Positions 1 to 64,000 of a stretch of 64,000 nt of DNA are shown here, piece after piece. The DNA is from Malacoraja senta (taxonomy: Eukaryota). Where the stretch lies: assembly GCA_038087875.1 (NCBI GenBank), contig CM075995.1:10604001-10668000 (forward strand). The letters run 5' to 3'. The notes beneath the pieces are model-generated. The model saw only the letters and a program-made list of their open reading frames with translations, did not search any database and was not told the DNA's origin. How positions within the stretch are numbered: position 1 is the stretch's first letter; every line of letters begins with the position of its first letter. A program made the translations under genes and the position numbers.

Positions 1-1427
1 CAGACAAACTTGGATCACTCTTTTGCTCCTCAACCAGCCGGTCACGTGACAGCGACACTGGCCCACTTTCAGTCACTATCCCCTCTTGAGATGTAGAAAC
101 ACCCTTCAACACACAGGATCCCTCATCCTGATCTCCAAAAATGCTCTCACTCAGGTCCACTACATCCTCAAATTTCGCCTGGCTCTCAGCCAAAGCCCTC
201 GTGACAGCACAAGCTGCGAAAACCTTCGGATTTTGCATATCCAACCCATCCAGACTCTGCACCATCGGAACTGCCATTACCTCAGGAGTAACCAAAACTC
301 CATCTCCTGCCAAGTCATTCCCCAAAATTACTGAAACTCCCTCAATGGGAAAACACGGCCGTAACCCAACAGTTACCCGGCCTGAAACCAACTCGGACTC
401 GAGACTCACGGTATGCACAGGCACTACCATGTCATCCATCCCGAATCCTACCACAGGGACACTTGACACAACCGATGATTCCGCAGAAAATGGCAGTACA
501 CTATCCACTTTAAAGGACTGAGTAGCACCAGTATCTCGCAAGATGGATACTGGAACTCTATCACCCCCATCCTTCAGAGAAACACAACCATTCATGATTA
601 ACGCAGAATAATCCCTACACTGATCAGACTCAGGCACCCCAGGTACCACAGGTGCCTTCTGTGTACCCACCAAAACCACAGTCTTTGCTTTTTTCTGCTT
701 CAGAATGGGACACGCCCTTAAAATGTGCCCTTTCCCTTTACAATAGAAGCACACAGTACCTTCGTTAGTCCTCCAATTTGCGTCAACCTTATCAGCTCGG
801 ACTTCCTCCTGTATCAACGTGCTGCCACTTGCAGGCACAGAAACACCTTTGACACTGCCACCGGCGACACAACCACGATCAACCGGCCGTGCACCAAAAC
901 TATAGGAGCGCCCAACAAAATCAGTTTTATGAGTCAATACATACTCATCTGCCAACACCGCGGCCTTAGACACCTCATTCACCTTCTGCTCATTAAGGTA
1001 AGTAGTAACCCTCTAAGGGAGACAATCCCCAAAGTCTTCCATAATCCTATCTAATTCTTTCTCCCGCAGCCTCAACATTGCCCTCTTGGTTTCAAGAACC
1101 CTTTTGGTTTCCTCCTCAAGCTCAAGCCGTTTCATTTCAAGAACATGAGCATGCATGAGTTCATCCTTTTGTAAGGTGAACACCATCCTCTGTGACTCAA
1201 GCTCCATCTCCCTCATACCTCGATCAAACGACTCCTGACTAGGAGCCTCAATAAAGTCCTTCCATCTAGACTCCATATCAAATGTAGCCAAAGCACCAGC
1301 TAAACCCTGGGCACCATTGCTACCACAAACAGGGAAGAAAAATTTCCCTCACAACACACACAGACTTCTTCAGTCACCAGAAGCCTTCCAAAAAAAATCC
1401 CAAAACGTCTAGGGTCCTCAAAGCTTG

Positions 1428-1440
1428 GGACGAGCCCCCA
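1428..1440 (-). promoter_or_regulatory. Primer-binding site for tRNA-Pro (also at 6398-6410 and 11370-11382)
   Basis: The minus strand reads TGGGGGCTCGTCC 3 nt after the LTR end, complementary to the 3' end of tRNA-Pro. Confidence 0.85.
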
Positions 1441-1443
1441 TTT

Positions 1444-1985
1444 TGTTACGACTCCCCGAAAGCAGGCAATCCAGAGCCGCGTAACACAGTTCAAAAGCCA
1501 GGTTTAAGTTCAAAAATAGTTTAATTATTTAATAACACACCAAAACTCCAACCTGATTTAAACAACCTAGACAAGGATATGAATGAATTAACAAACAACT
1601 TAAAATTGCTCAGGCCAGCCACGCGATGGACCGTCGAACCCGAGGCTCTAAACCTGCCTAAAAGAAAGCTATCCCTGAAACAAAAGACCGAAAACCTCTA
1701 AGGCCAGCCCAATCCAATATTTGGTACTACGTAATGTTGAAATTACACGAAGTTCAGTGCCATGTGGCTAGGCCTTCCACAGCTCACACCAGCATGGGCT
1801 CACGAGGCAGGGTCGTCGTCGAAAGAGAGAGGATTCTGGGAACTCTGCTATTTATACTTCAGATGAGTCACCCATCACCTGACGCAGCTTGGCCAATCGG
1901 GTACAGGAGCCTTTTAGCCTGCACTCGGGAAAGAAACAGAGATAGGTTAATACATAAGATTGACCAGGAGGTGGAGCGCGTCACA
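1444..1985 (-). repeat. LTR 1 (shared 3'/5' LTR)
   Basis: Termini are TGTTACG...CGTCACA. A PBS lies on one side and a purine-rich tract (minus strand GGGTGGGGG) on the other. Confidence 0.9.
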
Positions 1986-2101
1986 CCCCCACCCAAAGAT
2001 ACTGAATAAGTTTCGGAAGAAGAGAGAAAAAACACCACCAAATCCCTGAAACTATTCAGGAGCTAAACTCCACTGGCGCGACAAGGCGTCAGCCAAGACA
2101 T

Positions 2102-2756
2102 AAATCAGAGCATTGAATATAGAAGTTGGGATGTAATGTTAAAATTGTACAAGGCATTGGTGAGGCCAATTCTGGAGTATGGAGTACAATTTTGGTCGCC
2201 TAATTATAGGAAGGATGTCAACAAAATAGAGAGAGTACAGAGGAGATTTACTAGAATGTTGCCTGGGTTTCAGCAACTAAGTTACAGAGAAAGGTTGAAC
2301 AAGTTAGGTCTTTATTCTTTGGAGCGCAGAAGGTTAAGAGGGGACTTGATAGAGGTCTTTAAAATTATGAGTGGGTTAGACAGAGTGGACGTGGATAAGC
2401 TTTTCCCATTGAGAGTAGGGAAGATTCTAACAAGGGGACATGACTTGAGAATTAAGGGACAGAAGTTTAGGGGGAACATTAGGGGGAACTTCTTTACTCA
2501 GAGAGTGGTAGCTGTGTGGAATGAGCTTCCAGTGGAAGTGGTGGAGGCAGGTTCGATGTTATCCTTTAAAAATAGATTGGATGGGTATATGGACGGGAAA
2601 GGAATGGAGGGTTATGGTCTGAGTGCAGGTAGATGGGACTAGGGGGAAGTATTTTATTTTTAATTTAAAAAAAAAAATAAAAAAAAAAATTTAAATGTTC
2701 GGCACGGACTTGAAGGGCCGAGATGGCCTGTTTCCGTGCTGTTATGTTATGGTATG
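2102..2756 (+). mobile_element. 5'-truncated CR1 LINE (young subfamily) inserted antisense in RNase H
   Basis: ORF 2136-2642 reads LYKALVRPILEY...QRRFTR...FTQRVV..WN.LP. It has a 3' hairpin, a TATGG tail and a possible GACAT TSD (2097/2757). Confidence 0.92.
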
Positions 2757-2761
2757 GACAT

Positions 2762-4514
2762 TATATTATTTTAAAAAACCAACAGATTATGATCCGTGAG
2801 TACGATGACAGGGACATTCGAGGAGCCAACTTAAACCTCGAAACGACTCAGAGACATCAACATAGCAAGGACCTCTTTCTCAATGGTGGAGTACCACTTC
2901 TGATGTCGATTAAACTTCTTAGAGAAGTACGAAACTGGATGCTCCACCCCATCTGAATCATCCTGTAGAAGAACTCACCCAACCACTCGATCACTAGCAT
3001 CGACTGCCAGCTTAAATGGAAGCTCAAAATCAGGTGCCGCAAGCACAGGTGCGCGCACCAGAAGACTTTTAGTATGAGCAAAGGCTTGTTGACACTCTGC
3101 GGACCACACAAAAGCTACCTTTGGACTCAGCAAATCCGTCAAAGGGGCAGCCACCGCAGAGAAGTTTGGACAGAATCCCCTATAGTACCCAATCATAGCC
3201 AGATACCTACGGAGTTCAGTCCTCGAGGTTGGAGCAGGAAATGCGACAATATGCTCCACCTTTTCCTTGAGAGTGCGAACCTGACCCCGGCCCACCACCT
3301 TACCCAGATACGTTACCGTGGCCTGGCTAACTTCACACTTCCCCAGATTGATAGTTAGCTTTGCCTCCGCTAGATGATGAAATACCTCCTTCAGATGACC
3401 GATGTGTTCGATCCACGACCTGGAGCACACAACCAAATCATCAAGGCATGCCTCACAGAAGGTCAAACCAGACAATACAATGTTCACCAACCGTTGGAAG
3501 GTTGCCGGCGCATTGCGCATCCCAAATGCCATTACTCTGTACTGCAGAAAGTTATCAGGCGTAACGAACGCAAAGATCTCCCTCGCCCGCCCAGTCAAGG
3601 GAACTTGCCAATACCCTTTCAACAAGTCCAATTTGGACACAAACGATGCACTTCCCACACGATCCACGCAATCCTCCATTCGTGGGAGAGGATAGCAATC
3701 TGGCTTAGTTACACCGTTTACTTTCCGAAAGTCCGTGCAAAACCTGTCCTCCCCATTAGCCTTCATAGCCAGTAGACACGGAGAACTCCATGGACTACAA
3801 CTAGGTTCAGCAATGTTATGCTGCAGCATATAGTCAACCTGACGTCCTAGACGATGACGCTTGTCAGGGTTGACCCGATACGGATGCTGTTTAATTGGTG
3901 CAGCACCGGCCACGTCAATGTCATGCTGCAGCACAGACGTCTGAGAAAGCACATTCGAGAACAGTGACCCATTGGACTCCACCAAATCAAGCAGATCACC
4001 GCGCTGACTTTCAGTCAAATGCGCCAGCCGCAAGGGAAGCGACTCCAAAGCCTCAGAGTTACACAGCCTTCCCTGCGTCACTGCCACCGACAACCGTGTC
4101 GCACCCACATCACCACCCGTGTCAGGGGGCAGCACCACCGCAGCCAAAACAGGCTTAGAGGAAATCGAAGGACACAGCACCTCCCCATCCACCTCCACAG
4201 GCTCCTGCTCATGGTACTGCTTCATCATGTTGACATGACAGAGCTGAGTCTTTCGCCTTCGATCAGGGGTACCTATAACATAATCCCTTTCACCAACCTT
4301 CTTAACCACCTGATAGGGACCGCTATACCGAGCCTGCAGACTCGAACCAGGAATAGGCAACAACACCAGAAAAATTCCTACTAGAAGCCTTCCTGTCGAA
4401 CCACCCCTTCATCCTAGACTGAGCAGAAGCAAGATTACCCATTACCTGACCAAAAACCTTCGACATGAAGTTGGAACCTTGGTCACTCTGCACCACCTTG
4501 GGCAAACCGAACAA
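2762..4514 (-). pseudogene. pol: Integrase remnant, RT and RNase H (also about 7733-9486)
   Basis: Motifs: QSDQGSNF, GPY module, RFCTDFRKVN, LDLLKGYWQ, FGMRNAPATFQ, (C/Y)LDD, VDASD, YSTIEKE. The terminal VLADALSR codons lie at about 2076-2099, beyond the CR1 insert. Confidence 0.93.
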
Positions 4515-5952
4515 CGAACATAATTGTCAATAACTTGTTGCCCACCTTTGTCCGAGGTAGAGGACCCACACAATCAACTCGAATCCGCTCAAACGACTCA
4601 CTGACCACAGGGATTGGATATAAAGGCGCAGGAACAATCGATTGGTTTGGCTTTCCTGCCACCTGGCAAATGTGACAACACCTGCACTGCTGTTTCACGT
4701 CCTTTTTCAACCCTGGCCAAAAAAAATTCCGTAAGATACGCTCATTCGTCTTATTGACTCCCAAATGTCCACCCAGAGGACCATCATGAGCCGTACAGAA
4801 TATCTCGTCCCTATACCGACGAGGTATTACAATCTGATCAACCACGCTCCAATCATCATGCCCAGATACATCCAAGGGAGACCACTTTCGCATCAGTAAT
4901 CCCTCCCTTAGAAAACACCCCTTTGCTGTGGAATCCATGTCCCCCTCAGGCACCGCGCGGTCGAACAGCTCAGACAAACTTGGATCACTCTTTTGCTCCT
5001 CAACCAGCCGGTCACGTGACAGCGACACTGGCCCACTTTCAGTCACTATCCCCTCTTGAGATGTAGAAACACCCTTCAACACACAGGATCCCTCATCCTG
5101 ATCTCCAAAAATGCTCTCACTCAGGTCCACTACATCCTCAAATTTCGCCTGGCTCTCAGCCAAAGCCCTCGTGACAGCACAAGCTGCGAAAACCTTCGGA
5201 TTTTGCATATCCAACCCATCCAGACTCTGCACCATCGGAACTGCCATTACCTCAGGAGTAACCAAAACTCCATCTCCTGCCAAGTCATTCCCCAAAATTA
5301 CTGAAACTCCCTCAATGGGAAAACACGGCCGTAACCCAACAGTTACCCGGCCTGAAACCAACTCGGACTCGAGACTCACGGTATGCACAGGCACTACCAT
5401 GTCATCCATCCCGAATCCTACCACAGGGACACTTGACACAACCGATGATTCCGCAGAAAATGGCAGTACACTATCCACTTTAAAGGACTGAGTAGCACCA
5501 GTATCTCGCAAGATGGATACTGGAACTCTATCACCCCCATCCTTCAGAGAAACACAACCATTCATGATTAACGCAGAATAATCCCTACACTGATCAGACT
5601 CAGGCACCCCAGGTACCACAGGTGCCTTCTGTGTACCCACCAAAACCACAGTCTTTGCTTTTTTCTGCTTCAGAATGGGACACGCCCTTAAAATGTGCCC
5701 TTTCCCTTTACAATAGAAGCACACAGTACCTTCGTTAGTCCTCCAATTTGCGTCAACCTTATCAGCTCGGACTTCCTCCTGTATCAACGTGCTGCCACTT
5801 GCAGGCACAGAAACACCTTTGACACTGCCACCGGCGACACAACCACGATCAACCGGCCGTGCACCAAAACTATAGGAGCGCCCAACAAAATCAGTTTTAT
5901 GAGTCAATACATACTCATCTGCCAACACCGCGGCCTTAGACACCTCATTCAC
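4483..5952 (-). pseudogene. Gag C-terminus, protease and integrase N-terminus (also 9455-10924 and partial 1-982)
   Basis: Motifs: CFYCKGKGHILRAC zinc knuckle, ILRDTGA aspartyl protease, HDGPLGGHLG...CHIC integrase zinc domain, VDCVGPLP integrase core start. Confidence 0.92.
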
Positions 5953-5982
5953 CTTCTGCTCATTAAGGTAAGTAGTAACCCT

Positions 5983-6261
5983 CTAAGGGAGACAATCCCC
6001 AAAGTCTTCCATAATCCTATCTAATTCTTTCTCCCGCAGCCTCAACATTGCCCTCTTGGTTTCAAGAACCCTTTTGGTTTCCTCCTCAAGCTCAAGCCGT
6101 TTCATTTCAAGAACATGAGCATGCATGAGTTCATCCTTTTGTAAGGTGAACACCATCCTCTGTGACTCAAGCTCCATCTCCCTCATACCTCGATCAAACG
6201 ACTCCTGACTAGGAGCCTCAATAAAGTCCTTCCATCTAGACTCCATATCAAATGTAGCCAA
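5983..6261 (-). pseudogene. gag: Gypsy gag N-terminal fragment (also 1013-1291 and 10955-11233)
   Basis: First ORF after the PBS, E/R/L-rich coiled coil. Most of the capsid region is missing before ...AAVLADEY. Confidence 0.65.
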
Positions 6262-6413
6262 AGCACCAGCTAAACCCTGGGCACCATTGCTACCACAAAC
6301 AGGGAAGAAAAATTTCCCTCACAACACACACAGACTTCTTCAGTCACCAGAAGCCTTCCAAAAAAAATCCCAAAACGTCTAGGGTCCTCAAAGCTTGGGA
6401 CGAGCCCCCATTT

Positions 6414-6956
6414 TGTTACGACTCCCCGAAAGCAGGCAATCCAGAGCCGCGTAACACAGTTCAAAAGCCAGGTTTAAGTTCAAAAATAGTTTAATTATTT
6501 AATAACACACCAAAACTCCAACCTGATTTAAACAACCTAGACAAGGATATGAATGAATTAACAAACAACTTAAAATTGCTCAGGCCAGCCACGCGATGGA
6601 CCGTCGAACCCGAGGCTCTAAACCTGCCTAAAAGAAAGCTATCCCTGAAACAAAAGACCGAAAACCTCTAAGGACAGCCCAATCCAATATTTGGTACTAC
6701 GTAATGTTGAAATTACACGAAGTTCAGTGCCATGTGGCTAGGCCTTCCACAGCTCACACCAGCATGGGCTCACGAGGCAGGGTCGTCGTCGAAAGAGAGA
6801 GGATTCTGGGAACTCTGCTATTTATACTTCCAGATGAGTCACCCATCACCTGACGCAGCTTGGCCAATCGGGTACAGGAGCCTTTTAGCCTGCACTCGGG
6901 AAAGAAACAGAGATAGGTTAATACATAAGATTGACCAGGAGGTGGAGCGCGTCACA
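6414..6956 (-). repeat. LTR 2 (shared 3'/5' LTR)
   Basis: Near-identical to LTR 1, with the same termini and both a PBS and a PPT. Confidence 0.9.
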
Positions 6957-7072
6957 CCTCCACCCAAAGATACTGAATAAGTTTCGGAAGAAGAGAGAAA
7001 AAACACCACCAAATCCCTGAAACTATTCAGGAGCTAAACTCCACTGGCGCGACAAGGCGTCAGCCAAGACAT

Positions 7073-7727
7073 AAATCAGAGCATTGAATATAGAAGTTGG
7101 GATGTAATGTTAAAATTGTACAAGGCATTGGTGAGGCCAATTCTGGAGTATGGAGTACAATTTTGGTCGCCTAATTATAGGAAGGATGTCAACAAAATAG
7201 AGAGAGTACAGAGGAGATTTACTAGAATGTTGCCTGGGTTTCAGCAACTAAGTTACAGAGAAAGGTTGAACAAGTTAGGTCTTTATTCTTTGGAGCGCAG
7301 AAGGTTAAGAGGGGACTTGATAGAGGTCCTTAAAATTATGAGTGGGTTAGACAGAGTGGATGTGGATAAGCTTTTCCCATTGAGAGTAGGGAAGATTCTA
7401 ACAAGGGACATGACTTGAGAATTAAGGGACAGAAGTTTAGGGGGAACATTAGGGGGAACTTCTTTACTCAGAGAGTGGTAGCTGTGTGGAATGAGCTTCC
7501 AGTGGAAGTGGTGGAGGCAGGTTCGATGTTATCCTTTAAAAATAGATTGGATGGGTATATGGACGGGAAAGGAATGGAGGGTTATGGTCTGAGTGCAGGT
7601 AGATGGGACTAGGGGGAAGTATTTTATTTTTAATTTAAAAAAAAAAAATAAAAAAAAAAATTTAAATGTTCGGCACGGACTTGAAGGGCCGAGATGGCCT
7701 GTTTCCGTGCTGTTATGTTATGGTATG
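7073..7727 (+). mobile_element. Duplicate of the CR1 insert in the next array unit
   Basis: Same junctions as 2102-2756. Confidence 0.92.
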
Positions 7728-10700
7728 GACATTATATTATTTTAAAAAACCAACAGATTATGATCCGTGAGTACGATGACAGGGACATTCGAGGAGCCAA
7801 CTTAACCTCGAAACGACTCAGAGACATCAACATAGCAAGGACCTCTTTCTCAATGGTGGAGTACCACTTCTGATGTCGATTAAACTTCTTAGAGAAGTAC
7901 GAAACTGGATGCTCCACCCCATCTGAATCATCCTGTAGAAGAACTCACCCAACCACTCGATCACTAGCATCGACTGCCAGCTTAAATGGAAGCTCAAAAT
8001 CAGGTGCCGCAAGCACAGGTGCGCGCACCAGAAGACTTTTAGTATGAGCAAAGGCTTGTTGACACTCTGCGGACCACACAAAAGCTACCTTTGGACTCAG
8101 CAAATCCGTCAAAGGGGCAGCCACCGCAGAGAAGTTTGGACAGAATCCGCTATAGTACCCAATCATAGCCAGATACCTACGGAGTTCAGTCCTCGAGGTT
8201 GGAGCAGGAAATGCGACAATATGCTCCACCTTTTCCTTGAGAGTGCGAACCTGACCCCGGCCCACCACCTTACCCAGATACGTTACCGTGGCCTGGCTAA
8301 CTTCACACTTCCCCAGATTGATAGTTAGCTTTGCCTCCGCTAGATGATGAAATACCTCCTTCAGATGACCGATGTGTTCGATCCACGACCTGGAGCACAC
8401 AACCAAATCATCAAGGTATGCCTCACAGAAGGTCAAACCAGACAATACAATGTTCACCAACCGTTGGAAGGTTTGCCGGGCGCATTGCGCATCCCAAATG
8501 CCATTACTCTGTACTGCAGAAAGTTATCAGGCGTAACGAACGCAAAGATCTCCCTCGCCCGCCCAGTCAAGGGAACTTGCCAATACCCTTTCAACAAGTC
8601 CAATTTGGACACAAACGATGCACTTCCCACACGATCCACGCAATCCTCCATTCGTGGGAGAGGATAGCAATCTGGCTTAGTTACACCGTTTACTTTCCGA
8701 AAGTCCGTGCAAAACCTGTCCTCCCCATTAGCCTTCATAGCCAGTAGACACGGAGAACTCCATGGACTACAACTAGGTTCAGCAATGTTATGCTGCAGCA
8801 TATAGTCAACCTGACGTCCTAGACGATGACGCTTGTCAGGGTTGACCCGATACGGATGCTGTTTAATTGGTGCAGCACCAGCCACGTCAATGTCATGCTG
8901 CAGCACAGACGTCTGAGAAAGCACATTCGAGAACAGTGACCCATTGGACTCCACCAAATCAAGCAGATCACCGCGCTGACTTTCAGTCAAATGCGCCAGC
9001 CGCAAGGGAAGCGACTCCAAAGCCTCAGAGTTACACAGCCTTCCCTGCGTCACTGCCACCGACAACCGTGTCGCACCCACATCACCACCCGTGTCAGGGG
9101 GCAGCACCACCGCAGCCAAAACAGGCTTAGAGGAAATCGAAGGACACAGCACCTCCCCATCCACCTCCACAGGCTCCTGCTCATGGTACTGCTTCATCAT
9201 GTTGACATGACAGAGCTGAGTCTTTCGCCTTCGATCAGGGGTACCTATAACATAATCCCTTTCACCAACCTTCTTAACCACCTGATAGGGACCGCTATAC
9301 CGAGCCTGCAGACTCGAACCAGGAATAGGCAACAACACCAGAAAAATTCCTACTAGAAGCCTTCCTGTCGAACCACCCCTTCATCCTAGACTGAGCAGAA
9401 GCAAGATTACCCATTACCTGACCAAAAACCTTCGACATGAAGTTGGAACCTTGGTCACTCTGCACCACCTTGGGCAAACCGAACAACGAACATAATTGTC
9501 AATAACTTGTTGCCCACCTTTGTCCGAGGTAGAGGACCCACACAATCAACTCGAATCCGCTCAAACGACTCACTGACCACAGGGATTGGATATAAAGGCG
9601 CAGGAACAATCGATTGGTTTGGCTTTCCTGCCACCTGGCAAATGTGACAACACCTGCACTGCTGTTTCACGTCCTTTTTCAACCCTGGCCAAAAAAAATT
9701 CCGTAAGATACGCTCATTCGTCTTATTGACTCCCAAATGTCCACCCAGAGGACCATCATGAGCCGTACAGAATATCTCGTCCCTATACCGACGAGGTATT
9801 ACAATCTGATCAACCACGCTCCAATCATCATGCCCAGATACATCCAAGGGAGACCACTTTCGCATCAGTAATCCCTCCCTTAGAAAACACCCCTTTGCTG
9901 TGGAATCCATGTCCCCCTCAGGCACCGCGCGGTCGAACAGCTCAGACAAACTTGGATCACTCTTTTGCTCCTCAACCAGCCGGTCACGTGACAGCGACAC
10001 TGGCCCACTTTCAGTCACTATCCCCTCTTGAGATGTAGAAACACCCTTCAACACACAGGATCCCTCATCCTGATCTCCAAAAATGCTCTCACTCAGGTCC
10101 ACTACATCCTCAAATTTCGCCTGGCTCTCAGCCAAAGCCCTCATGACAGCACAAGCTGCGAAAACCTTCGGATTTTGCATATCCAACCCATCCAGACTCT
10201 GCACCATCGGAACTGCCATTACCTCAGGAGTAACCAAAACTCCATCTCCTGCCAAGTCATTCCCCAAAATTACTGAAACTCCCTCAATGGGAAAACACGG
10301 CCGTAACCCAACAGTTACCCGGCCTGAAACCAACTCGGACTCGAGACTCACGGTATGCACAGGCACTACCATGTCATCCATCCCGAATCCTACCACAGGG
10401 ACACTTGACACAACCGATGATTCCGCAGAAAATGGCAGTACACTATCCACTTTAAAGGACTGAGTAGCACCAGTATCTCGCAAGATGGATACTGGAACTC
10501 TATCACCCCCATCCTTCAGAGAAACACAACCATTCATGATTAACGCAGAATAATCCCTACACTGATCAGACTCAGGCACCCCAGGTACCACAGGTGCCTT
10601 CTGTGTACCCACCAAAACCACAGTCTTTGCTTTTTTCTGCTTCAGAATGGGACACGCCCTTAAAATGTGCCCTTTCCCTTTACAATAGAAGCACACAGTA

Positions 10701-11385
10701 CCTTCGTTAGTCCTCCAATTTGCGTCAACCTTATCAGCTCGGACTTCCTCCTGTATCAACGTGCTGCCACTTGCAGGCACAGAAACACCTTTGACACTGC
10801 CACCGGCGACACCACCACGATCAACCGGCCGTGCACCAAAACTATAGGAGCGCCCAACAAAATCAGTTTTATGAGTCAATACATACTCATCTGCCAACAC
10901 CGCGGCCTTAGACACCTCATTCACCTTCTGCTCATTAAGGTAAGTAGTAACCCTCTAAGGGAGACAATCCCCAAAGTCTTCCATAATCCTATCTAATTCT
11001 TTCTCCCGCAGCCTCAACATTGCCCTCTTGGTTTCAAGAACCCTTTTGGTTTCCTCCTCAAGCTCAAGCCGTTTCATTTCAAGAACATGAGCATGCATGA
11101 GTTCATCCTTTTGTAAGGCGAACACCATCCTCTGTGACTCAAGCTCCATCTCCCTTATACCTCGATCAAACGACTCCCGACTAGGAGCCTCAATAAAGTC
11201 CTTCCATCTAGACTCCATATCAAATGTAGCCAAAGCACCAGCTAAACCCTGGGCACCATTGCTACCACAAACAGGGAAGAAAAATTTCCCTCACAACACA
11301 CACAGACTTCTTCAGTCACCAGAAGCCTTCCAAAAAAAATCCCAAAACGTCTAGGGTCCTCAAAGCTTAGGACGAGCCCCCATTT

Positions 11386-11927
11386 TGTTACGACTCCCCG
11401 AAAGCAGGCAATCCAGAGCCGCGTAACACAGTTCAAAAGCCAGGTTTAAGTTCAAAAATAGTTTAATTATTTAATAACACACCAAAACTCCAACCTGATT
11501 TAAACAACCTAGACAAGGATATGAATGAATTAACAAACAACTTAAAATTGCTCAGGCCAGCCACGCGATGGACCATCGAACCCGAGGCTCTAAACCTGCC
11601 TAAAAGAAAGCTATCCCTGAAACAAAAGACCGAAAACCTCTAAGGACAGCCCAATCCAATATTTGGTACTACGTAATGTTGAAATTACACGAAGTTCAGT
11701 GCCATGTGGCTAGGCCTTCCACAGCTCACACCAGCATGGGCTCACGAGGCAGGGTCGTCGTCGAAAGAGAGAGGATTCTGGGAACTCTGCTATTTATACT
11801 TCAGATGAGTCACCCATCACCTGACGCAGCTTGGCCAATCGGTTACAGGAGCCTTTTAGCCTGCACTCGGGAAAGAAACAGAGAAAGGTTAATACATAAC
11901 ATTGACCAGGAGGGGGAGCGCGTCACA
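11386..11927 (-). repeat. LTR 3 (outermost 5' LTR)
   Basis: Same termini. Similarity to the other units stops exactly after CGTCACA and is followed by unrelated old CR1 sequence. Confidence 0.9.
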
Positions 11928-11934
11928 GAGCCCC

Positions 11935-12250
11935 ACAGAGTTTCTTGTCCAGAACAGGGGAATTGAGGACCAGAGCATATAGGTTCAAGGTGAAGGGGAA
12001 AGGATTTAATATGAATCTGAGGGTAACGTTTTCACACAAAGGGTGGTGGGTGTATGGAACAAGCTGCCAGATGAGGTAGTTCAGGCTGAGTCTATCGCAA
12101 GAAACAGCTAGACAGGAATATGGATCGAACTAGTTTGGTATGTGGACCAAGCATAGGCAGGTGCACTAGTGTAGCTGGGACACGTTGGCCGGTGTGGGCA
12201 ATTTGGTCCGAAGGGCCAGTTTCCACACTATATCACGCTATAACTATGGC
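11935..12250 (+). mobile_element. Old CR1 3' fragment
   Basis: Degenerate FTQRVVGVWNKLP coding sequence and a GAAGGGCC-type 3' end. Confidence 0.7.
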
Positions 12251-12299
12251 TCTATCCCTAAGGGATCGCCATTACCTTTCCCTATTTTCCTATTCTTAA

Positions 12300-12415
12300 T
12301 ATAGAAACAAAGAATTGCAGGTACTGGTTTATTCTAGAGACAAACACTAAGTACTGGAGTAACTCGGGCAGCATCTCAGATCTTTGGAGTCTGAAGAAGG
12401 GTCCCAATCTGAAAT
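12300..12415. repeat. Degenerate copy of the Penelope-related short repeat seen at 59.4 kb
   Basis: Shares CTGGAGTAACTC, GGCAGCATCTC and CTGAAGAAGGGTC. Confidence 0.55.
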
Positions 12416-12429
12416 ATTTATTACTCCAA

Positions 12430-12755
12430 AACCTTAAGATAGGAAATGTTATGGTGGTCATGGGGGATTTCAATATGCAGATAGACTGGGAACATCTGTG
12501 GTACTGGTCCACAAGAGAGGGAATTTGTGGACTGACCATTAGATGGTTTCTTAGAGCTGCTTGCAGGCTAGCCTCCCAGGGAAAAGGCAATTATGGATTT
12601 GGTATTGTATCAATATACAATTCGATAGCTTAAGGTAAAGGAACCACTAGGAGGCAATAATAAGACATAATTGTATGTTTTCCTGGTATTTGAGAGGGAG
12701 AAGATTAGTGTAGCTGTTCCTGTTGAGCAAATGTGACTACAGAGGCATGAGGGAG
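12430..12755 (+). mobile_element. Old CR1 endonuclease-region fragment
   Basis: VVMGDFNMQIDW motif, also seen in the CR1 at 56829-57137. Confidence 0.7.
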
Positions 12756-12759
12756 AAAA

Positions 12760-12955
12760 CCTTTCAGTTATTGGGCTTTTAGGCGTCATGCCCTTTCGAT
12801 TATTTGGCTTTTAGGCATTGTGTCCTTTCCGTTATTTGGCTTTTAGTTTTTTGTCTGTTCGGTTATTTGGTTTTTCGGCGTCATGTCCGTTCGGTTATTT
12901 GGTTTTTCGGCGTCGTGCCCTTTCAGTTATTTGGCTTTTGGGCGTTGTGTCCGTT
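12760..12955. repeat. 32-bp minisatellite, about 6 copies
   Basis: Unit is approximately CCTTTCGGTTATTTGGCTTTTCGGCGTCGTGT. Confidence 0.85.
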
Positions 12956-13009
12956 GGCTTCCACTTCTTCGCTTCAGCTTCTCGTCCATACACGTCCCGT
13001 CCGGGTACC

Positions 13010-15592
13010 GGCAGATGCAGTTTAATGCGGATAAATGTGAGGTTATCCACTTTGGTAGCAAATACAGGAAGGTAGATTATTATCTAAATGGTAACAAGTT
13101 GGGAAAAGGGGAAGTACAGCGGGATCTGGGGGTCCTTGTTCATCAGTCAATTTAAGTAAGCATGCAGGTACAGCAGGCAATAAAGAAAGCTAATGGCATG
13201 TTGGCCTTCATAACAAGAGGAGTTGAGTATAGGAGCAAAGATGTCCTCTGCAGTTGCACACGGCCCTAGTGAGCCAAGACCTCGAATATTGTGTGCAGTT
13301 TTGGTCTCCAAATTTGAGGAAGGACATTATTGCTATTCAGGGAGTGCAGCATAGGTTCACTAGGATAATTCCCGGAATGGCGGGATTTTCATATGTTGAG
13401 AGAATGGACGGCTGGGCATGTACACTCTGGAATTTAGAAGGATAAGAGGGTATCTTATTGAAACATATGAGATTATTAAAGCTCTAGAAATAGTGGAAGC
13501 ATTGGTGATCATTTTCCAATGTTCAATAGATTCAGGACCAGTTCCTGTGGATTGGAGGACAGCTAATGTTATCCCACTTTTCAAGAAAGGAGCAAGAGAG
13601 AAAACGGGGAATTACAGACCAGTTAGCCTGACATCGGTGGTGGGAAAGGCTGGTCAATTATTAAAGAGGTAATAATGGGGCATTTGTATAGCAGTAAAAG
13701 GATTAGTCCTAGTCAGCATGGATTTATGAAAGGAATATCATGCTTGACTAATCCTCTGGAATTTTTTGAGGATGTGACAAGTAAAATGGATGAAGGGGAG
13801 CCAGTGGATGTAGTGTATCTAGACTTTCAGAAAGCCTTTGATAAGGTCCCGCACGGGAGACTGGTGATTAAAATTAGAGCACATGGTATTGAGGGTAGGG
13901 TGTTGACATGGATAGAAAATTGGTTGGCAGAGAGGAAGAAAGAGTAGAAGTGAACGGGTCCTTTTCAGAATGGAAGGCAGTGGCGAGTGGAGTGCCGCAA
14001 GGCTTGGTGTTGGGGCCGCAACTGTTTACCATATATATTAATGATTTGGAAGAGGGAATTAGGAGCAACACTAGCAAGTTAGCGGATGACACACACTGGG
14101 TAGCAATGTGAACAGTGAAGAGGATGTTAGGAGGTTGCAGGGTGACATGGACATGTTGAGTGAGTGGGCAGATGCGTGGCAGATGCAGAATAATATAGAG
14201 AAATGTGAGGTTATCAACTTTGGTGGCAAAAACAAGGGGGCAGATTATTATCGCAATGGGGTTAGGTTAGGTTAGGTAAGGGGGAGGTACAGCGAGACCT
14301 GGGTTTCCTTGTACACGGATCACTGAAAGTTGGCGTGCAGGTACAGCAGGCAGTGAAGAAAGCTAATGGAATGTTGGTCTTCAGAACAAGAGGATTTCAG
14401 TGTAGGAGTAGAGAGGTTCTTCTGCAGTTGTATAGGGCTCTGGTAAGACCACATCTGGAGTATTGTGTACAGTTTTGGTCTCCGAATATGAGGAAGGACA
14501 TCCTTGTGATTGAGGCCGTGCAGCGTAGGTTCACGAGATTGATCCCTGGGATGGCGGGACTGTCATATGAAGAAAGGTTGAAAAGGCTAGGCTTGTATTC
14601 ACTGGAGTTTAGAAGGATGAGGGGAGATCTTATAGAAACATATAAAATTATAAAAGGACTGGATCAGCTAGACGCAGGAAATATGTTCCCAATGTTGGGC
14701 GAGTCCAGAACCAGGGGCCACAGTCTTAGAATAAAGGGGAGGCTATTTTGGACTGAGGTGAGAAAAAACGTTTTCACCCATAGAGTTGTGAATTTGTGGA
14801 ATTCCCTGCCACAGTGGGCAGTGGAGGCCAAATCACTGGATGGATTTAAGAGAGAGTTAGATAGAGCTCTTGGGGCTAGTGGAATCAAGGGATATGCGGA
14901 GAAGGCAGGCACGGGTTATTGATTGGGGACGATCAGCCATGATCACGATGAATGTGAGGTGAGGTAGAATGTGCGGTGCTGGCTCAAAGGGCCGAATGGC
15001 CTCCTCCTGCATCTATTTTCTAAGGGTTTCGACATGCTAGAAGCAGGAAACATGTTCCTGATATTTGGGGAGTCCAGAACCAGGGGCCACTGTTTAGGAA
15101 TAAGGGGTAAGCTATTTAGAACGGATATGAGGAAACACTTTTTCACACAGACAGTTGTGATTCTGTGGAATTCAGAGCGCGGTGGAGGCCGGTTCCCTGG
15201 ATACTTTCAAGAGAGACCTAGATAGGGCTCTTAAAGATATATCGGAGTCAGGGGATATGGGGAGAAGGCAGGAAATGGGTACTGACTGGTGATGATCAGC
15301 CATGATCACATTGAGTGGCACGAAGGGCCGAATGGCCTACTCCTGCACCTATATTGTCTATTGAGTTGCAAATCTGTGGAATTCTCTGCCACAGAAGCCA
15401 GTGGTGCCAATTCACTGGGTGTTTTCAAGAGGGTGTTAGGTTTAGTTCTTAGGTCTAAAGGAATCCATGGATATGGGGAAAAAGCAGGAACTGGGTAATA
15501 ATTTTAGATAATCAGCCATTATCATATTGAATGGCGGTGCTGGCTCGAAGGGCTGAATGGCCTACAGCACCTATTTTTCAATGTTTCTATGT
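13010..15592 (+). mobile_element. Stack of CR1 ORF2 and 3' fragments (about 13010-13478, 13479-15018, 15020-15360, 15362-15592)
   Basis: Motifs: NYRPVSLTS, QHGF, YLDFQKAFD, GVPQG, LADD, LVRPHLEY. Several separate 3' ends (GAAGGGCCGAATGGCCT). Confidence 0.9.
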
Positions 15593-15669
15593 GTCTAAAA
15601 GATGAAATCTGTAAGAAAGCTAGACAATTATATAAAAGAGGATAATAAAAGGTTCTTCAGATATAAAAA

Positions 15670-18600
15670 GAGTGGCCGGAGAGTCGTGGCTTCAGCGCTG
15701 CCTTGAGCTGCCAGTGGAACCTCTCCACCAGATCGTTAGCTTGCGGGTGATAAGCCGTGGTGTGGTGCAGCCGCACCCCGAGCAAGCGAGCCATGGCCGA
15801 CCACAGCTCGGAGGTGAACTGTGGCCCACGGTCCGAGGCACCCCGAAGCGAGAAATCCAGTGTGCGGACAACGCACGAGCGCATGTAGCTGTTGAATTGT
15901 CGGAGAGCGGAATGGCCTCCGGCCACCGCATGAAGCGGTTCACCATCGTGAGGAGGTGGGTGATGCCCCGGGACGGCAGAAGAGGCCCTACAATGTCTAC
16001 GTGGAGATGGTCGAATCGCCGGTGAGGTAGACCGAACTCCTTGCGCAGACCGTCCCACATGAAACGAGCGGCCACTAGTGCCGTTGTCGCACGGATTGAT
16101 GGGTGAGACAGCCCGTGGATCACCTCAAAAACCCAGGCGGCAGGGACGATGGGGCGTGGCTGACCGGACGATACATCGCACAGGATTGTCGCTCCTCCAG
16201 GACTGAGAGGGACATCCTCGAGGCGGAGGCCGGAGATGGCAGTCCGGTAGGCGGGCATCTCACCGTCCGTGAGCTGTGCCTCCGCCAGGGCAGAATAGTA
16301 AATTCCGGGCGCCACTTCGGAAATGGCGTCGATAGCGGGGCGGGACAATGCGTCGGCCACCCAGTTCTCTTTCCCCTCGACGTCGCGGATGGATGTGGTA
16401 TATTCCGAAATGTATGCCAATTGCCGCTGCTGTCGTGCGGACCAGGGTTCGGAAACATTTGCCAGTGCGAAAGTGAGCGGCTTGCAGTCCGTGTGAATGG
16501 GCGGCCCTCCAGGAAGTAGCGGAAGTGGCGCACTGCCAGGTACAGAGCCAGGAGCTCGCGATCGAACGTGCTGTATTTGGTCTGCGCGCGGTTGAGGTGC
16601 CGGCTGAAGAAGGCCAGGGGCCGCCAACCTCCATCAGTCAGTTGCTCCAGCACGGCACCAACCGCCGACTCCGAGGCGTCCACCGTGAGAGCATTCGGGG
16701 CATCTTCCCGCGGGTGCACCAGCAGTACGGCCCGAGCAAGGGCCTCCTTCGCGTCGCCAAATGCAGCCACCACCTCGTGGGTCCATTTGACGTACTTGTA
16801 CTGCCCACCCGCCAGAAGTTGATACAGTGGCCGCATGATGTGGGCCGCGGATGGCACAAAACGATGATAAAATGCCACCATCCCAACAAACTCCTGCAGG
16901 CCGCGCACCGTGTGTGGGCGTGGAAACCGACGGATGGCGTCGGCCATGTCCGGCAGGGGAACTGCGCCTTGTGAAGTCACACGGTGGCCGAGGAAGTCGA
17001 TCTCAGTTACCCCAAAACGGCACTTGGCGAGGTTGATAGCCAAACCATGCTCGCTGAGCCGCTGACAGAGCTGCCGGAGGTGGGCGCAGTGCTCCTGCTG
17101 TGAGCGGTTGGCCACCAGGATGTCGTCTAGGTAAACGAAGACAAAATCGAGGTCGCGACACACCCCGTCCATTAAGTGTTGAAAAGCCTGCGCAGCGTCC
17201 TTGAGGCCGAACGGCATCCGCGTGAACTCATAAAGTCCGAACGGCGTGATGATCGCCGTCTTGGGTACATCCTCCGGGTGGACCAGGATCTGGTTATAAC
17301 CCCGTACCAGATCGACTTTCGAAAATATTGTAGCCCCAGCCAAATGGGCGGTGAAGTCCTGGATGTGGGGTACCGGGTATCGATCCGCGGTTGTTGCGGC
17401 ATTCAACCGCCGGTAATCCCCGCAAAGTCGCCAGCCCCCGCTTGCCTTAGGGACCATGTGGTGTGGGGATGCCCATGGGCTGCTTGAAGGGCGGACGATC
17501 CCCAAGGACTCCATCGTGCGGAATTCCTGCCGTGCCAGACGCCGTTTATCCAGCGGCAGTCGCCGTGCTCGTGCGTGGATAGGTGGGCTGGTAGTTTGTA
17601 TAAAATTTACCACTGTGACTGGGGGTCGATGACCGAAACTATGGGGTCAGGATATCCGGGAACGCGGCCAAGATCCGAGCGAAGCGGGAATCCACGGACG
17701 ACAGGGGGCGTCCTACCGGGTGATCCAAATGTAACGTGATCATCTCCATCGTAGCGGCGTTGACCAAGCGCTGATGCCTGACGTCCACCAGGAATGAATG
17801 CGCCCGGAGGAAGTCGACCCTGAGCAACGGCTGGGAGCATCAGCAATGGTGAACCGCCACGAGAAATGGCAGGAGCCGAACACGATCGGGACCATGCGCG
17901 CTCCATACGTGCGGATGGGGCTGCCATTCGCCGCGGTGAGGACGGGCCCCCGCTTACCGGAACGAATGTCGGCCAGCGAAGGGGGCAGGACGCTGAGCTC
18001 CGCTCCAGTATCAACGAGGAAGCGGAGCCCGGAGCGCCGATCCCAGGCGAAGAGACGGTGAATTAGGCCGGCCGCCGCGTGAACTATTGGCAGCCGGCCC
18101 AGGCATTTCCCAGGAACGTGCACGGCTGGCGGCATTGTCGTGCTGCAGCACCCCAGCGCTGATGGCAGTAGCAGCAGCGCCTTATGTTGGTGATACTTGG
18201 AGCTTGCTGGCTCCTGTTGGTGGCACTTGCAGCTTGCTGGTGCTGGACTGCATGTGCAGTACCCAACATGGCCGCGGGGGGGGGGGGGGCGATCTTACGG
18301 GCCGTCGGGCTGGAGCTGTGGAAGGAGTGAGCTGCCGGGATGACATCATCGGTGCGCCTGCCAACGGCCAGCGCGTTGACGTCATCAGGGCGCGTCGTCC
18401 TCAGCACGTCCCCGTGTCTGCTGACGGCCAGCGCGTTGACGTCATCAGGGCGCGCCATCCACAGCACGCCGGCACACCTCCCGAGGGCCCTGATGTCGGC
18501 GAAGGAGGCGTTTGTGAGCTGAAGACAGATGTAGGCCGGCAGCAGATGGAGGTAAGTATACTCAAACAGCGTGTGCCCATCCAGGAGAGCAACCATCTCC

Positions 18601-18945
18601 CTTAGGAGGCTTGATAGTCGTCGGTCGCCTAAGCCCTCCATATGAAGGAGCCTGGCAGCACGCTCCATCCTGCTGAGTCCATAAATCTGGAGCAGGAGCT
18701 CCTTAAGGCCGAGGTATTTATCGGTGGCCGGGGCGGCTGCGAGGAAGTCCGTGACCTCTTCAACCGTGTCCTGGTCGAGGGCCCCCACCAGGTAATAGAA
18801 ATGGGTGGCATCGACTGTGATGCCCCGCAGGTTGAATTGGGCCTCCGCCTGCTGGACCCAGATGTGCGGCTGGGTGGTCCAGAAGGTGGGCAACTTTACA
18901 GAGACCGTGTCCAGAAACAGGGCCGGGCCGGCCTGTGAGGTGGTA
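15670..18945 (-). mobile_element. GC-rich Ty3/Gypsy internal region in standard PR-RT-RH-IN order, frameshifted, no LTRs recognised
   Basis: Gag VKLPTFW...QAEAQF (18084-18986), protease FLVDTGA (17740-18135), RT YLDD and RH VDASE (16120-17613), integrase HGLSHP, HVDIVGPL, SDRGPQF and YHPQAN..VER. Confidence 0.93.
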
Positions 18946-18961
18946 GGGCTTTCTGTAGCTA

Positions 18962-19006
18962 AATAGAGACAGAGACATAGAGACATAGAGACATAGAGAC
19001 AGAGAT

Positions 19007-19063
<57 letters not shown>

Positions 19064-19223
19064 TAGAGAGATAGATAGAGAGATAGAGATAGAGAGAGAG
19101 GAGGAGGGAGGGGGGGAGGGGGGAGGGGAGGGAGGGAGGGAGGGAGGGAGGGAGGGAGGGAGGGAGGGAGGGAGAGAGGGAGAGAGGGAGAGAGGGAGAG
19201 AGGGAGAGAGGGAGAGAGGGAGA

Positions 19224-19264
<41 letters not shown>

Positions 19265-19447
19265 AGGGGGAGGGAGGGAGGGAGGGAGGGAGGGAGGGAG
19301 GGAGGGAGGGAGGGAGAGGGAGAGGGAGAGGGAGAGGGAGAGGGAGAGGGAGAGGGAGAGGGAGAGAGGGAGAGAGGGAGAGAGGGAGAGAGGGAGAGAG
19401 GGAGAGAGGGAGAGAGGGAGAGAGGGAGAGAGGGAGAGAGGGAGATT

Positions 19448-19473
<26 letters not shown>
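18962..19473. repeat. Compound purine-rich microsatellite: (AGAGAC/AGAGAT)n, (GGGA)n, (GGGAGAGA)n, (GA)n
   Basis: Directly visible in the sequence. Confidence 0.98.
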
Positions 19474-19481
<8 letters not shown>

Positions 19482-19505
19482 AAATTAATAATTAAAATTA
19501 AACCA

Positions 19506-21436
19506 ACCTTTCGCAGCGATTACAGCCTCAAGTCTTCTTGGGTATGATGCCACAAGCTTGGCACACCTGTATTTGGGGAATTTCTCCATTTCTCCTCTGC
19601 AGATCTTCTCAAGCTCTGTCAGGTTGGATGGCGAGCATCGATGCACAGCTATTTTCGGGTCCCTCCAGAGATGTTCGATGGGGTTGGGCCACTCAATGAC
19701 ATTCACAGACTTGTCACGAAGCCATTCCTGCGTTGTCTTGGCTGTGTGCTTAGGGTTGTTGTCCTGTTGAAAGGTGAACCTCTGCCCCAGTCTGAGGTCC
19801 AGAACGCTCTGGAGCAGGTTTTCTTCAAGAATCTCTCTGTACTATCCGTCATTCATCTTTCCCTCGATCCTGAATAGTCTCCCAGTTCCTGTCGCTGAAA
19901 AACATGCCCACAGCATGATGCTACCACCACCATGCTTCACTGTAGGTATGCTATTGGCAGGTGATGAGCGGTGCCTGATTTCCTCCAGACATGATGCTTG
20001 GTATTCAGGTCAAAGTGTTCAATCTTGGTTTCATCAGACCAGAAAATCTTGTTTCTCATGCCTCTTGCAAACTCCAAGTGGGTTGCTATGTGCCTTTCAC
20101 TGAGGAGTAGTTTCAGTCTGGCCACTCTACCATAAAGGCCTGATTGGTGGAGTTCTGCAGATATAGTTGTCCTTCTGGCCAGGGGCGTAAAACCCGGGGG
20201 GGGGTGGGTGCAGAGGGGACACGTCCCCCCCCCATGTTTTGAGTGGTGGGGGACATCCCCCCCAAGTTTTTGTGATCCGTATTTTAAAATCTCCGCTTTC
20301 CGCGAGACAGTGGGGGTGGGACTGATGATCGAGGGCTCGATGTTTGGAGGAGGAAGGAGTGGGGGGGGGGGTGGGACTGAGAATAGAGTGCGGCGATTGT
20401 AGGAGGGAGACGTGGCACAGACGTGCGCCTCATCCGCAGGCAGGATCGATCCTGGCCGGGTCTCCGGCGCTGTCCCGAATGCCCCCCCCCACGGGTGGCC
20501 AGAGAGGTCGGGAGTCAGACGCGCACTGAACCCCCAGGCTCACAGCCAGCGCAGAGAAGCAGCGCTAAACCCAGCTCAACTCTGCCTGTCCCACCAGGTG
20601 AACCTGCCTGGGCTTGCGGGAAATATGGCCAGCGCGGAGATGCAGAGCTAGTGTCCCATCAGTCCAGCCAGGGCTGTAGTTAACCCGGTGAGACAGGCAG
20701 AGTTGAGCTGCATTTAGCGCTGGATTGAGCCGCCGAAGCCTCGCGCACGCTGTGTGAGTGTGCGCAAGCGCGCGCGTGTGTGTGAGTGTGCGCATGCGCG
20801 CGCGGCTGCCAAAAAATTGTGTCCCCCGTCCCCTCCATGTTTTGTTAGCGAGTTCTGCTCTTGCTTCTGGCAGGTTCTCCCAGCTCCACAGAGGAACTCT
20901 GGAGCTCTATCAGAGTGACCATCAGGTTCTTGGTCACCTCCCTGAACAAGGTCCTTCTCCCCCAATTGCTCAGTTTGGCCGGGCAACCAGCTCTATGGAG
21001 AGTTCTGGTGGTTCCAAAGTTCTTCCATTTAAGAATGACATAGGCCATTGTGCTTTTCGGGACCTGCAATGCTGCAGAAATTTTTTTATACCCTTCCCAG
21101 GTCTGTGTCTCGAAACAATTTGAGACTGTGTCTCTGAGCAGTATCGGAGGTCTACTGAAAATTCCTTCTTCATGGCTTGGTTTTTGCTCTGAGGGACCTT
21201 ATATAGACAGATGTGTGCCTTTCCAAGTCATGTCCAAACAATTTAATTTACCACTGGTGGACTCCAATCAAGTTGTAGAAACATCTCACGGATAATCAAT
21301 GGAAACATGATGAACCTAAGCTCAATTTTGAGTGTTATAGCAAAGGGTCTGAATACTTATGGAAATGTGATATTTCAGTAATTTATTTTTAATTACTTTG
21401 CAAAAATTTCTAAACACCTATTTTCGCTTCTTTATT
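19506..21436 (-). mobile_element. Tc1/mariner transposon, degenerate, one end truncated; the other TIR continues at 25825-25948
   Basis: WSDETKIE, NPIEHLW, paired-like N-terminus (EFSVDLR...IVSRH, VPKST) and Tc1-type DR GGTCTGAATACTT. Confidence 0.9.
20180..20863. mobile_element. Non-autonomous hAT-type element inserted in the Tc1
   Basis: 8-bp TSD CTTCTGGC (20172-20179 and 20864-20871). Left end CAGGGGCGTA, right end degenerate, subterminal GGGGACA/TGTCCCC motifs. Confidence 0.8.
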
Positions 21437-24400
21437 GAATGAATACTTTATTGTCATTATAACATGTAAACATGTACAATGAAATTAGAAATGCCAACCA
21501 GTCAGTGCACACATTTTCTTAGAGCAAAAGTCTAAGATAAACAACTAAAATAAATAACATGAAAAAAAAACACATTCTTCTGTCGATTTCACAGTCCCTT
21601 TGGTGTGTAGCGCACCTGTACTCATTTGGTGGCTACATTAAGTGTATTTATTGCTGTGGGATAAAAACTGTTTTTGAGTCTGTTTGTCCTTGTCCTCATT
21701 GATCTGTACCGTCTGCCTTGACGGCAGCAGTACAAACAGGGAGTGGAAAATGTCCTTTATGATCTTCTTGGATTTTTTGAGACAATAGGAACTGTGTAGG
21801 TCCTTCAAGGTGAGGACAGGGCAGCCGATAATCTTCTGGGCGTTGTCAATTGCCCTCTGGAGCGCTTTCCTCTTAGCCGCTGTGCAGCTGGTGTACCACA
21901 TGCATACACAGTATGTTAAGATGCTCTCAATTGAGCATCGATAAAAGGATAGCAGCAGTCTCTGGGTGATGTTGTTCTTCCTGAGCACCCTCAGGAAGTA
22001 CAGTCTCTGCTGGACCTTTTTCAGCAGCGCAGAGGTGTTCACGCTCCAAGTCAGGTCCTCCTCAATGTGGATTCCCAGGAAGCGGAAATCCGCCACCCTT
22101 TCCACACAGTCCCCATCGATGATTAGTGGTGTAATGTCCGTTTTCTTCTTCCTGTAGTCAATTATGAGCTCCTTGGTCTTTGAGGTTCTTGGTTCTTGGT
22201 TTCTTGGTCCTCCAAAATATTCCAAATGGAATTTAAACTGGAGGTGTTGAGGAGCAGGTTATTTTCTCCACACCACCCTGTCAGCTGCTCCACCTCATCC
22301 CTGTAGGCGTACTCATCCCCCCCCAGAGATGAGCCCCACCACCGTGGTGTCATCCGCGAATTTAACAATGGTGTTACTGTGGTGGGCGGGGGTGCAGTCA
22401 TATGTGTAGATGGTGTAAAGCAGGGGGCTCAGCACGCAGCCCTGTGGAGAGCCGGTACTGAGGCTGAGGGCCGTAGATGTGTGACGGCCCACTCTGACTC
22501 TCTGACTGCGACCCGACAGGAAGCTCTTTATCCACATGCAGGTGGAGTGTGGAAGTCCCAGGTCCCCCAGTTTGTCCACCAGTTTGTGGGGAAGGATGGT
22601 GTTAAAAGCAGAGCTGTAGTCCACAAAGAGCATCCGCACGTTCCAGATGTGACAGTGCAGCATGGAGGGCTGTGGCTACAGCATCCTCTGTGGATCTATT
22701 CGCTCTATACGCAAACTGGTGGGGGTCAAAGCTTCGGGGCAGGAGTGATGTGATGTGACCCCGGACCAGTTTTTCAAAACACTTCATCACCACTGGTGTG
22801 AGTGCGACTGGCCGGTAGTCGTTGAGACTGGAAATGTGGGGTTTTTTGGGCAAGGGGACTATGGTGGAGGACCAGACAGGATGGGACAGTGGACTGGGCC
22901 AGAGACTGGTTGAAAATCCTCGTAAAGACTCCAGCCAGCTGGTCTGCGCAGTCCTTCAGCAAGCGTCCAGAAACGCCGTCGGGTCCAGCAGCCTTCCTCG
23001 GATTAATGGCCCGCAGCGTGCGCCTCACCTCATGCTCCTCTATTTTGAGGGATAAGCTGCTGTGGACCATGTGGTGTGATATGGCTGTCTCTGGTGGCTC
23101 CACTTCAAAGCGAGCAAAGAAGAGGTTCAGCTCCTCTGCCAGCGAGGCGTCACCTTCAGCAGCTCCAAGGTTGTTCTTGTAGTTGGTGAGATACTGGATC
23201 CCCTGCCACACCTGCCTGCTGTTGTTACTGTCCAGGTGGTCCTCTATCCTCCTTCTGTAGTCTGATTTGGCCTCTCTGATGCCTCTCTTCAGGTTAGCTC
23301 GGGCCGTGCTGTATAAAGCCCTATCGCCAGACCTAAAACCGGTGTTTCTCTCTTTTAACAGCCGCTGGACCTCCCTGGTCATCCAGGGCTTCTGGCTGGG
23401 GTAGACCTGGATGAATTTGTCCACTGTGACAGTGTCCATGCAGTTTTTAATGTAACATAGTACACTGTATGTGAACATCTCCAGGTCCTGGTGATCAAAC
23501 ACATCCCAGTTGGTCCTGTCGAAGCAGTCCTGCAGCTGCTGAGAGGCGCCATCAGGCCAAGTTGTGATGGTCTTTGTAATGGTAGGAGCAGTTTTCCTGA
23601 GGGGGGCATATGCAGGAATTAAAAGCAGGGACATATGGTCAGACTGGCCCAGGTGTGGTAGTGGTCTAGCCCTGTAGCCCAGCTTGATTTTGGAGTGGAC
23701 CTTGTCCAATGTGTTAGCTCCTCTTGTAGCACATTTAACATGCTGATAGAATTTGGGGAGCATTGCCTTCAAGTCCGCGTGATTAAAGTCCCCTGCTATG
23801 ATGTGAACAGCGTCAGGATATGTGCTCTGATGGCTGCTAGTGCTACCATACAATTGTCCGATAGCCGAGTTCGCATTAGCATCCGGTGGTATGTATACCA
23901 AAGTTATCAAAGTCTACAGAGAGATTTAGGCCATTTGGAAGAGTGGGCTGAAAGATGGCAGATGGAGTTTAATGCTGACAAATGTGAGGTGCTACATCTC
24001 GGCAGGACAAATCAAAATAGGACGTACACGGTAAATGGTAGCGAATTGAGGAATGCAGTTGAACAGAGGGATCTAGGAATAACTGTGCATAGTTCCCTGA
24101 AGGTGGAATCTCATGTAGATAGGGTGGTAAAGAAAGCTTTTGGTGTGCTGGCCTTTATAAATCAGAGCATTGAATATAGAAGTTGGGATGTAATGTTAAA
24201 ATTGTACAACGCATTGATGAGGCCAATTCTGGAGTATGGAGTACAATTTTGGTCGCCTAATTATAGGAAGGATGTCAACAAAATAGAGAGAGTACAGAGG
24301 AGATTTACTAGAATGTTGCCTGGGTTTCAGCAACTAAGTTACAGAGAAAGGTTGAACAAGTTAGGTCTTTATTCTTTGGAGCGCAGAACGTTAAGAGGGG

Positions 24401-25482
24401 ACTTGATAGAGGTCTTTAAAATTATGAGCGGGTTAGACAGAGTGGACGTGGATACGCTTTTCCCATTGAGAGTAGGGAAGATTCAAACAAGGGGACATGA
24501 CTTGAGAATTAAGGGACAGAAGTTTAGGGGTAACATTAGGGGGAACTTCTTTACTCAGAGAGTGGTGGCTGTGTGGAATGAGCTTCCAGTGGAAGTGGTG
24601 GAGGCAGGTTCGATGTTATCCTTTAAAAATAGATTGGATGGGTATATGGACGGGAAAGGAATGGAGGGTTATGGTCTGAGTGCAGGTAGATGGGACTAGG
24701 GGGGAGTATTTATTTTTAATTTAAAAAAAAAAAAAAATGTTCGGCACGGACTTGAAGGGCCTGTTTCCGTGCTGTTATGGTTATATGGTTATGACGACAG
24801 TAAACTCTCTAGGGAGATAAATGGGCCTGCATTTAACAGTATCATACTCCAGGTCCGGGGAGCAGTGACTGTCTACAATCACTGTGTTAGTACACCAGTT
24901 GTTGTTCACGTACACACAGAGCCCTCCTCCTCTGCTCTTACCAGAGTCTTTTGTCATGTCATGACGCTGTGCGGTGTAGCCTGTTAGCTCGATAGCAGAG
25001 TCCGGAATGAGTGAATGAAGCCATGTCTCCGTGATCAACAGAATGCAGCTGTCCTTCACGGCGTTGTTAGCTGCAGTTTGTAGCCTTAGTTCATCCATCT
25101 TGTTAGCGAGGGATCTGGCGTTCGTGAGAAACAGGCTGGGAAGCAGTGGTTTGAGTGGCTGCCTCCGTAGCCTGGCTAGCGCACCGGCCCTGCCGCCTCG
25201 CTTTTTCCTTCTCTCTCTGCGCCGCCTTCGCCTCCTCCCCGCTGGGATGGTAATCCACGGAGAGCCGGGGCTCCTCGCTATGTCCACCGGGATCCTATGT
25301 AAACGGACAAACTCGGCTGTCACACTCCGCTCGCGACCAGCTCCAATCCTAAGGAGATCATGCTTGCTATAGACGTTGTTCGCCCGACAGTAAGTATGCA
25401 GGACAACATGTGCGAACACGAAAAACACAAAACACCAACCGGGAGAACATTTAGCCGCTGCAACTGTGTGCGCCGCCATCTT
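21437..25482 (-). mobile_element. Near full-length Rex1/Babar-type LINE (APE plus RT), frameshifted and interrupted by CR1
   Basis: 5' end AAGATGGCGGCG. APE motifs NARSL, TETWL, GGGLC, GDFN, SDH. RT motifs [27 protein letters not shown]-terminal KTKELIIDY and AATAAA..ATTCATTC tail. Confidence 0.88.
23899..24792 (+). mobile_element. 5'-truncated CR1 (young subfamily) inside the Rex endonuclease domain
   Basis: Near-identical to 2102-2756. It splits the host frame REFTVVIT / VYIPP. Confidence 0.92.
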
Positions 25483-25544
25483 ACAAAAAATAAATATATA
25501 TAACAAAATGTGAAAATATAATGAAGAGGTCTGAATACTTTCTG

Positions 25545-25827
25545 TATATATGTATAAATATATATAAATATATATAAATATATATAAATATATATATAAA
25601 TATATATATAAATATATATATAAATATATATATAAATATATATATAAATATATATATAAATATATATATAAATATATATATAAATATATATATAAATATA
25701 TATATAAATATATATATAAATATATATATAAATATATATATAAATATATATAAATATATATAAATATATATATAAATAAATATATATATAAATATATATA
25801 AATATATATAAATATATATAAATATAT
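25545..25827. repeat. AT microsatellite (TATATATATAAA-type)
   Basis: Directly visible in the sequence. Confidence 0.97.
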
Positions 25828-25948
25828 TCTGGGGTATTGGGTGTAGATTGCTGATAAAAAAATTTTTTAATACATTTTAAAATAAGGCTGTAACATAACA
25901 AAATGTGAAAATATAATGAAGAGGTCTGAATACTTTCTGAATGTCTGT
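25825..25948 (-). mobile_element. Displaced outer part of the Tc1 terminal inverted repeat
   Basis: The minus strand reads TA-CAGACATTCAGAAAGTATTCAGACC. It continues the Tc1 sequence broken at 21436. Confidence 0.8.
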
Positions 25949-26005
25949 ATGTCTGTTCAAATCTCTCAGACGACTGAAGGTGATTCAATGTGATACTGAA
26001 GGTGA

Positions 26006-28582
26006 TTCAAGAGTCAAGTCAAGAGTGTTTATTGTCATATGTCCCAGATAGGACAGTGAAATTCTTGCTTGCTGCAGCACAGCAGATTATGTAAACATAA
26101 TAGATAACGGGCGAAAAAAAGTTCAGTGTGTATATATATACACACATGCGTACATACTCAATAAATAAACAAATGTAGTGCAATAATAATAATAGTCTGT
26201 TGAACTTCAGAGCTTATTTGTTGTCGTGTTTAATAGTCTGATGGCAGTAGGAAAGAAGACAGTTTTCAGGCTCCTGTACCTTCTTCCTGATGGCAATGGT
26301 GAAATGAGTGTGTGGCCAGGATGGTGTGGGTCTTTGATGATGTTGGCTGCCTTTTTGAGACACCGACTTCGATAGATCCCTTCGGTGGTGGGGAGATCAG
26401 AGCCGGTGATGGGCTGGGCAGTGGTCACAACACTTTGAAGTCTTTTTCGCTCCTGGACATTCAAGTTGCCGAACCAGGTCACGATGCAACCAGTCAGTAT
26501 GCTCTCTACTGTGCACCTGTAGAAGTTTAAGAGAATCATCTTTGACACACCGAATCTCTGTAATCTTCTCAGGAAGTAGAGGCACTGATATGGCTTCTTT
26601 ATAATTGCATCAGTGTGCTGGGTCCAGGAAGATCTTCGGAAATATGCAAGACCAGGAATTTTTCAAGTTTTTGATCCTATTCACCACTATCCCATTGATA
26701 TAAACAGGACTGTGGGTCCTCAACCTTCCCAATGTCCACAATCCTTGGTTTTACTGATGTTGAGAGCTAGGTTGTTGTGTTGGCACCATTTGGGCGATCA
26801 GTCGATCTCACTTCTATACTCTGACTCATCCCCATCTGTAATTCGTCCAACGTCGCCGAACTTGATGATGGAGTTCGCACTATGTCCGGCTACGCAGTCA
26901 TGGGTATAGAGCGAGTACAGCAGGGGGTTGAGCACGCAGCCTTGAGGTGCTCCCATACTGATTATTACTGAGGATGATGTGTTTCAGTGAATGAGGAAGA
27001 TGAGGATCCAATTGCAGAGGGGTGCGCAGAGACCCAGTTCCGTGAGCTTGGTAACCAGCTTTTTTTTTCCAAAAAAATTATTCAATTATTATAAAATAAT
27101 ATTACACTACAATAAAACAAACCAGATCCCACCACCATAATACAATACAAACAAATAACCTTAATAAACTACTGTACAATTATCTTACACTCCTTGTCAA
27201 GAATGCATTCAACACCCTGTGGAGCCCAGCATACCGGAAATCCCCCAGGATGCCCGTGGACAGGGCGTATTCCCTTTCTAACCCCACCTGGGCATGGACG
27301 TAACCCCGGAAAAGGGGCAGGCAGCCAACTCGGGTAACGCCCTCCACCGCTTGGTGCTGTACTCACGGATGGCCAGCTTGGCCAGGCCCAGGTGCAACCC
27401 AACCAGGCATCTTCAGCCCTACCCTCTCCCCTACGCACAGGGTATCCAAAGATGAGGATGGTGGGCGAAAAGTGCAGCCAGAAGGCAAGGAGCAGCCCCT
27501 TTAGGTATTCAAACAGTGGCTGCAGCCTCACGCACTCCATGTACACGTGGTACACAGACTCTTCCAGCCCGCAAAAGTGGCAGGCGGCTGGCGAGTCTGT
27601 GAACCGTGAGAGAAACGGGTTGCAGGCAACACCTCGGTGCAATACCCTCCACCCCAGGTCCCCAATGTAGAGGGGAAGAATCCCTGCATAGAGAGACACC
27701 CACCGGGGACCCCCCTCGCGACCGGAAGGCAACACCGGAAGGTAACCAGCTTGTAGGGGATGATTATATTGAACATCAAGCTGTAGTCTTTAAACAACAG
27801 CCTGACGTAAGTGTTTTATTGTCCGTGTTCCAATGCGGAGTGGAGAGCCAGTGAGATCGCATCCTCCGTTGAGCTGTTGTGGCGGTAAGCGAACTGTATT
27901 AGGTCGAGGTACTTGTCGAAGTAGGAGTTGATATGCCCCGTAACCAACTTCTCAAAGCACTTCATCACCACAGACATTAGTGCCACTGGTCAATGGTCAT
28001 TGAGGCACATCACCTTACTCTTCTTTTGCACTGCTTTTATTGATGCCCTCTTAAAGCAGGTGAGAACCTCAGACCTCAGGTTTAAAATGTCCGCAAGAAC
28101 TCCAGCCAGTTGGTCTGCCAGGTTTTGAGAAATCGACCGGGTATACCATCAGGGACAGGCGCTTTCCGAGTGTGCACCCCCCTGAAGGATCTTCTGACCG
28201 GCCACTGTGATTGTGACTGTAATACCATCAGGGCGAATGGGGGCTCGGGAAGGCACATCAGTGTTCTCCCTATCAAAGCGTGCGTAGAATGCATTGAGCT
28301 CGTCATGGAGTGATGCTTCGCTGTCGTTTGAGCTGCCTCCTGATTTCGCCTTGTCGGAGGTGATGGTATTCAAGCCCTGCCACAGTTGCCAAACATCCAC
28401 CTCCCTTTTGGGACAATTCCCTTTTCGCCTTTTTTGATGGCCTTTTCAAAGTCGTATCTGGACTTCTTATAAACCTCTGCGTCACCGGACCTGAATGCCC
28501 GGGATCTGGTCTTAAGCAGAATGCGGATCGCATGGTTCATCCAAGGCTTCTGGTTAGGAAACACTCTGAAGGTTTTTGTTGG
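26006..28582 (-). mobile_element. Second Rex1/Babar-type LINE fragment, 5'-truncated and degenerate
   Basis: FPNQKPWM, ELNAFYARF, DYS..FN.I, FYRCTVESILT and a (CTTGA)-like tail. Confidence 0.85.
27062..27740 (-). mobile_element. Tx1/L1-clade 3' fragment with poly(A)
   Basis: zf-RVT region WRVLHR...CHFC...H....C, poly-T on the + strand, 12-bp TSD GGTAACCAGCTT (27050 and 27741). Confidence 0.85.
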
Positions 28583-28659
28583 AAGGTTCTGACTGACGCT
28601 AAGTTTTAATTAACTTTAATAGTAAGATTAAACGAGAACTTACCAGTTTAAAGTTTGAT

Positions 28660-31600
28660 AGTAAGATTAAACGAGAACTTACCAAGTTTGAAGTTTGACC
28701 TTTATTTTATGAGGAGTAACGTTGAGGGATTACGTGAAGAAGCCCCGTCCAGCCACACACGCGTCAATCTTTCAAAGCAGCGGAGTGACAATCACAGACG
28801 ATAATTACTGAAGTATGATAGTAAGATGCATAAAGACTTAGAACTACCAGCTTGATCTTTTTATGAGGGTGGGAGCGGAGGGCACGTAATCCCTCAACGT
28901 TACTCCTCATAAAATAAAGATCAAACTTCAAACTTGGTAAGTTCTCGTTTAATCTTACTATTTTACTTCGGAGTCACGTGAGTGACTACGTGAAGATTTC
29001 AAAGCTCTGTGATTTCACACCGTGGATTCAAATCCAGGTGTTCACTGCATCGATTGACTCTATTTGAGTAAGCACAATCAACAATGCATAACCACAACAT
29101 TTGAATGTAATCAGTTAATGGTTTTATTTATTTTAATAAAAATAACTAAAATTAGGCCCATTTATAATGGGGGATTTAATACTGTATCCAGCACGGCATC
29201 ACCAAACCCTCCGAGATCTTTAATCTCCTTGTGGTAATACTTGTGAAACATCTGTTCACTTGCCCATCCTGCGGCCGCGAGAATAAGGTCTATTGGCACG
29301 CTGAATCCCTGGCCGCTGATGTTGATGCCGCCCTCATGGAATGAGATTTAAATTTATCAGTATCAATACCTGAATATCTCAACACCTGTTTCAACCATCG
29401 TGAAATTGTTTGTGTTGATACTTTCTTATGAGGCTTTTTATGACTAATAAAAAATGCCAATTCGGCGCCTCTTAAAACTTGTGTTGTTTCTATGTAACAT
29501 TTCACATATGTTACTACACACAGTCGTGAATCTGTAGGTAATGCTAAAAATTCCAACTTGCATCCTGTGGACCCAGGTCTACTTTGCTTCAGAAAATCAT
29601 AGACATAGAATGTCACGGCATTTTGCCCTACTTTCATTCTATCAATTCTGAGTTTCTGTAATGTTTGAACTCTCTGCGCTGAAACTAATGCCATGAGCAT
29701 AACCAATTTCATGGTAATTTTGGATAATGACAGGGTTTCAACTGGATTCCAACTCCTTAGGAACATCAGTACATCTTTTACATTCCAAATTTCTGTATAC
29801 CTGGGTCTGGGAGGATTAGAGTTGAAATTCCTTTCATAAACCTACAGACCCAAGGATGTTCTCCAATTGGAGTTTGTTCTGATTCACTGCTTAAATATGC
29901 AGAGAGTGCACTTCATGCAGTATTAATTGCACTATAACTTAATTTCAATTCATAGTGTAGAGTTGAAAGAAACTCTATTACATCTGAAATTTCTACTGTG
30001 TTATATGCAATATTCTTTCCTGAACAAAACACCTCCCATTTCTTTATATAGGAAATGTACTGCTTCTGGGTACTATTCCTCCAGGCTGCTGTCATAACCT
30101 CCACCGTACGGTCTGATAATCCTTTTCCAAGATATGCCTTCTTAGAATCTGCAAATCAACAAACCAATACGATTATGTAAAGGATGTGATTCATTAGTCA
30201 CAGGGTGTACAAGCAGTTCAATCTGCTTTGGAATAACCATAAGGGGGTTTTTGATCATTTTTAACACCAGTGGGTACCATACCTGTGTAGGCCAATCTGG
30301 TACTACCAAAATCCCTGAGGCTTGAATCTTGTTTAATTTTCTGTATGCATTTGTGGATTAAACACAATGATGGAAAAGCATACAGAAACATACCACCCCA
30401 ATGTAGTGAGAAAGCATCCACCACTACTGCTCCAGGATCAGGTTCCCATGACACATACTTAGTCAACTGGTGGTTCAATCTTGATGCAACCAGATCACTT
30501 TCTGGCATTCCAAATTGTGTGATAATTTGTGTGAATATTTTCCGATTTAACATCCATTCTGTATTATCATTAAATTTACGTGATCTTTTGTCTGCAATTG
30601 TATTAATTTTTACCTGGTAAATATATTGCTGACAGCCAAATTTTTCTGGCAATACCCCAGGTCCAAATTTCATTTGCCAATTTATCACATGATTCTGATT
30701 TTATACCACCCATGTGATTTATGTATGCTACAGCTGTAGTATTGTCAACCTGTACCTGAACATGCACATTTCCCATATCAGTGCAATAAGCTCTAAGGCC
30801 GTAAAATGCGCCTAATAGCTCTAGATAATTGATTCCCAGATTTTCCAGCAAAGGTACTTCATTCACATTCCACCTACCTCCACAGCTGGAAATCATGTTA
30901 GTAGCACCCCAACTCAGCACACTTACATCAGTCTGTAGAGTGACGGAAGGTGTTTCTACCAGAACTTTTCTGGAAGTATTAGAAACATTGTTAATCCACC
31001 ATTCTATTTCTGTAATGGATTGAATTTGTTAATTTCATGGGCCTGTCAAAATGCCCTCTATTCATTTTTAACGCTTGTACCTTAGCTCTCTGTAAACATT
31101 GATAATGCAATGGTCCAAACGTGACCGCTGGAAACCCTGCAATTAATTTGCCACTTCTCTAATTGAAGGCGTGTCCTCGTTAATGGGTTTTATGCAACCT
31201 TCAATTAACTGCAGCTTTTTATCTTTTGGCAAAGTGATTACCATGTGTTCGGAGTTAATTGTGAATCCTAGGTAATCAATCTTTTTGCTTGGTAACAATT
31301 TAGATTTTTGTAGGTGAATAATGAAACCTAATTTCTCAAAATGTATTTGACTCTGGATACTGACAATTTTGCAGCAGCCAAAGTGTCCCCTACAATGAGG
31401 ATATCATCTAAATAAGCCATTAATACATGGCCCTCAGCTCTTAACAGAGCTAAAATTTGGTTTGAGCAATTTAGTGAATAATCTTGGTGCTGAAATCAGA
31501 CCAAGCAGAATAATATGCATTTTGCAGATCTATGCTTACCTTATAGCAATTCTTTGTGACTAGCTAAATGGCATTAGTAAATGTTTCCATTTTGAAATGT

Positions 31601-33564
31601 TTCTATTGTACATAAAGGTTAAGATTTGTCAGATCGGAAATGATTCTATATCCACCATCCCTTTTCTAGGAGAATATTCCTAGGAGAATATTTGACACAA
31701 ACTGATGGTGTTGTTCTCCTGACATTTATATCATCCTTTTCTGTATAAAGTTTTTTCAATTCTCCTTTGATCAACCCATTCTCTTCCTTTGAGAAAATCC
31801 GTGACCAGTTTGAATTATGCTGAATTGGAGGATCCAAACATGGAGAGAACTCAATTTTGAATCCTACAATGCTACATAGAATAAATGAATCATTTGTTAT
31901 TGATTGCCATTCTTTTAGGAAGAATCGTAACCTTCCCCCTATTTGTGAGTGTGAAACATTTGTTGTGTTTCTTACCAGACCAAGCCCCCTAACCTCGGGG
32001 TTTGCCACCGGCAGTTGTTGTCCCCTTCTAGTAGGCACATTGTAACCTCCACATATCCTCGGTGCAGCACGTCAACGTGTATACGAGAATGATAGGATTG
32101 TTCCTTCTCCAGCACCACATTTCGCCTGTAGGGATACTGCCTTCTCACCGCTCTGCTCAGCATAGGTGATCCTTTAGTTTCTTTGCTAGATTTTCTCCAA
32201 AACAGATTTAGGCATTTGTATATTGCATGGTTTGCAGAGCCTGCATACTTAGGATGAATATTTGGTCTTATTGCATTTTTATGAATACAATTTATTTCAA
32301 AGTGCACACTACACATGAGTGCTACATTTTGTTGTGAATACGATATATAACCTTCATCCAAACCACTGACCCCAGAAATTTCAGCACTTGTGTAATTTCA
32401 ATTCTTGTGAGTGTAAACCACTGCTCAAATTACCCATATCAAGTTTATTCACTGCTGTAACTGCTACAATTTCCCGGGTCTCATATTTTTTGATAGTCTC
32501 ATCCATGGTTAATTCCTGGGCTGATGGGAGAGTAGATAATTTATAGTCATAGCTATTTCCTCTCTCAAAGGTTCCCCTGTTACTCTGGGAACAGCAAAGT
32601 TTTGTGCCAGCCTTGGAACATTTTTGGCTCTGATAATGGGCTCTTGTCCTCATTTAAATCATCATCTAAATCTAGATATTCATTTTTATGTTGGGTAATT
32701 TCTGGCTCCCCTGTTTTAGGTAAGTCTCTGCCAGATTTCCCCTGCGCGGGCTCTCTTGTAGGCCCACGGACAGGCAGCCCTGCTTCAGGTGCTGCTGGCG
32801 CTGGCTCAATTCTAGGCCAACGCTTCATTATTTTTACTCTTTATATTTGTCGGTGCTGGCACATTTATCATTGCACGTTTGTGCTGCCTTTTGTTCAGGC
32901 ATTTCTAGTACTGGCTCTCCAATAGGCCAACACATAACTTGCCTTTTTTCTGGCATTTTTGGGCACTGGCTCTCCTGTAGGCCAACCTCTTTAATGTTTC
33001 TGCACAGGCATTCCTGATGGCTCTCCTGTAGGCCACCCTTGTGCCTGTTCCAAGGCACCTCCTGTGCTATACTTCATTGGCCAACACCGACTTAAATCCT
33101 CCTGTGGGGGTTCTTTACAAATCATCTGCCCCATAAGGAGTTAAAACGTTTTTGACCCTTGCAGTGTAATACTCTTTCCTGCCTGAGGAGGGCATACCTC
33201 CGGGTCTGACTCATCCGACCCTACAGGTCGGGACAATTTTTTTGCTGCCACTGACTCCTCTGACTGACGCCCGCTACCCTTAGGATCTGGGGTTTTACTA
33301 CGGTGCGTCCCTGGCCTCTCCTTCCCATTTCTCTATAATAAACTTGTGTGGAGCTCCACCAACAAGTCTAAACGGGAAGGAAACGCTCCTGTAAGTGAAA
33401 AGTAACTCCACTTACCTTCTTTTACTTTTGTCTTACTCACCGGCTGGAGGAACTCCTGCTCCTCCACACACGGTCATGAACGCTATGCGTCTGATCGATA
33501 ATGACGCGTGTGCGGCTGGACGGGGCTTCTTCACGTAGTCACTCACGTCACTCCGAAGTAAAAT
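28660..33564 (-). mobile_element. DIRS-A, full-length and degenerate, inserted in the 3' terminus of DIRS-B
   Basis: Both termini, ICR at about 28883-28995 and ITR pair at 28731-28766 / about 33502-33538. YR AQRVQ/HSMR, MT YAFP, RH INYLELL/VDNTTA, RT YLDD. Confidence 0.92.
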
Positions 33565-35272
33565 CGTTATTTTATGAGTTACGATGAGGGATTACGTGAA
33601 GATCCCGCCAGCCCGCATGCGCGTCAATCTTCAAAGCAGCGGTGTGAAATCACAGATAACAGCTGTTGAACTGAATATAGGAAGATTCGAGAAACTAGAA
33701 CTACCAGCTGAACTTTATGAGAGAGGGTTGGGAGCGGAGGGCACGTAATCCCTCATCATAACTCCTCATAAAATAAAGATCAAACTTCAAACTGGTAAGT
33801 TCTCGTTTAATCTTACTATTTTCAAAGCTCTGTGATTTCATGCCGTGAAAACGAGTCCACACAAGCACAACTGCATCAGTTGACCACAGATAAGGGAAAC
33901 ATTCATAATGCATACAGACATGATATAGATTTAAAACATGCTGATGCTTTTTAATGAACAAATAATAATAATAGTAACCCCTCTCATCCAGGAGGAAACA
34001 ATAAAATAGAACCTAAAATAGAGTTGGCAAATACCCCCGGTCTGGCAATGGATTATTATAAAATGTTTGGAAGCTCATTAGACCATCCTGCAGCCGCTAG
34101 GATGTGGTCCAGCGGAACGTAAATAACCCTTGCTGCTGATGTTGTAGCAGCCCTGGTGGAGTGAGATTTGAAAATATTAGTATCTACTCCTGCATAAGCC
34201 AAAACCCCGTTTTATCCACCTGGAGATGGTCTGAACTGATACCTTCTTATGAGGTTTTTTGTAACTAACAAAAATTGCTAGTATGAGAGCCTCTAAGGCT
34301 CTAGGTAACCTTGACGTATTGTTGTAAATGTGTGACCACACACAACGGAAGGTCCATGTGGTATGCCATGAAACTAGTTTGAGACCTGACGCCCCTGGGC
34401 TGCTCTGCTTAACTAAATCATAAACATAAAATATTATATTATTTGCAGATGTAACCATCCTGTCCAGTCGCAATTTATGTTGTGACTGGACCCGTTGCGC
34501 TGAGATCAGCGCCATGAGGATAACTACCTTATGAGAGCCGGCCCAAAGATAAGGATGTAGCTGGAGTCCCCTGGTGAAGTAGTGTTAACACAATGTCAAT
34601 ATCCCATACTTCCATGTACTTGGGCCTGGGAGAACGTGTTAAAAATATCCTTTATAAACTGGATATCAGAGGGTGAGACCCGACAGAGTGGGTCCCGCTC
34701 GCTGCAGCAAATGTGATGAGAAGGCACGTTTGGCACAGTTAATGGCACTATAACTTAATAGTAAGATTAAATGAGAACTTACCAGTTTGAAGTTTGATCT
34801 TTATTTTATGAGTTACGTTGGTGATTACGTGAAGAACCCCACCAGTGCGCCTGCGCGTCAATCTTCAAAGCAGCGGGGTGAAATCACAAAAAAACAACAA
34901 ACAAAGTAATATAGTTACATAATAAAACGAGTAATTCAAGAACTTCCATCTGACCTTTATGATAGAGAGTTGGGCCGTGGTGGGCACGTAATCACCAACG
35001 TAACTCCTCATAAAATAAAGATCAAACTTCAAACTGGTAAGTTCTCGTTTAATCTTACTTTTTTACTTCGGAGTCACGTGAGTGACTACGTGAAGATTTT
35101 AAAGCTTTGTGATTTCATGCCGCAGAACAAATCCCGGCTTCTCACTGCATTGATTGACTCGGAACGAGAAATCATCAATAATGCATTAATAATAACATTT
35201 GTACCACAAATGCAGTAATTCATTTATTTTAATAATGAAAATTAATCAGATCCCCTTTTAAACCAGAGGAAT

Positions 35273-36253
35273 TTATACAGAACTTAAAATAGTTTCTGCA
35301 AACAATCCCGCATTAACAATAGGCCGATGGTAAAACTGTTGAAACATCAACTCATTGGACCACCCGGCGACTGCGAGAATATGGTCGACGGGGACGTCTT
35401 TCGCCCTGGCCGCCGACGTTGCTGCTGCCCAAGTCGAGTGAGACGTACAAACATTAGTGTTAATACCAGCAGCTGTTAAGACTTCTTTTAGCCATCTTGA
35501 AATAGTCTGTACTGAGACTCTCTTGTGTGGTTTCTTGTGTGTGATAAACAACCCAGTTTCCGTATTTCTCAAAACCTTTGTGACCTCAATGTATTGTAAC
35601 AAATATGCCTTAATACAGAGACAAGGATCATTTGGATATGCTGTTAGCACAATTTTAAATCCCGTCACACCTGGCCTACTTTGCTTTAGTAGGTCATAAA
35701 TGTAGAATGTAACATTATCTTCAGCTACTTCCATCCTGTCTATTTGTAATCTTTGAAATGTCTGCACTCGTTGTGCTGTCACTAATTCCATAAGCATGAC
35801 CACTTTCATACTGAGTTTGGCCAAAGGCAAAGACACGCTTGGTGACCATTCACGAAGTACCTTAAGAACCACACTCACATCCCAGATTCTCATGTACCTA
35901 GGTTTAGGAGGTCTAGAATTAAAAATTCCTTTCATTAGTCTGGAGACAAGTGGGTGAGACCCAATAGGATTTCTTTCTGACTCCACAACCAAATATGAGG
36001 ACAATGCACTTCTGGCTGAATTAATTGCACTATAACTCAAACCTTCATCAAAATAAAGTGTTGACAGAAATTTTAAAACATTTGAAATATCTGCCGTACT
36101 ATATTCAACATTCTTTTGTACACAGAACTCTTCCCATTTCTTAACATAAGAAAGGTACTGTTTTTGAGTGCTCTTCCTCCAGGCTGCCGTAAGCATGTCC
36201 ACAGTACGCACAGACAGTCCTCGCCCCAGAAAAGGCCTTCTTAAAACCTGCAA
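35273..36253 (-). CDS. DIRS-C tyrosine recombinase (open frame, catalytic HxxR mutated)
   Basis: LSYSAINSARSA, AQRVQ, HSTW (R to W; TGG at 35429-35431, consistent with CpG decay), AGW and FY. Confidence 0.88.
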   Translation of the reverse strand: MQVLRRPFLGRGLSVRTVDMLTAAWRKSTQKQYLSYVKKWEEFCVQKNVEYSTADISNVLKFLSTLYFDEGLSYSAINSARSALSSYLVVESERNPIGSHPLVSRLMKGIFNSRPPKPRYMRIWDVSVVLKVLREWSPSVSLPLAKLSMKVVMLMELVTAQRVQTFQRLQIDRMEVAEDNVTFYIYDLLKQSRPGVTGFKIVLTAYPNDPCLCIKAYLLQYIEVTKVLRNTETGLFITHKKPHKRVSVQTISRWLKEVLTAAGINTNVCTSHSTWAAATSAARAKDVPVDHILAVAGWSNELMFQQFYHRPIVNAGLFAETILSSV

Positions 36254-36271
36254 ATTAACAAATCCAAACGA

Positions 36272-38004
36272 TCATATAATGGATGTTGTTCCCCTGTTAC
36301 CGGGTGCAGCAGCAGATCCCTTCTTTTTGGCTTTCATCAAAGGCTGTGTCGTTAATTCTAATATTAAGGGGAACCATGGCTGTGTAGGCCAATCTGGTAC
36401 CACTAGTACCCCTGAAGCAGCATCTTGCCTGATTTTAAGCAAACATCGGCTTATGAGGCAGAAAGGTGGAAATGCATATAAAAACATAACACCCCAATGT
36501 AGCGAGAAAGCATCAATCGCTACTGCTCCTGGATCTGGTTCCCATGACACATATCTAGATAGTTGATGATTTAGTCTAGATGCGAATAAGTCGATGTCTG
36601 GCATTCCAAACCTGATTACTATGTCATTGAATACATCTCGATTCAACATCCATTCTTTATTATCATGGAATTTTCTTGACCTGGTGTCTGCTATAATGTT
36701 CAATCTACCTGGTAGATGAATAGCTGAAATCCAAATATTCTTTTCGATACACCAAGACCAGATTTGATTAGCCATTTTGTCACATGACACCGACTTGATT
36801 CGACCCATATGATTAATATAGGCAACTGCTGTTGTGTTATCAACTTGAACTTGAACATGCAGATTAGTTGTGTTAGAACAGTAAGCTTGGAGTCCATAGA
36901 AACATCCTAAAAGCTCCAAATAGTTAATTCCCCATGTCTGCAGTAACAATGACTCTTCCTGATTCCATCTGCCTCCACAGCTGGATGCCAAATCTGTTGC
37001 ACCCCATCCTAGTGCACTGACATCAGTTTGTGATATCATGGAAGGTTGTTCAATCAGTACTTTGCTGAAACTGCTTGAGACATGTAGAATCCACCACTGC
37101 AGATCAGAAACAGCATTTGTTGTTAGTTGCATGGTTCTATCAAAATGACAGCATGCATCCTCAGTGTCTGTTGTTTAATTCTCTGCAGCTGTTGATAATG
37201 TAATGGCCCGTATTGAACTGCTGGGAATGCTGCTACTAATTTACCCAGTACTCTAGCCACCTGTCTGATTGAAGGTTTTTGCTCGTTTAACAGATTACTG
37301 CAATCTTCAATCAACTCCACCCTTTTTTCTCTGGGCAAAGTAATTTTCATGTGAACTGAATCAATTGTGAACCCCAAATAATCAATTGAGGTGCATGGTA
37401 TTAACCTTGATTTCTTTGGATGAATTAGAAACCCCAAACTTTCAAAAGTGGATTTCACAACTGAAACAGGTGATTCTGTTGACTCTTTTGTCCTTCCTAT
37501 AATCAGGACATCATCCAAGTATGCCATTAGTACATGCCCCTGGCTTCTCAGCAACCCCAAAATTGGTTTTAACAATTTGGTGAATATTCTGGGAGCTGGA
37601 GTTAACCCATTAGGCAGAGCTTTAAACTGCCATAACTGGTTCATCCAGGTAAATTTAAGATACTACCTATCTTCCAAATGAACAGACACTGAATAATATG
37701 CATCTTTTAGATCTATAGTTGCCATATAACATGCTTTTGAAATAAGCTGCTTGGCAGTCACAAACGTCTCCATTTTAAAATGTCTAAATTCAACAAAAGG
37801 ATTCAGACTTGTCAAGTCTAAAATAATCCTACATCCTCCATCCTTTTTTGGTCGAGGGAATACATTTGACATAAATTGGTGAGTTTGGTAAATTGATTTT
37901 TCAATAACACCTTTTTTATATAGGTTTTCAAGTGCAGCTTGAACCTCCATCACTTTTTTTTGTAAAAAGTGGAGAATTCTGCTAGGAACATGCTGGACAG
38001 GCAA
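36272..38004 (-). pseudogene. DIRS-C pol: RT, RNase H and adenine methyltransferase-like domain, frameshifted
   Basis: KKDGGCRIILDL, HFKMET, IDLKDAY, LPNGL..APR.FTK, YLDD, QTDVS, INYLELL, DNTTA, DLFASRLN, YAFPPF. Confidence 0.92.
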
Positions 38005-38222
38005 ATCTTAATTTGGATTGAATTCAATTGAATCCTTGTATACTACTCAGAATTACAAAGTCTGAAGTAATCTGCTTCCAATCTTTATAGAAGAGATGTA
38101 ATCTGCCCCCAACTTTTGGGGTTACTACAGTTAGTATGTTCCCATGAGAACCAGGTCCACCTAACTCAGGTCATTTGAGTGACCTGTGGTCCCTGGATTC
38201 TCCCAGGAGGACCCACGCTGGT

Positions 38223-39386
38223 TCATGCTCCCACTGCAGGTCGCCAACTACGCCCCTGCGATGATGAGCGACTTGGTCCTGGTCCAGCATCAGTATGATG
38301 TCTGAAAGGATACCTCCTCTTTACAGACTTTCCAACCATCGATGTTTTCATCAATCCGGCTGTTTTCGCTTCATCCTCCAACTCCTTTACACGTCTCCCG
38401 AGATCCTCTCCAAAGAGTAAGTTGGGTAATTGTATATTACTTGGTTTGCAGAGTGCTGCGAATTTAGGATTGATAGTAGGCCGAATAGCACACTTCCTCA
38501 GACAATTGATCTCGAAGTGGGTGCTGCATAGCAACCCCAGTGCCTCCTGATGCAACTCCGTCATCTCCTGGCTTCTATCTGTTATTCTGGCAAAAGCAGT
38601 TATTCCAGAACCCAGGAGCTTTAATATTCTCTGCAATTTTACTTCTTGACCTCTCATAGTCATGCTCATCTGACTCCAGATCACTTGATTCTCTGCTGGT
38701 GCTTTCAACAACACACAGTTACTTGGAGTCTCATGCTTTCTTGAAGTGTCATCCATGTCAAGCTGTTCCAGCTGATGGGAAACCAAGTAATTTATTAGGG
38801 AGGCCAATTCTTCTCCTAATGGCTCTCCTGACCCTGACGGGGCAGCGAATCGTACTGCCAGAGGTGGAATATCTGGCAGCTGCCATTCTTCGCCTTGGAC
38901 AGCCTCACCGTCAGAGTCGGGGTCTGAACTCTCATGACGCGGGGCACGCGCCTCATCCCTGAGGGTGCATTCCAACAGCCCTTTGCTAGGTGCTGCTGAG
39001 CTGCTTTCTGCAGCCTGGATTTTGCTACACTCTTCTCTGAGTGTGTTTCTTTCCAAAAGCCTGTGCATGAGGCTTTCCATTTGTGATATCCGCTCAAAAG
39101 CAGTATCCAGCCCTGGAGTTACCTCCATTTCCTCGGACTCCTCCTCCGTGGGCCGTATGGATTTGAACTTCGCCTTGCGCCCGACTGGCGCTGACTGCGT
39201 TCTTTTCAGCCCCAAATCCACAGTCGCTACACTCTCCGCTGGCGACTGTACTGGGGTCAGAGGCGGCTGGTCGCCGACCGCAATCTCGCGACTCTCTACT
39301 GGCTGTGCCGCTCGCCTCCTCCCCTTGCCCGTTTTTTTCATGGCGCCTGTGGAAAAAATCCCCACAGACCCACAGCAAACGGACAC
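38223..39386 (-). CDS. DIRS-C gag-like ORF1
   Basis: First long ORF after the 5' terminus. It is homologous to ORF1 pieces of DIRS-A and DIRS-E (HFEINCLR..AIRP..NPKFA.L, LLFG.DL). Confidence 0.8.
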   Translation of the reverse strand: MSVCCGSVGIFSTGAMKKTGKGRRRAAQPVESREIAVGDQPPLTPVQSPAESVATVDLGLKRTQSAPVGRKAKFKSIRPTEEESEEMEVTPGLDTAFERISQMESLMHRLLERNTLREECSKIQAAESSSAAPSKGLLECTLRDEARAPRHESSDPDSDGEAVQGEEWQLPDIPPLAVRFAAPSGSGEPLGEELASLINYLVSHQLEQLDMDDTSRKHETPSNCVLLKAPAENQVIWSQMSMTMRGQEVKLQRILKLLGSGITAFARITDRSQEMTELHQEALGLLCSTHFEINCLRKCAIRPTINPKFAALCKPSNIQLPNLLFGEDLGRRVKELEDEAKTAGLMKTSMVGKSVKRRYPFRHHTDAGPGPSRSSSQGRSWRPAVGA

Positions 39387-41174
39387 GGAAATACTTCGAA
39401 AAAAGTTTATATTTACCTTGGTAGTTCACAACTACAATTCCACTAGAGGAGCTCACGTCCGTTTACGCCAATGCGTCTGACGTAATGGCGCACTGGCGGG
39501 GTTCTTCACGTAGTCACTCACGTGACTCCGAAGTAACATTTATTGTCAAAGACCCATTTGAAAATGAACTCCAAGACGTCAGTTGTCCGTGCCGAATTAC
39601 ATGTAACATTAGCATTTAAACAAAATGCTTCCCATCTCCTGAAGAGGCAATGTATTGCTTTTTTGGTGCTATCCCTGCACTCTGCAGTGAGCACACACAT
39701 GGATCGGTCTGACAACCCGAGCCGCAGGAACAGTCGTCTCAGAGTCTGCAAGTCAATGAACTGATTTTATCATGCAGAGGCTGGTTTCTTGAGTCACAGG
39801 CTGAACCAGCAAAGTTTTATGTTTCGAATAACCATACAAGGTTCTATTATAATTCCCAACATAAGCGAGAACCTTGGCTGCATAGGCCAGTCAGACAGTA
39901 TGAAAAATCTGAAGCAGGATCTTGCTGAATTTATTGCAAGACCTGACTGATGAGGCAAAATGGAGGAAAGACATAAAAGAACATTCCTCCCCCGTGTAGC
40001 GAGAATGTATCTCTCGGCACTGTCATGCCACATATTTTTGCAACTGGTGAATGAGCCTGGATGCAAACATATCGATATTCGATGGTCCATTGAGCCATAA
40101 TGTCATAAAATACTTTGTGATCCAACATCCATTCTGAGTTGTCATTGATTTTACGTGGTGATACACCAGCGCCAAATGAGGTTAGGTAAATTATCCCAGG
40201 ATACTTTGACTTGATTGACCCATGTGACTAACATATGCCACCAACACGGTGTATCAACTTGGAATAGAGCATGCAGATTATGCATATTCGCACAATAACC
40301 CTTTAACCCATAGAAAGCACCTAGTGTCTATAGGTAGTTGATACCAATAACTGAAGAATAGGTAATTCATGCAAATCCCATCTGCCTCCGTGACTAGAGA
40401 TGGCATTCGTAATTTTCCATCTTTGAGCACTAGCATCAGTTTGTAATATAACTGAAGATTTACTGACCAAAACTACTGGAGCAATGCTGAATACTGTTCG
40501 TCCACCATTGTGACTTTGGTAGCTTCAGATGGTAATAGCATAGGTCTGTTAACAATGACCTACATGGCACTTGAGAGGTTACTACTTTGCACGTTGTAAG
40601 TTCTGATAATGCAAAGGCCCAACTTGCACAGCTGAAACACAGCTACTATATTGCCAATTACACTTGACGAATAGAAGGCTGCTTCATAACAACAAGGTTG
40701 TTACAGGCTTCTATTAATTCCAATCTCTTGCCCCAGGGCAGAGTCACAGACAAATTAATAGTTAAAGGTAAATCCCAATAATCAATAACTCTAGTTGGTA
40801 TCAACTTAAATTTAACTGGATGGATGAGGAACCTAAATTTCTCAAACATATTTTGCAGCTGAAACAGTTGATTTGAGCAAAATACAGTGTTTAGAATATC
40901 ATCCAGCTAAGCCATAACAAGTGTTTTTGAGCTCTGAGCTGTCCAAGCACCGGTTTTAGTAATTTGGGAAATAACCTGGGAGCTGAGGTTTGCCCATTTT
41001 GCAACGCATTAACTGTTATCATTGCCCCATCCAGATAAATTTCAAATGTCTCCGGTGATCCCTGTGAATGGGACCTGAATAGTATGTATCTTTGAGATCG
41101 ATGCATGCCATAAAGACATTCGAGTTAAATCAAGGATGAACCTTCATCCTCCATCTTTCACAATGAACAGGCCA

Positions 41175-41492
41175 CGCCTGCCATAATTCCGTGCCCGACT
41201 CGAACGACAACTCTGGCCAGATACCCGAGCCTGTCTCAAAAGGCAATCCTGGCCATAATACTGAGCCTGCCTCAAAAGACAACTCTGGCCATAATTCTGA
41301 GCCGGCCTCGAAAGACAACTCTGGCCTTATTTCCGAGCCTATCTTGAAAGGCAATCCTGCCCATAATACTGGGCCTGCCTCGAAAGACAACTCTGGCCAT
41401 ATTTCCGAGCTTGTCTCGGAAGGCAATCCTGGCCATAATACTGAGCCTGCCTCGAAAGACAACTCTGGCCCCAATTCCAAGCCATGCTTGGA
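41175..41492. repeat. 36-bp minisatellite, about 8.5 copies, inside a foreign segment in DIRS-B
   Basis: Translates as 12-aa units DNSGH(N/I)SEPASK / GNPGHNTEPASK. Confidence 0.9.
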
Positions 41493-43529
41493 ACGCTTGT
41501 ATACTGTGCAGTATAAACTAATCACATGTTATCATTTTAGTTTATAAACGGATCTGAATCTCATGTTATCATTGTCATTTGTACAAAAACAAGTGTAAAT
41601 ATTACCAACTTGTAAATGGTCCACATACCCCATGTTTCAGAAGAACCAGACCCACCTACCTCCATGGTTACCGGTGGTCTTATGGTTAGCCCAAAGGCCC
41701 GTGATGTGGGTTCTATTTCCGTCCTTGATTGGAGAGTAGGACTGGTAGGGTGTGTGGATTTCATATTTTTCCTGAGACCAGATTGGGCCTTGGCCTGCCC
41801 AGCTTTCAAGCTGCCACCAGCTTTCAAGCTGCCACCAGCTTCAGTGAACCGCTTACTGCCGATGAAGGGGTGGGGTGTGTCGTTGCCGAAACGATGAAGC
41901 TTTGCTCATCATCGGTACCTTGATTAGTCCGACAGCTTTTGTTTCCTCATCCAGGTATTACCTGTTGGATAAGTCTTACCTGAAGAAAAGATTCGGCGGC
42001 TGGTTTCATTGCCTGGATTTCATGCCTCCAATGTCACCCCTGATAGCGCTGTTCACTGCCAGCACTTGTAGCATGAGGGGAACTCTGGCCCCTTCCGGGT
42101 TTTCTGCCAACGGCTGGAAACCAACTCTTCCGGCACCAACACCTTCGTTTGCGAGTATTCCCTTGAAGCCATATCCATGTGCTCCAGTATGTTCCACGGA
42201 CATTCTTTCGAATTTGAAGTCAGTTACACACTGACCACTCGCACTCCTCTCCACAGAGAGGGAGATTCATAGGCAGCCCTGAAAACAGGTGCTGCTGCAG
42301 GCCCCTGAGGATACCTGCGCTGATACGGCCCCTCCTACGGACCTATATCAGGATGGAGCATCACATTTGTGGGATAAACGCCCGAGGGTTCAATCCATGC
42401 TCCATCTGGGTTAAACGTCCGTGGACGCACCCAGGTATGTCGGAGGGGAACCCTCCTGGCCTGACTCGTCCGAGTCCATAGGCCTGACCAACTTATTCTT
42501 GGATTTACTCCCTTTCTGGGGAACCACAGCGGTCTGTGAGCCGCTGACCACACTGTCAGCGACTCGGGTGGCGAAACCGACTTACTTTTGGCCTTACCCC
42601 ATTTCTGGGGAACCACAGCGGTCTGGGAGCCGCTGACCACATTGTCAGCGACTTGGGTAGCGAACCAGATGCCTGCCGGCTACCCGCGCTTCCGCGGTCC
42701 GGTCCGGGATCTCCCCACGGTCCATAACCGGTTTCCCCGCGGCCCGTCCGGACTTCGGCCCGAAATTATCCAGCAGGAAAAACTCTGTAAGAAGAGATTC
42801 CTGCAAGAAAAAACAGAACCTGGCGATAAGTTCAAAACTTAACTGCAGGTTTAAACTTACCGCTGGAAGGAGCAACGCGCCTGCCAGTCAGTCATTACGC
42901 AATGCGTTAGACGTAATGACGCGCATGCGGGCTGGCGAGCTCTTCATGTAGTCACTCACGTGACTCCGAAATAAAATGTATGCAAAGCCTTTACCACTTG
43001 AATAACTCTCTGCACTGATGTTCTTGTGTTCCTCTGAGCGAGCAATTCATAGTGCTCCCACGCTGGAAATGTGTCTATTTATTCGCTCCTCCTGCCTGCA
43101 CATGAAAAGAACACTCCATGCCGATCAACAGATCTGAGCCAGGACGATATGCCCAGTGATCTCCTTCCTAGTGCCTATTTCAAACCCTCGCCCCTTCCTC
43201 TGCTTCTGTTGAATCGTTCATTGAAGGCTCGGTAATTCCCACACCGGTTGCTAGAAGATTCCTACAGCCCTGCTGGGAAATATACGGCATTTCTCCAGTT
43301 AAATGGGTAAAGCAGTCATTAATTTAAACAAGAACTGATATTTATAAAACCTGTTCAAATGTACATTAAAACAGGCAATGACGAGTTTAAAATGTAAAAG
43401 GCAGCTGAGCAAACAGACATACTGTCCATTGGCAAGACAGTGAACTGTTCTGGTAAACATCAGCTGAATGTAAAACAATGGGGTCTGTTACTTGGCCGAC
43501 ATCAAACCACTAATCCTCAGCATAGGTTA

Positions 43530-44055
43530 TTTCTCATCATTCTATATAAGGGAAAATAGACAATAAAATGACATGACCTGCAACAGCATTGATGTACAGT
43601 GAGATCTTGGGGTCCAAGTCCACAGCTGCCTGAAAGTGTGCAAGACAAGTAGATAGAGTATTAAAGAAGGCATATGATATGCTTGCCTTTATTGTTCGGA
43701 CATTAATAGCCAAGAAGAGATAATGCAGCTCTATAAGTTATGGCTCGACCACATCTGGAGTGTTTTGAGCAGTCTGATCTCCCCATTACAGGAAAGATGC
43801 TGGAAATGTGGGTGCTGAGGAGGTTTACCAGAATGATACATGCATTAGCAGAATTTTAGCTAGAATGATAGAATATTCCTTATAGAAGTACTTAGAATTA
43901 AGAGAGGCATAGATAGGGTAGACAATCACAACCACTTTCCAAGATGGAAAAAATAAATGTCAGGGGGGCATCACTTCAAGGTGAAAGGGGAAAGGTTTGA
44001 AGCAGATTTGCGTGGCAAGTTGTTGCAGAGAGGGGTGATGGGTGCCTGGAGTGTG
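43530..44055 (+). mobile_element. Old degenerate CR1 fragment
   Basis: Remnants of RDLGV.VH..LKV, RPHLE and RRFTRM. Confidence 0.7.
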
Positions 44056-44773
44056 ACAATAGACAATAGACAATAAGCAATAGGTGCAGGAGTAGGCCAT
44101 TCGGTCCATCGAGCCAGCACCGCCATTCAATATGATTATGGCAGATCATTCCCAATCAGTACCCCGTTCCTGCCTTTTCCCCATATCTCCTGACTCTGCT
44201 ATCTTTAAGAGCCACATCTAGCTCTCTCTTGAAAGTATCCAGAGGCCTGTACCACCCTCTGAGGCAGAGAATTCCACAGGCTCACAACTCTCTGTGTGAA
44301 AAAGTGTTTCCTCATCTCTGTTCTAAATGGCTTACCCTTTATTCTTAAACGGTGGCCCCTAGTTCTGGACTCCCCCAACATCGGGAACATGTTTCCTGCC
44401 TCTAGCGTGTCCAAACCCTTAATAATCTTAATATGTTTCAATAAGATACCCTCTCATCCTTCTAAACTCCAGGAAATACAAGCCCAGCTGCTCCATTCTC
44501 TCAGCATTTCACAATCCCCACCATCCCAGGAATTAACCTTGTAAACCTGCGCTGCACTCCTTCAATAGCAAGAATGTCCTTCCTCAAATTTGGGGACCAA
44601 AACTGCACACAATACTCCAGGTATGGTCTCACTAGGGCCCTGTACAACTGCAGAAGGACCTCTGCTCCAATACTCAACTCCGCTTGTTATGAAGGCCAAC
44701 ATGCCATTCCCTTTATTCACTGCCTGCTGTACCTGCAAGCTTACTTTCATAGACTGATGAACAAGGTCCCCCA
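44056..44773 (-). mobile_element. CR1 3' fragment
   Basis: ORF 44205-44441 and a (TATTGTC)n tail. Confidence 0.9.
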
Positions 44774-44774
44774 G

Positions 44775-45416
44775 AGGGTGAGTGGGCAAATGCATGGCAG
44801 ATGCAGTATAATGTGGATAAATGTGAGGTTATTCACTTTGGTGGCAAAAACAGGAAAGTAGACTATTATCTGAATGGTGGCCGACTAGGAAAAGGGGAGA
44901 TGCAACGAGACCTGGGTGTCATGGTACACCAGTCATTGAAAGTAGGCATGCAGGTGCAGCAGGCAGTGAAGAAAGCGAATGATATGTTAGCATTCATAGC
45001 AAAAGGATTTGAGTATAGGAGCAGAGAGGTTCTACTGCAGTTGTACAGGGTCTTGGTGAGACCACACCTGGAGTATTGCGTACAGTTTTGGTTTCCAAAT
45101 CTGAGGAAAGACATTCTTGCCATAGAGGGAGTACAGAGAAGGTTCACCAGACTGATTCCTGGGATGTCAAGACTTTCATATGAAGAAAGACTGGATATAC
45201 TCGGCTTGTACTCGCTAGAATTTAGAAGATTGAGGAGGGATCTTATAGAAACTTACAAAATTCTTAAGGGGTTGGACAGGCTAGATGCAGGAAGATTGTT
45301 CCCGATGTTGGTGAAGTCCAGAACAAGGGGTCACAGTTTAAGGATAAGAGGGAAGTCTTTTAGGACCGTGATGAGAAAAAAAAATTTCACACAGAGAGTG
45401 GTGAATCTCTGGAATT
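44775..45416 (+). mobile_element. CR1 3' fragment, host of DIRS-E; continues at 55693-55903
   Basis: NLWN/SLPQK coding is split exactly by DIRS-E. The tail (TTTCTATG)n lies at about 55882-55903. Confidence 0.9.
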
Positions 45417-45430
45417 TTACTTTGGAGTCA

Positions 45431-45621
45431 TAGAAATATAGAAACATAGAAACAAAGAAAATAGGTGCAGGAGGGGGCCATTCGGCCCTTCGAGCCAGCA
45501 CCGCCATTCATTGTGATCGTGGCTGATCATCCCCTATCAATAACCCATACCTGCCTTCTCCCCATATCCCTTGACTCCACTAGGCCCTAGAGCTCTATCT
45601 AACTCTCTCTTAAATCCATCC
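45431..45621 (-). mobile_element. Short CR1 3' end inserted in the DIRS-E 5' terminus
   Basis: (CATAGAAA)n tail and GGCCATTCGGCCCTTC hairpin. It separates GGAGTCA from GTGACTACGTG. Confidence 0.85.
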
Positions 45622-48254
45622 AGTGACTACGTGAAGCCCGCCAGTCCGCATGCGCGTCATTACATCTGATGCATGGCGCAACGATGGGCTGGCAGGCATG
45701 TAGCTCCACCAGCGGTAAGTTTTAAAAACCCTCAGGTAACTTAAAAAACTTAGTTGAGGGCGTTTTCTGCGGTCGGTAAGTCTTGTTGCAGGAGCAAGTC
45801 GGACCATGGAGAAAATGACTAATGAAATGGTCAAGGCGGGCCTCTGGGAGAGCAGCTATAGTGCGGGTAGCGGGTGGCCGTCGATCTCACCTTCAAAGTC
45901 ACTGGCGGCACTGCCAGTGGCTTCCGACGTGGTGCCGGTTTGTAGCACCATGGCTGCTCCGGTGGGACGGAAAGCCACTAAGAAGTCGGTAAGGCCCATT
46001 GACTCGGATGAGTCGGGCCAGGAGGGTTCCCCTCCCACAATAGATAGCGTCTTCGGACGTCTGTCCAGGATGGAGCTCCTGATGGAGAGGATGTTCCATC
46101 ATGATATGCTCCAGCAAGAGGAGCTTTATATCCGCGTGTCTCCTCGGGGGCCTGTGGCAGCGGCACCTGTTGAAGGGCTGCATAATGTCTCCCTCTCGGA
46201 GGAGGAGAGCATATGGGGTCAGTTTTGTTCTCACTCCAAGTTCGGAGGTGTAGCCGGTGAGCATACCTCAAGGCAAGAAGGCCGCGAACCAGGGGTGCCA
46301 AGCATGGCATCTAAATTTGCTATACCGACCGGAACTGTGGAACCACTGGATGCGGACCTGGCTATGACTATAAATTACATGGCCTCACGCCAGCTGCAAG
46401 ACCTCACATTGGAAGAAACTTCCAAAAAATACAAGACACCCGCCAATTGTGCCTCGATCAAATGCCGACTGTGAACCACGCTACCTGGGGTCACATGGGT
46501 GTAGGTATCAGAGCCCAGGAAGTGAGGCTCAAGAAGATATTAAAGATGCTTGCTTCAGGCATTACAGCTTTTGCTAGGTCGGTCGATGGAGGGCCCCTGT
46601 CTGAGGTGGAGAAGGATGCTCTGGCCCTAATGTGCAATGCACATTTTGAAATAAACTGTCTCAGAAACAGTGCTATCCGTCCTACTCTGAACCCCAAGTT
46701 TGCAGCACTATACAAATCTAGCAATGTGCAGCTGCCGAATCTACTGTTCAGTGATGACCTACCAAAACGGGTCAGAGAGTTGGACGACGAGGCAAAAAGG
46801 GTCGGCCTCATAAAAGCCCAACCGACTAGCAAAATTCCACTTTGGCGGCAGCACCCCTACAAGCGGTTCACTGAAGCTGGTTCAGGCCAAGGACCAAGTC
46901 CGGCCTTGCAAACCATGCACAATTGGCGCACTCCAACATTCTTCCCCTCCAGAACTCGGGGGAAGAAGTTTCCACCGACAACCATGGAGGTAGGTGGATC
47001 TGGTTCTTTTCAGAACATGTCATGTATGGATCAGTTACAAGTTGGTGGGAGATTACACTAGTTTTTCAATGAATGGTGTAGCATAACATCAGATTTGTTT
47101 ATACTGCACATATACAAGGGTTCCAAATAGAATTCCTTTTCAAATTGCATCCACCTACACAGCATACACCAAGCCGGACATTGGTTTTTTCACAACAAGA
47201 ATCTTTAGATGTACAAGCTGAAATTGAAACGTTATCTAACTAAGGGGTAATTGAGAAGTCGTTTCATCAATCTCACCAATTTGTGTCTAATATATTTCCT
47301 AGACAAAAGAAGGATGGTGGGTGTCGAATCATTCTTGATCTAACTCGACTTAACTCCTATGTGCAGTATAAACATTTCAAAATGTAAACTTTTGTTACTG
47401 CTAAACAACTGATTTCCAAAGGATGCTATATGGCATGCATAGATCTTAAAGATGCATACTATTCAGTACCCATTCATTACAATCACCGGAGATATTAGCT
47501 GGATGAGGCAACGATGGCAGTTTAAAGCATTGCCTAATTGGTTAACTTCGGCTCCTAGATTATTTACAAAGTTGTTAAAGCCTGTGTTGGGCCTACTCCG
47601 GGCTCAGAATCATATAGTAATGGCCTATTTGGATGATGTCCTAATCATAGGCAAGACTCGGAAATCAGCTGAATTATCTGTTTCAGCTACCAAACTCATG
47701 TTTGAGAGGTTGGGGTTTCTCATCCTTCGAGTTAAATCCAAATTGATACCATCTGGAGTCATTGATTATTTGGGATTCCCCATTAATTCAACTCACATGT
47801 CTGTGACTCTGCCTAGAGGCAAGAGATCAGAGTTAATAGAAGCTTGTAACAATCTTGTTGATGAGCAACCATCTTCTATTCGACAGGTGGCTAGTATAAT
47901 TGGCAAATTAGTGGCTGCTTTTCCAGCTGTACAGTTTGGGCCATAACGATATCACAATTTACAATGTGCAAAGAAGCAGGCACTCAATAGATATGCAGGT
48001 CATTTCAATCAACCCATGCGGTTACCAGCTGAAGCCATTGATGAGTTACAGTGGTGGATAGCGAATATTTGGCATTGCTCCAGTAAAATTCTGATTGATA
48101 AACCTTCAGTTATTTTACAAACTGATGTTAGTGCTCTAGGATGGGGAGCTACTGATACCATCTCTAGCTGCGGTGGCAGATGGAATGTGCATGAGGCATT
48201 AATTCGTCAATCACATGGTATTAACTATTTAGAGTTGTTGGGAGCACTCTATGG

Positions 48255-51200
48255 ACGCAGTCGGGAGACCCGGATGGTAGTTTGCCTCCCTGGTGCCAGG
48301 GTCTGTGATGTATCTCAACGTGTCCAAGATATCCTGAAAGGGCAGGGAGAGGAGCCCGAGATCGTGGTACATATAGGTACCAATGACATAGGTAAAAAAA
48401 GAGAAGAAGTCCTGAAAGGAGAATTTAGGGAGTTAGGAGGGGAGTTAAAGAGAATGACAGCAAAGGTAACAATCTTGGGATTACTGCCTGTGCCATGCGA
48501 CAGTGAGAGTAGGAATGGAGCGAGGTCGAGGATAAATGCGTGGCTGAAGGACTGGCGCAGAAGGCAGGGATTCAAATTTCTGGATCATTGGGACCTCTTT
48601 TGTGGAAGGTTCGACCTGTATAAAAAGGATGGGTTGCACTTGAACCTGAGGGGGACCGATATCCTGGTGTGGAGTTCTGCAAAGGCTACTGGGGCGACTT
48701 TAAACTAGAATGGTTGGGGGGAGGGACTCAAATAGAGAATGCTATTAGACAGTGTGTGAGGCAGGAGGCAGAGAAAGAAAGCACTCAGACCCAACATGTA
48801 GGGGGGGAAAGAAGAAAACAATAATAAACAGGGAATAAGAGGTGGTGGGGTTCTTAAATGGGTGAGCAGAGAAACAGAGGGGTGTAAAATGCGGGCGGAA
48901 CCAATAGGTAGCAAGGTGAAAAGTAAAAGTGGCAGGCAGACAAATCCAGGGCAAAAATCAAAAAGAGCCACTTTTCAACATAATTGTATAAGGGGTAAGA
49001 GCATTGTAAAAACAAGCCTGAAGGCTTTGTGTCTCAATGCAAGGAGAATTCGTAATAAGGTGGATGAGTTGAACGTGCAGATAGCAATTAATGATTATGA
49101 TATAGTTGGGATCACGGAGACATGGCTCCAGGGTGACCAAGGCTGGGAGCTGAAGAGGATTTCTTGGAATGTATGCGGGATAGTTATATAAACCAACATG
49201 TAGAGGAACCAACGAGAGAGCAGGCTATTCTAGACTGGGTATTGAGTAATGAGGAAGGGTTAGTTAGCTGTCTTGTTGTGCGTGCCCCCTTGGGCAAGAG
49301 TGACCATAATATGGTTGAGTTCTTCATTAGGATGGAGAGTGACATTGTTAATTCAGAAACAACGGTTCTGAACTTAAAGAAAGGTAACTTTGAGGGTATG
49401 AGACGTGAATTGGCCAAGATTGACTGGCAATTAGTTCTAAAAGGGTTGACGGTGGATATGCAATGGAAGGCATTTAAAGACTGCATGGATGAACTACAAA
49501 AATTGTTCATCCCAGTTTGGCAAAAGAATAAATCAGGGAAGGTAGTGCATCCGTGGATAACAAGGGAAATCAGGGATAGTATCAAGGCAAAAGATGATGC
49601 GTACAAATTAGCCAGAAAAAGCAGCATACCAGAGGACTGGGAGAAATTCAGACACCAGCAGAGGAGGACAAAGGGCTTAATTAGGAAAGGGAAAATAGAT
49701 TATGAAAGGAAACTGGCAGTGAACATAAAAACTGACTGCAAAAGTTTTTATAGATATGTGAAGAGAAAGAGATTAGTTAAAACAAATGTAGGTCCCTTGC
49801 AGTCAGAAACAGGTGAATTGATCATGGGGAACAAGGATATGGCGGACCAATTGAATAACTACTTTGGTTCCGTCTTCACTAAGGAAGACATAAATAATCT
49901 GCCGGAAATAGCAGGGGGCCGCGGGTCAAAGGAGATGGAGGAACTGAGTGAAATCCAGGTTAGTCGGGAAGTGGTGTTGGGTAAATTGAATGGATTAAAG
50001 GCCGATAAATCACCAGGGCCAGATAGGCTGCATCCCAGAGTACTTAAGGAAGTAGCTCCAGAAATAGTGGATGCATTAGTGATAATTTTTCAAAACTCTT
50101 TAGATTCTGGAGTAGTTCCTGAGGATTGGAGGGTAGCAAACGTAACCCCACTTTTTAAGAAGGGAGGGAGAGAGAAAACGGGGAATTACAGACCAGTTAA
50201 AGGCCTGACTCACGAGTCTGCGGTCATTGGTGGCGAACCGGGAAGAATCTGCCGCCATAGACCGCGCACTCGTGAGAACGCACAATTCCGGGGCCATGCG
50301 TTCCCAACACCGCACAGTGCAAAAATAAAACCTACACTGTTGAAAATTATATTCTTACCGCACAACCTCCACCAGTGATGCACGAGTGCGGCACGGCCGC
50401 CCGCACGGGCCGCCGCCAGTGTGGCTCGAGCGCCGTGCGTCAAACTTCCACTGCCACAGCCTCCGCCGATGACCGCAAACAGGTAAGACAGAGCCTTTAG
50501 TCTAACATCGGTAGTGGGGAAACTGCTAGAGTCAGTTATTAAAGATGGGATAGCAGCACATTTGGAAAGTGGTGAAATCATTGGACAAAGTCAGCATGGA
50601 TTTACGAAAGGTAAATCGTGTCTGACGAATCTTATAGAATTTTTCGAGGACGTAACCAGTAGAGTGGATAGGGGCGAACCAGTGGATGTGTTGTATCTGG
50701 ACTTTCAGAAGGCTTTCGACAAGGTACCACATAAGAGATTAGGATACAAACTTAAATCACACGGTATTGGGGGTTCAGTATTGATGTGGATAGAGAACTG
50801 GCTGGCAAACAGGAAGCAAAGAGTAGGAGTAAACGGGTTCTTTTCACAATGGCAGGCAGTGACTAGTGGGGTACCGCAAGGCTCAGTGCTGGGACCCCAG
50901 CTATTTACAATTTATATTAATGATCTGGACGAGGGAATTGAAAGCAACATCTCCAAGTTTGCGGATGACACTAAGCTGGGGGGCAGTGTTAGCTGTGAGG
51001 AGGATGCTAGGAGACTGCAAGGTGACTTGGATAGGCTGGGTGAGTGGGCAGATGTTTGGCAGATGCAGTATAATGTGGATAAATGTGAGCTTATCCACTT
51101 TGGTGGCAAAAACGGGAAGGCAGACTATTATCTAAATGGTGGCCGATTAGGAAATGGGGAGATGCAGCGAGACCTGGGTGTCATGGTACACCAGTCATTG

Positions 51201-51886
51201 AAAGTAGGCATGCAGGTGCAGCAGGCAGTGAAGAAAGCGAATGGTATGTTGGCCTTCATAGCAAGGGGATTTGAGTATAGGAGCAGGGAGGTTCTACTGC
51301 AGTTGTACAGGGTCTTGGTGAGACCACACCTGGAGTATTGCGTACAGTTTTGGTCTCCAAATCTGAGGAAGGACATTATAGCCATAGAGGGAGTGCAGAG
51401 AAGGTTCACCAGACTGATTCCTGGGATGTCAGGACTTTCATATGAAGAAAGACTGGATAGACTTGGCTAATACTCGCTAGAATTTAGGAGATTGAGAGGG
51501 GATCTTATAGAAACGTTCAAAATTCTTATGGGGTTGGACAGGCTAGGTGCAGGAAGATTGTTCCCGATGTTGGGGAAGTCCAGGACAAGGGGTCACAGCT
51601 TAAGGATAAGGGGGAAATCCTGATGAGGAAAAACGTTTTCACACAGAGAGTGGTGAATCTCTGGAACTCTCTGCCACAGAGGGTAGTTGAGGCCAGTTCA
51701 TTGGCTATATTTAAGAGGGAGTTAGATGTGGCCCTTGTGGCTAAGGGGATCAGGGGGTATGGAGAGAAGGCAGGTACGGGATACTGAGTTGGATGATCAG
51801 CCATGATCATATTGAATGGCGGTGCAGGCTCGAAGGGCCGAATGGCCTACTCCTGCACCTATTTTCTATGTATCTATGTATCTATG
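48255..51886 (+). mobile_element. Long CR1: ORF1 SGNH-esterase C-terminus plus ORF2 (APE with internal deletion, RT) and 3' tail
   Basis: CLPGA, HIGTND, DGLHLN; NARR, TETWL, SDH; QHGF, LDFQKAFD, GVPQGS, FADD; (TATCTATG)n tail. The DIRS RH frame LGALYG / LKAYC is split around it. Confidence 0.93.
50200..50497. mobile_element. MITE of about 300 bp with imperfect TIRs
   Basis: AAGGCCTGACTCAC..TGCGGTCATTGGTGG against inverted AAGGCTCTGTCTTAC..TGCGGTCATCGGCGG. TA or TTA TSD in host CCAGTTAGTCTA. Confidence 0.82.
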
Positions 51887-52730
51887 ACTTAAAGGCGTAT
51901 TGTACTAGTATGCATGACTTGCATGTTCAGCTTTAGATTGACAACACTACAGCAGTAGCATACGTTAATCACATGGGTGGAATCTAGTCGGTATCATGTG
52001 ATAAATTGGCTAACCTTATTTGGCATTGGTGTATTACAAGAAACATCTGGATTTCAGCTATCTACTTACCAGGTAGATTTAACATGGTGGCGGACATCAG
52101 GTCACGAAAATTCAATGACAACACAGAATGGATGTTGAATCATGAAATATTTAATGATATTGTCGCTCGGTATGGCGTACCAGATATTGATTTGTTTGCA
52201 TCCAGACTAAATCACCAGCTACCAAAGTATGTTTCATGGGAACCAGACCCAGGGGCAGTAGCGGTAGATGCATTCTCGCTACACTGGGGTGGAATGTGTT
52301 TATATGCATTTCCCCCATTTTGCCTCATCAGTTGGTGCTTGCTTAAGATCGAGCAGGACTCCGCCTCAGGCGTTTTGGTAGTTCCCGACTGGCCTACACA
52401 GCCATGGTTCCCACTCGTTCTGAGACTAATAACACAGCCTTTTATGGCTGTCCCCAAATGCAGTAACCTGCTGGTTCACCCTGTGACTGGGGAGAACCAT
52501 CCACTACATGACCGTATTAATCTATTGATTTGCAGATTCTGAGGACACAGTTCCTGGGGCTCGGACTATCAGGTCGTACGGTGGATGTGATTACTGTGGC
52601 CTGGAGGGATAGTACTAAAAAACAATACATCTCTCATATCAAGAAATGGGAGGTGTTCTGCTTGCAGTCGAACATATCATATCACACGGCAAGCATACCT
52701 GATGTGTTGGAATTTCTTTCCACACTATAT

Positions 52731-52917
52731 ATATATATTTTTTTTTAATTTGTATTTTATTAGAAGTACATTACATTACAACCACATACATTAGTACTTG
52801 TCATTTATATCTTCTTACAATTAATGTACTCCATTTATTTTTTACACTAGAAAAGGAAAAGATTGAAAGAAAGAAGAAAGTGAAGGAAAAAGTGGAAGTG
52901 TAGGAAATGTGACAACA
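52731..52917 (-). mobile_element. Short poly(A) retroposon (L1-like 3' UTR end) in the DIRS-E YR gene
   Basis: 12-bp TSD TCCACACTATAT (52719 and 52918); AATAAA and A-tail on the minus strand. Confidence 0.75.
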
Positions 52918-53159
52918 TCCACACTATATTTTGATGAGCGACTGAGCTATAGTGCCATCAACAGTGCCAGGAGTGCCTTATCGTCCTACCTGTGGCAGGG
53001 ATCGGGACAACACTCTGTTGGGTCTCACCCTTTAATATCCCAGTTCATGATGGGTAGTTTTAACTGTAACCCCCCAGGCCCAGGCACACAGAGATCTGGG
53101 ATGTGAGTGTGATTCTCACGCTGCTTCGCCAATGGGCTCCAGCAACATCCCTGTCTTTT

Positions 53160-55140
53160 TTTAAATTTTTATAAAATAGGTGCAGGAGTAGGCCATTCGG
53201 CCCTTTGAGCCTGCACCGCCATTCAATATGATCATGGCTGATCATCCAACTCAGTATCCTGTACCTGATTTCCCTCCATACCCCCTGATCCCTTTAGCCA
53301 CAAGGGCCACATCTAACTCCCTCTTAAATAAAGCCAATGAACTGGCCTCAACTACCTTCTGTGGCAGAGAATTCCAGAGATTCACCACTCTCTGTGTGAA
53401 AAATGTTTTTCTCATCTCGGTCCTAAAAGATTTCCCCTTTATCCTTAAACTGTGATAGAGAATTACCCTCAACAGAGGCACTAAGAGAACATTGGTAACA
53501 TGAACTAATGATAAAGATCCCGAAAGATAGATGGGAAAAGTATCTGATGAACACACATAATTGTTCCATTAATGCAAGACATAATTTAAATCAATTTAAA
53601 ATATTACATAGACTATATTATTCAAAAACGAGGTTGAATAAATTCTACCCAAACGTCTCTCCCAGATGCGATAAATGTTTGTTTCAAAATGCCAATATAA
53701 CACATTCATTCATAGGATGTACAAAGTTGAATAAATTTTGGAGCGATATATTTGATATATTTACAAAGCTCTTTAACTCAAGAATAGAACCTAATACGGA
53801 ATGGATTATATTTGGAATAATAGTAGAAGATATCAATTTAAACAGACCAAAAAGTATTCTTTAATTATGGGTTAATAATTGGAAAGAAATTGAAACTTAA
53901 ATTTTGGAAAAATACAGCTATACCAACTATTAAAATGTGGATTAGGAATATGACGGACATAGCACACCTTGAAGAAATGAGACTCCGCCTAATAGATAAA
54001 TATGACCAATTCTTAAGGAGTTGGTCCCCTTTCATCGACTTTTTGGAATCATGTGATGCAGCAGTACCGTAAAGATTACTGATTTCAGGTCAGGTCGTGG
54101 ATAGATTTACATCTCCGAACAAAGATTTGAAAATTTCTTTTTTAAGGGTCTTTTTCTCCTATTTCTACTTTCTACTTTTTCTTTTCTTATACTCACACTT
54201 CACGTTTTTCTATTTTCTACTATCTATTTTTCCTCTTTTTCTTCTCTCTGTTTTTTGTTTTTTTAACTTCCTTTTCAAAAACATAAAACTAGAGGTTGTA
54301 CATAGAATGTATTACGTTATGACATAGTTGGCACCTACAGGTATCACTGTATTGTTTTGTACTGTATTAACTTCTAATAAAATAAACAAAAAAAACAACA
54401 ACAAAAAACTAAACTGTGACCCCTTGACCTGGACTTCCCCAACATCGGAGACAATCTTACTGCATCTAGCCTGTCCATCCCCTTAAGAATTTTGTAAGTT
54501 TCTACAAGATCCCCCCTCAAACTTCTAAATTCTAGCGAGTACAAGCCGAGTCTATCCAGTCTTTCTTCATATGAAAGTCCTGACATCCCAGGAATCAGTC
54601 TGGTGAACCTTCTCTGTACTCCCTCTATGGCAAGAATGTCTTTCCTCAGATTTGGAGACCAAAACTGTACGCAATACTCCAGGTGTGGTCTCACCAAGAC
54701 CCTGTACAACTGCAGTAGAACCTCCCTGCTCCTATACTCAAATCCTTTTGCTATGAATGCTAACATACCATTCGCTTTCTTCACTGCCTGCTGCACCTGC
54801 ATGCGTACTTTCAATGACTGGTGTACCATGACACCCAGGTCTCGTTGCATCTCCCCTTTTCCTAATCGGCCACCATTCACATAATAGTCTACTTTCCTGT
54901 TTTTGCCACCAAAGTGGATAACCTCACATTTATCCACATTATACTGCATCTGCCATGCATTTGCCCACTCACCCAGCCTATCCAAGTCACCTTGCAGCCT
55001 CCTGGCATCCTCCTCACAGCTAATACTGCCCCCCAGCATCCTCCTCACAGCTAATGCTGCCCCCCAGCTTCGTGTCATCCGCAAACTTGGAGACGTTGCA
55101 TTCAATTCACTCGTCCAAATCATTAATATATATTATAAAT
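53160..55140 (-). mobile_element. CR1 3' fragment replacing the DIRS-E YR C-terminus, itself interrupted by L1
   Basis: ORF 54374-55123 and 3' end at about 53175-53455. Confidence 0.9.
53456..54409 (+). mobile_element. 5'-truncated L1 (ORF2 C-terminus, 3' UTR, poly(A))
   Basis: QFKILHRLYY...CDKC...H....C motif, AATAAA plus A-tail, 10-bp TSD TAAACTGTGA (53446 and 54410) at a TT/AAA-like site. Confidence 0.9.
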
Positions 55141-57316
55141 AGGTGGAGTATTTGCCCACTCCATTTAAAATTCTGTTTTATAGCTTCCCCCTGGGAGAGA
55201 GGGGTCGTGTTTTTTTTCTTCTTTTTGGCTAATTAAAGCATCAACATGTTTAAGTCTGTATCATGTTTGAATGCATTATTTATTATTACTCATCCTGTGT
55301 CAACTGAGGCAGTGTGTCGCATGGACTCGTATCCACGGCATGAAATCACAGAGCTTTGAAATCTTCACGTAGTCACTCACGTGACTCCGAAGTAAGTAAG
55401 ATTAAACGAGAACTTACCAGTTTGAAGTTTGATCTTTATTTTATGAGGAGTTACAATGAGCGATTACGTGCCCTCCGCTCCCAACCCTCGTATCATAAAT
55501 GTCATCTGGTAGTTCTAGTCATCTCTAAATCTTAATATGTCACTTCGACTACTGTTATCTGTGATTTCACACCGCTGCTTTGAAGATTGACACGCATGCG
55601 GACTTGCGGGCTTCACGTAATCGCTCATCGTAAATCCTCATAAAATAAAGATCAAACTTCAAACTGGTAAGTTCTCGTTTAATCTTACTATTCTCTGCCA
55701 CAGAAGGTATTTGATGCCAGTTCATTGGCTATATTTAAGAGGATGTTAGATGTGGCTGCACCTTGTGGCTAAAGGGTATGGAGAGAAGGCAGGCAGGGGA
55801 TACTGAGTTGGATGATCAGCCATGATCATATTGAATGGTGGTGCAGGCTCGAAGGGCCAAATGGCCTACTCCTGCACCTATTTTCTATGTTTCTATGTTT
55901 CTACGATTTCCCCTTCGTAAATCTATGCTGACTCGGACCTATCCTGTTACTGCTATCCAAATGTGCCGCTATTTCATCTTTTATAATTGACTCCCGCATC
56001 TTCCACACCACCGATGTCAGGCTAACTGGTCTATAATTCCCTGTTTTCTCTCCCACTTTTCTTAAAAAGTGGGATAACATTAGCTACACTCCAATCCACA
56101 GGAACTGATCCTGAATATATAGAACATTGGAAAATTATCACCAATGCGTCCACGATTTCTAGAGCCACTTCCTTAAGTACCCTGGGATGCAAACCATCAG
56201 GCCCTGGGGATTTATCAGCCTTCAGTCCCATCAGTCAACCCAACATCATTTCCTGCCTAATGTGGATTTCCTCCAGTTCCTTCATCACCCCTGATCCTCT
56301 GGTCACTAGTACATCAGGAAGATTGTTTGTGTCCTCCTTAGTGAAGATGGATCCAAAATATCTGTTCAACTCATCTGCCATTTCCTTGTTCCCCATAATA
56401 AATTCATCTTTTTCAGTCTTCATGGGTCCAACTTTTGCCTTAACTATTTTTTTCCTCTTCACATACCTAAATAAACTTTTACTATCCTCCTTTATATTCT
56501 TGGCTTACCTTCGTACCTCATCTTTTCTCCCCGTATTGCCTTTTTGGTTATCTTCTGTTGCTTTTTAAACATTACCCAATCCTCTTGCTTCCCGCTCATC
56601 TTTGCTACGTTGTAATTCTTCTCTTTTATTTTTATACTGTCCCTGACATCCCTTGTCAGCCACGGAATTTTGGAATTTTTCTTCCTCTTCGGAATGAACT
56701 GATCCTGCACCTTCTGTATTATTCCAGGAATACCTGCCATTGTTCCACTGTCATCCCTGCTACGGTATCTTCCAGTCAACTTTGGCCAGCTCCTCCCTCA
56801 TGACTCCATAGTCCCCTTTAATCAACTATTATACTGACACCTCCGATTTACACTTCTCCCTCTCCAATTGTAGATTAAACCTCACCATATTTTGATCACT
56901 ACCACCTAATGGCTCCTTAACCTCAAGTTCCATTATCAAATCCGGTTCATTAGATAACACTAAATCCAGAATTGTCTTCTCCCTGGTAGGCTCCAGTACA
57001 AGCTGCTCTAAGAATCCATCAGTGACGCACTCCAAAAACTCCCTTTCTTGGGGTCCAGTACCAACTTGATTTTCCCAGTTTACCTGCATGTTGAAATCTC
57101 CCATAACAACTGTAGCATTACCTTTATTACATGCCAATTTTAACTCCTTTCAACGCACCCAATATCCAGGCTACTGTTTGGGGGCATGTAGACAAGTCCC
57201 ATTAGGGTCCTTTTACCCTTATAATTCCTTAGTTCTATTGATACTGACTCTCCTGTTTCAATGTCACCCCTTGCAAGGGACTGAATTTCATTCCTCCACA
57301 ATCAATCAATCAATCA

Positions 57317-58135
57317 ACCATATAACCATATAACCATTACAGCACAGAAACAGGCCATCTCGGCCCTTCAAGCCCGTGCCGAACATTTTTTTTTTGTTTT
57401 CCCTTCTTTCTTCTTTCTTCCCCCTAGTCCCATCTACCTGCACTCAGACCATAACCCTCCATTCCTTTCCCGTCCATATACCCATCCAATCTATTTTTAA
57501 AGGATAAAATCGAACCTGCCTCCACCACTTCCACTGGAAGCTCATTCCACACAGCCATCACTCTCTGAGTAAAGAAGTTCCCCCTAATGTTACCCCTAAA
57601 CTTCTGTCCCTTAATTCTCAAGTCATGTCCCCTTGTTTGAATCTTCCCTACTCTCAATGGGAAAAGCTTATCCACGTCAACTCTGTCTAACCCGCTCATC
57701 ATTTTAAAGACCTCTATCGTCCCCCCTTAACCTTCTGCGCTCCAAAGAATAAAGACCTAACTTGTTCAACCTTTCTCTGTAACTTAGTTGCTGAAACCCA
57801 GGCAACATTCTAGTAAATCTCCTCTGTACTCTCTCTATTTTGTTGACATCCTTCCTATAATTAGGCGACCAAAATTGTACTCCATACTCCAGAATTGGCC
57901 TCACCAATGCCTTGTACAATTTTAACATTATATCCCAACTTCTATATTCAATGCTCTGATTTATAAAGGCCAGCACACCAAAAGCTTTCTTTACCACCCT
58001 ATCTACATGAGATTCCACCTTCAGGGAACTATGCACAGTTATTCCTAGATCCCTCTGTTCAACTGCATTCCTCAATTCGCTACCATTTACCATGTATGTC
58101 CTATTTTGATTTGTCCGGTTAAGATGTAGCACCTC
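57317..58135 (-). mobile_element. 5'-truncated CR1 (young subfamily) inserted in a (CAAT)n tail
   Basis: Near-identical to 23899-24792, with CAAT repeats on both flanks. Confidence 0.92.
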
Positions 58136-58952
58136 AATCAATCAATCAGTTTTATTCGTCACATTGCACATAAAGTGCAAGTGAAATGAATTTGCCAGCA
58201 GCGGTACAATGATAAAGAACACACAAAAAGACACTAAAAATTTAACACAAACATCCACCACAGCATTCACTGCAGGCGTCCAGATGTGCAGACAAGGTAA
58301 AAGGTCGAGGTAAGTCCTGAATCGGTGCCTCCGCACCGGAGACCGCGGCTTCAGGCTGGTGTAGGCCGCAGGCCGGCGGTCGGAGATTTAAAGTTCGCGC
58401 CGCAGCCAGAAGCGGACTGCAGGGCCGGCGGTCTGGAGCTCCTCTCCAGGGATCCCTGGCGAGGGACCCCGCTCCTGATGGTAAGTAAGTCCCCGCCGCG
58501 CCCGCGGTAGAAGTAGGCCGCGGGCTGGTAGTTGGAGCTCTTCTTCCCCCGGGTCCCCCACGAGGGATCCCAGGCTGTGGACGTCGAGCCAGCTGGAGCT
58601 CTGCAGATCGCGGCTTCAGGCTGCCGCGGGCCAGCGAAACGGAGCGCTCCCCTCCGGTGAGGGCTTGCCCATTCCACGTCGAGAGTCGGCGTTGCGCACG
58701 CCGCCGAAGCCCCAGGCGCCTCTCCGGGAAAGGCCGCCCAATCCTCGTTGTTAGGCCACGGGGGAGGCGACATGGAAAAAGTCACCTCTCTGTGGAGGAG
58801 GCGACCAAAGCGGTTTCCCCCTTACCCCCCCACACCAACCCCACACAAGACACACAAAGAAACATTAAAAAACATACATTAAAACATAGTAAAAATACTA
58901 AATAAGTTGGAAAAAACAGACACGCTGCTGACAGGGTTTGCCGCGCCCCCAC
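58136..58952 (-). mobile_element. GC-rich non-coding retroposon with AATAAA and a (ATTG)n tail
   Basis: Interrupts the host CR1 and has a LINE-like 3' tail, but no recognisable protein motifs. Confidence 0.6.
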
Positions 58953-59349
58953 CGACCAAGAGCTACCCCACCCCCTCTGCCCACCTGTCTGTCTTTACCA
59001 TAGGAGGTATACCCTTGAATATTCAGTTCCAAGCCCTGGCCCTCTTGCAGCCATGTCTCTGTAATTCCCACAACATCATACTTGCCAATTTCTAACTGTG
59101 CCTCAAGCTCGTCCAATCTATTTCTTGTACTTCGCGCATTCATATTCAATTTGTCCTTGGTATTCACCTCCCCTCTCGCACTTCTCGCAATTGGCCCTGG
59201 CCTTACTCTCTTATCCCAGTGCTGCCAGGGGTGGTTTTTGAGGCAGATATGACAGTGGCATTTAATAGATTTTGGATTTAACAAGGTATGCATGTAATGG
59301 AGGCATATGGATTATATGCAGGCAGGTAACATTTCCCTTGCCATCATGT

Positions 59350-60044
59350 GTAGGAAAGAACTGTAGATGCTGGTTTAAATCGGATGTAGACACAAAATGC
59401 TGGAGTAACTCAGCGCGACAGGCAGCTTCTCTGGAGAGAAGGAATGGGTGACGTTTTGGGTCGAGATCCTTCTTCAGTCTGAAGAATAGGAATAGGAATA
59501 GGAATACTTTATTGCCACACATGACAGAGCACAGTGAGATTCTTTGCTTGGATACACAATGTATACAATTAGCAGCCACCTACGGCTCTGACAAAGTGAC
59601 AAAGCACGCTGGCTCCCCCTTTTGTCCCCCCTTCCCTCCACCACAGTGGTTCCCCCCATGCCGGATCACCATTGTCCTTGCCCCCCACCATTGTCCATTG
59701 TTCTTCCCCTCCTCCACCGTGAGGCTTCACCGCTGCCGCCACCGATGCCTCACCCCTGTCGACGCCTCCGTGGTGCCGACCTGGGTTCTGGCCGCGAGCT
59801 CCGTTGGCCGCTTCGCCCGACGCAGGCTTCTACCCACGAGGTCCCGGCTGGGCCCCGACCCGGGCTTCTACGCGGTGATCCGGGAGGCATTGAGACCACG
59901 GCGCCTCGTTAAAGGCCTCCGGCTGCATTCCCAGTCCACAGCCGCGGCTCCTCGGGAAGCCGCGCGGCCGACCCGATACGTCACCCATTCCTTCTCTCCA
60001 GAGATGCTGCCTGTCCTGCTGAGTAACTCCAGCATTTTGTGTCT
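59350..60044. repeat. Palindromic Penelope-type short repeat with two degenerate minimal hammerhead cores, interrupted by an insert
   Basis: 59388-59477 is the inverted copy of 59479-59486 plus 59969-60044. Core CTGAAGA-stem-(G/A)A(A/T)ACGTC, imperfect flanking duplication. Confidence 0.7.
59487..59968 (-). mobile_element. 5'-truncated GC-rich retroposon with AATAAA and a (TATTCC)n tail
   Basis: Tail repeats at 59485-59506; it interrupts the palindrome arm. Confidence 0.6.
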
Positions 60045-60532
60045 CCCTTGGCATTGTGTTCAGCATGGTCATTGTGGGCAGTAATTCATTTTCCTGTGCT
60101 GTACTGATATATGCTCTATTGTGATAGAGATTATGGAAACCTCCTAAACAGATTAATGTTGACACTTGGCACATCTAATATGGCCAGGGGTATATTTCTC
60201 TATTAGTAATCGGGATAGAATATACTGAAGAGTCAGACTAGATTTTGGGTGTGTGGATTCCTTGTCCCCAGAGCCTTTTACACCATCCATATGAATTACA
60301 TTGAACCTGGAAAGGTGATGGAATATTCAGAGGAGTCTTGGTAGCTACAGAGAGCTCCCACTCTATATGTCATTCAATGGAACCTTTTATCAGACTCACG
60401 TATTGAAGTAACCAAATTTATTGTAGCTATTGACATTGTTGTGAATCACCTGCTGTTATATTTAACCTTAAAAGTATAAACACATGAGGTGCTTAGCGTT
60501 TGGGAGATTCTATCGAGAGGGTGTCCATAAAT

Positions 60533-61132
60533 AAACATAGATACAAAGAAAATAAGTGCAGGAGGAGGCCGTTCGGCCCTTCGCATTCACATTCATTGCG
60601 ATCATGGCTGATCATCCACAATCAGTAACCCGTGCCTGCCTTCTCCCCATACCTCTTCATTCCGCTAACCCCAAGAGCTCTTTCTAACTCTCTTTTAAAT
60701 TCACCCGGTCAATTGGCCTCTACTGCCTTCTGTGGCAGAGAATTCCACAAATTTACAACTTTCTGCGTGAAAAAGTTTTTTCTCATCTCAGTTTTAAATG
60801 GCCTCCCCTGTATTCTTAGACTATGCCCTCTGGTTTTGGACTCCCCCAACATTGTGAAATTGTTTCCTGCATCTAGTTTGTTCAGTCCTTTTATAATTTT
60901 ATATGATTCTGTAAGATGCCCTCTTATCCTAAATTCCAGTGAAGACAAGCCATGTCTTACCAATCTTTCCTCATATTACAGTCCCACCATCCTGGGGATT
61001 AACGTGAACGTGCGCTGCACTCAATAACAAGGATGTCTTTCCTCAAATCCGGAGACCAAAACTGCACACAACACTACAGATGTGGTTTCATCAGGGCCCT
61101 GTACAACTGCAGAAGGACCGCTTTACTCCTAT
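60533..61132 (-). mobile_element. CR1 3' fragment
   Basis: ORF 60709-60963 and a CR1 3' end. Confidence 0.88.
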
Positions 61133-61214
61133 AAGTATATCCGTGTTGATGAACAAAGACAATCAGACAAGTTTGGTCTTCGAGAAGTTCACTTCACAAG
61201 TCACAACAATCGGC

Positions 61215-61570
61215 GTCTAAATTGGATACAAGGCGCAAGTTTTGGGCCAATCTGATAATATATACAATAATGACAGGCATAGAGAAGATGGAGAGCCTGA
61301 ACTTTATCCCCAGAATGGAAAAGTTAAATACAAGAGGGCTAAAGTGTGAGGGGCAAACATTGGAGCAGATGTGCCAAACATTTTTTTTACCCAAATTGTG
61401 GGAGCTTGGAAAATGCTGCCAGGGGTGGTGGTGAGGCAGATGCAACAGTGGCGTTTAAGAGGCCTTTGGATTATATTCAGGTAGCTAAGAGATGGTCTTG
61501 CATTTATGTTCGGCACAGACATTGTGAGCCAAAGAGCCTATTCTGGTCCTGTGCTGCTCTATGTTCTAAG
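61215..61570 (+). mobile_element. Old CR1 3' fragment
   Basis: Degenerate PRMEK.NTRG..K...FF.Q.V..W..LP and tail. Confidence 0.6.
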
Positions 61571-62006
61571 TCTAGTTCCGGCTCCGTCGGCTATCATATA
61601 ATCAACATGCACATCATCTAAATTCAATGGGACTGGTGCAGAATGTTCCCAGAGATAAAACACACCCAATGGAGAAGTCACTATGTTGAAATGCAAATTA
61701 TGGAATAAAAGAAACAAAGAATGAAACAGTGGAACAAGGGGGCATGTGATCTTTGATCTTGTGCACAGTCATGAGCAACTGTTCAACAGTCGTCACAAAC
61801 CGTTCCAGCTCACTGTATTGCTATTGGATTATTATTGTCACGAGTACTGAGGGACAATGAAAAAAGTTTTTTTGTTGCCTGTCATTCGGTTAAATCAAAG
61901 AACGCCATGCACGAGTACAGTCACCCCAAAGAAAAGTGCAACAAGCAGAGCGAAGAGAAAAATACCAACGTGCAGAACACAGTTTCCCGTTATGGTTACA
62001 GATGAA

Positions 62007-63645
62007 AATAGACAATAGACAATAAACAATTCGTGCATAAGTAGGCCATTCGTCCCTTCGAGCCAGCACCGCCATTCAATGTGATCATGGCTGATCATCC
62101 CCAATCTGTACCCCATTCCTGCCTTCTCCCCATATCCCCTGATTCCGCTATCTTTAACTGCCCTATCTTGCTCTCTCCTGAAAGTATCCAGAGAACCGGC
62201 CTCCATCACCCTCTGAGGCAGAGAATTCCACAGACTCACAACTCTCTGAGTGCAAAAATGTTTCCTCATCTCTGTTCTAAATGGCTTACACCTTATTCTT
62301 AAACATTGGCCCCTGGTTCTGGACTCCTCCAACATCCTGCCTCCAGCATGTCCAAACCTTAAATCCTTCTGGACTCCAGAGTATACAAGCCCAGCCTCTC
62401 CATTCTATCAGCATTTGACCGTCCTGCCATCCCGGGAATTAACCTTGTAAACCTATGCTGCACTCCCTCAATAGCAAGAATGTCCTTCCTCAAATTAGGG
62501 GACCAAAACTGCACACAATACTCCAGGTGTAGTCTCACAAGGGTCCTGTATAACTGCAGAAGGACCTCTTTGCTCCTATACTCAACTCCTCTTGTTATGA
62601 AGGCCAACATGCCATTCTCTTTCTGCACTGCCTGCTGTACCTGCATGCTTACTTTCATTGACTGATGAACAAGGACCCCCAGATCCCGTTGTACTTCCCC
62701 TTTTCCCAACTTGACACTATTTAGGTAATAATCTGCCTTCCTGTTTTTGCTACCAAAGTGGATAACCTCACATTTGTCCACATTAAAATGCATCTGCCAT
62801 GCATCCACCCACCCACCCAACCTGTCCAAGTCACCCTGCATCCTCATAGCAACCTCCTCACAATTCACACTGCCACCCAGCTTTGTGTCATCTGCAAATT
62901 TGCTAATGTTACTTTGAATCCCTTCATCTAAATCATTGATTGTATATTGTAAATATCAGATTTATATCAGATGTATATTGTATCCAGACAGAGTTGGCGT
63001 GGATAAGCTTTTCCCATTGAGAGTAGGGAAGATTCAAACAAGGGGACATGACTTGAGAATTAAGGGACAGAAGTTTAGGGGTAACATTAGGGGGAACTTC
63101 TTTACTCAGAGAGTGGTAGCTGTGTGGAATGAGCTTCCAGTGGAAGTGGTGGAGGCAGGTTCAATTGTATCCTTTAAAAATAGATTGGATAGGTATATGG
63201 ACGGGAAAGGAATGGAGGGTTGTGTTCTGAGTGCAGGTAGATGGGACTAGGGGGAAGAAAGAAGAAAGAAGGAAAAAATAATTTAAAAGTGTTCGGCACG
63301 GACTTGAAGGGCCGAGATGGCCTGTTTCCGTGCTGTAATGGTTATATGGTTATATGGTTAAATAGCTGTGGTCCCAGCACCGAGCCTTGCGATACCCCAC
63401 AAGTCACTGTCTGTCATTCTGAAAGGGACCCGTTAATCCCTCCTCTTTGTTTCCTGTCTGCCAACCAATTTTCTATCCATGTCGGCACTCTACACCCAAT
63501 AACACGTGCCCTAATTTTGACCACTAATCTCCTATGTGGGACCTTTTCAAATGCTTTCTGAAAGTCCAGGTACACTACATCCATTGGCTCTGCCTTGTCC
63601 ATTTTCCTAGTTACATCCTCAAATAATTCAAGAAGATTAGTCAGA
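62007..63645 (-). mobile_element. CR1 RT-to-3' fragment (62007-62955 and 63359-63645)
   Basis: ORFs 62359-62868 and 63414-63602; (TATTGTC)n tail. Confidence 0.9.
62985..63358 (+). mobile_element. Short CR1 (young subfamily) inserted antisense in CR1
   Basis: Same subfamily sequence with a (TATATGGT)n tail; TAAATA on both sides. Confidence 0.9.
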
Positions 63646-64000
63646 GACTTCCGGTGGCGCTATGGAGGCTTGAGTCCAGCGCCAACTAGCTCCGTGCCGA
63701 AGAAAACTGAAACGGGAGAAAAATCGGGTCTTACCTGCAGCGATCGCGATCTGAAAGGCTGCCTGCCGCGTGACGTTATCAGGAGTGCGACTTGGACGGT
63801 ATGTCGACACAACGTTCTCCCCCTCCCCTTGGTATAGATTTAGCGAAGAAAATAATATAACATGTAGAGAACAATAACGTTGTGAATTTTTGCTGTTCTT
63901 GAGTTTGTCTGCAGGGATACGTGCTTGTAAATGTACGCACATGGGTATATATACATATTTATATGTATGTATGGTGTGTGTGTGTAGGTATGGGTATGTA
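63646..64000 (+). mobile_element. Possible 5' UTR of an L1-like element, running off the window
   Basis: Abrupt start GACTTCCGGTGGCG breaking the CR1, CpG-rich, resembling vertebrate L1 5' ends. No ORF is visible. Confidence 0.4.

Follow-up and report, generated by a model that had tools for sequence, protein, structure and literature searches.

Does the presence of two DIRS elements inside a third point to insertion guided by resident DIRS copies, or is it an ordinary outcome in a region that collects mobile elements? The locus raising this question lies in a window of 64,000 nucleotides (the whole stretch of Malacoraja senta DNA that was analysed), where positions 28618-42977 carry on the minus strand three sets of homology to gag-like, RT, RNase H/MT and recombinase sequences. 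The triple nest was confirmed: DIRS-A and DIRS-C interrupt an older DIRS-B, and all three elements lie on the minus strand. In plus-strand order the junctions separate B tip, A, B, C and B; a fourth copy, DIRS-E, follows further right.

28618..28658, minus strand: severed right tip of DIRS-B (outer right extension), terminal trinucleotide at 28618-28620; 38 of 39 bases match the ICR of DIRS-B
28659..33563, minus strand: DIRS-A, 4905 bp, both termini, coding-dead; PF00589 at 29293-29841
28885..28996, plus strand: ICR of DIRS-A, in which right end, ATT and left end form the circle junction
33564..34759, minus strand: DIRS-B right ITR, ICR (33744-33822), 3' UTR and C-terminal part of the tyrosine recombinase (YR)
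34760..39539, minus strand: DIRS-C, 4780 bp; PF00078, PF00589, PF13495 and a weak Dam signal; parts are the gag-like ORF (38223-39425), RT (37123-37662), RNase H/MT region (36272-37174), YR (35273-36271) and ICR (34987-35096)
39540..42977, minus strand: DIRS-B YR N-terminus, pol, gag region and left ITR, terminal trinucleotide at 42975-42977
45414..55692, plus strand: DIRS-E, embedded in a co-oriented CR1 and with ATT at either end; non-DIRS blocks break it up at about 45431-45621, 48257-51880, 52728-52917 and 53169-55144

Structure and ends identify the copies as DIRS1-like elements. An ICR complementary to both ends, a 3-bp circle junction and a right extension are complete in DIRS-A and DIRS-C; the ICR of DIRS-B has lost its left-end half through a 35-bp deletion, and that of DIRS-E its junction bases. 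Terminus motifs were recovered at three left ends, four right ends and three ICRs. The terminal trinucleotides are ATT/ATT in DIRS-B and DIRS-E, ATT/ATC in DIRS-A and ATG/ATT in DIRS-C, without target-site duplication. Read in element sense, DIRS-A entered at ATC and the other three copies at ATT, as the published model (PMC3266345, PMC7192593) predicts; these targets match at 2-3 of 3 bases. The earlier note had assigned to each element its own pair of ITRs, and the comparison of termini bore this out: the diagnostic parts match at 33/34 (A), 28/30 (B), 23/24 (C) and 28/30 (E) positions, and left-versus-right scores are highest on the diagonal in all four elements (63, 50, 43 and 50 for A, B, C and E), though E-left against B-right reaches 48. 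The terminal repeats are about 90-95% alike between subfamilies and the interiors about 60-70%. The Pfam scan gave matches in 5 of the 12 ORFs scanned. DIRS-C contains an RT (PF00078, E 5.7e-15) with the motif YLDD, for which tblastn found homologues in A, B and E. A tyrosine recombinase follows 3' of pol; PF00589 exceeded the cut-off in DIRS-C and DIRS-A, and the recombinase of DIRS-C has HSTW in place of the family motif HSTR. Between RT and YR lies a weak signal for Dam (PF05869; E 0.0086 in C and 0.0045 in E, both under the curated cut-off), and no RNase H family was matched in the Pfam scan. An ORF of 400 aa occupies the expected place of gag in DIRS-C and has homologues in A and E; no Pfam family matched it. 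The gag region of DIRS-B carries tandem repeats of 36 bp and 89 bp.

DIRS-A entered at ATC (element sense), 39 bp inside the right tip of DIRS-B. These 39 bases had at first the appearance of a duplication of the neighbouring end of DIRS-A. Their interpretation as the severed right tip of DIRS-B proved correct: the tip and the B piece beyond DIRS-A tile the ICR of DIRS-B with gap 0 and overlap 0, and an extra base present in both the tip and the ICR of DIRS-A is absent from the 39 bases. Scores against the four ICRs agree, by small margins: the tip reached 73 with B and 68 with each of the others, the remainder 45 with B and 40, 33 and 40. DIRS-B was said to resume at 33565, which is equivalent here to 33564 because AT is common to both ends of DIRS-A. 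The insertion lies in the right extension of DIRS-B, where A and B match at 70 of 75 positions, and is 39 bp out of register with it. The tip of DIRS-B is split and not repeated. On this ground, recombination by homology between an A circle and the end of DIRS-B was rejected, since it would have left a complete tip after the left end of DIRS-A; the junction layout likewise ruled out a tandem duplication of the tip of DIRS-A. A contig joint from 28641 to 33576, considered as the empty site of DIRS-A, has 12 other letters in between and was taken for a related variant.

DIRS-C entered at ATT in the middle of the YR gene of DIRS-B. The DIRS-B recombinase reads up to FDN at 39540 and goes on with LSYSAIN from 34758. 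With DIRS-C left out, the recombinase of DIRS-C aligns to that of DIRS-B as a single HSP over residues 20-263, and in all 4 runs compared there are Logan contigs that pass directly from 34757-34759 to 39538-39543 (at least 11, 7, 9 and 11 contigs per run among the three joints listed), these contigs stemming from other B-like copies and not from this locus. The proposal that removal of DIRS-C restores the reading frame FDNKLSYSAIN is confirmed. The site is about 0.9 kb from the ICR of DIRS-B and 1.2 kb from its right end. It has no in-register homology with the junction of DIRS-C, and the coding region around it is about 60% alike to that of DIRS-C itself.

From the nesting it follows that DIRS-B is older than DIRS-A and DIRS-C. 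Internal-repeat mismatch, determined over about 100-140 bases in each element, is 6.0% in B, 3.9% in E, 3.1% in C and 2.1% in A, so that both lines of evidence agree and DIRS-B looks to be the oldest. The mutual identity of A, B and C is 58-69% over RT, RNase H-MT and YR, which upholds their membership in distinct subfamilies; the nesting order and the common orientation hold as well. The description of DIRS-A and DIRS-C as full-length elements holds in so far as both termini are present in each, but every copy is coding-dead, the longest stop-free stretches being 183 aa in A, 135 aa in B and 400 aa in C.

An account without any nest would replace the insertions by a 39-bp tandem duplication of the tip of DIRS-A, by homologous recombination between copies or by a mis-assembly of repeats. 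TRF indeed reports a 39-bp tandem repeat at 28615-28698, and a duplication with a period of 4971 bp and 99.4-99.6% identity occupies positions 1-11927 of the window. In the Logan contigs of 4 of 24 runs, compared over 28000-40400, none of the listed contigs (15 of 588 joints, 24 of 7771 loose ends) spans the junctions of the locus itself or identifies the host of another copy, and the nest junctions thus rest on the assembly. Such an account is nevertheless very improbable, as the tip and the remainder of DIRS-B are exactly complementary, the tip is without the diagnostic base of DIRS-A, the family trinucleotide stands at every junction, and the YR of DIRS-B is contiguous across DIRS-C, with the bridges in all four runs.

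The order of the insertions, their breakpoints, the trinucleotides, the absence of duplications and the out-of-register position can be read from the junctions. Since the insertions are out of register with DIRS-B, they were not homologous recombination. The locus unites three tyrosine-recombinase retrotransposons of the DIRS1-like type, each from its own subfamily: DIRS-B came first, into non-DIRS DNA, and DIRS-A and DIRS-C entered it later, in two independent events that probably took the usual DIRS1 route. A circular intermediate and catalysis by YR are suggested by the published model, in which the circle recombines at its 3-bp junction with the same trinucleotide of the target and no duplication arises (PMC3266345 and PMC7192593). 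Recombination of the circle junction (ATT) with a matching target trinucleotide would leave one trinucleotide at each end.

The surroundings of the nest are dense in repeats. Self-match and annotated intervals together assign about 88% of the window to repeats, and DIRS account for 29% of it; pieces of Gypsy, Tc1-like elements and LINEs are also present (5 of 10 scanned ORFs at or above the cut-off for these classes or tails). Of the four DIRS copies in the window, two (B and E) lie in non-DIRS DNA and two in DIRS-B. The placement of DIRS-E in a CR1, held in the earlier note to mark the limit of any preference, was verified: in 3 other CR1 copies of the window its two flanks join directly, overlapping by 3 bases. 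Four non-DIRS blocks entered DIRS-E, a host of approximately the size of DIRS-B, and no DIRS did; DIRS-B took two DIRS and no CR1. An old CR1 begins about 0.55 kb to the right of DIRS-B. A hidden older DIRS as the host of DIRS-B was considered and rejected, the flanks giving only three tblastx scraps (e=0.006, e=0.024 and e=0.93) and short blastn matches with e of at least 0.058. The CR1 and DIRS types suggest a cartilaginous fish, probably a skate or ray. For comparison, the share of Gypsy/DIRS1 in five batoid genomes is 2.5-3.7% (bioRxiv 10.64898/2026.10.27.761883). For a batoid host, DIRS would exceed this share in the window by a factor of at least eight, which fits a region that keeps insertions and homing alike.

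Before the arrival of A and C, the elements B and E made up 16.5% of the DNA, and the within-window null expectations were built on this share. The probability that A and C both land in any DIRS is 0.027, or 0.007-0.009 if co-orientation is demanded; for at least two of four DIRS insertions in a DIRS it is 0.13 in any orientation, falling to 0.037-0.048 with co-orientation. That one of two hits lies within 40 bp of a tip has a probability of 0.034. All these within-window probabilities were computed after the fact, and the one for four insertions takes no account of the age order. For the genome as a whole, uniform insertion yields 0.05-4.9 co-oriented double nests, with copy numbers assumed at 10,000-30,000 guests and 3,000-10,000 hosts in 2.2-4 Gb, for which contig depth guided the order of magnitude only. 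Co-oriented double nests are therefore expected to occur in the genome, and to be rare in any given window unless it is enriched in DIRS, as this one is. Base composition was considered as well. DIRS-B has about 21 ATT per kb and strand versus 19 in non-DIRS DNA, with 103 sense and 93 antisense occurrences; being barely ATT-richer and near strand-symmetric, it offers in its ATT composition no explanation for the choice of host or orientation. A search for the terminus pattern gave 0 matches in viral contigs. The 1 match in metagenome contigs was dismissed as chance: the gene around it looks prokaryotic, and no further DIRS feature was present.

The earlier note had seen in the nest a hint of DIRS-into-DIRS targeting. 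Its factual part, two co-oriented hits from distinct subfamilies, stands; the step to targeting goes beyond the data, which are two events chosen post hoc, with P about 0.04-0.05 when all four DIRS insertions of the window are counted. We consider that DIRS-A and DIRS-C probably hit DIRS-B because mobile elements of all classes accumulate and persist in the region and roughly one sixth of the local target was DIRS sequence, and not through recognition of DIRS. Clumping is seen for non-DIRS classes too, as in the four non-DIRS blocks of DIRS-E. DIRS-E is also co-oriented with its CR1 host, and the two sites in DIRS-B are not related to the incoming circles by any shared position or homology. 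Homing across subfamilies would differ from this in that a complex of circle and recombinase is drawn to a resident DIRS, by its termini or ICR, by bound YR or by chromatin, and enters co-oriented at a nearby ATT or ATC. Both of the clearly younger copies lie in DIRS-B in its own orientation (within-window P 0.007-0.05), the termini of the subfamilies are far more alike than their interiors, and DIRS-A struck the right extension, where it resembles DIRS-B closely. Moreover, self-insertion is documented in Dictyostelium and asserted for zebrafish, pericentromeric DIRS1 hot spots are reported in nototheniid fish, and the local excess of DIRS could itself stem from homing. These data lean somewhat towards a preference of DIRS for DIRS, far short of proof. 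Against homing speak the two cases selected after the fact, the non-DIRS hosts of B and E, the lack of any DIRS in DIRS-E, the distance of the DIRS-C site from ICR and right end without in-register homology, the junction layout of DIRS-A, which excludes homologous recombination as proposed for Dictyostelium, and the missing left-end half of the ICR of DIRS-B. Homing is possible but unlikely. The more specific statement that DIRS subfamilies alike only in their termini insert preferentially and co-oriented into each other, by out-of-register trinucleotide recombination, appears slightly more doubtful still.

The position of DIRS-A about 40 bp from the end of its host had been offered as a clue to recombinase binding. 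The core sites of tyrosine recombinases extend roughly 15-20 bp out from the crossover. This clue did not survive, since DIRS-C lies in the middle of the YR gene and an unrelated CR1 sits 17 bp from the tip of DIRS-E. A wider preference of the recombinase itself, for ATT or ATC followed by AA in A+T-rich DNA, might create apparent homing without recognition of DIRS if such sites were slightly commoner on DIRS sense strands. AT[TC]AA stands on the element strand at three of the four targets (A, B and C), and DIRS-B contains 13 such sites in sense and 9 in antisense (2.8 per kb versus 1.8-2.2 in non-DIRS DNA). The target of DIRS-E differs, however, only four sites are available, and the excess in density is too small for two hits, which makes this explanation improbable. 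Ordinary insertion with chance nesting in an insertion-rich region remains our preferred reading.

The nest is a clean, base-resolved example of nested DIRS1-like elements in which four target sites can be read; it is of use for annotation and otherwise ordinary: a known element family was inserted by a known route. If homing held genome-wide, a second-hand statement on vertebrates would become a measured fact, homology-driven and site-specific targeting could be separated, and the DIRS hot spots in fish heterochromatin would be explained in part. Homing across subfamilies would in addition be measurable on thousands of copies and would read out the target choice of the DIRS recombinase, which PMC7192593 (2020) calls experimentally untested. 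No genome-wide test of DIRS-in-DIRS enrichment in vertebrates was found in the literature searched, which took in few subscription papers and did not extend to the Goodwin and Poulter series, and keyword searches within PMC9210276 (Xenopus), PMC9341512 (zebrafish) and PMC4157794 gave no passage on DIRS target choice.

Insertion of DIRS-1 into existing copies in Dictyostelium was reportedly described by Cappello in 1984. The parallel drawn in the earlier note is sound: preferential insertion of Dictyostelium DIRS-1 into existing copies is attributed to YR-mediated homologous recombination (PMC7192593, PMC5633606, PMC5006619). The novelty of such insertion in a vertebrate could not be maintained. 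DIRS-into-DIRS insertion has already been published for Dictyostelium, and for zebrafish there is a second-hand assertion: PMC5941688 states that many DIRS1 elements insert into pre-existing copies, names this homing and refers for it to two sources, a Dictyostelium paper of 1985 and a review of 2008. In PMC6387122 homing is mentioned once, and a table of PMC5977194 enters self-insertion preference as a family trait.

Among the described systems, the DIRS1-like elements of Piednoel et al. 2011 (PMC3266345) share with the copies of the window the ITRs, the right extension, the ICR with its 3-bp circle junction, the ATT ends and the absence of duplication, as well as the succession of RT, weak MT region and YR; mismatches between start and end trinucleotides occur in their Table 3 too. 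The elements in the listed rows of that table measure 5.2-6.3 kb, whereas the copies here have 4.7-4.9 kb, are coding-dead and gave no Pfam match for RNase H or gag. With Dictyostelium discoideum DIRS-1, as described in the passages cited, they have in common that DIRS copies were inserted into pre-existing DIRS copies. The preference in Dictyostelium, however, is described as strong, as acting within a single family and as centromeric, and is attributed to YR-mediated homologous recombination. In the skate window, host and guest interiors are 60-70% alike, two of four copies lie in non-DIRS DNA, and integration is out of register, with DIRS-A 39 bp off and DIRS-C within the YR gene. The DIRS1 elements of nototheniid fish (Auvinet et al., PMC5941688, PMC6387122) resemble the locus as vertebrate DIRS1 clustered in repeat-dense regions; their pericentromeric hot spots were established by FISH, whereas the present nest is known at single-base resolution, though in one instance only.

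The right extensions of the older host element DIRS-B (28618-42977, minus strand) and of the nested copy DIRS-C (34760-39539, minus strand) are each three bases shorter than the element's own internal complementary region, at the same GAG repeat (33575 in DIRS-B, 34810 in DIRS-C). Each of the four public sequencing runs compared yielded contigs that carry the extra GAG at 33575. DIRS-B carries two tandem repeats:

41180-41483, minus-strand element: 36-bp unit, eight copies, gag-to-pol region
42487-42664, minus-strand element: 89-bp unit, two copies, 5' region

The DNA directly hosting DIRS-B lies at 42978-43520 and 28589-28617, and a LINE-like fragment, which we take to be of the REX1/L2 class, ends abruptly about 30 bp from the right tip of the element.

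The fourth DIRS copy, DIRS-E (45414-55692, plus strand), is interrupted by four non-DIRS blocks, two of which are described here. An inverted CR1 3' fragment splits its left tip (45414-45628) after 17 bp; four bases of the tip are absent at this insertion, and the far junction has a shared 7-base word. An A+T-rich insert of 190 bp (52728-52917) is located within the recombinase gene. At the start of the window (1-11927), a Gypsy-type element that has a piece of CR1 embedded in it recurs with a period of 4971 bp in copies of 99.4-99.6 % identity, either a recent tandem duplication or an assembly artefact; the two copies differ in the length of their reverse transcriptase ORF.

The search of metagenome contigs with the DIRS terminus pattern yielded a single match, 21 exactly matching bases on contig L001 (803-823), which lies inside an apparent prokaryotic gene and was taken as chance.

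Contigs of four public runs were compared with positions 28000-40400 at 85 % likeness. Bins of B-like tyrosine recombinase and pol sequence had a similar depth in runs X1 (organism A) and X19 (organism F), and the A-like and C-like interiors were far shallower in X1 and X6. This depth pattern gives a weak hint that the B subfamily is older and shared.

Follow-up and report, generated by a model that had tools for sequence, protein, structure and literature searches.

The window, the whole analysed stretch of 64,000 nucleotides from the Malacoraja senta genome (1.94 Gb), contains four DIRS1-like copies, A, C, E and D/B. In each of them a 17-nt inverted repeat surrounds the ICR, which raises the question of whether the repeat forms a real helix, on which strand it folds, and what the fold does. 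The rebuilding of DIRS ends has rested on a model of 1985 and has been little tested beyond the need for the ICR and the single-stranded DNA intermediate. A preliminary description of the window gave eight arm coordinates in A, B, C and E, all of which were correct, and proposed a pseudoknot or alternative fold that hides or exposes the ICR.

The host elements and the stem around the ICR

The elements and the coding regions of C are located as follows (strands in this and the later lists are those of the window).

28658-33561, minus strand: element A
34757-39536, minus strand: element C
about 45417 to 55692, plus strand: element E, interrupted by other repeats
5' part from 42974, 3' part the B of the preliminary description: element D/B, split by C and A
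35273-36271, minus strand: tyrosine recombinase (YR) ORF of C (PF00589, E 3e-6; PF13495)
36272-37662, minus strand: pol pieces of C (RVT_1, E 5.7e-15; a Dam-like methyltransferase, E 0.009, under the Pfam cut-off)
39487-39536, minus strand: left terminus and left ITR of C, with a private 8-nt loss at the inner end of the ITR

Four copies are thus present, as had been described, but B is the 3' part of the element that starts at 42974 and not an element of its own. D/B is a nested host (window 28618-42974), with C inserted in its recombinase gene and A in its right extension (rE), the rest of which was located past the right end of A. Its 5' piece corresponds to residues 20-80 of the YR of C, and B continues from residue 78. 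In the ICR of B, the left-terminus part is deleted.

The gene order of C (reverse transcriptase, methyltransferase, tyrosine recombinase, all co-oriented) is that of DIRS1-like elements, and ITRs and a right extension are present, as is an ICR that complements both termini. The 3-bp sequence ATT is found at the element ends and at the circle junction. Pfam RNase H had no match in the pieces of C that were scanned. The nearest named YR relatives come from a skate, and the exact ICR junction occurs 11,408 times genome-wide. The TACGTGAAGA core is present in both ITRs and in the left ICR, and the right ICR has its first 6 nt.

The window holds further repeats. Tandem 4.97-kb units of an RT/integrase retroelement, 99% identical, occupy positions 1-11927, and a second, gypsy-like retroelement with a DUF7041 ORF lies at 15692-19484. 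The insert that splits E (47947-50378) has an ORF with a GDSL/SGNH domain (E 3e-12) followed by a 413-aa ORF, probably ORF1 and ORF2 of a LINE. The left ends of the DIRS copies (39400-39536, 42850-42974 and 33480-33561) contain TCACGTGA, GCGCATGCGC-like and GTCATT words, which we take to be E-box, NRF1 and initiator motifs, and have a GT(A/G)AG donor-like site about 60-80 nt beyond the ITR. Together, the words and the donor-like site suggest a start at the inner end of the ITR and a spliced leader. Elsewhere in the genome, loci L143, L144 and L315 show head-to-tail DIRS copies and likely insertion into the ICR junction of another copy, which suggests a preference for self sequences; L315, best read as an insertion within another copy's ICR, was excluded from the evidence.

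The stem, which we call the clamp, comprises 27 bp in three helices, P1, P2 and P4, and closes a loop that holds the ICR. The 17-bp P4 runs on into the 4-bp P2, followed by an internal loop and the 6-bp P1. The minus (cDNA) strand of C is the plus strand of the window, and that of E the minus strand; outside the lists, plus and minus refer to the element.

34857-34863, plus strand: P1 strand GTCAATC, partner 35152-35158; its first 4-8 nt double as the inner ITR end
34864-34871, plus strand: TTCAAAGC motif 1, in the P1-P2 loop, its GC paired in P2; nearly invariant across 29 families
34870-34873, plus strand: P2 strand GCAG, contiguous with P4, partner CTGC at 35145-35148; 95.5% of cells paired
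34874-34890, plus strand: P4 arm of C beside the right ITR, pairs with 35106-35122
35098-35105, plus strand: motif 2, TT(C/T)AAAGC, between core 2 and the top of P4
35106-35122, plus strand: P4 arm of C beyond the ICR, 17 bp with 34874-34890
35123-35144, no strand assigned: P3, a variable insert that turns P2/P4 into a three-way junction; weakly constrained
35145-35158, plus strand: partner strands of P2 and P1, CTGC..GATTGAC
28781-29022, plus strand: clamp of A (arms 28781-28798 and 29006-29022, one bulged base)
33640-33845, plus strand: clamp of D/B (arms 33640-33656 and 33829-33845)
55336-55574, minus strand: clamp of E (arms 55336-55352 and 55558-55574)

The TTCAAAGC motif therefore flanks both ends of the clamp. 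The GCTTTGA flanks and the GTCAA..GCAG motif that had been pointed out are present, the flanks reading GCTTT(G/A)AA; the motif, however, is not free but pairs with CTGC..GATTGAC in P1 and P2. P1 is labile, its register being shifted in at least three families. A 4-bp minus-strand hairpin, TGAA/TT(C/T)A (35090-35101), overlaps core 2 and motif 2; its C/T toggle (18 versus 11 families) would exchange G-C for G·T.

Pairing statistics and the folding strand

The downstream region was shuffled 1,000 times with dinucleotides preserved; the longest perfect arm match was reached 6 times for A, never for B, and once each for C and E. The helix is separate from the ITR and ICR pairings, as had been described. 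The compensatory change noted in C, G-C to A-T, also held: it is common to the whole C family, and is a single event on the tree. Of 4,949 genomic copies, 4,889 have a Watson-Crick pair here (exact arm patterns AGA/TCT, 2,111; AAA/TTT, 2,778; AGA/TTT, 36; AAA/TCT, 24), and the two mismatch counts, 36 versus 24, were uninformative on the strand.

Since this change was a single event, more families were sampled. We collected 239 loci, 20 of them without an anchor, and excluded 16 loci that had been chosen for a mismatch. The resulting 213 distinct rows, window copies included, fell into 55 clusters, 30 with at least two members. In the 29 family representatives (one row was mis-cut and counted as gaps only), 95.7% of 743 cells were paired on the minus strand, a value reached in none of 500 shuffles, compared with 30-42% in slid registers. 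Seven pairs had changed on both sides. Shuffles are blind to relatedness, and the tree test described below therefore weighs more.

On the plus strand, P4 positions 4 and 5 read C·A in 24/30 and A·C in 21/30 families. Read on the minus strand, these positions form T·G/G·T in tandem, which leaves the helix unbroken. The 2x2 mismatch reported beside CGG/CCG in B, C and E is thus a pair of wobbles on the minus strand in most families; the CGG-GG in the arm of C itself is a private change, its family having CGG-TG.

The tree comprised 198 copies and was built from unpaired columns. Fifteen of the 213 rows were dropped because of an unrelated or deleted block, among them L124, L142 and L143, the arms of which are intact and which had been cut at the wrong anchor. 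We counted a change as inherited if it was present in at least three copies and considered the non-CpG pairs of P1, P2 and P4, leaving uncounted the P1 events limited to five register-shifted families and two single copies. Inherited changes consisted of 21 exchanges between Watson-Crick and A·C (on the plus strand, equivalent to G·T on the minus strand), one between Watson-Crick and G·T, one other mismatch and three double changes. Single-copy changes comprised 38, 18 and 36 events of the first three kinds (strand bias, Fisher p 0.009). With CpG pairs included, the A·C to G·T ratios were 23:1 for inherited and 51:50 for single-copy changes. A·C occurred in nine pair columns, and G·T in one, plus the terminal P1.7. 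The end pair P4.17 supplies 6 of the 21 inherited A·C events, tree events are not independent, and copies may recombine with one another.

Other counts agreed. Compensations at P4.1, P4.10 and P1.6 go via minus-strand G·T, and the 29 representatives contain 75 minus-strand compared with 11 plus-strand G·T cells. With DNA energies, P4 is stabler on the minus strand in 26/29 families, and RNA energies favour this strand in 29/29. An initial reading as plus-strand G·U had rested on single copies and was overturned by the family and tree counts. The P3 side hairpin has the opposite bias, with 10 G·T versus 1 A·C inherited changes on the plus strand (rate ratio 0.87).

Harsh mismatches have thus been purged, and the tolerated ones are minus-strand wobbles, indicating a minus-strand fold. 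We conclude that the helix is a real, selected single-strand structure on the minus strand. The strand bias fits cDNA and antisense RNA alike. In the accessible parts of the Dictyostelium studies, a single-stranded DNA intermediate, the timing of ICR action and the transposition of purified cDNA favour cDNA over RNA, and an antisense promoter in the right ITR keeps RNA as a rival. The clamp therefore likely folds in single-stranded minus-strand cDNA. The pseudoknot or alternative fold first proposed survives as a selected single-strand structure, most likely acting in reverse transcription and circularisation, but finds no support as a fold of the plus-strand transcript.

We also searched for distant relatives. 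Viral contigs yielded none, metagenomes one that ended before the ICR, and genome contigs four DIRS-like sequences (L162-L165) with a YR 41-44% identical to that of C. These four come from contigs of two bacterial MAGs and are likely host-animal DNA in the MAG bins. L163 ends before the second arm, leaving three distant elements with both arms (YR 41-43%). In all three, the corresponding place is taken by a stem whose sequence is unrelated (12 bp, 16 bp and 10/12 bp) and whose duplex energy was matched by 6, 0 and 11 of 1,000 shuffles; the third lacks a long perfect run (339/1,000 shuffles). These stems are equally stable on either strand. The first arm lies directly before GCTTT(G/A)AAG in two distant elements, and motif 2 also precedes an arm in L162, L163 and L165. 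An ICR core, TAAAC..CTTA(C/T)C..AGTT(T)GAAGTTTG (35028-35059), is conserved in sequence between this genome and L162-L165 and is a candidate recombinase site. The AATAAA in rE is not conserved among the distant elements.

Copying sites and error products

The sites at which copying would start, jump and stop lie beside the clamp of C and in the loop that it closes.

34757-34825, minus strand: right terminus (divergent ITR and rE), ending in ATT
34826-34835, plus strand: core 1 (TACGTGAAGA), 10 nt, outer end of the right conserved ITR
34826-34860, plus strand: right conserved ITR, about 35 nt; its end lies in P1
34891-34964, no strand assigned: spacer, a degenerate rE copy that can pair locally with the ICR ("anti-ICR"); clade-specific
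34965-34984, plus strand: G-rich tract of the minus strand of C, its start coinciding with the ICR boundary
34985-35096, minus strand: ICR, a copy of the circle junction in which 34985-35062 correspond to the right terminus and 35063-35096 to the left
35087-35096, plus strand: core 2, 10 nt, with which the left ICR ends; repeats core 1 in direct orientation on the minus strand

The minus strand carries, in this order, the right terminus, core 1, ITR, P1, TTCAAA, P2-P4, spacer and G-run, then the ICR copy (rE, junction, left terminus), core 2, TT(C/T)AAAGC, P4', insert, P2' and P1'. Core 2 is 9 nt from the top of the clamp. The core matches the shared core of at least 10 nt given in the accessible part of PMC3266345.

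Left ends were located in 16 of the 20 fetched loci and in three window copies. The left and right ITRs match into the P1 arm and diverge 0-4 nt past its CA. Family changes (GTCA, GACA, GGCA) are mirrored in both ITRs, two copies carry a private ITR change, and window C its private 8-nt loss. The left ITR begins 4-8 nt inside P1, and the agreement of the two ITRs into the P1 arm indicates that the ITR starts at the clamp base. A competition of the left ITR for the arm was considered and rejected, as this ITR stops within P1 and does not include P4.

The most frequent ICR end and the most frequent rE start complement each other exactly in 11/11 families in which each was seen at least twice, and in 15/27 overall. 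Four C-runs lie directly at the ICR end in 170/189 copies, and all three distant elements (L162, L164, L165) have four minus-strand GGG runs. G-quadruplexes can stop a polymerase, and the G-run is possibly such a quadruplex-like stop. The spacer is a degenerate rE in 26/27 families (p<=0.01) and in 0/3 distant elements, and it has no strand bias (35 versus 31).

The genome contains products that may record errors of copying. Among the left ends, 3,608 are normal and one is a read-through: in one full-length copy, the left end is the entire inverted right terminus, as predicted by failure of the core jump. Such products may be rare only through an inability to integrate. Core-2/core-1 joins, in which the left terminus and core are fused to the right ITR and a clamp arm, were found in 30 places (L283-L313). 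Fifteen of these are mini-elements of 248-263 bp with 14 distinct flanks, from at least three families and with one of them interrupted; they are exactly the loop between both cores, opened at the ICR junction, and have ATT-type ends. Six are right ends with 10 left-type bases beside the core, and in the remaining nine, with three distinct flanks, the right end of an element bears a left-type cap. Control joins at the 8-nt TTCAAAGC repeats numbered 0; this repeat is shorter than the cores, and in the C family it has only 5 nt.

One full element has an extra loop unit ahead of its left end. The unit differs from the element's own right end at 3/255 nt and is nearer to it than to 49/50 sampled C relatives, one relative being equally near. 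It fits copying past the G-run followed by a second jump, and an insertion next to a mini-element is also possible. The extra-unit element and the inverted-right-terminus element are at L316 (G000:C5:49222600-49228800) and L293 (G000:C1:337167500-337173600). Core-to-core joins do occur, and the clamp as their cause is a separate matter, as recombination between 10-nt repeats could generate mini-elements without a clamp.

Proposed function of the stem and comparison with known systems

The pairing and its selection, the wobble bias, the start of the ITR within P1, the TTCAAAGC motifs, the G-run and the core joins together suggest that the clamp is a scaffold that guides the template jumps by which reverse transcriptase rebuilds the left end, and that it would do so by keeping the two jump sites close to each other. 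On balance, we consider this putative function probable. The 3' end of the cDNA would arrive at the clamp base (P1) and copy the right ITR up to core 1. Reverse transcriptase would then jump from core 1 to core 2 instead of continuing into the right end, and would copy the ICR over the circle junction until the G-run halted copying. The ends would be joined and the recombinase would integrate the circle. The unpaired TTCAAA motifs would be likely contacts for reverse transcriptase or another element protein. A tolerated change elsewhere counts against the scaffold: in the accessible text of PMC7192593, Dictyostelium DIRS-1 still transposed with a marker cassette inserted between its ICR and right LTR. 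As a tentative generalisation, which we rate as possible rather than probable, DIRS1-like elements across animals may use self-folded single-stranded DNA in which two protein-contact motifs set both jumps and a G-quadruplex provides the stop at the far ICR boundary; after a failed stop, the 260-nt loop would be copied in a rolling manner, and the recombinase would integrate the resulting minicircles as mini-elements.

Alternatively, the folded cDNA could be a platform for recombinase, Gag or ligase, serving packaging, ligation or single-strand recombination without guiding jumps. The two TTCAAAGC motifs at opposite stem ends are dyad-like and keep their sequence while the arms turn over, and related TCAAAC repeats occur in the conserved ICR core, as a protein platform would predict. 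However, the ATT recombination junction is in the loop, about 45 nt off the stem, and one-armed mini-elements have integrated precisely at ATT, so that the clamp is dispensable for the recombinase. A platform also fails to explain why the ITR boundary falls inside P1, and we regard a pure protein platform as fairly unlikely.

Also unlikely is a fold in a short, structured antisense RNA begun at the right ITR, which would serve as RNA template of the ICR copy or as a regulator. Such an RNA predicts the identical strand bias, G·U in RNA is better tolerated than G·T in DNA, and the RNA energies favour the minus strand in every one of the 29 families. The right ITR of Dictyostelium is a strong antisense promoter according to the accessible part of PMC4482531, and in the present elements the likely promoter motifs of the left ITR recur in the right one. 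Against an RNA stands the Dictyostelium work, in the accessible text of which the intermediate is antisense single-stranded DNA without the left LTR, the ICR is required after cDNA synthesis, and purified cDNA can finish transposition (PMC7192593). The ICR also acts in cis, because ICR-deleted DIRS-1 failed despite endogenous copies (PMC7192593, same portion). Self-priming of RNA on the ICR is disfavoured, as Dictyostelium makes cDNA without the ICR.

The pseudoknot or switch of the preliminary description, taken as a fold or ribozyme of the sense transcript that would hide or expose the ICR, appears improbable. As described, the helix crosses the pairing of the ICR with the 3' terminus, but it does so only with rE there to pair; in the absence of rE the predicted plus-strand fold is nested. 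The spacer enables this nested fold, and a pseudoknot is therefore unneeded until rE pairs. The plus-strand G·U bias of P3 and the anti-ICR spacer of 26/27 families agree with a transcript fold. However, in nearly all families the clamp, when read on the plus strand, contains A·C mismatches and hardly ever G·U, and the spacer is without strand bias. Self-cleavage found no support either: a search of the window against Rfam 15 gave no match at gathering level, only weak unrelated ones at E 0.4-10 and nothing ribozyme-like up to E 10. A hammerhead-like reading (CUGA..GAAA) was rejected because its core is not conserved, the CUGA-like word being missing from A and C. A switch that hides and exposes the ICR is possible in itself but less supported than the jump scaffold, because the spacer is weakly constrained and absent in 3/3 distant elements.

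That the arms are a by-product of mutual copying or a double-stranded binding site, the two cases that would have undone the first interpretation, is very improbable and largely refuted: arm sequence is highly conserved within the genome and copying does keep ICR and termini alike, but copied parts stay exact (ICR end and rE start, 11/11 families), whereas the arms have fixed one-sided differences (23 one-sided versus 3 double changes) and are unrelated in sequence in distant elements, and neither a double-stranded (recombinase) site nor a cruciform gives a strand bias.

The jump scaffold thus names concrete parts for the rebuilding of DIRS ends: the stem and the strand on which it folds, a pair of motifs, two jump sites and a candidate stop. 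The mini-elements, the read-through end and the two-round copy would be genomic records of jumps, and the stem offers a structure-based marker for the annotation of DIRS ends. The element class is known, and the clamp adds a new cis part to it. Within the literature searched, which did not reach the classic papers of Cappello and of Goodwin and Poulter, the stem, the G-run and the mini-elements are not described, and the accessible portions of PMC3266345, PMC7192593, 10.1101/2021.08.05.455354, PMC4482531 and PMC8632529 mention no such stem.

The elements studied here share with the Cappello circle model, as presented in the accessible parts of PMC3266345 and PMC7192593, the ATT junction, a short conserved ITR, rE, a two-part ICR and the 10-nt core, and their sizes are near those of the mollusc short-ITR elements in Table 3 of PMC3266345. 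Unlike them, that model in these parts has no stem round the ICR, flanking motif, G-run or mini-elements, and it is silent on how the jumps are positioned.

The closest functional analogue is the hepadnavirus h5E/hM/h3E pairing of hepatitis B virus, which, in the available text of PMC8632529, is likewise a minus-strand DNA pairing that aids template switches. The clamp shares its location on the minus strand, as far as the strand alone is concerned (DNA and RNA are not distinguished). The hepadnavirus sequence and replication scheme are unrelated, and its elements pair across the genome for plus-strand primer transfer (same text of PMC8632529). In contrast, the DIRS clamp closes a local 250-nt loop and would restore the end of the minus strand itself.

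Integron attC and CTXphi attP are folded single-stranded DNA of a defined strand in tyrosine-recombinase systems, with structure conserved over sequence. The clamp too is a strand-specific single-stranded fold in a tyrosine-recombinase element. In attC-type sites, however, the fold is the recombination site, whereas here the junction lies in the loop and 15 one-armed mini-elements have integrated. In telomerase RNA, retrons and DGRs, the start or stop of reverse transcription is set by a helix next to the internal template. Those templates are RNA, whereas the evidence presented here points to the cDNA strand.
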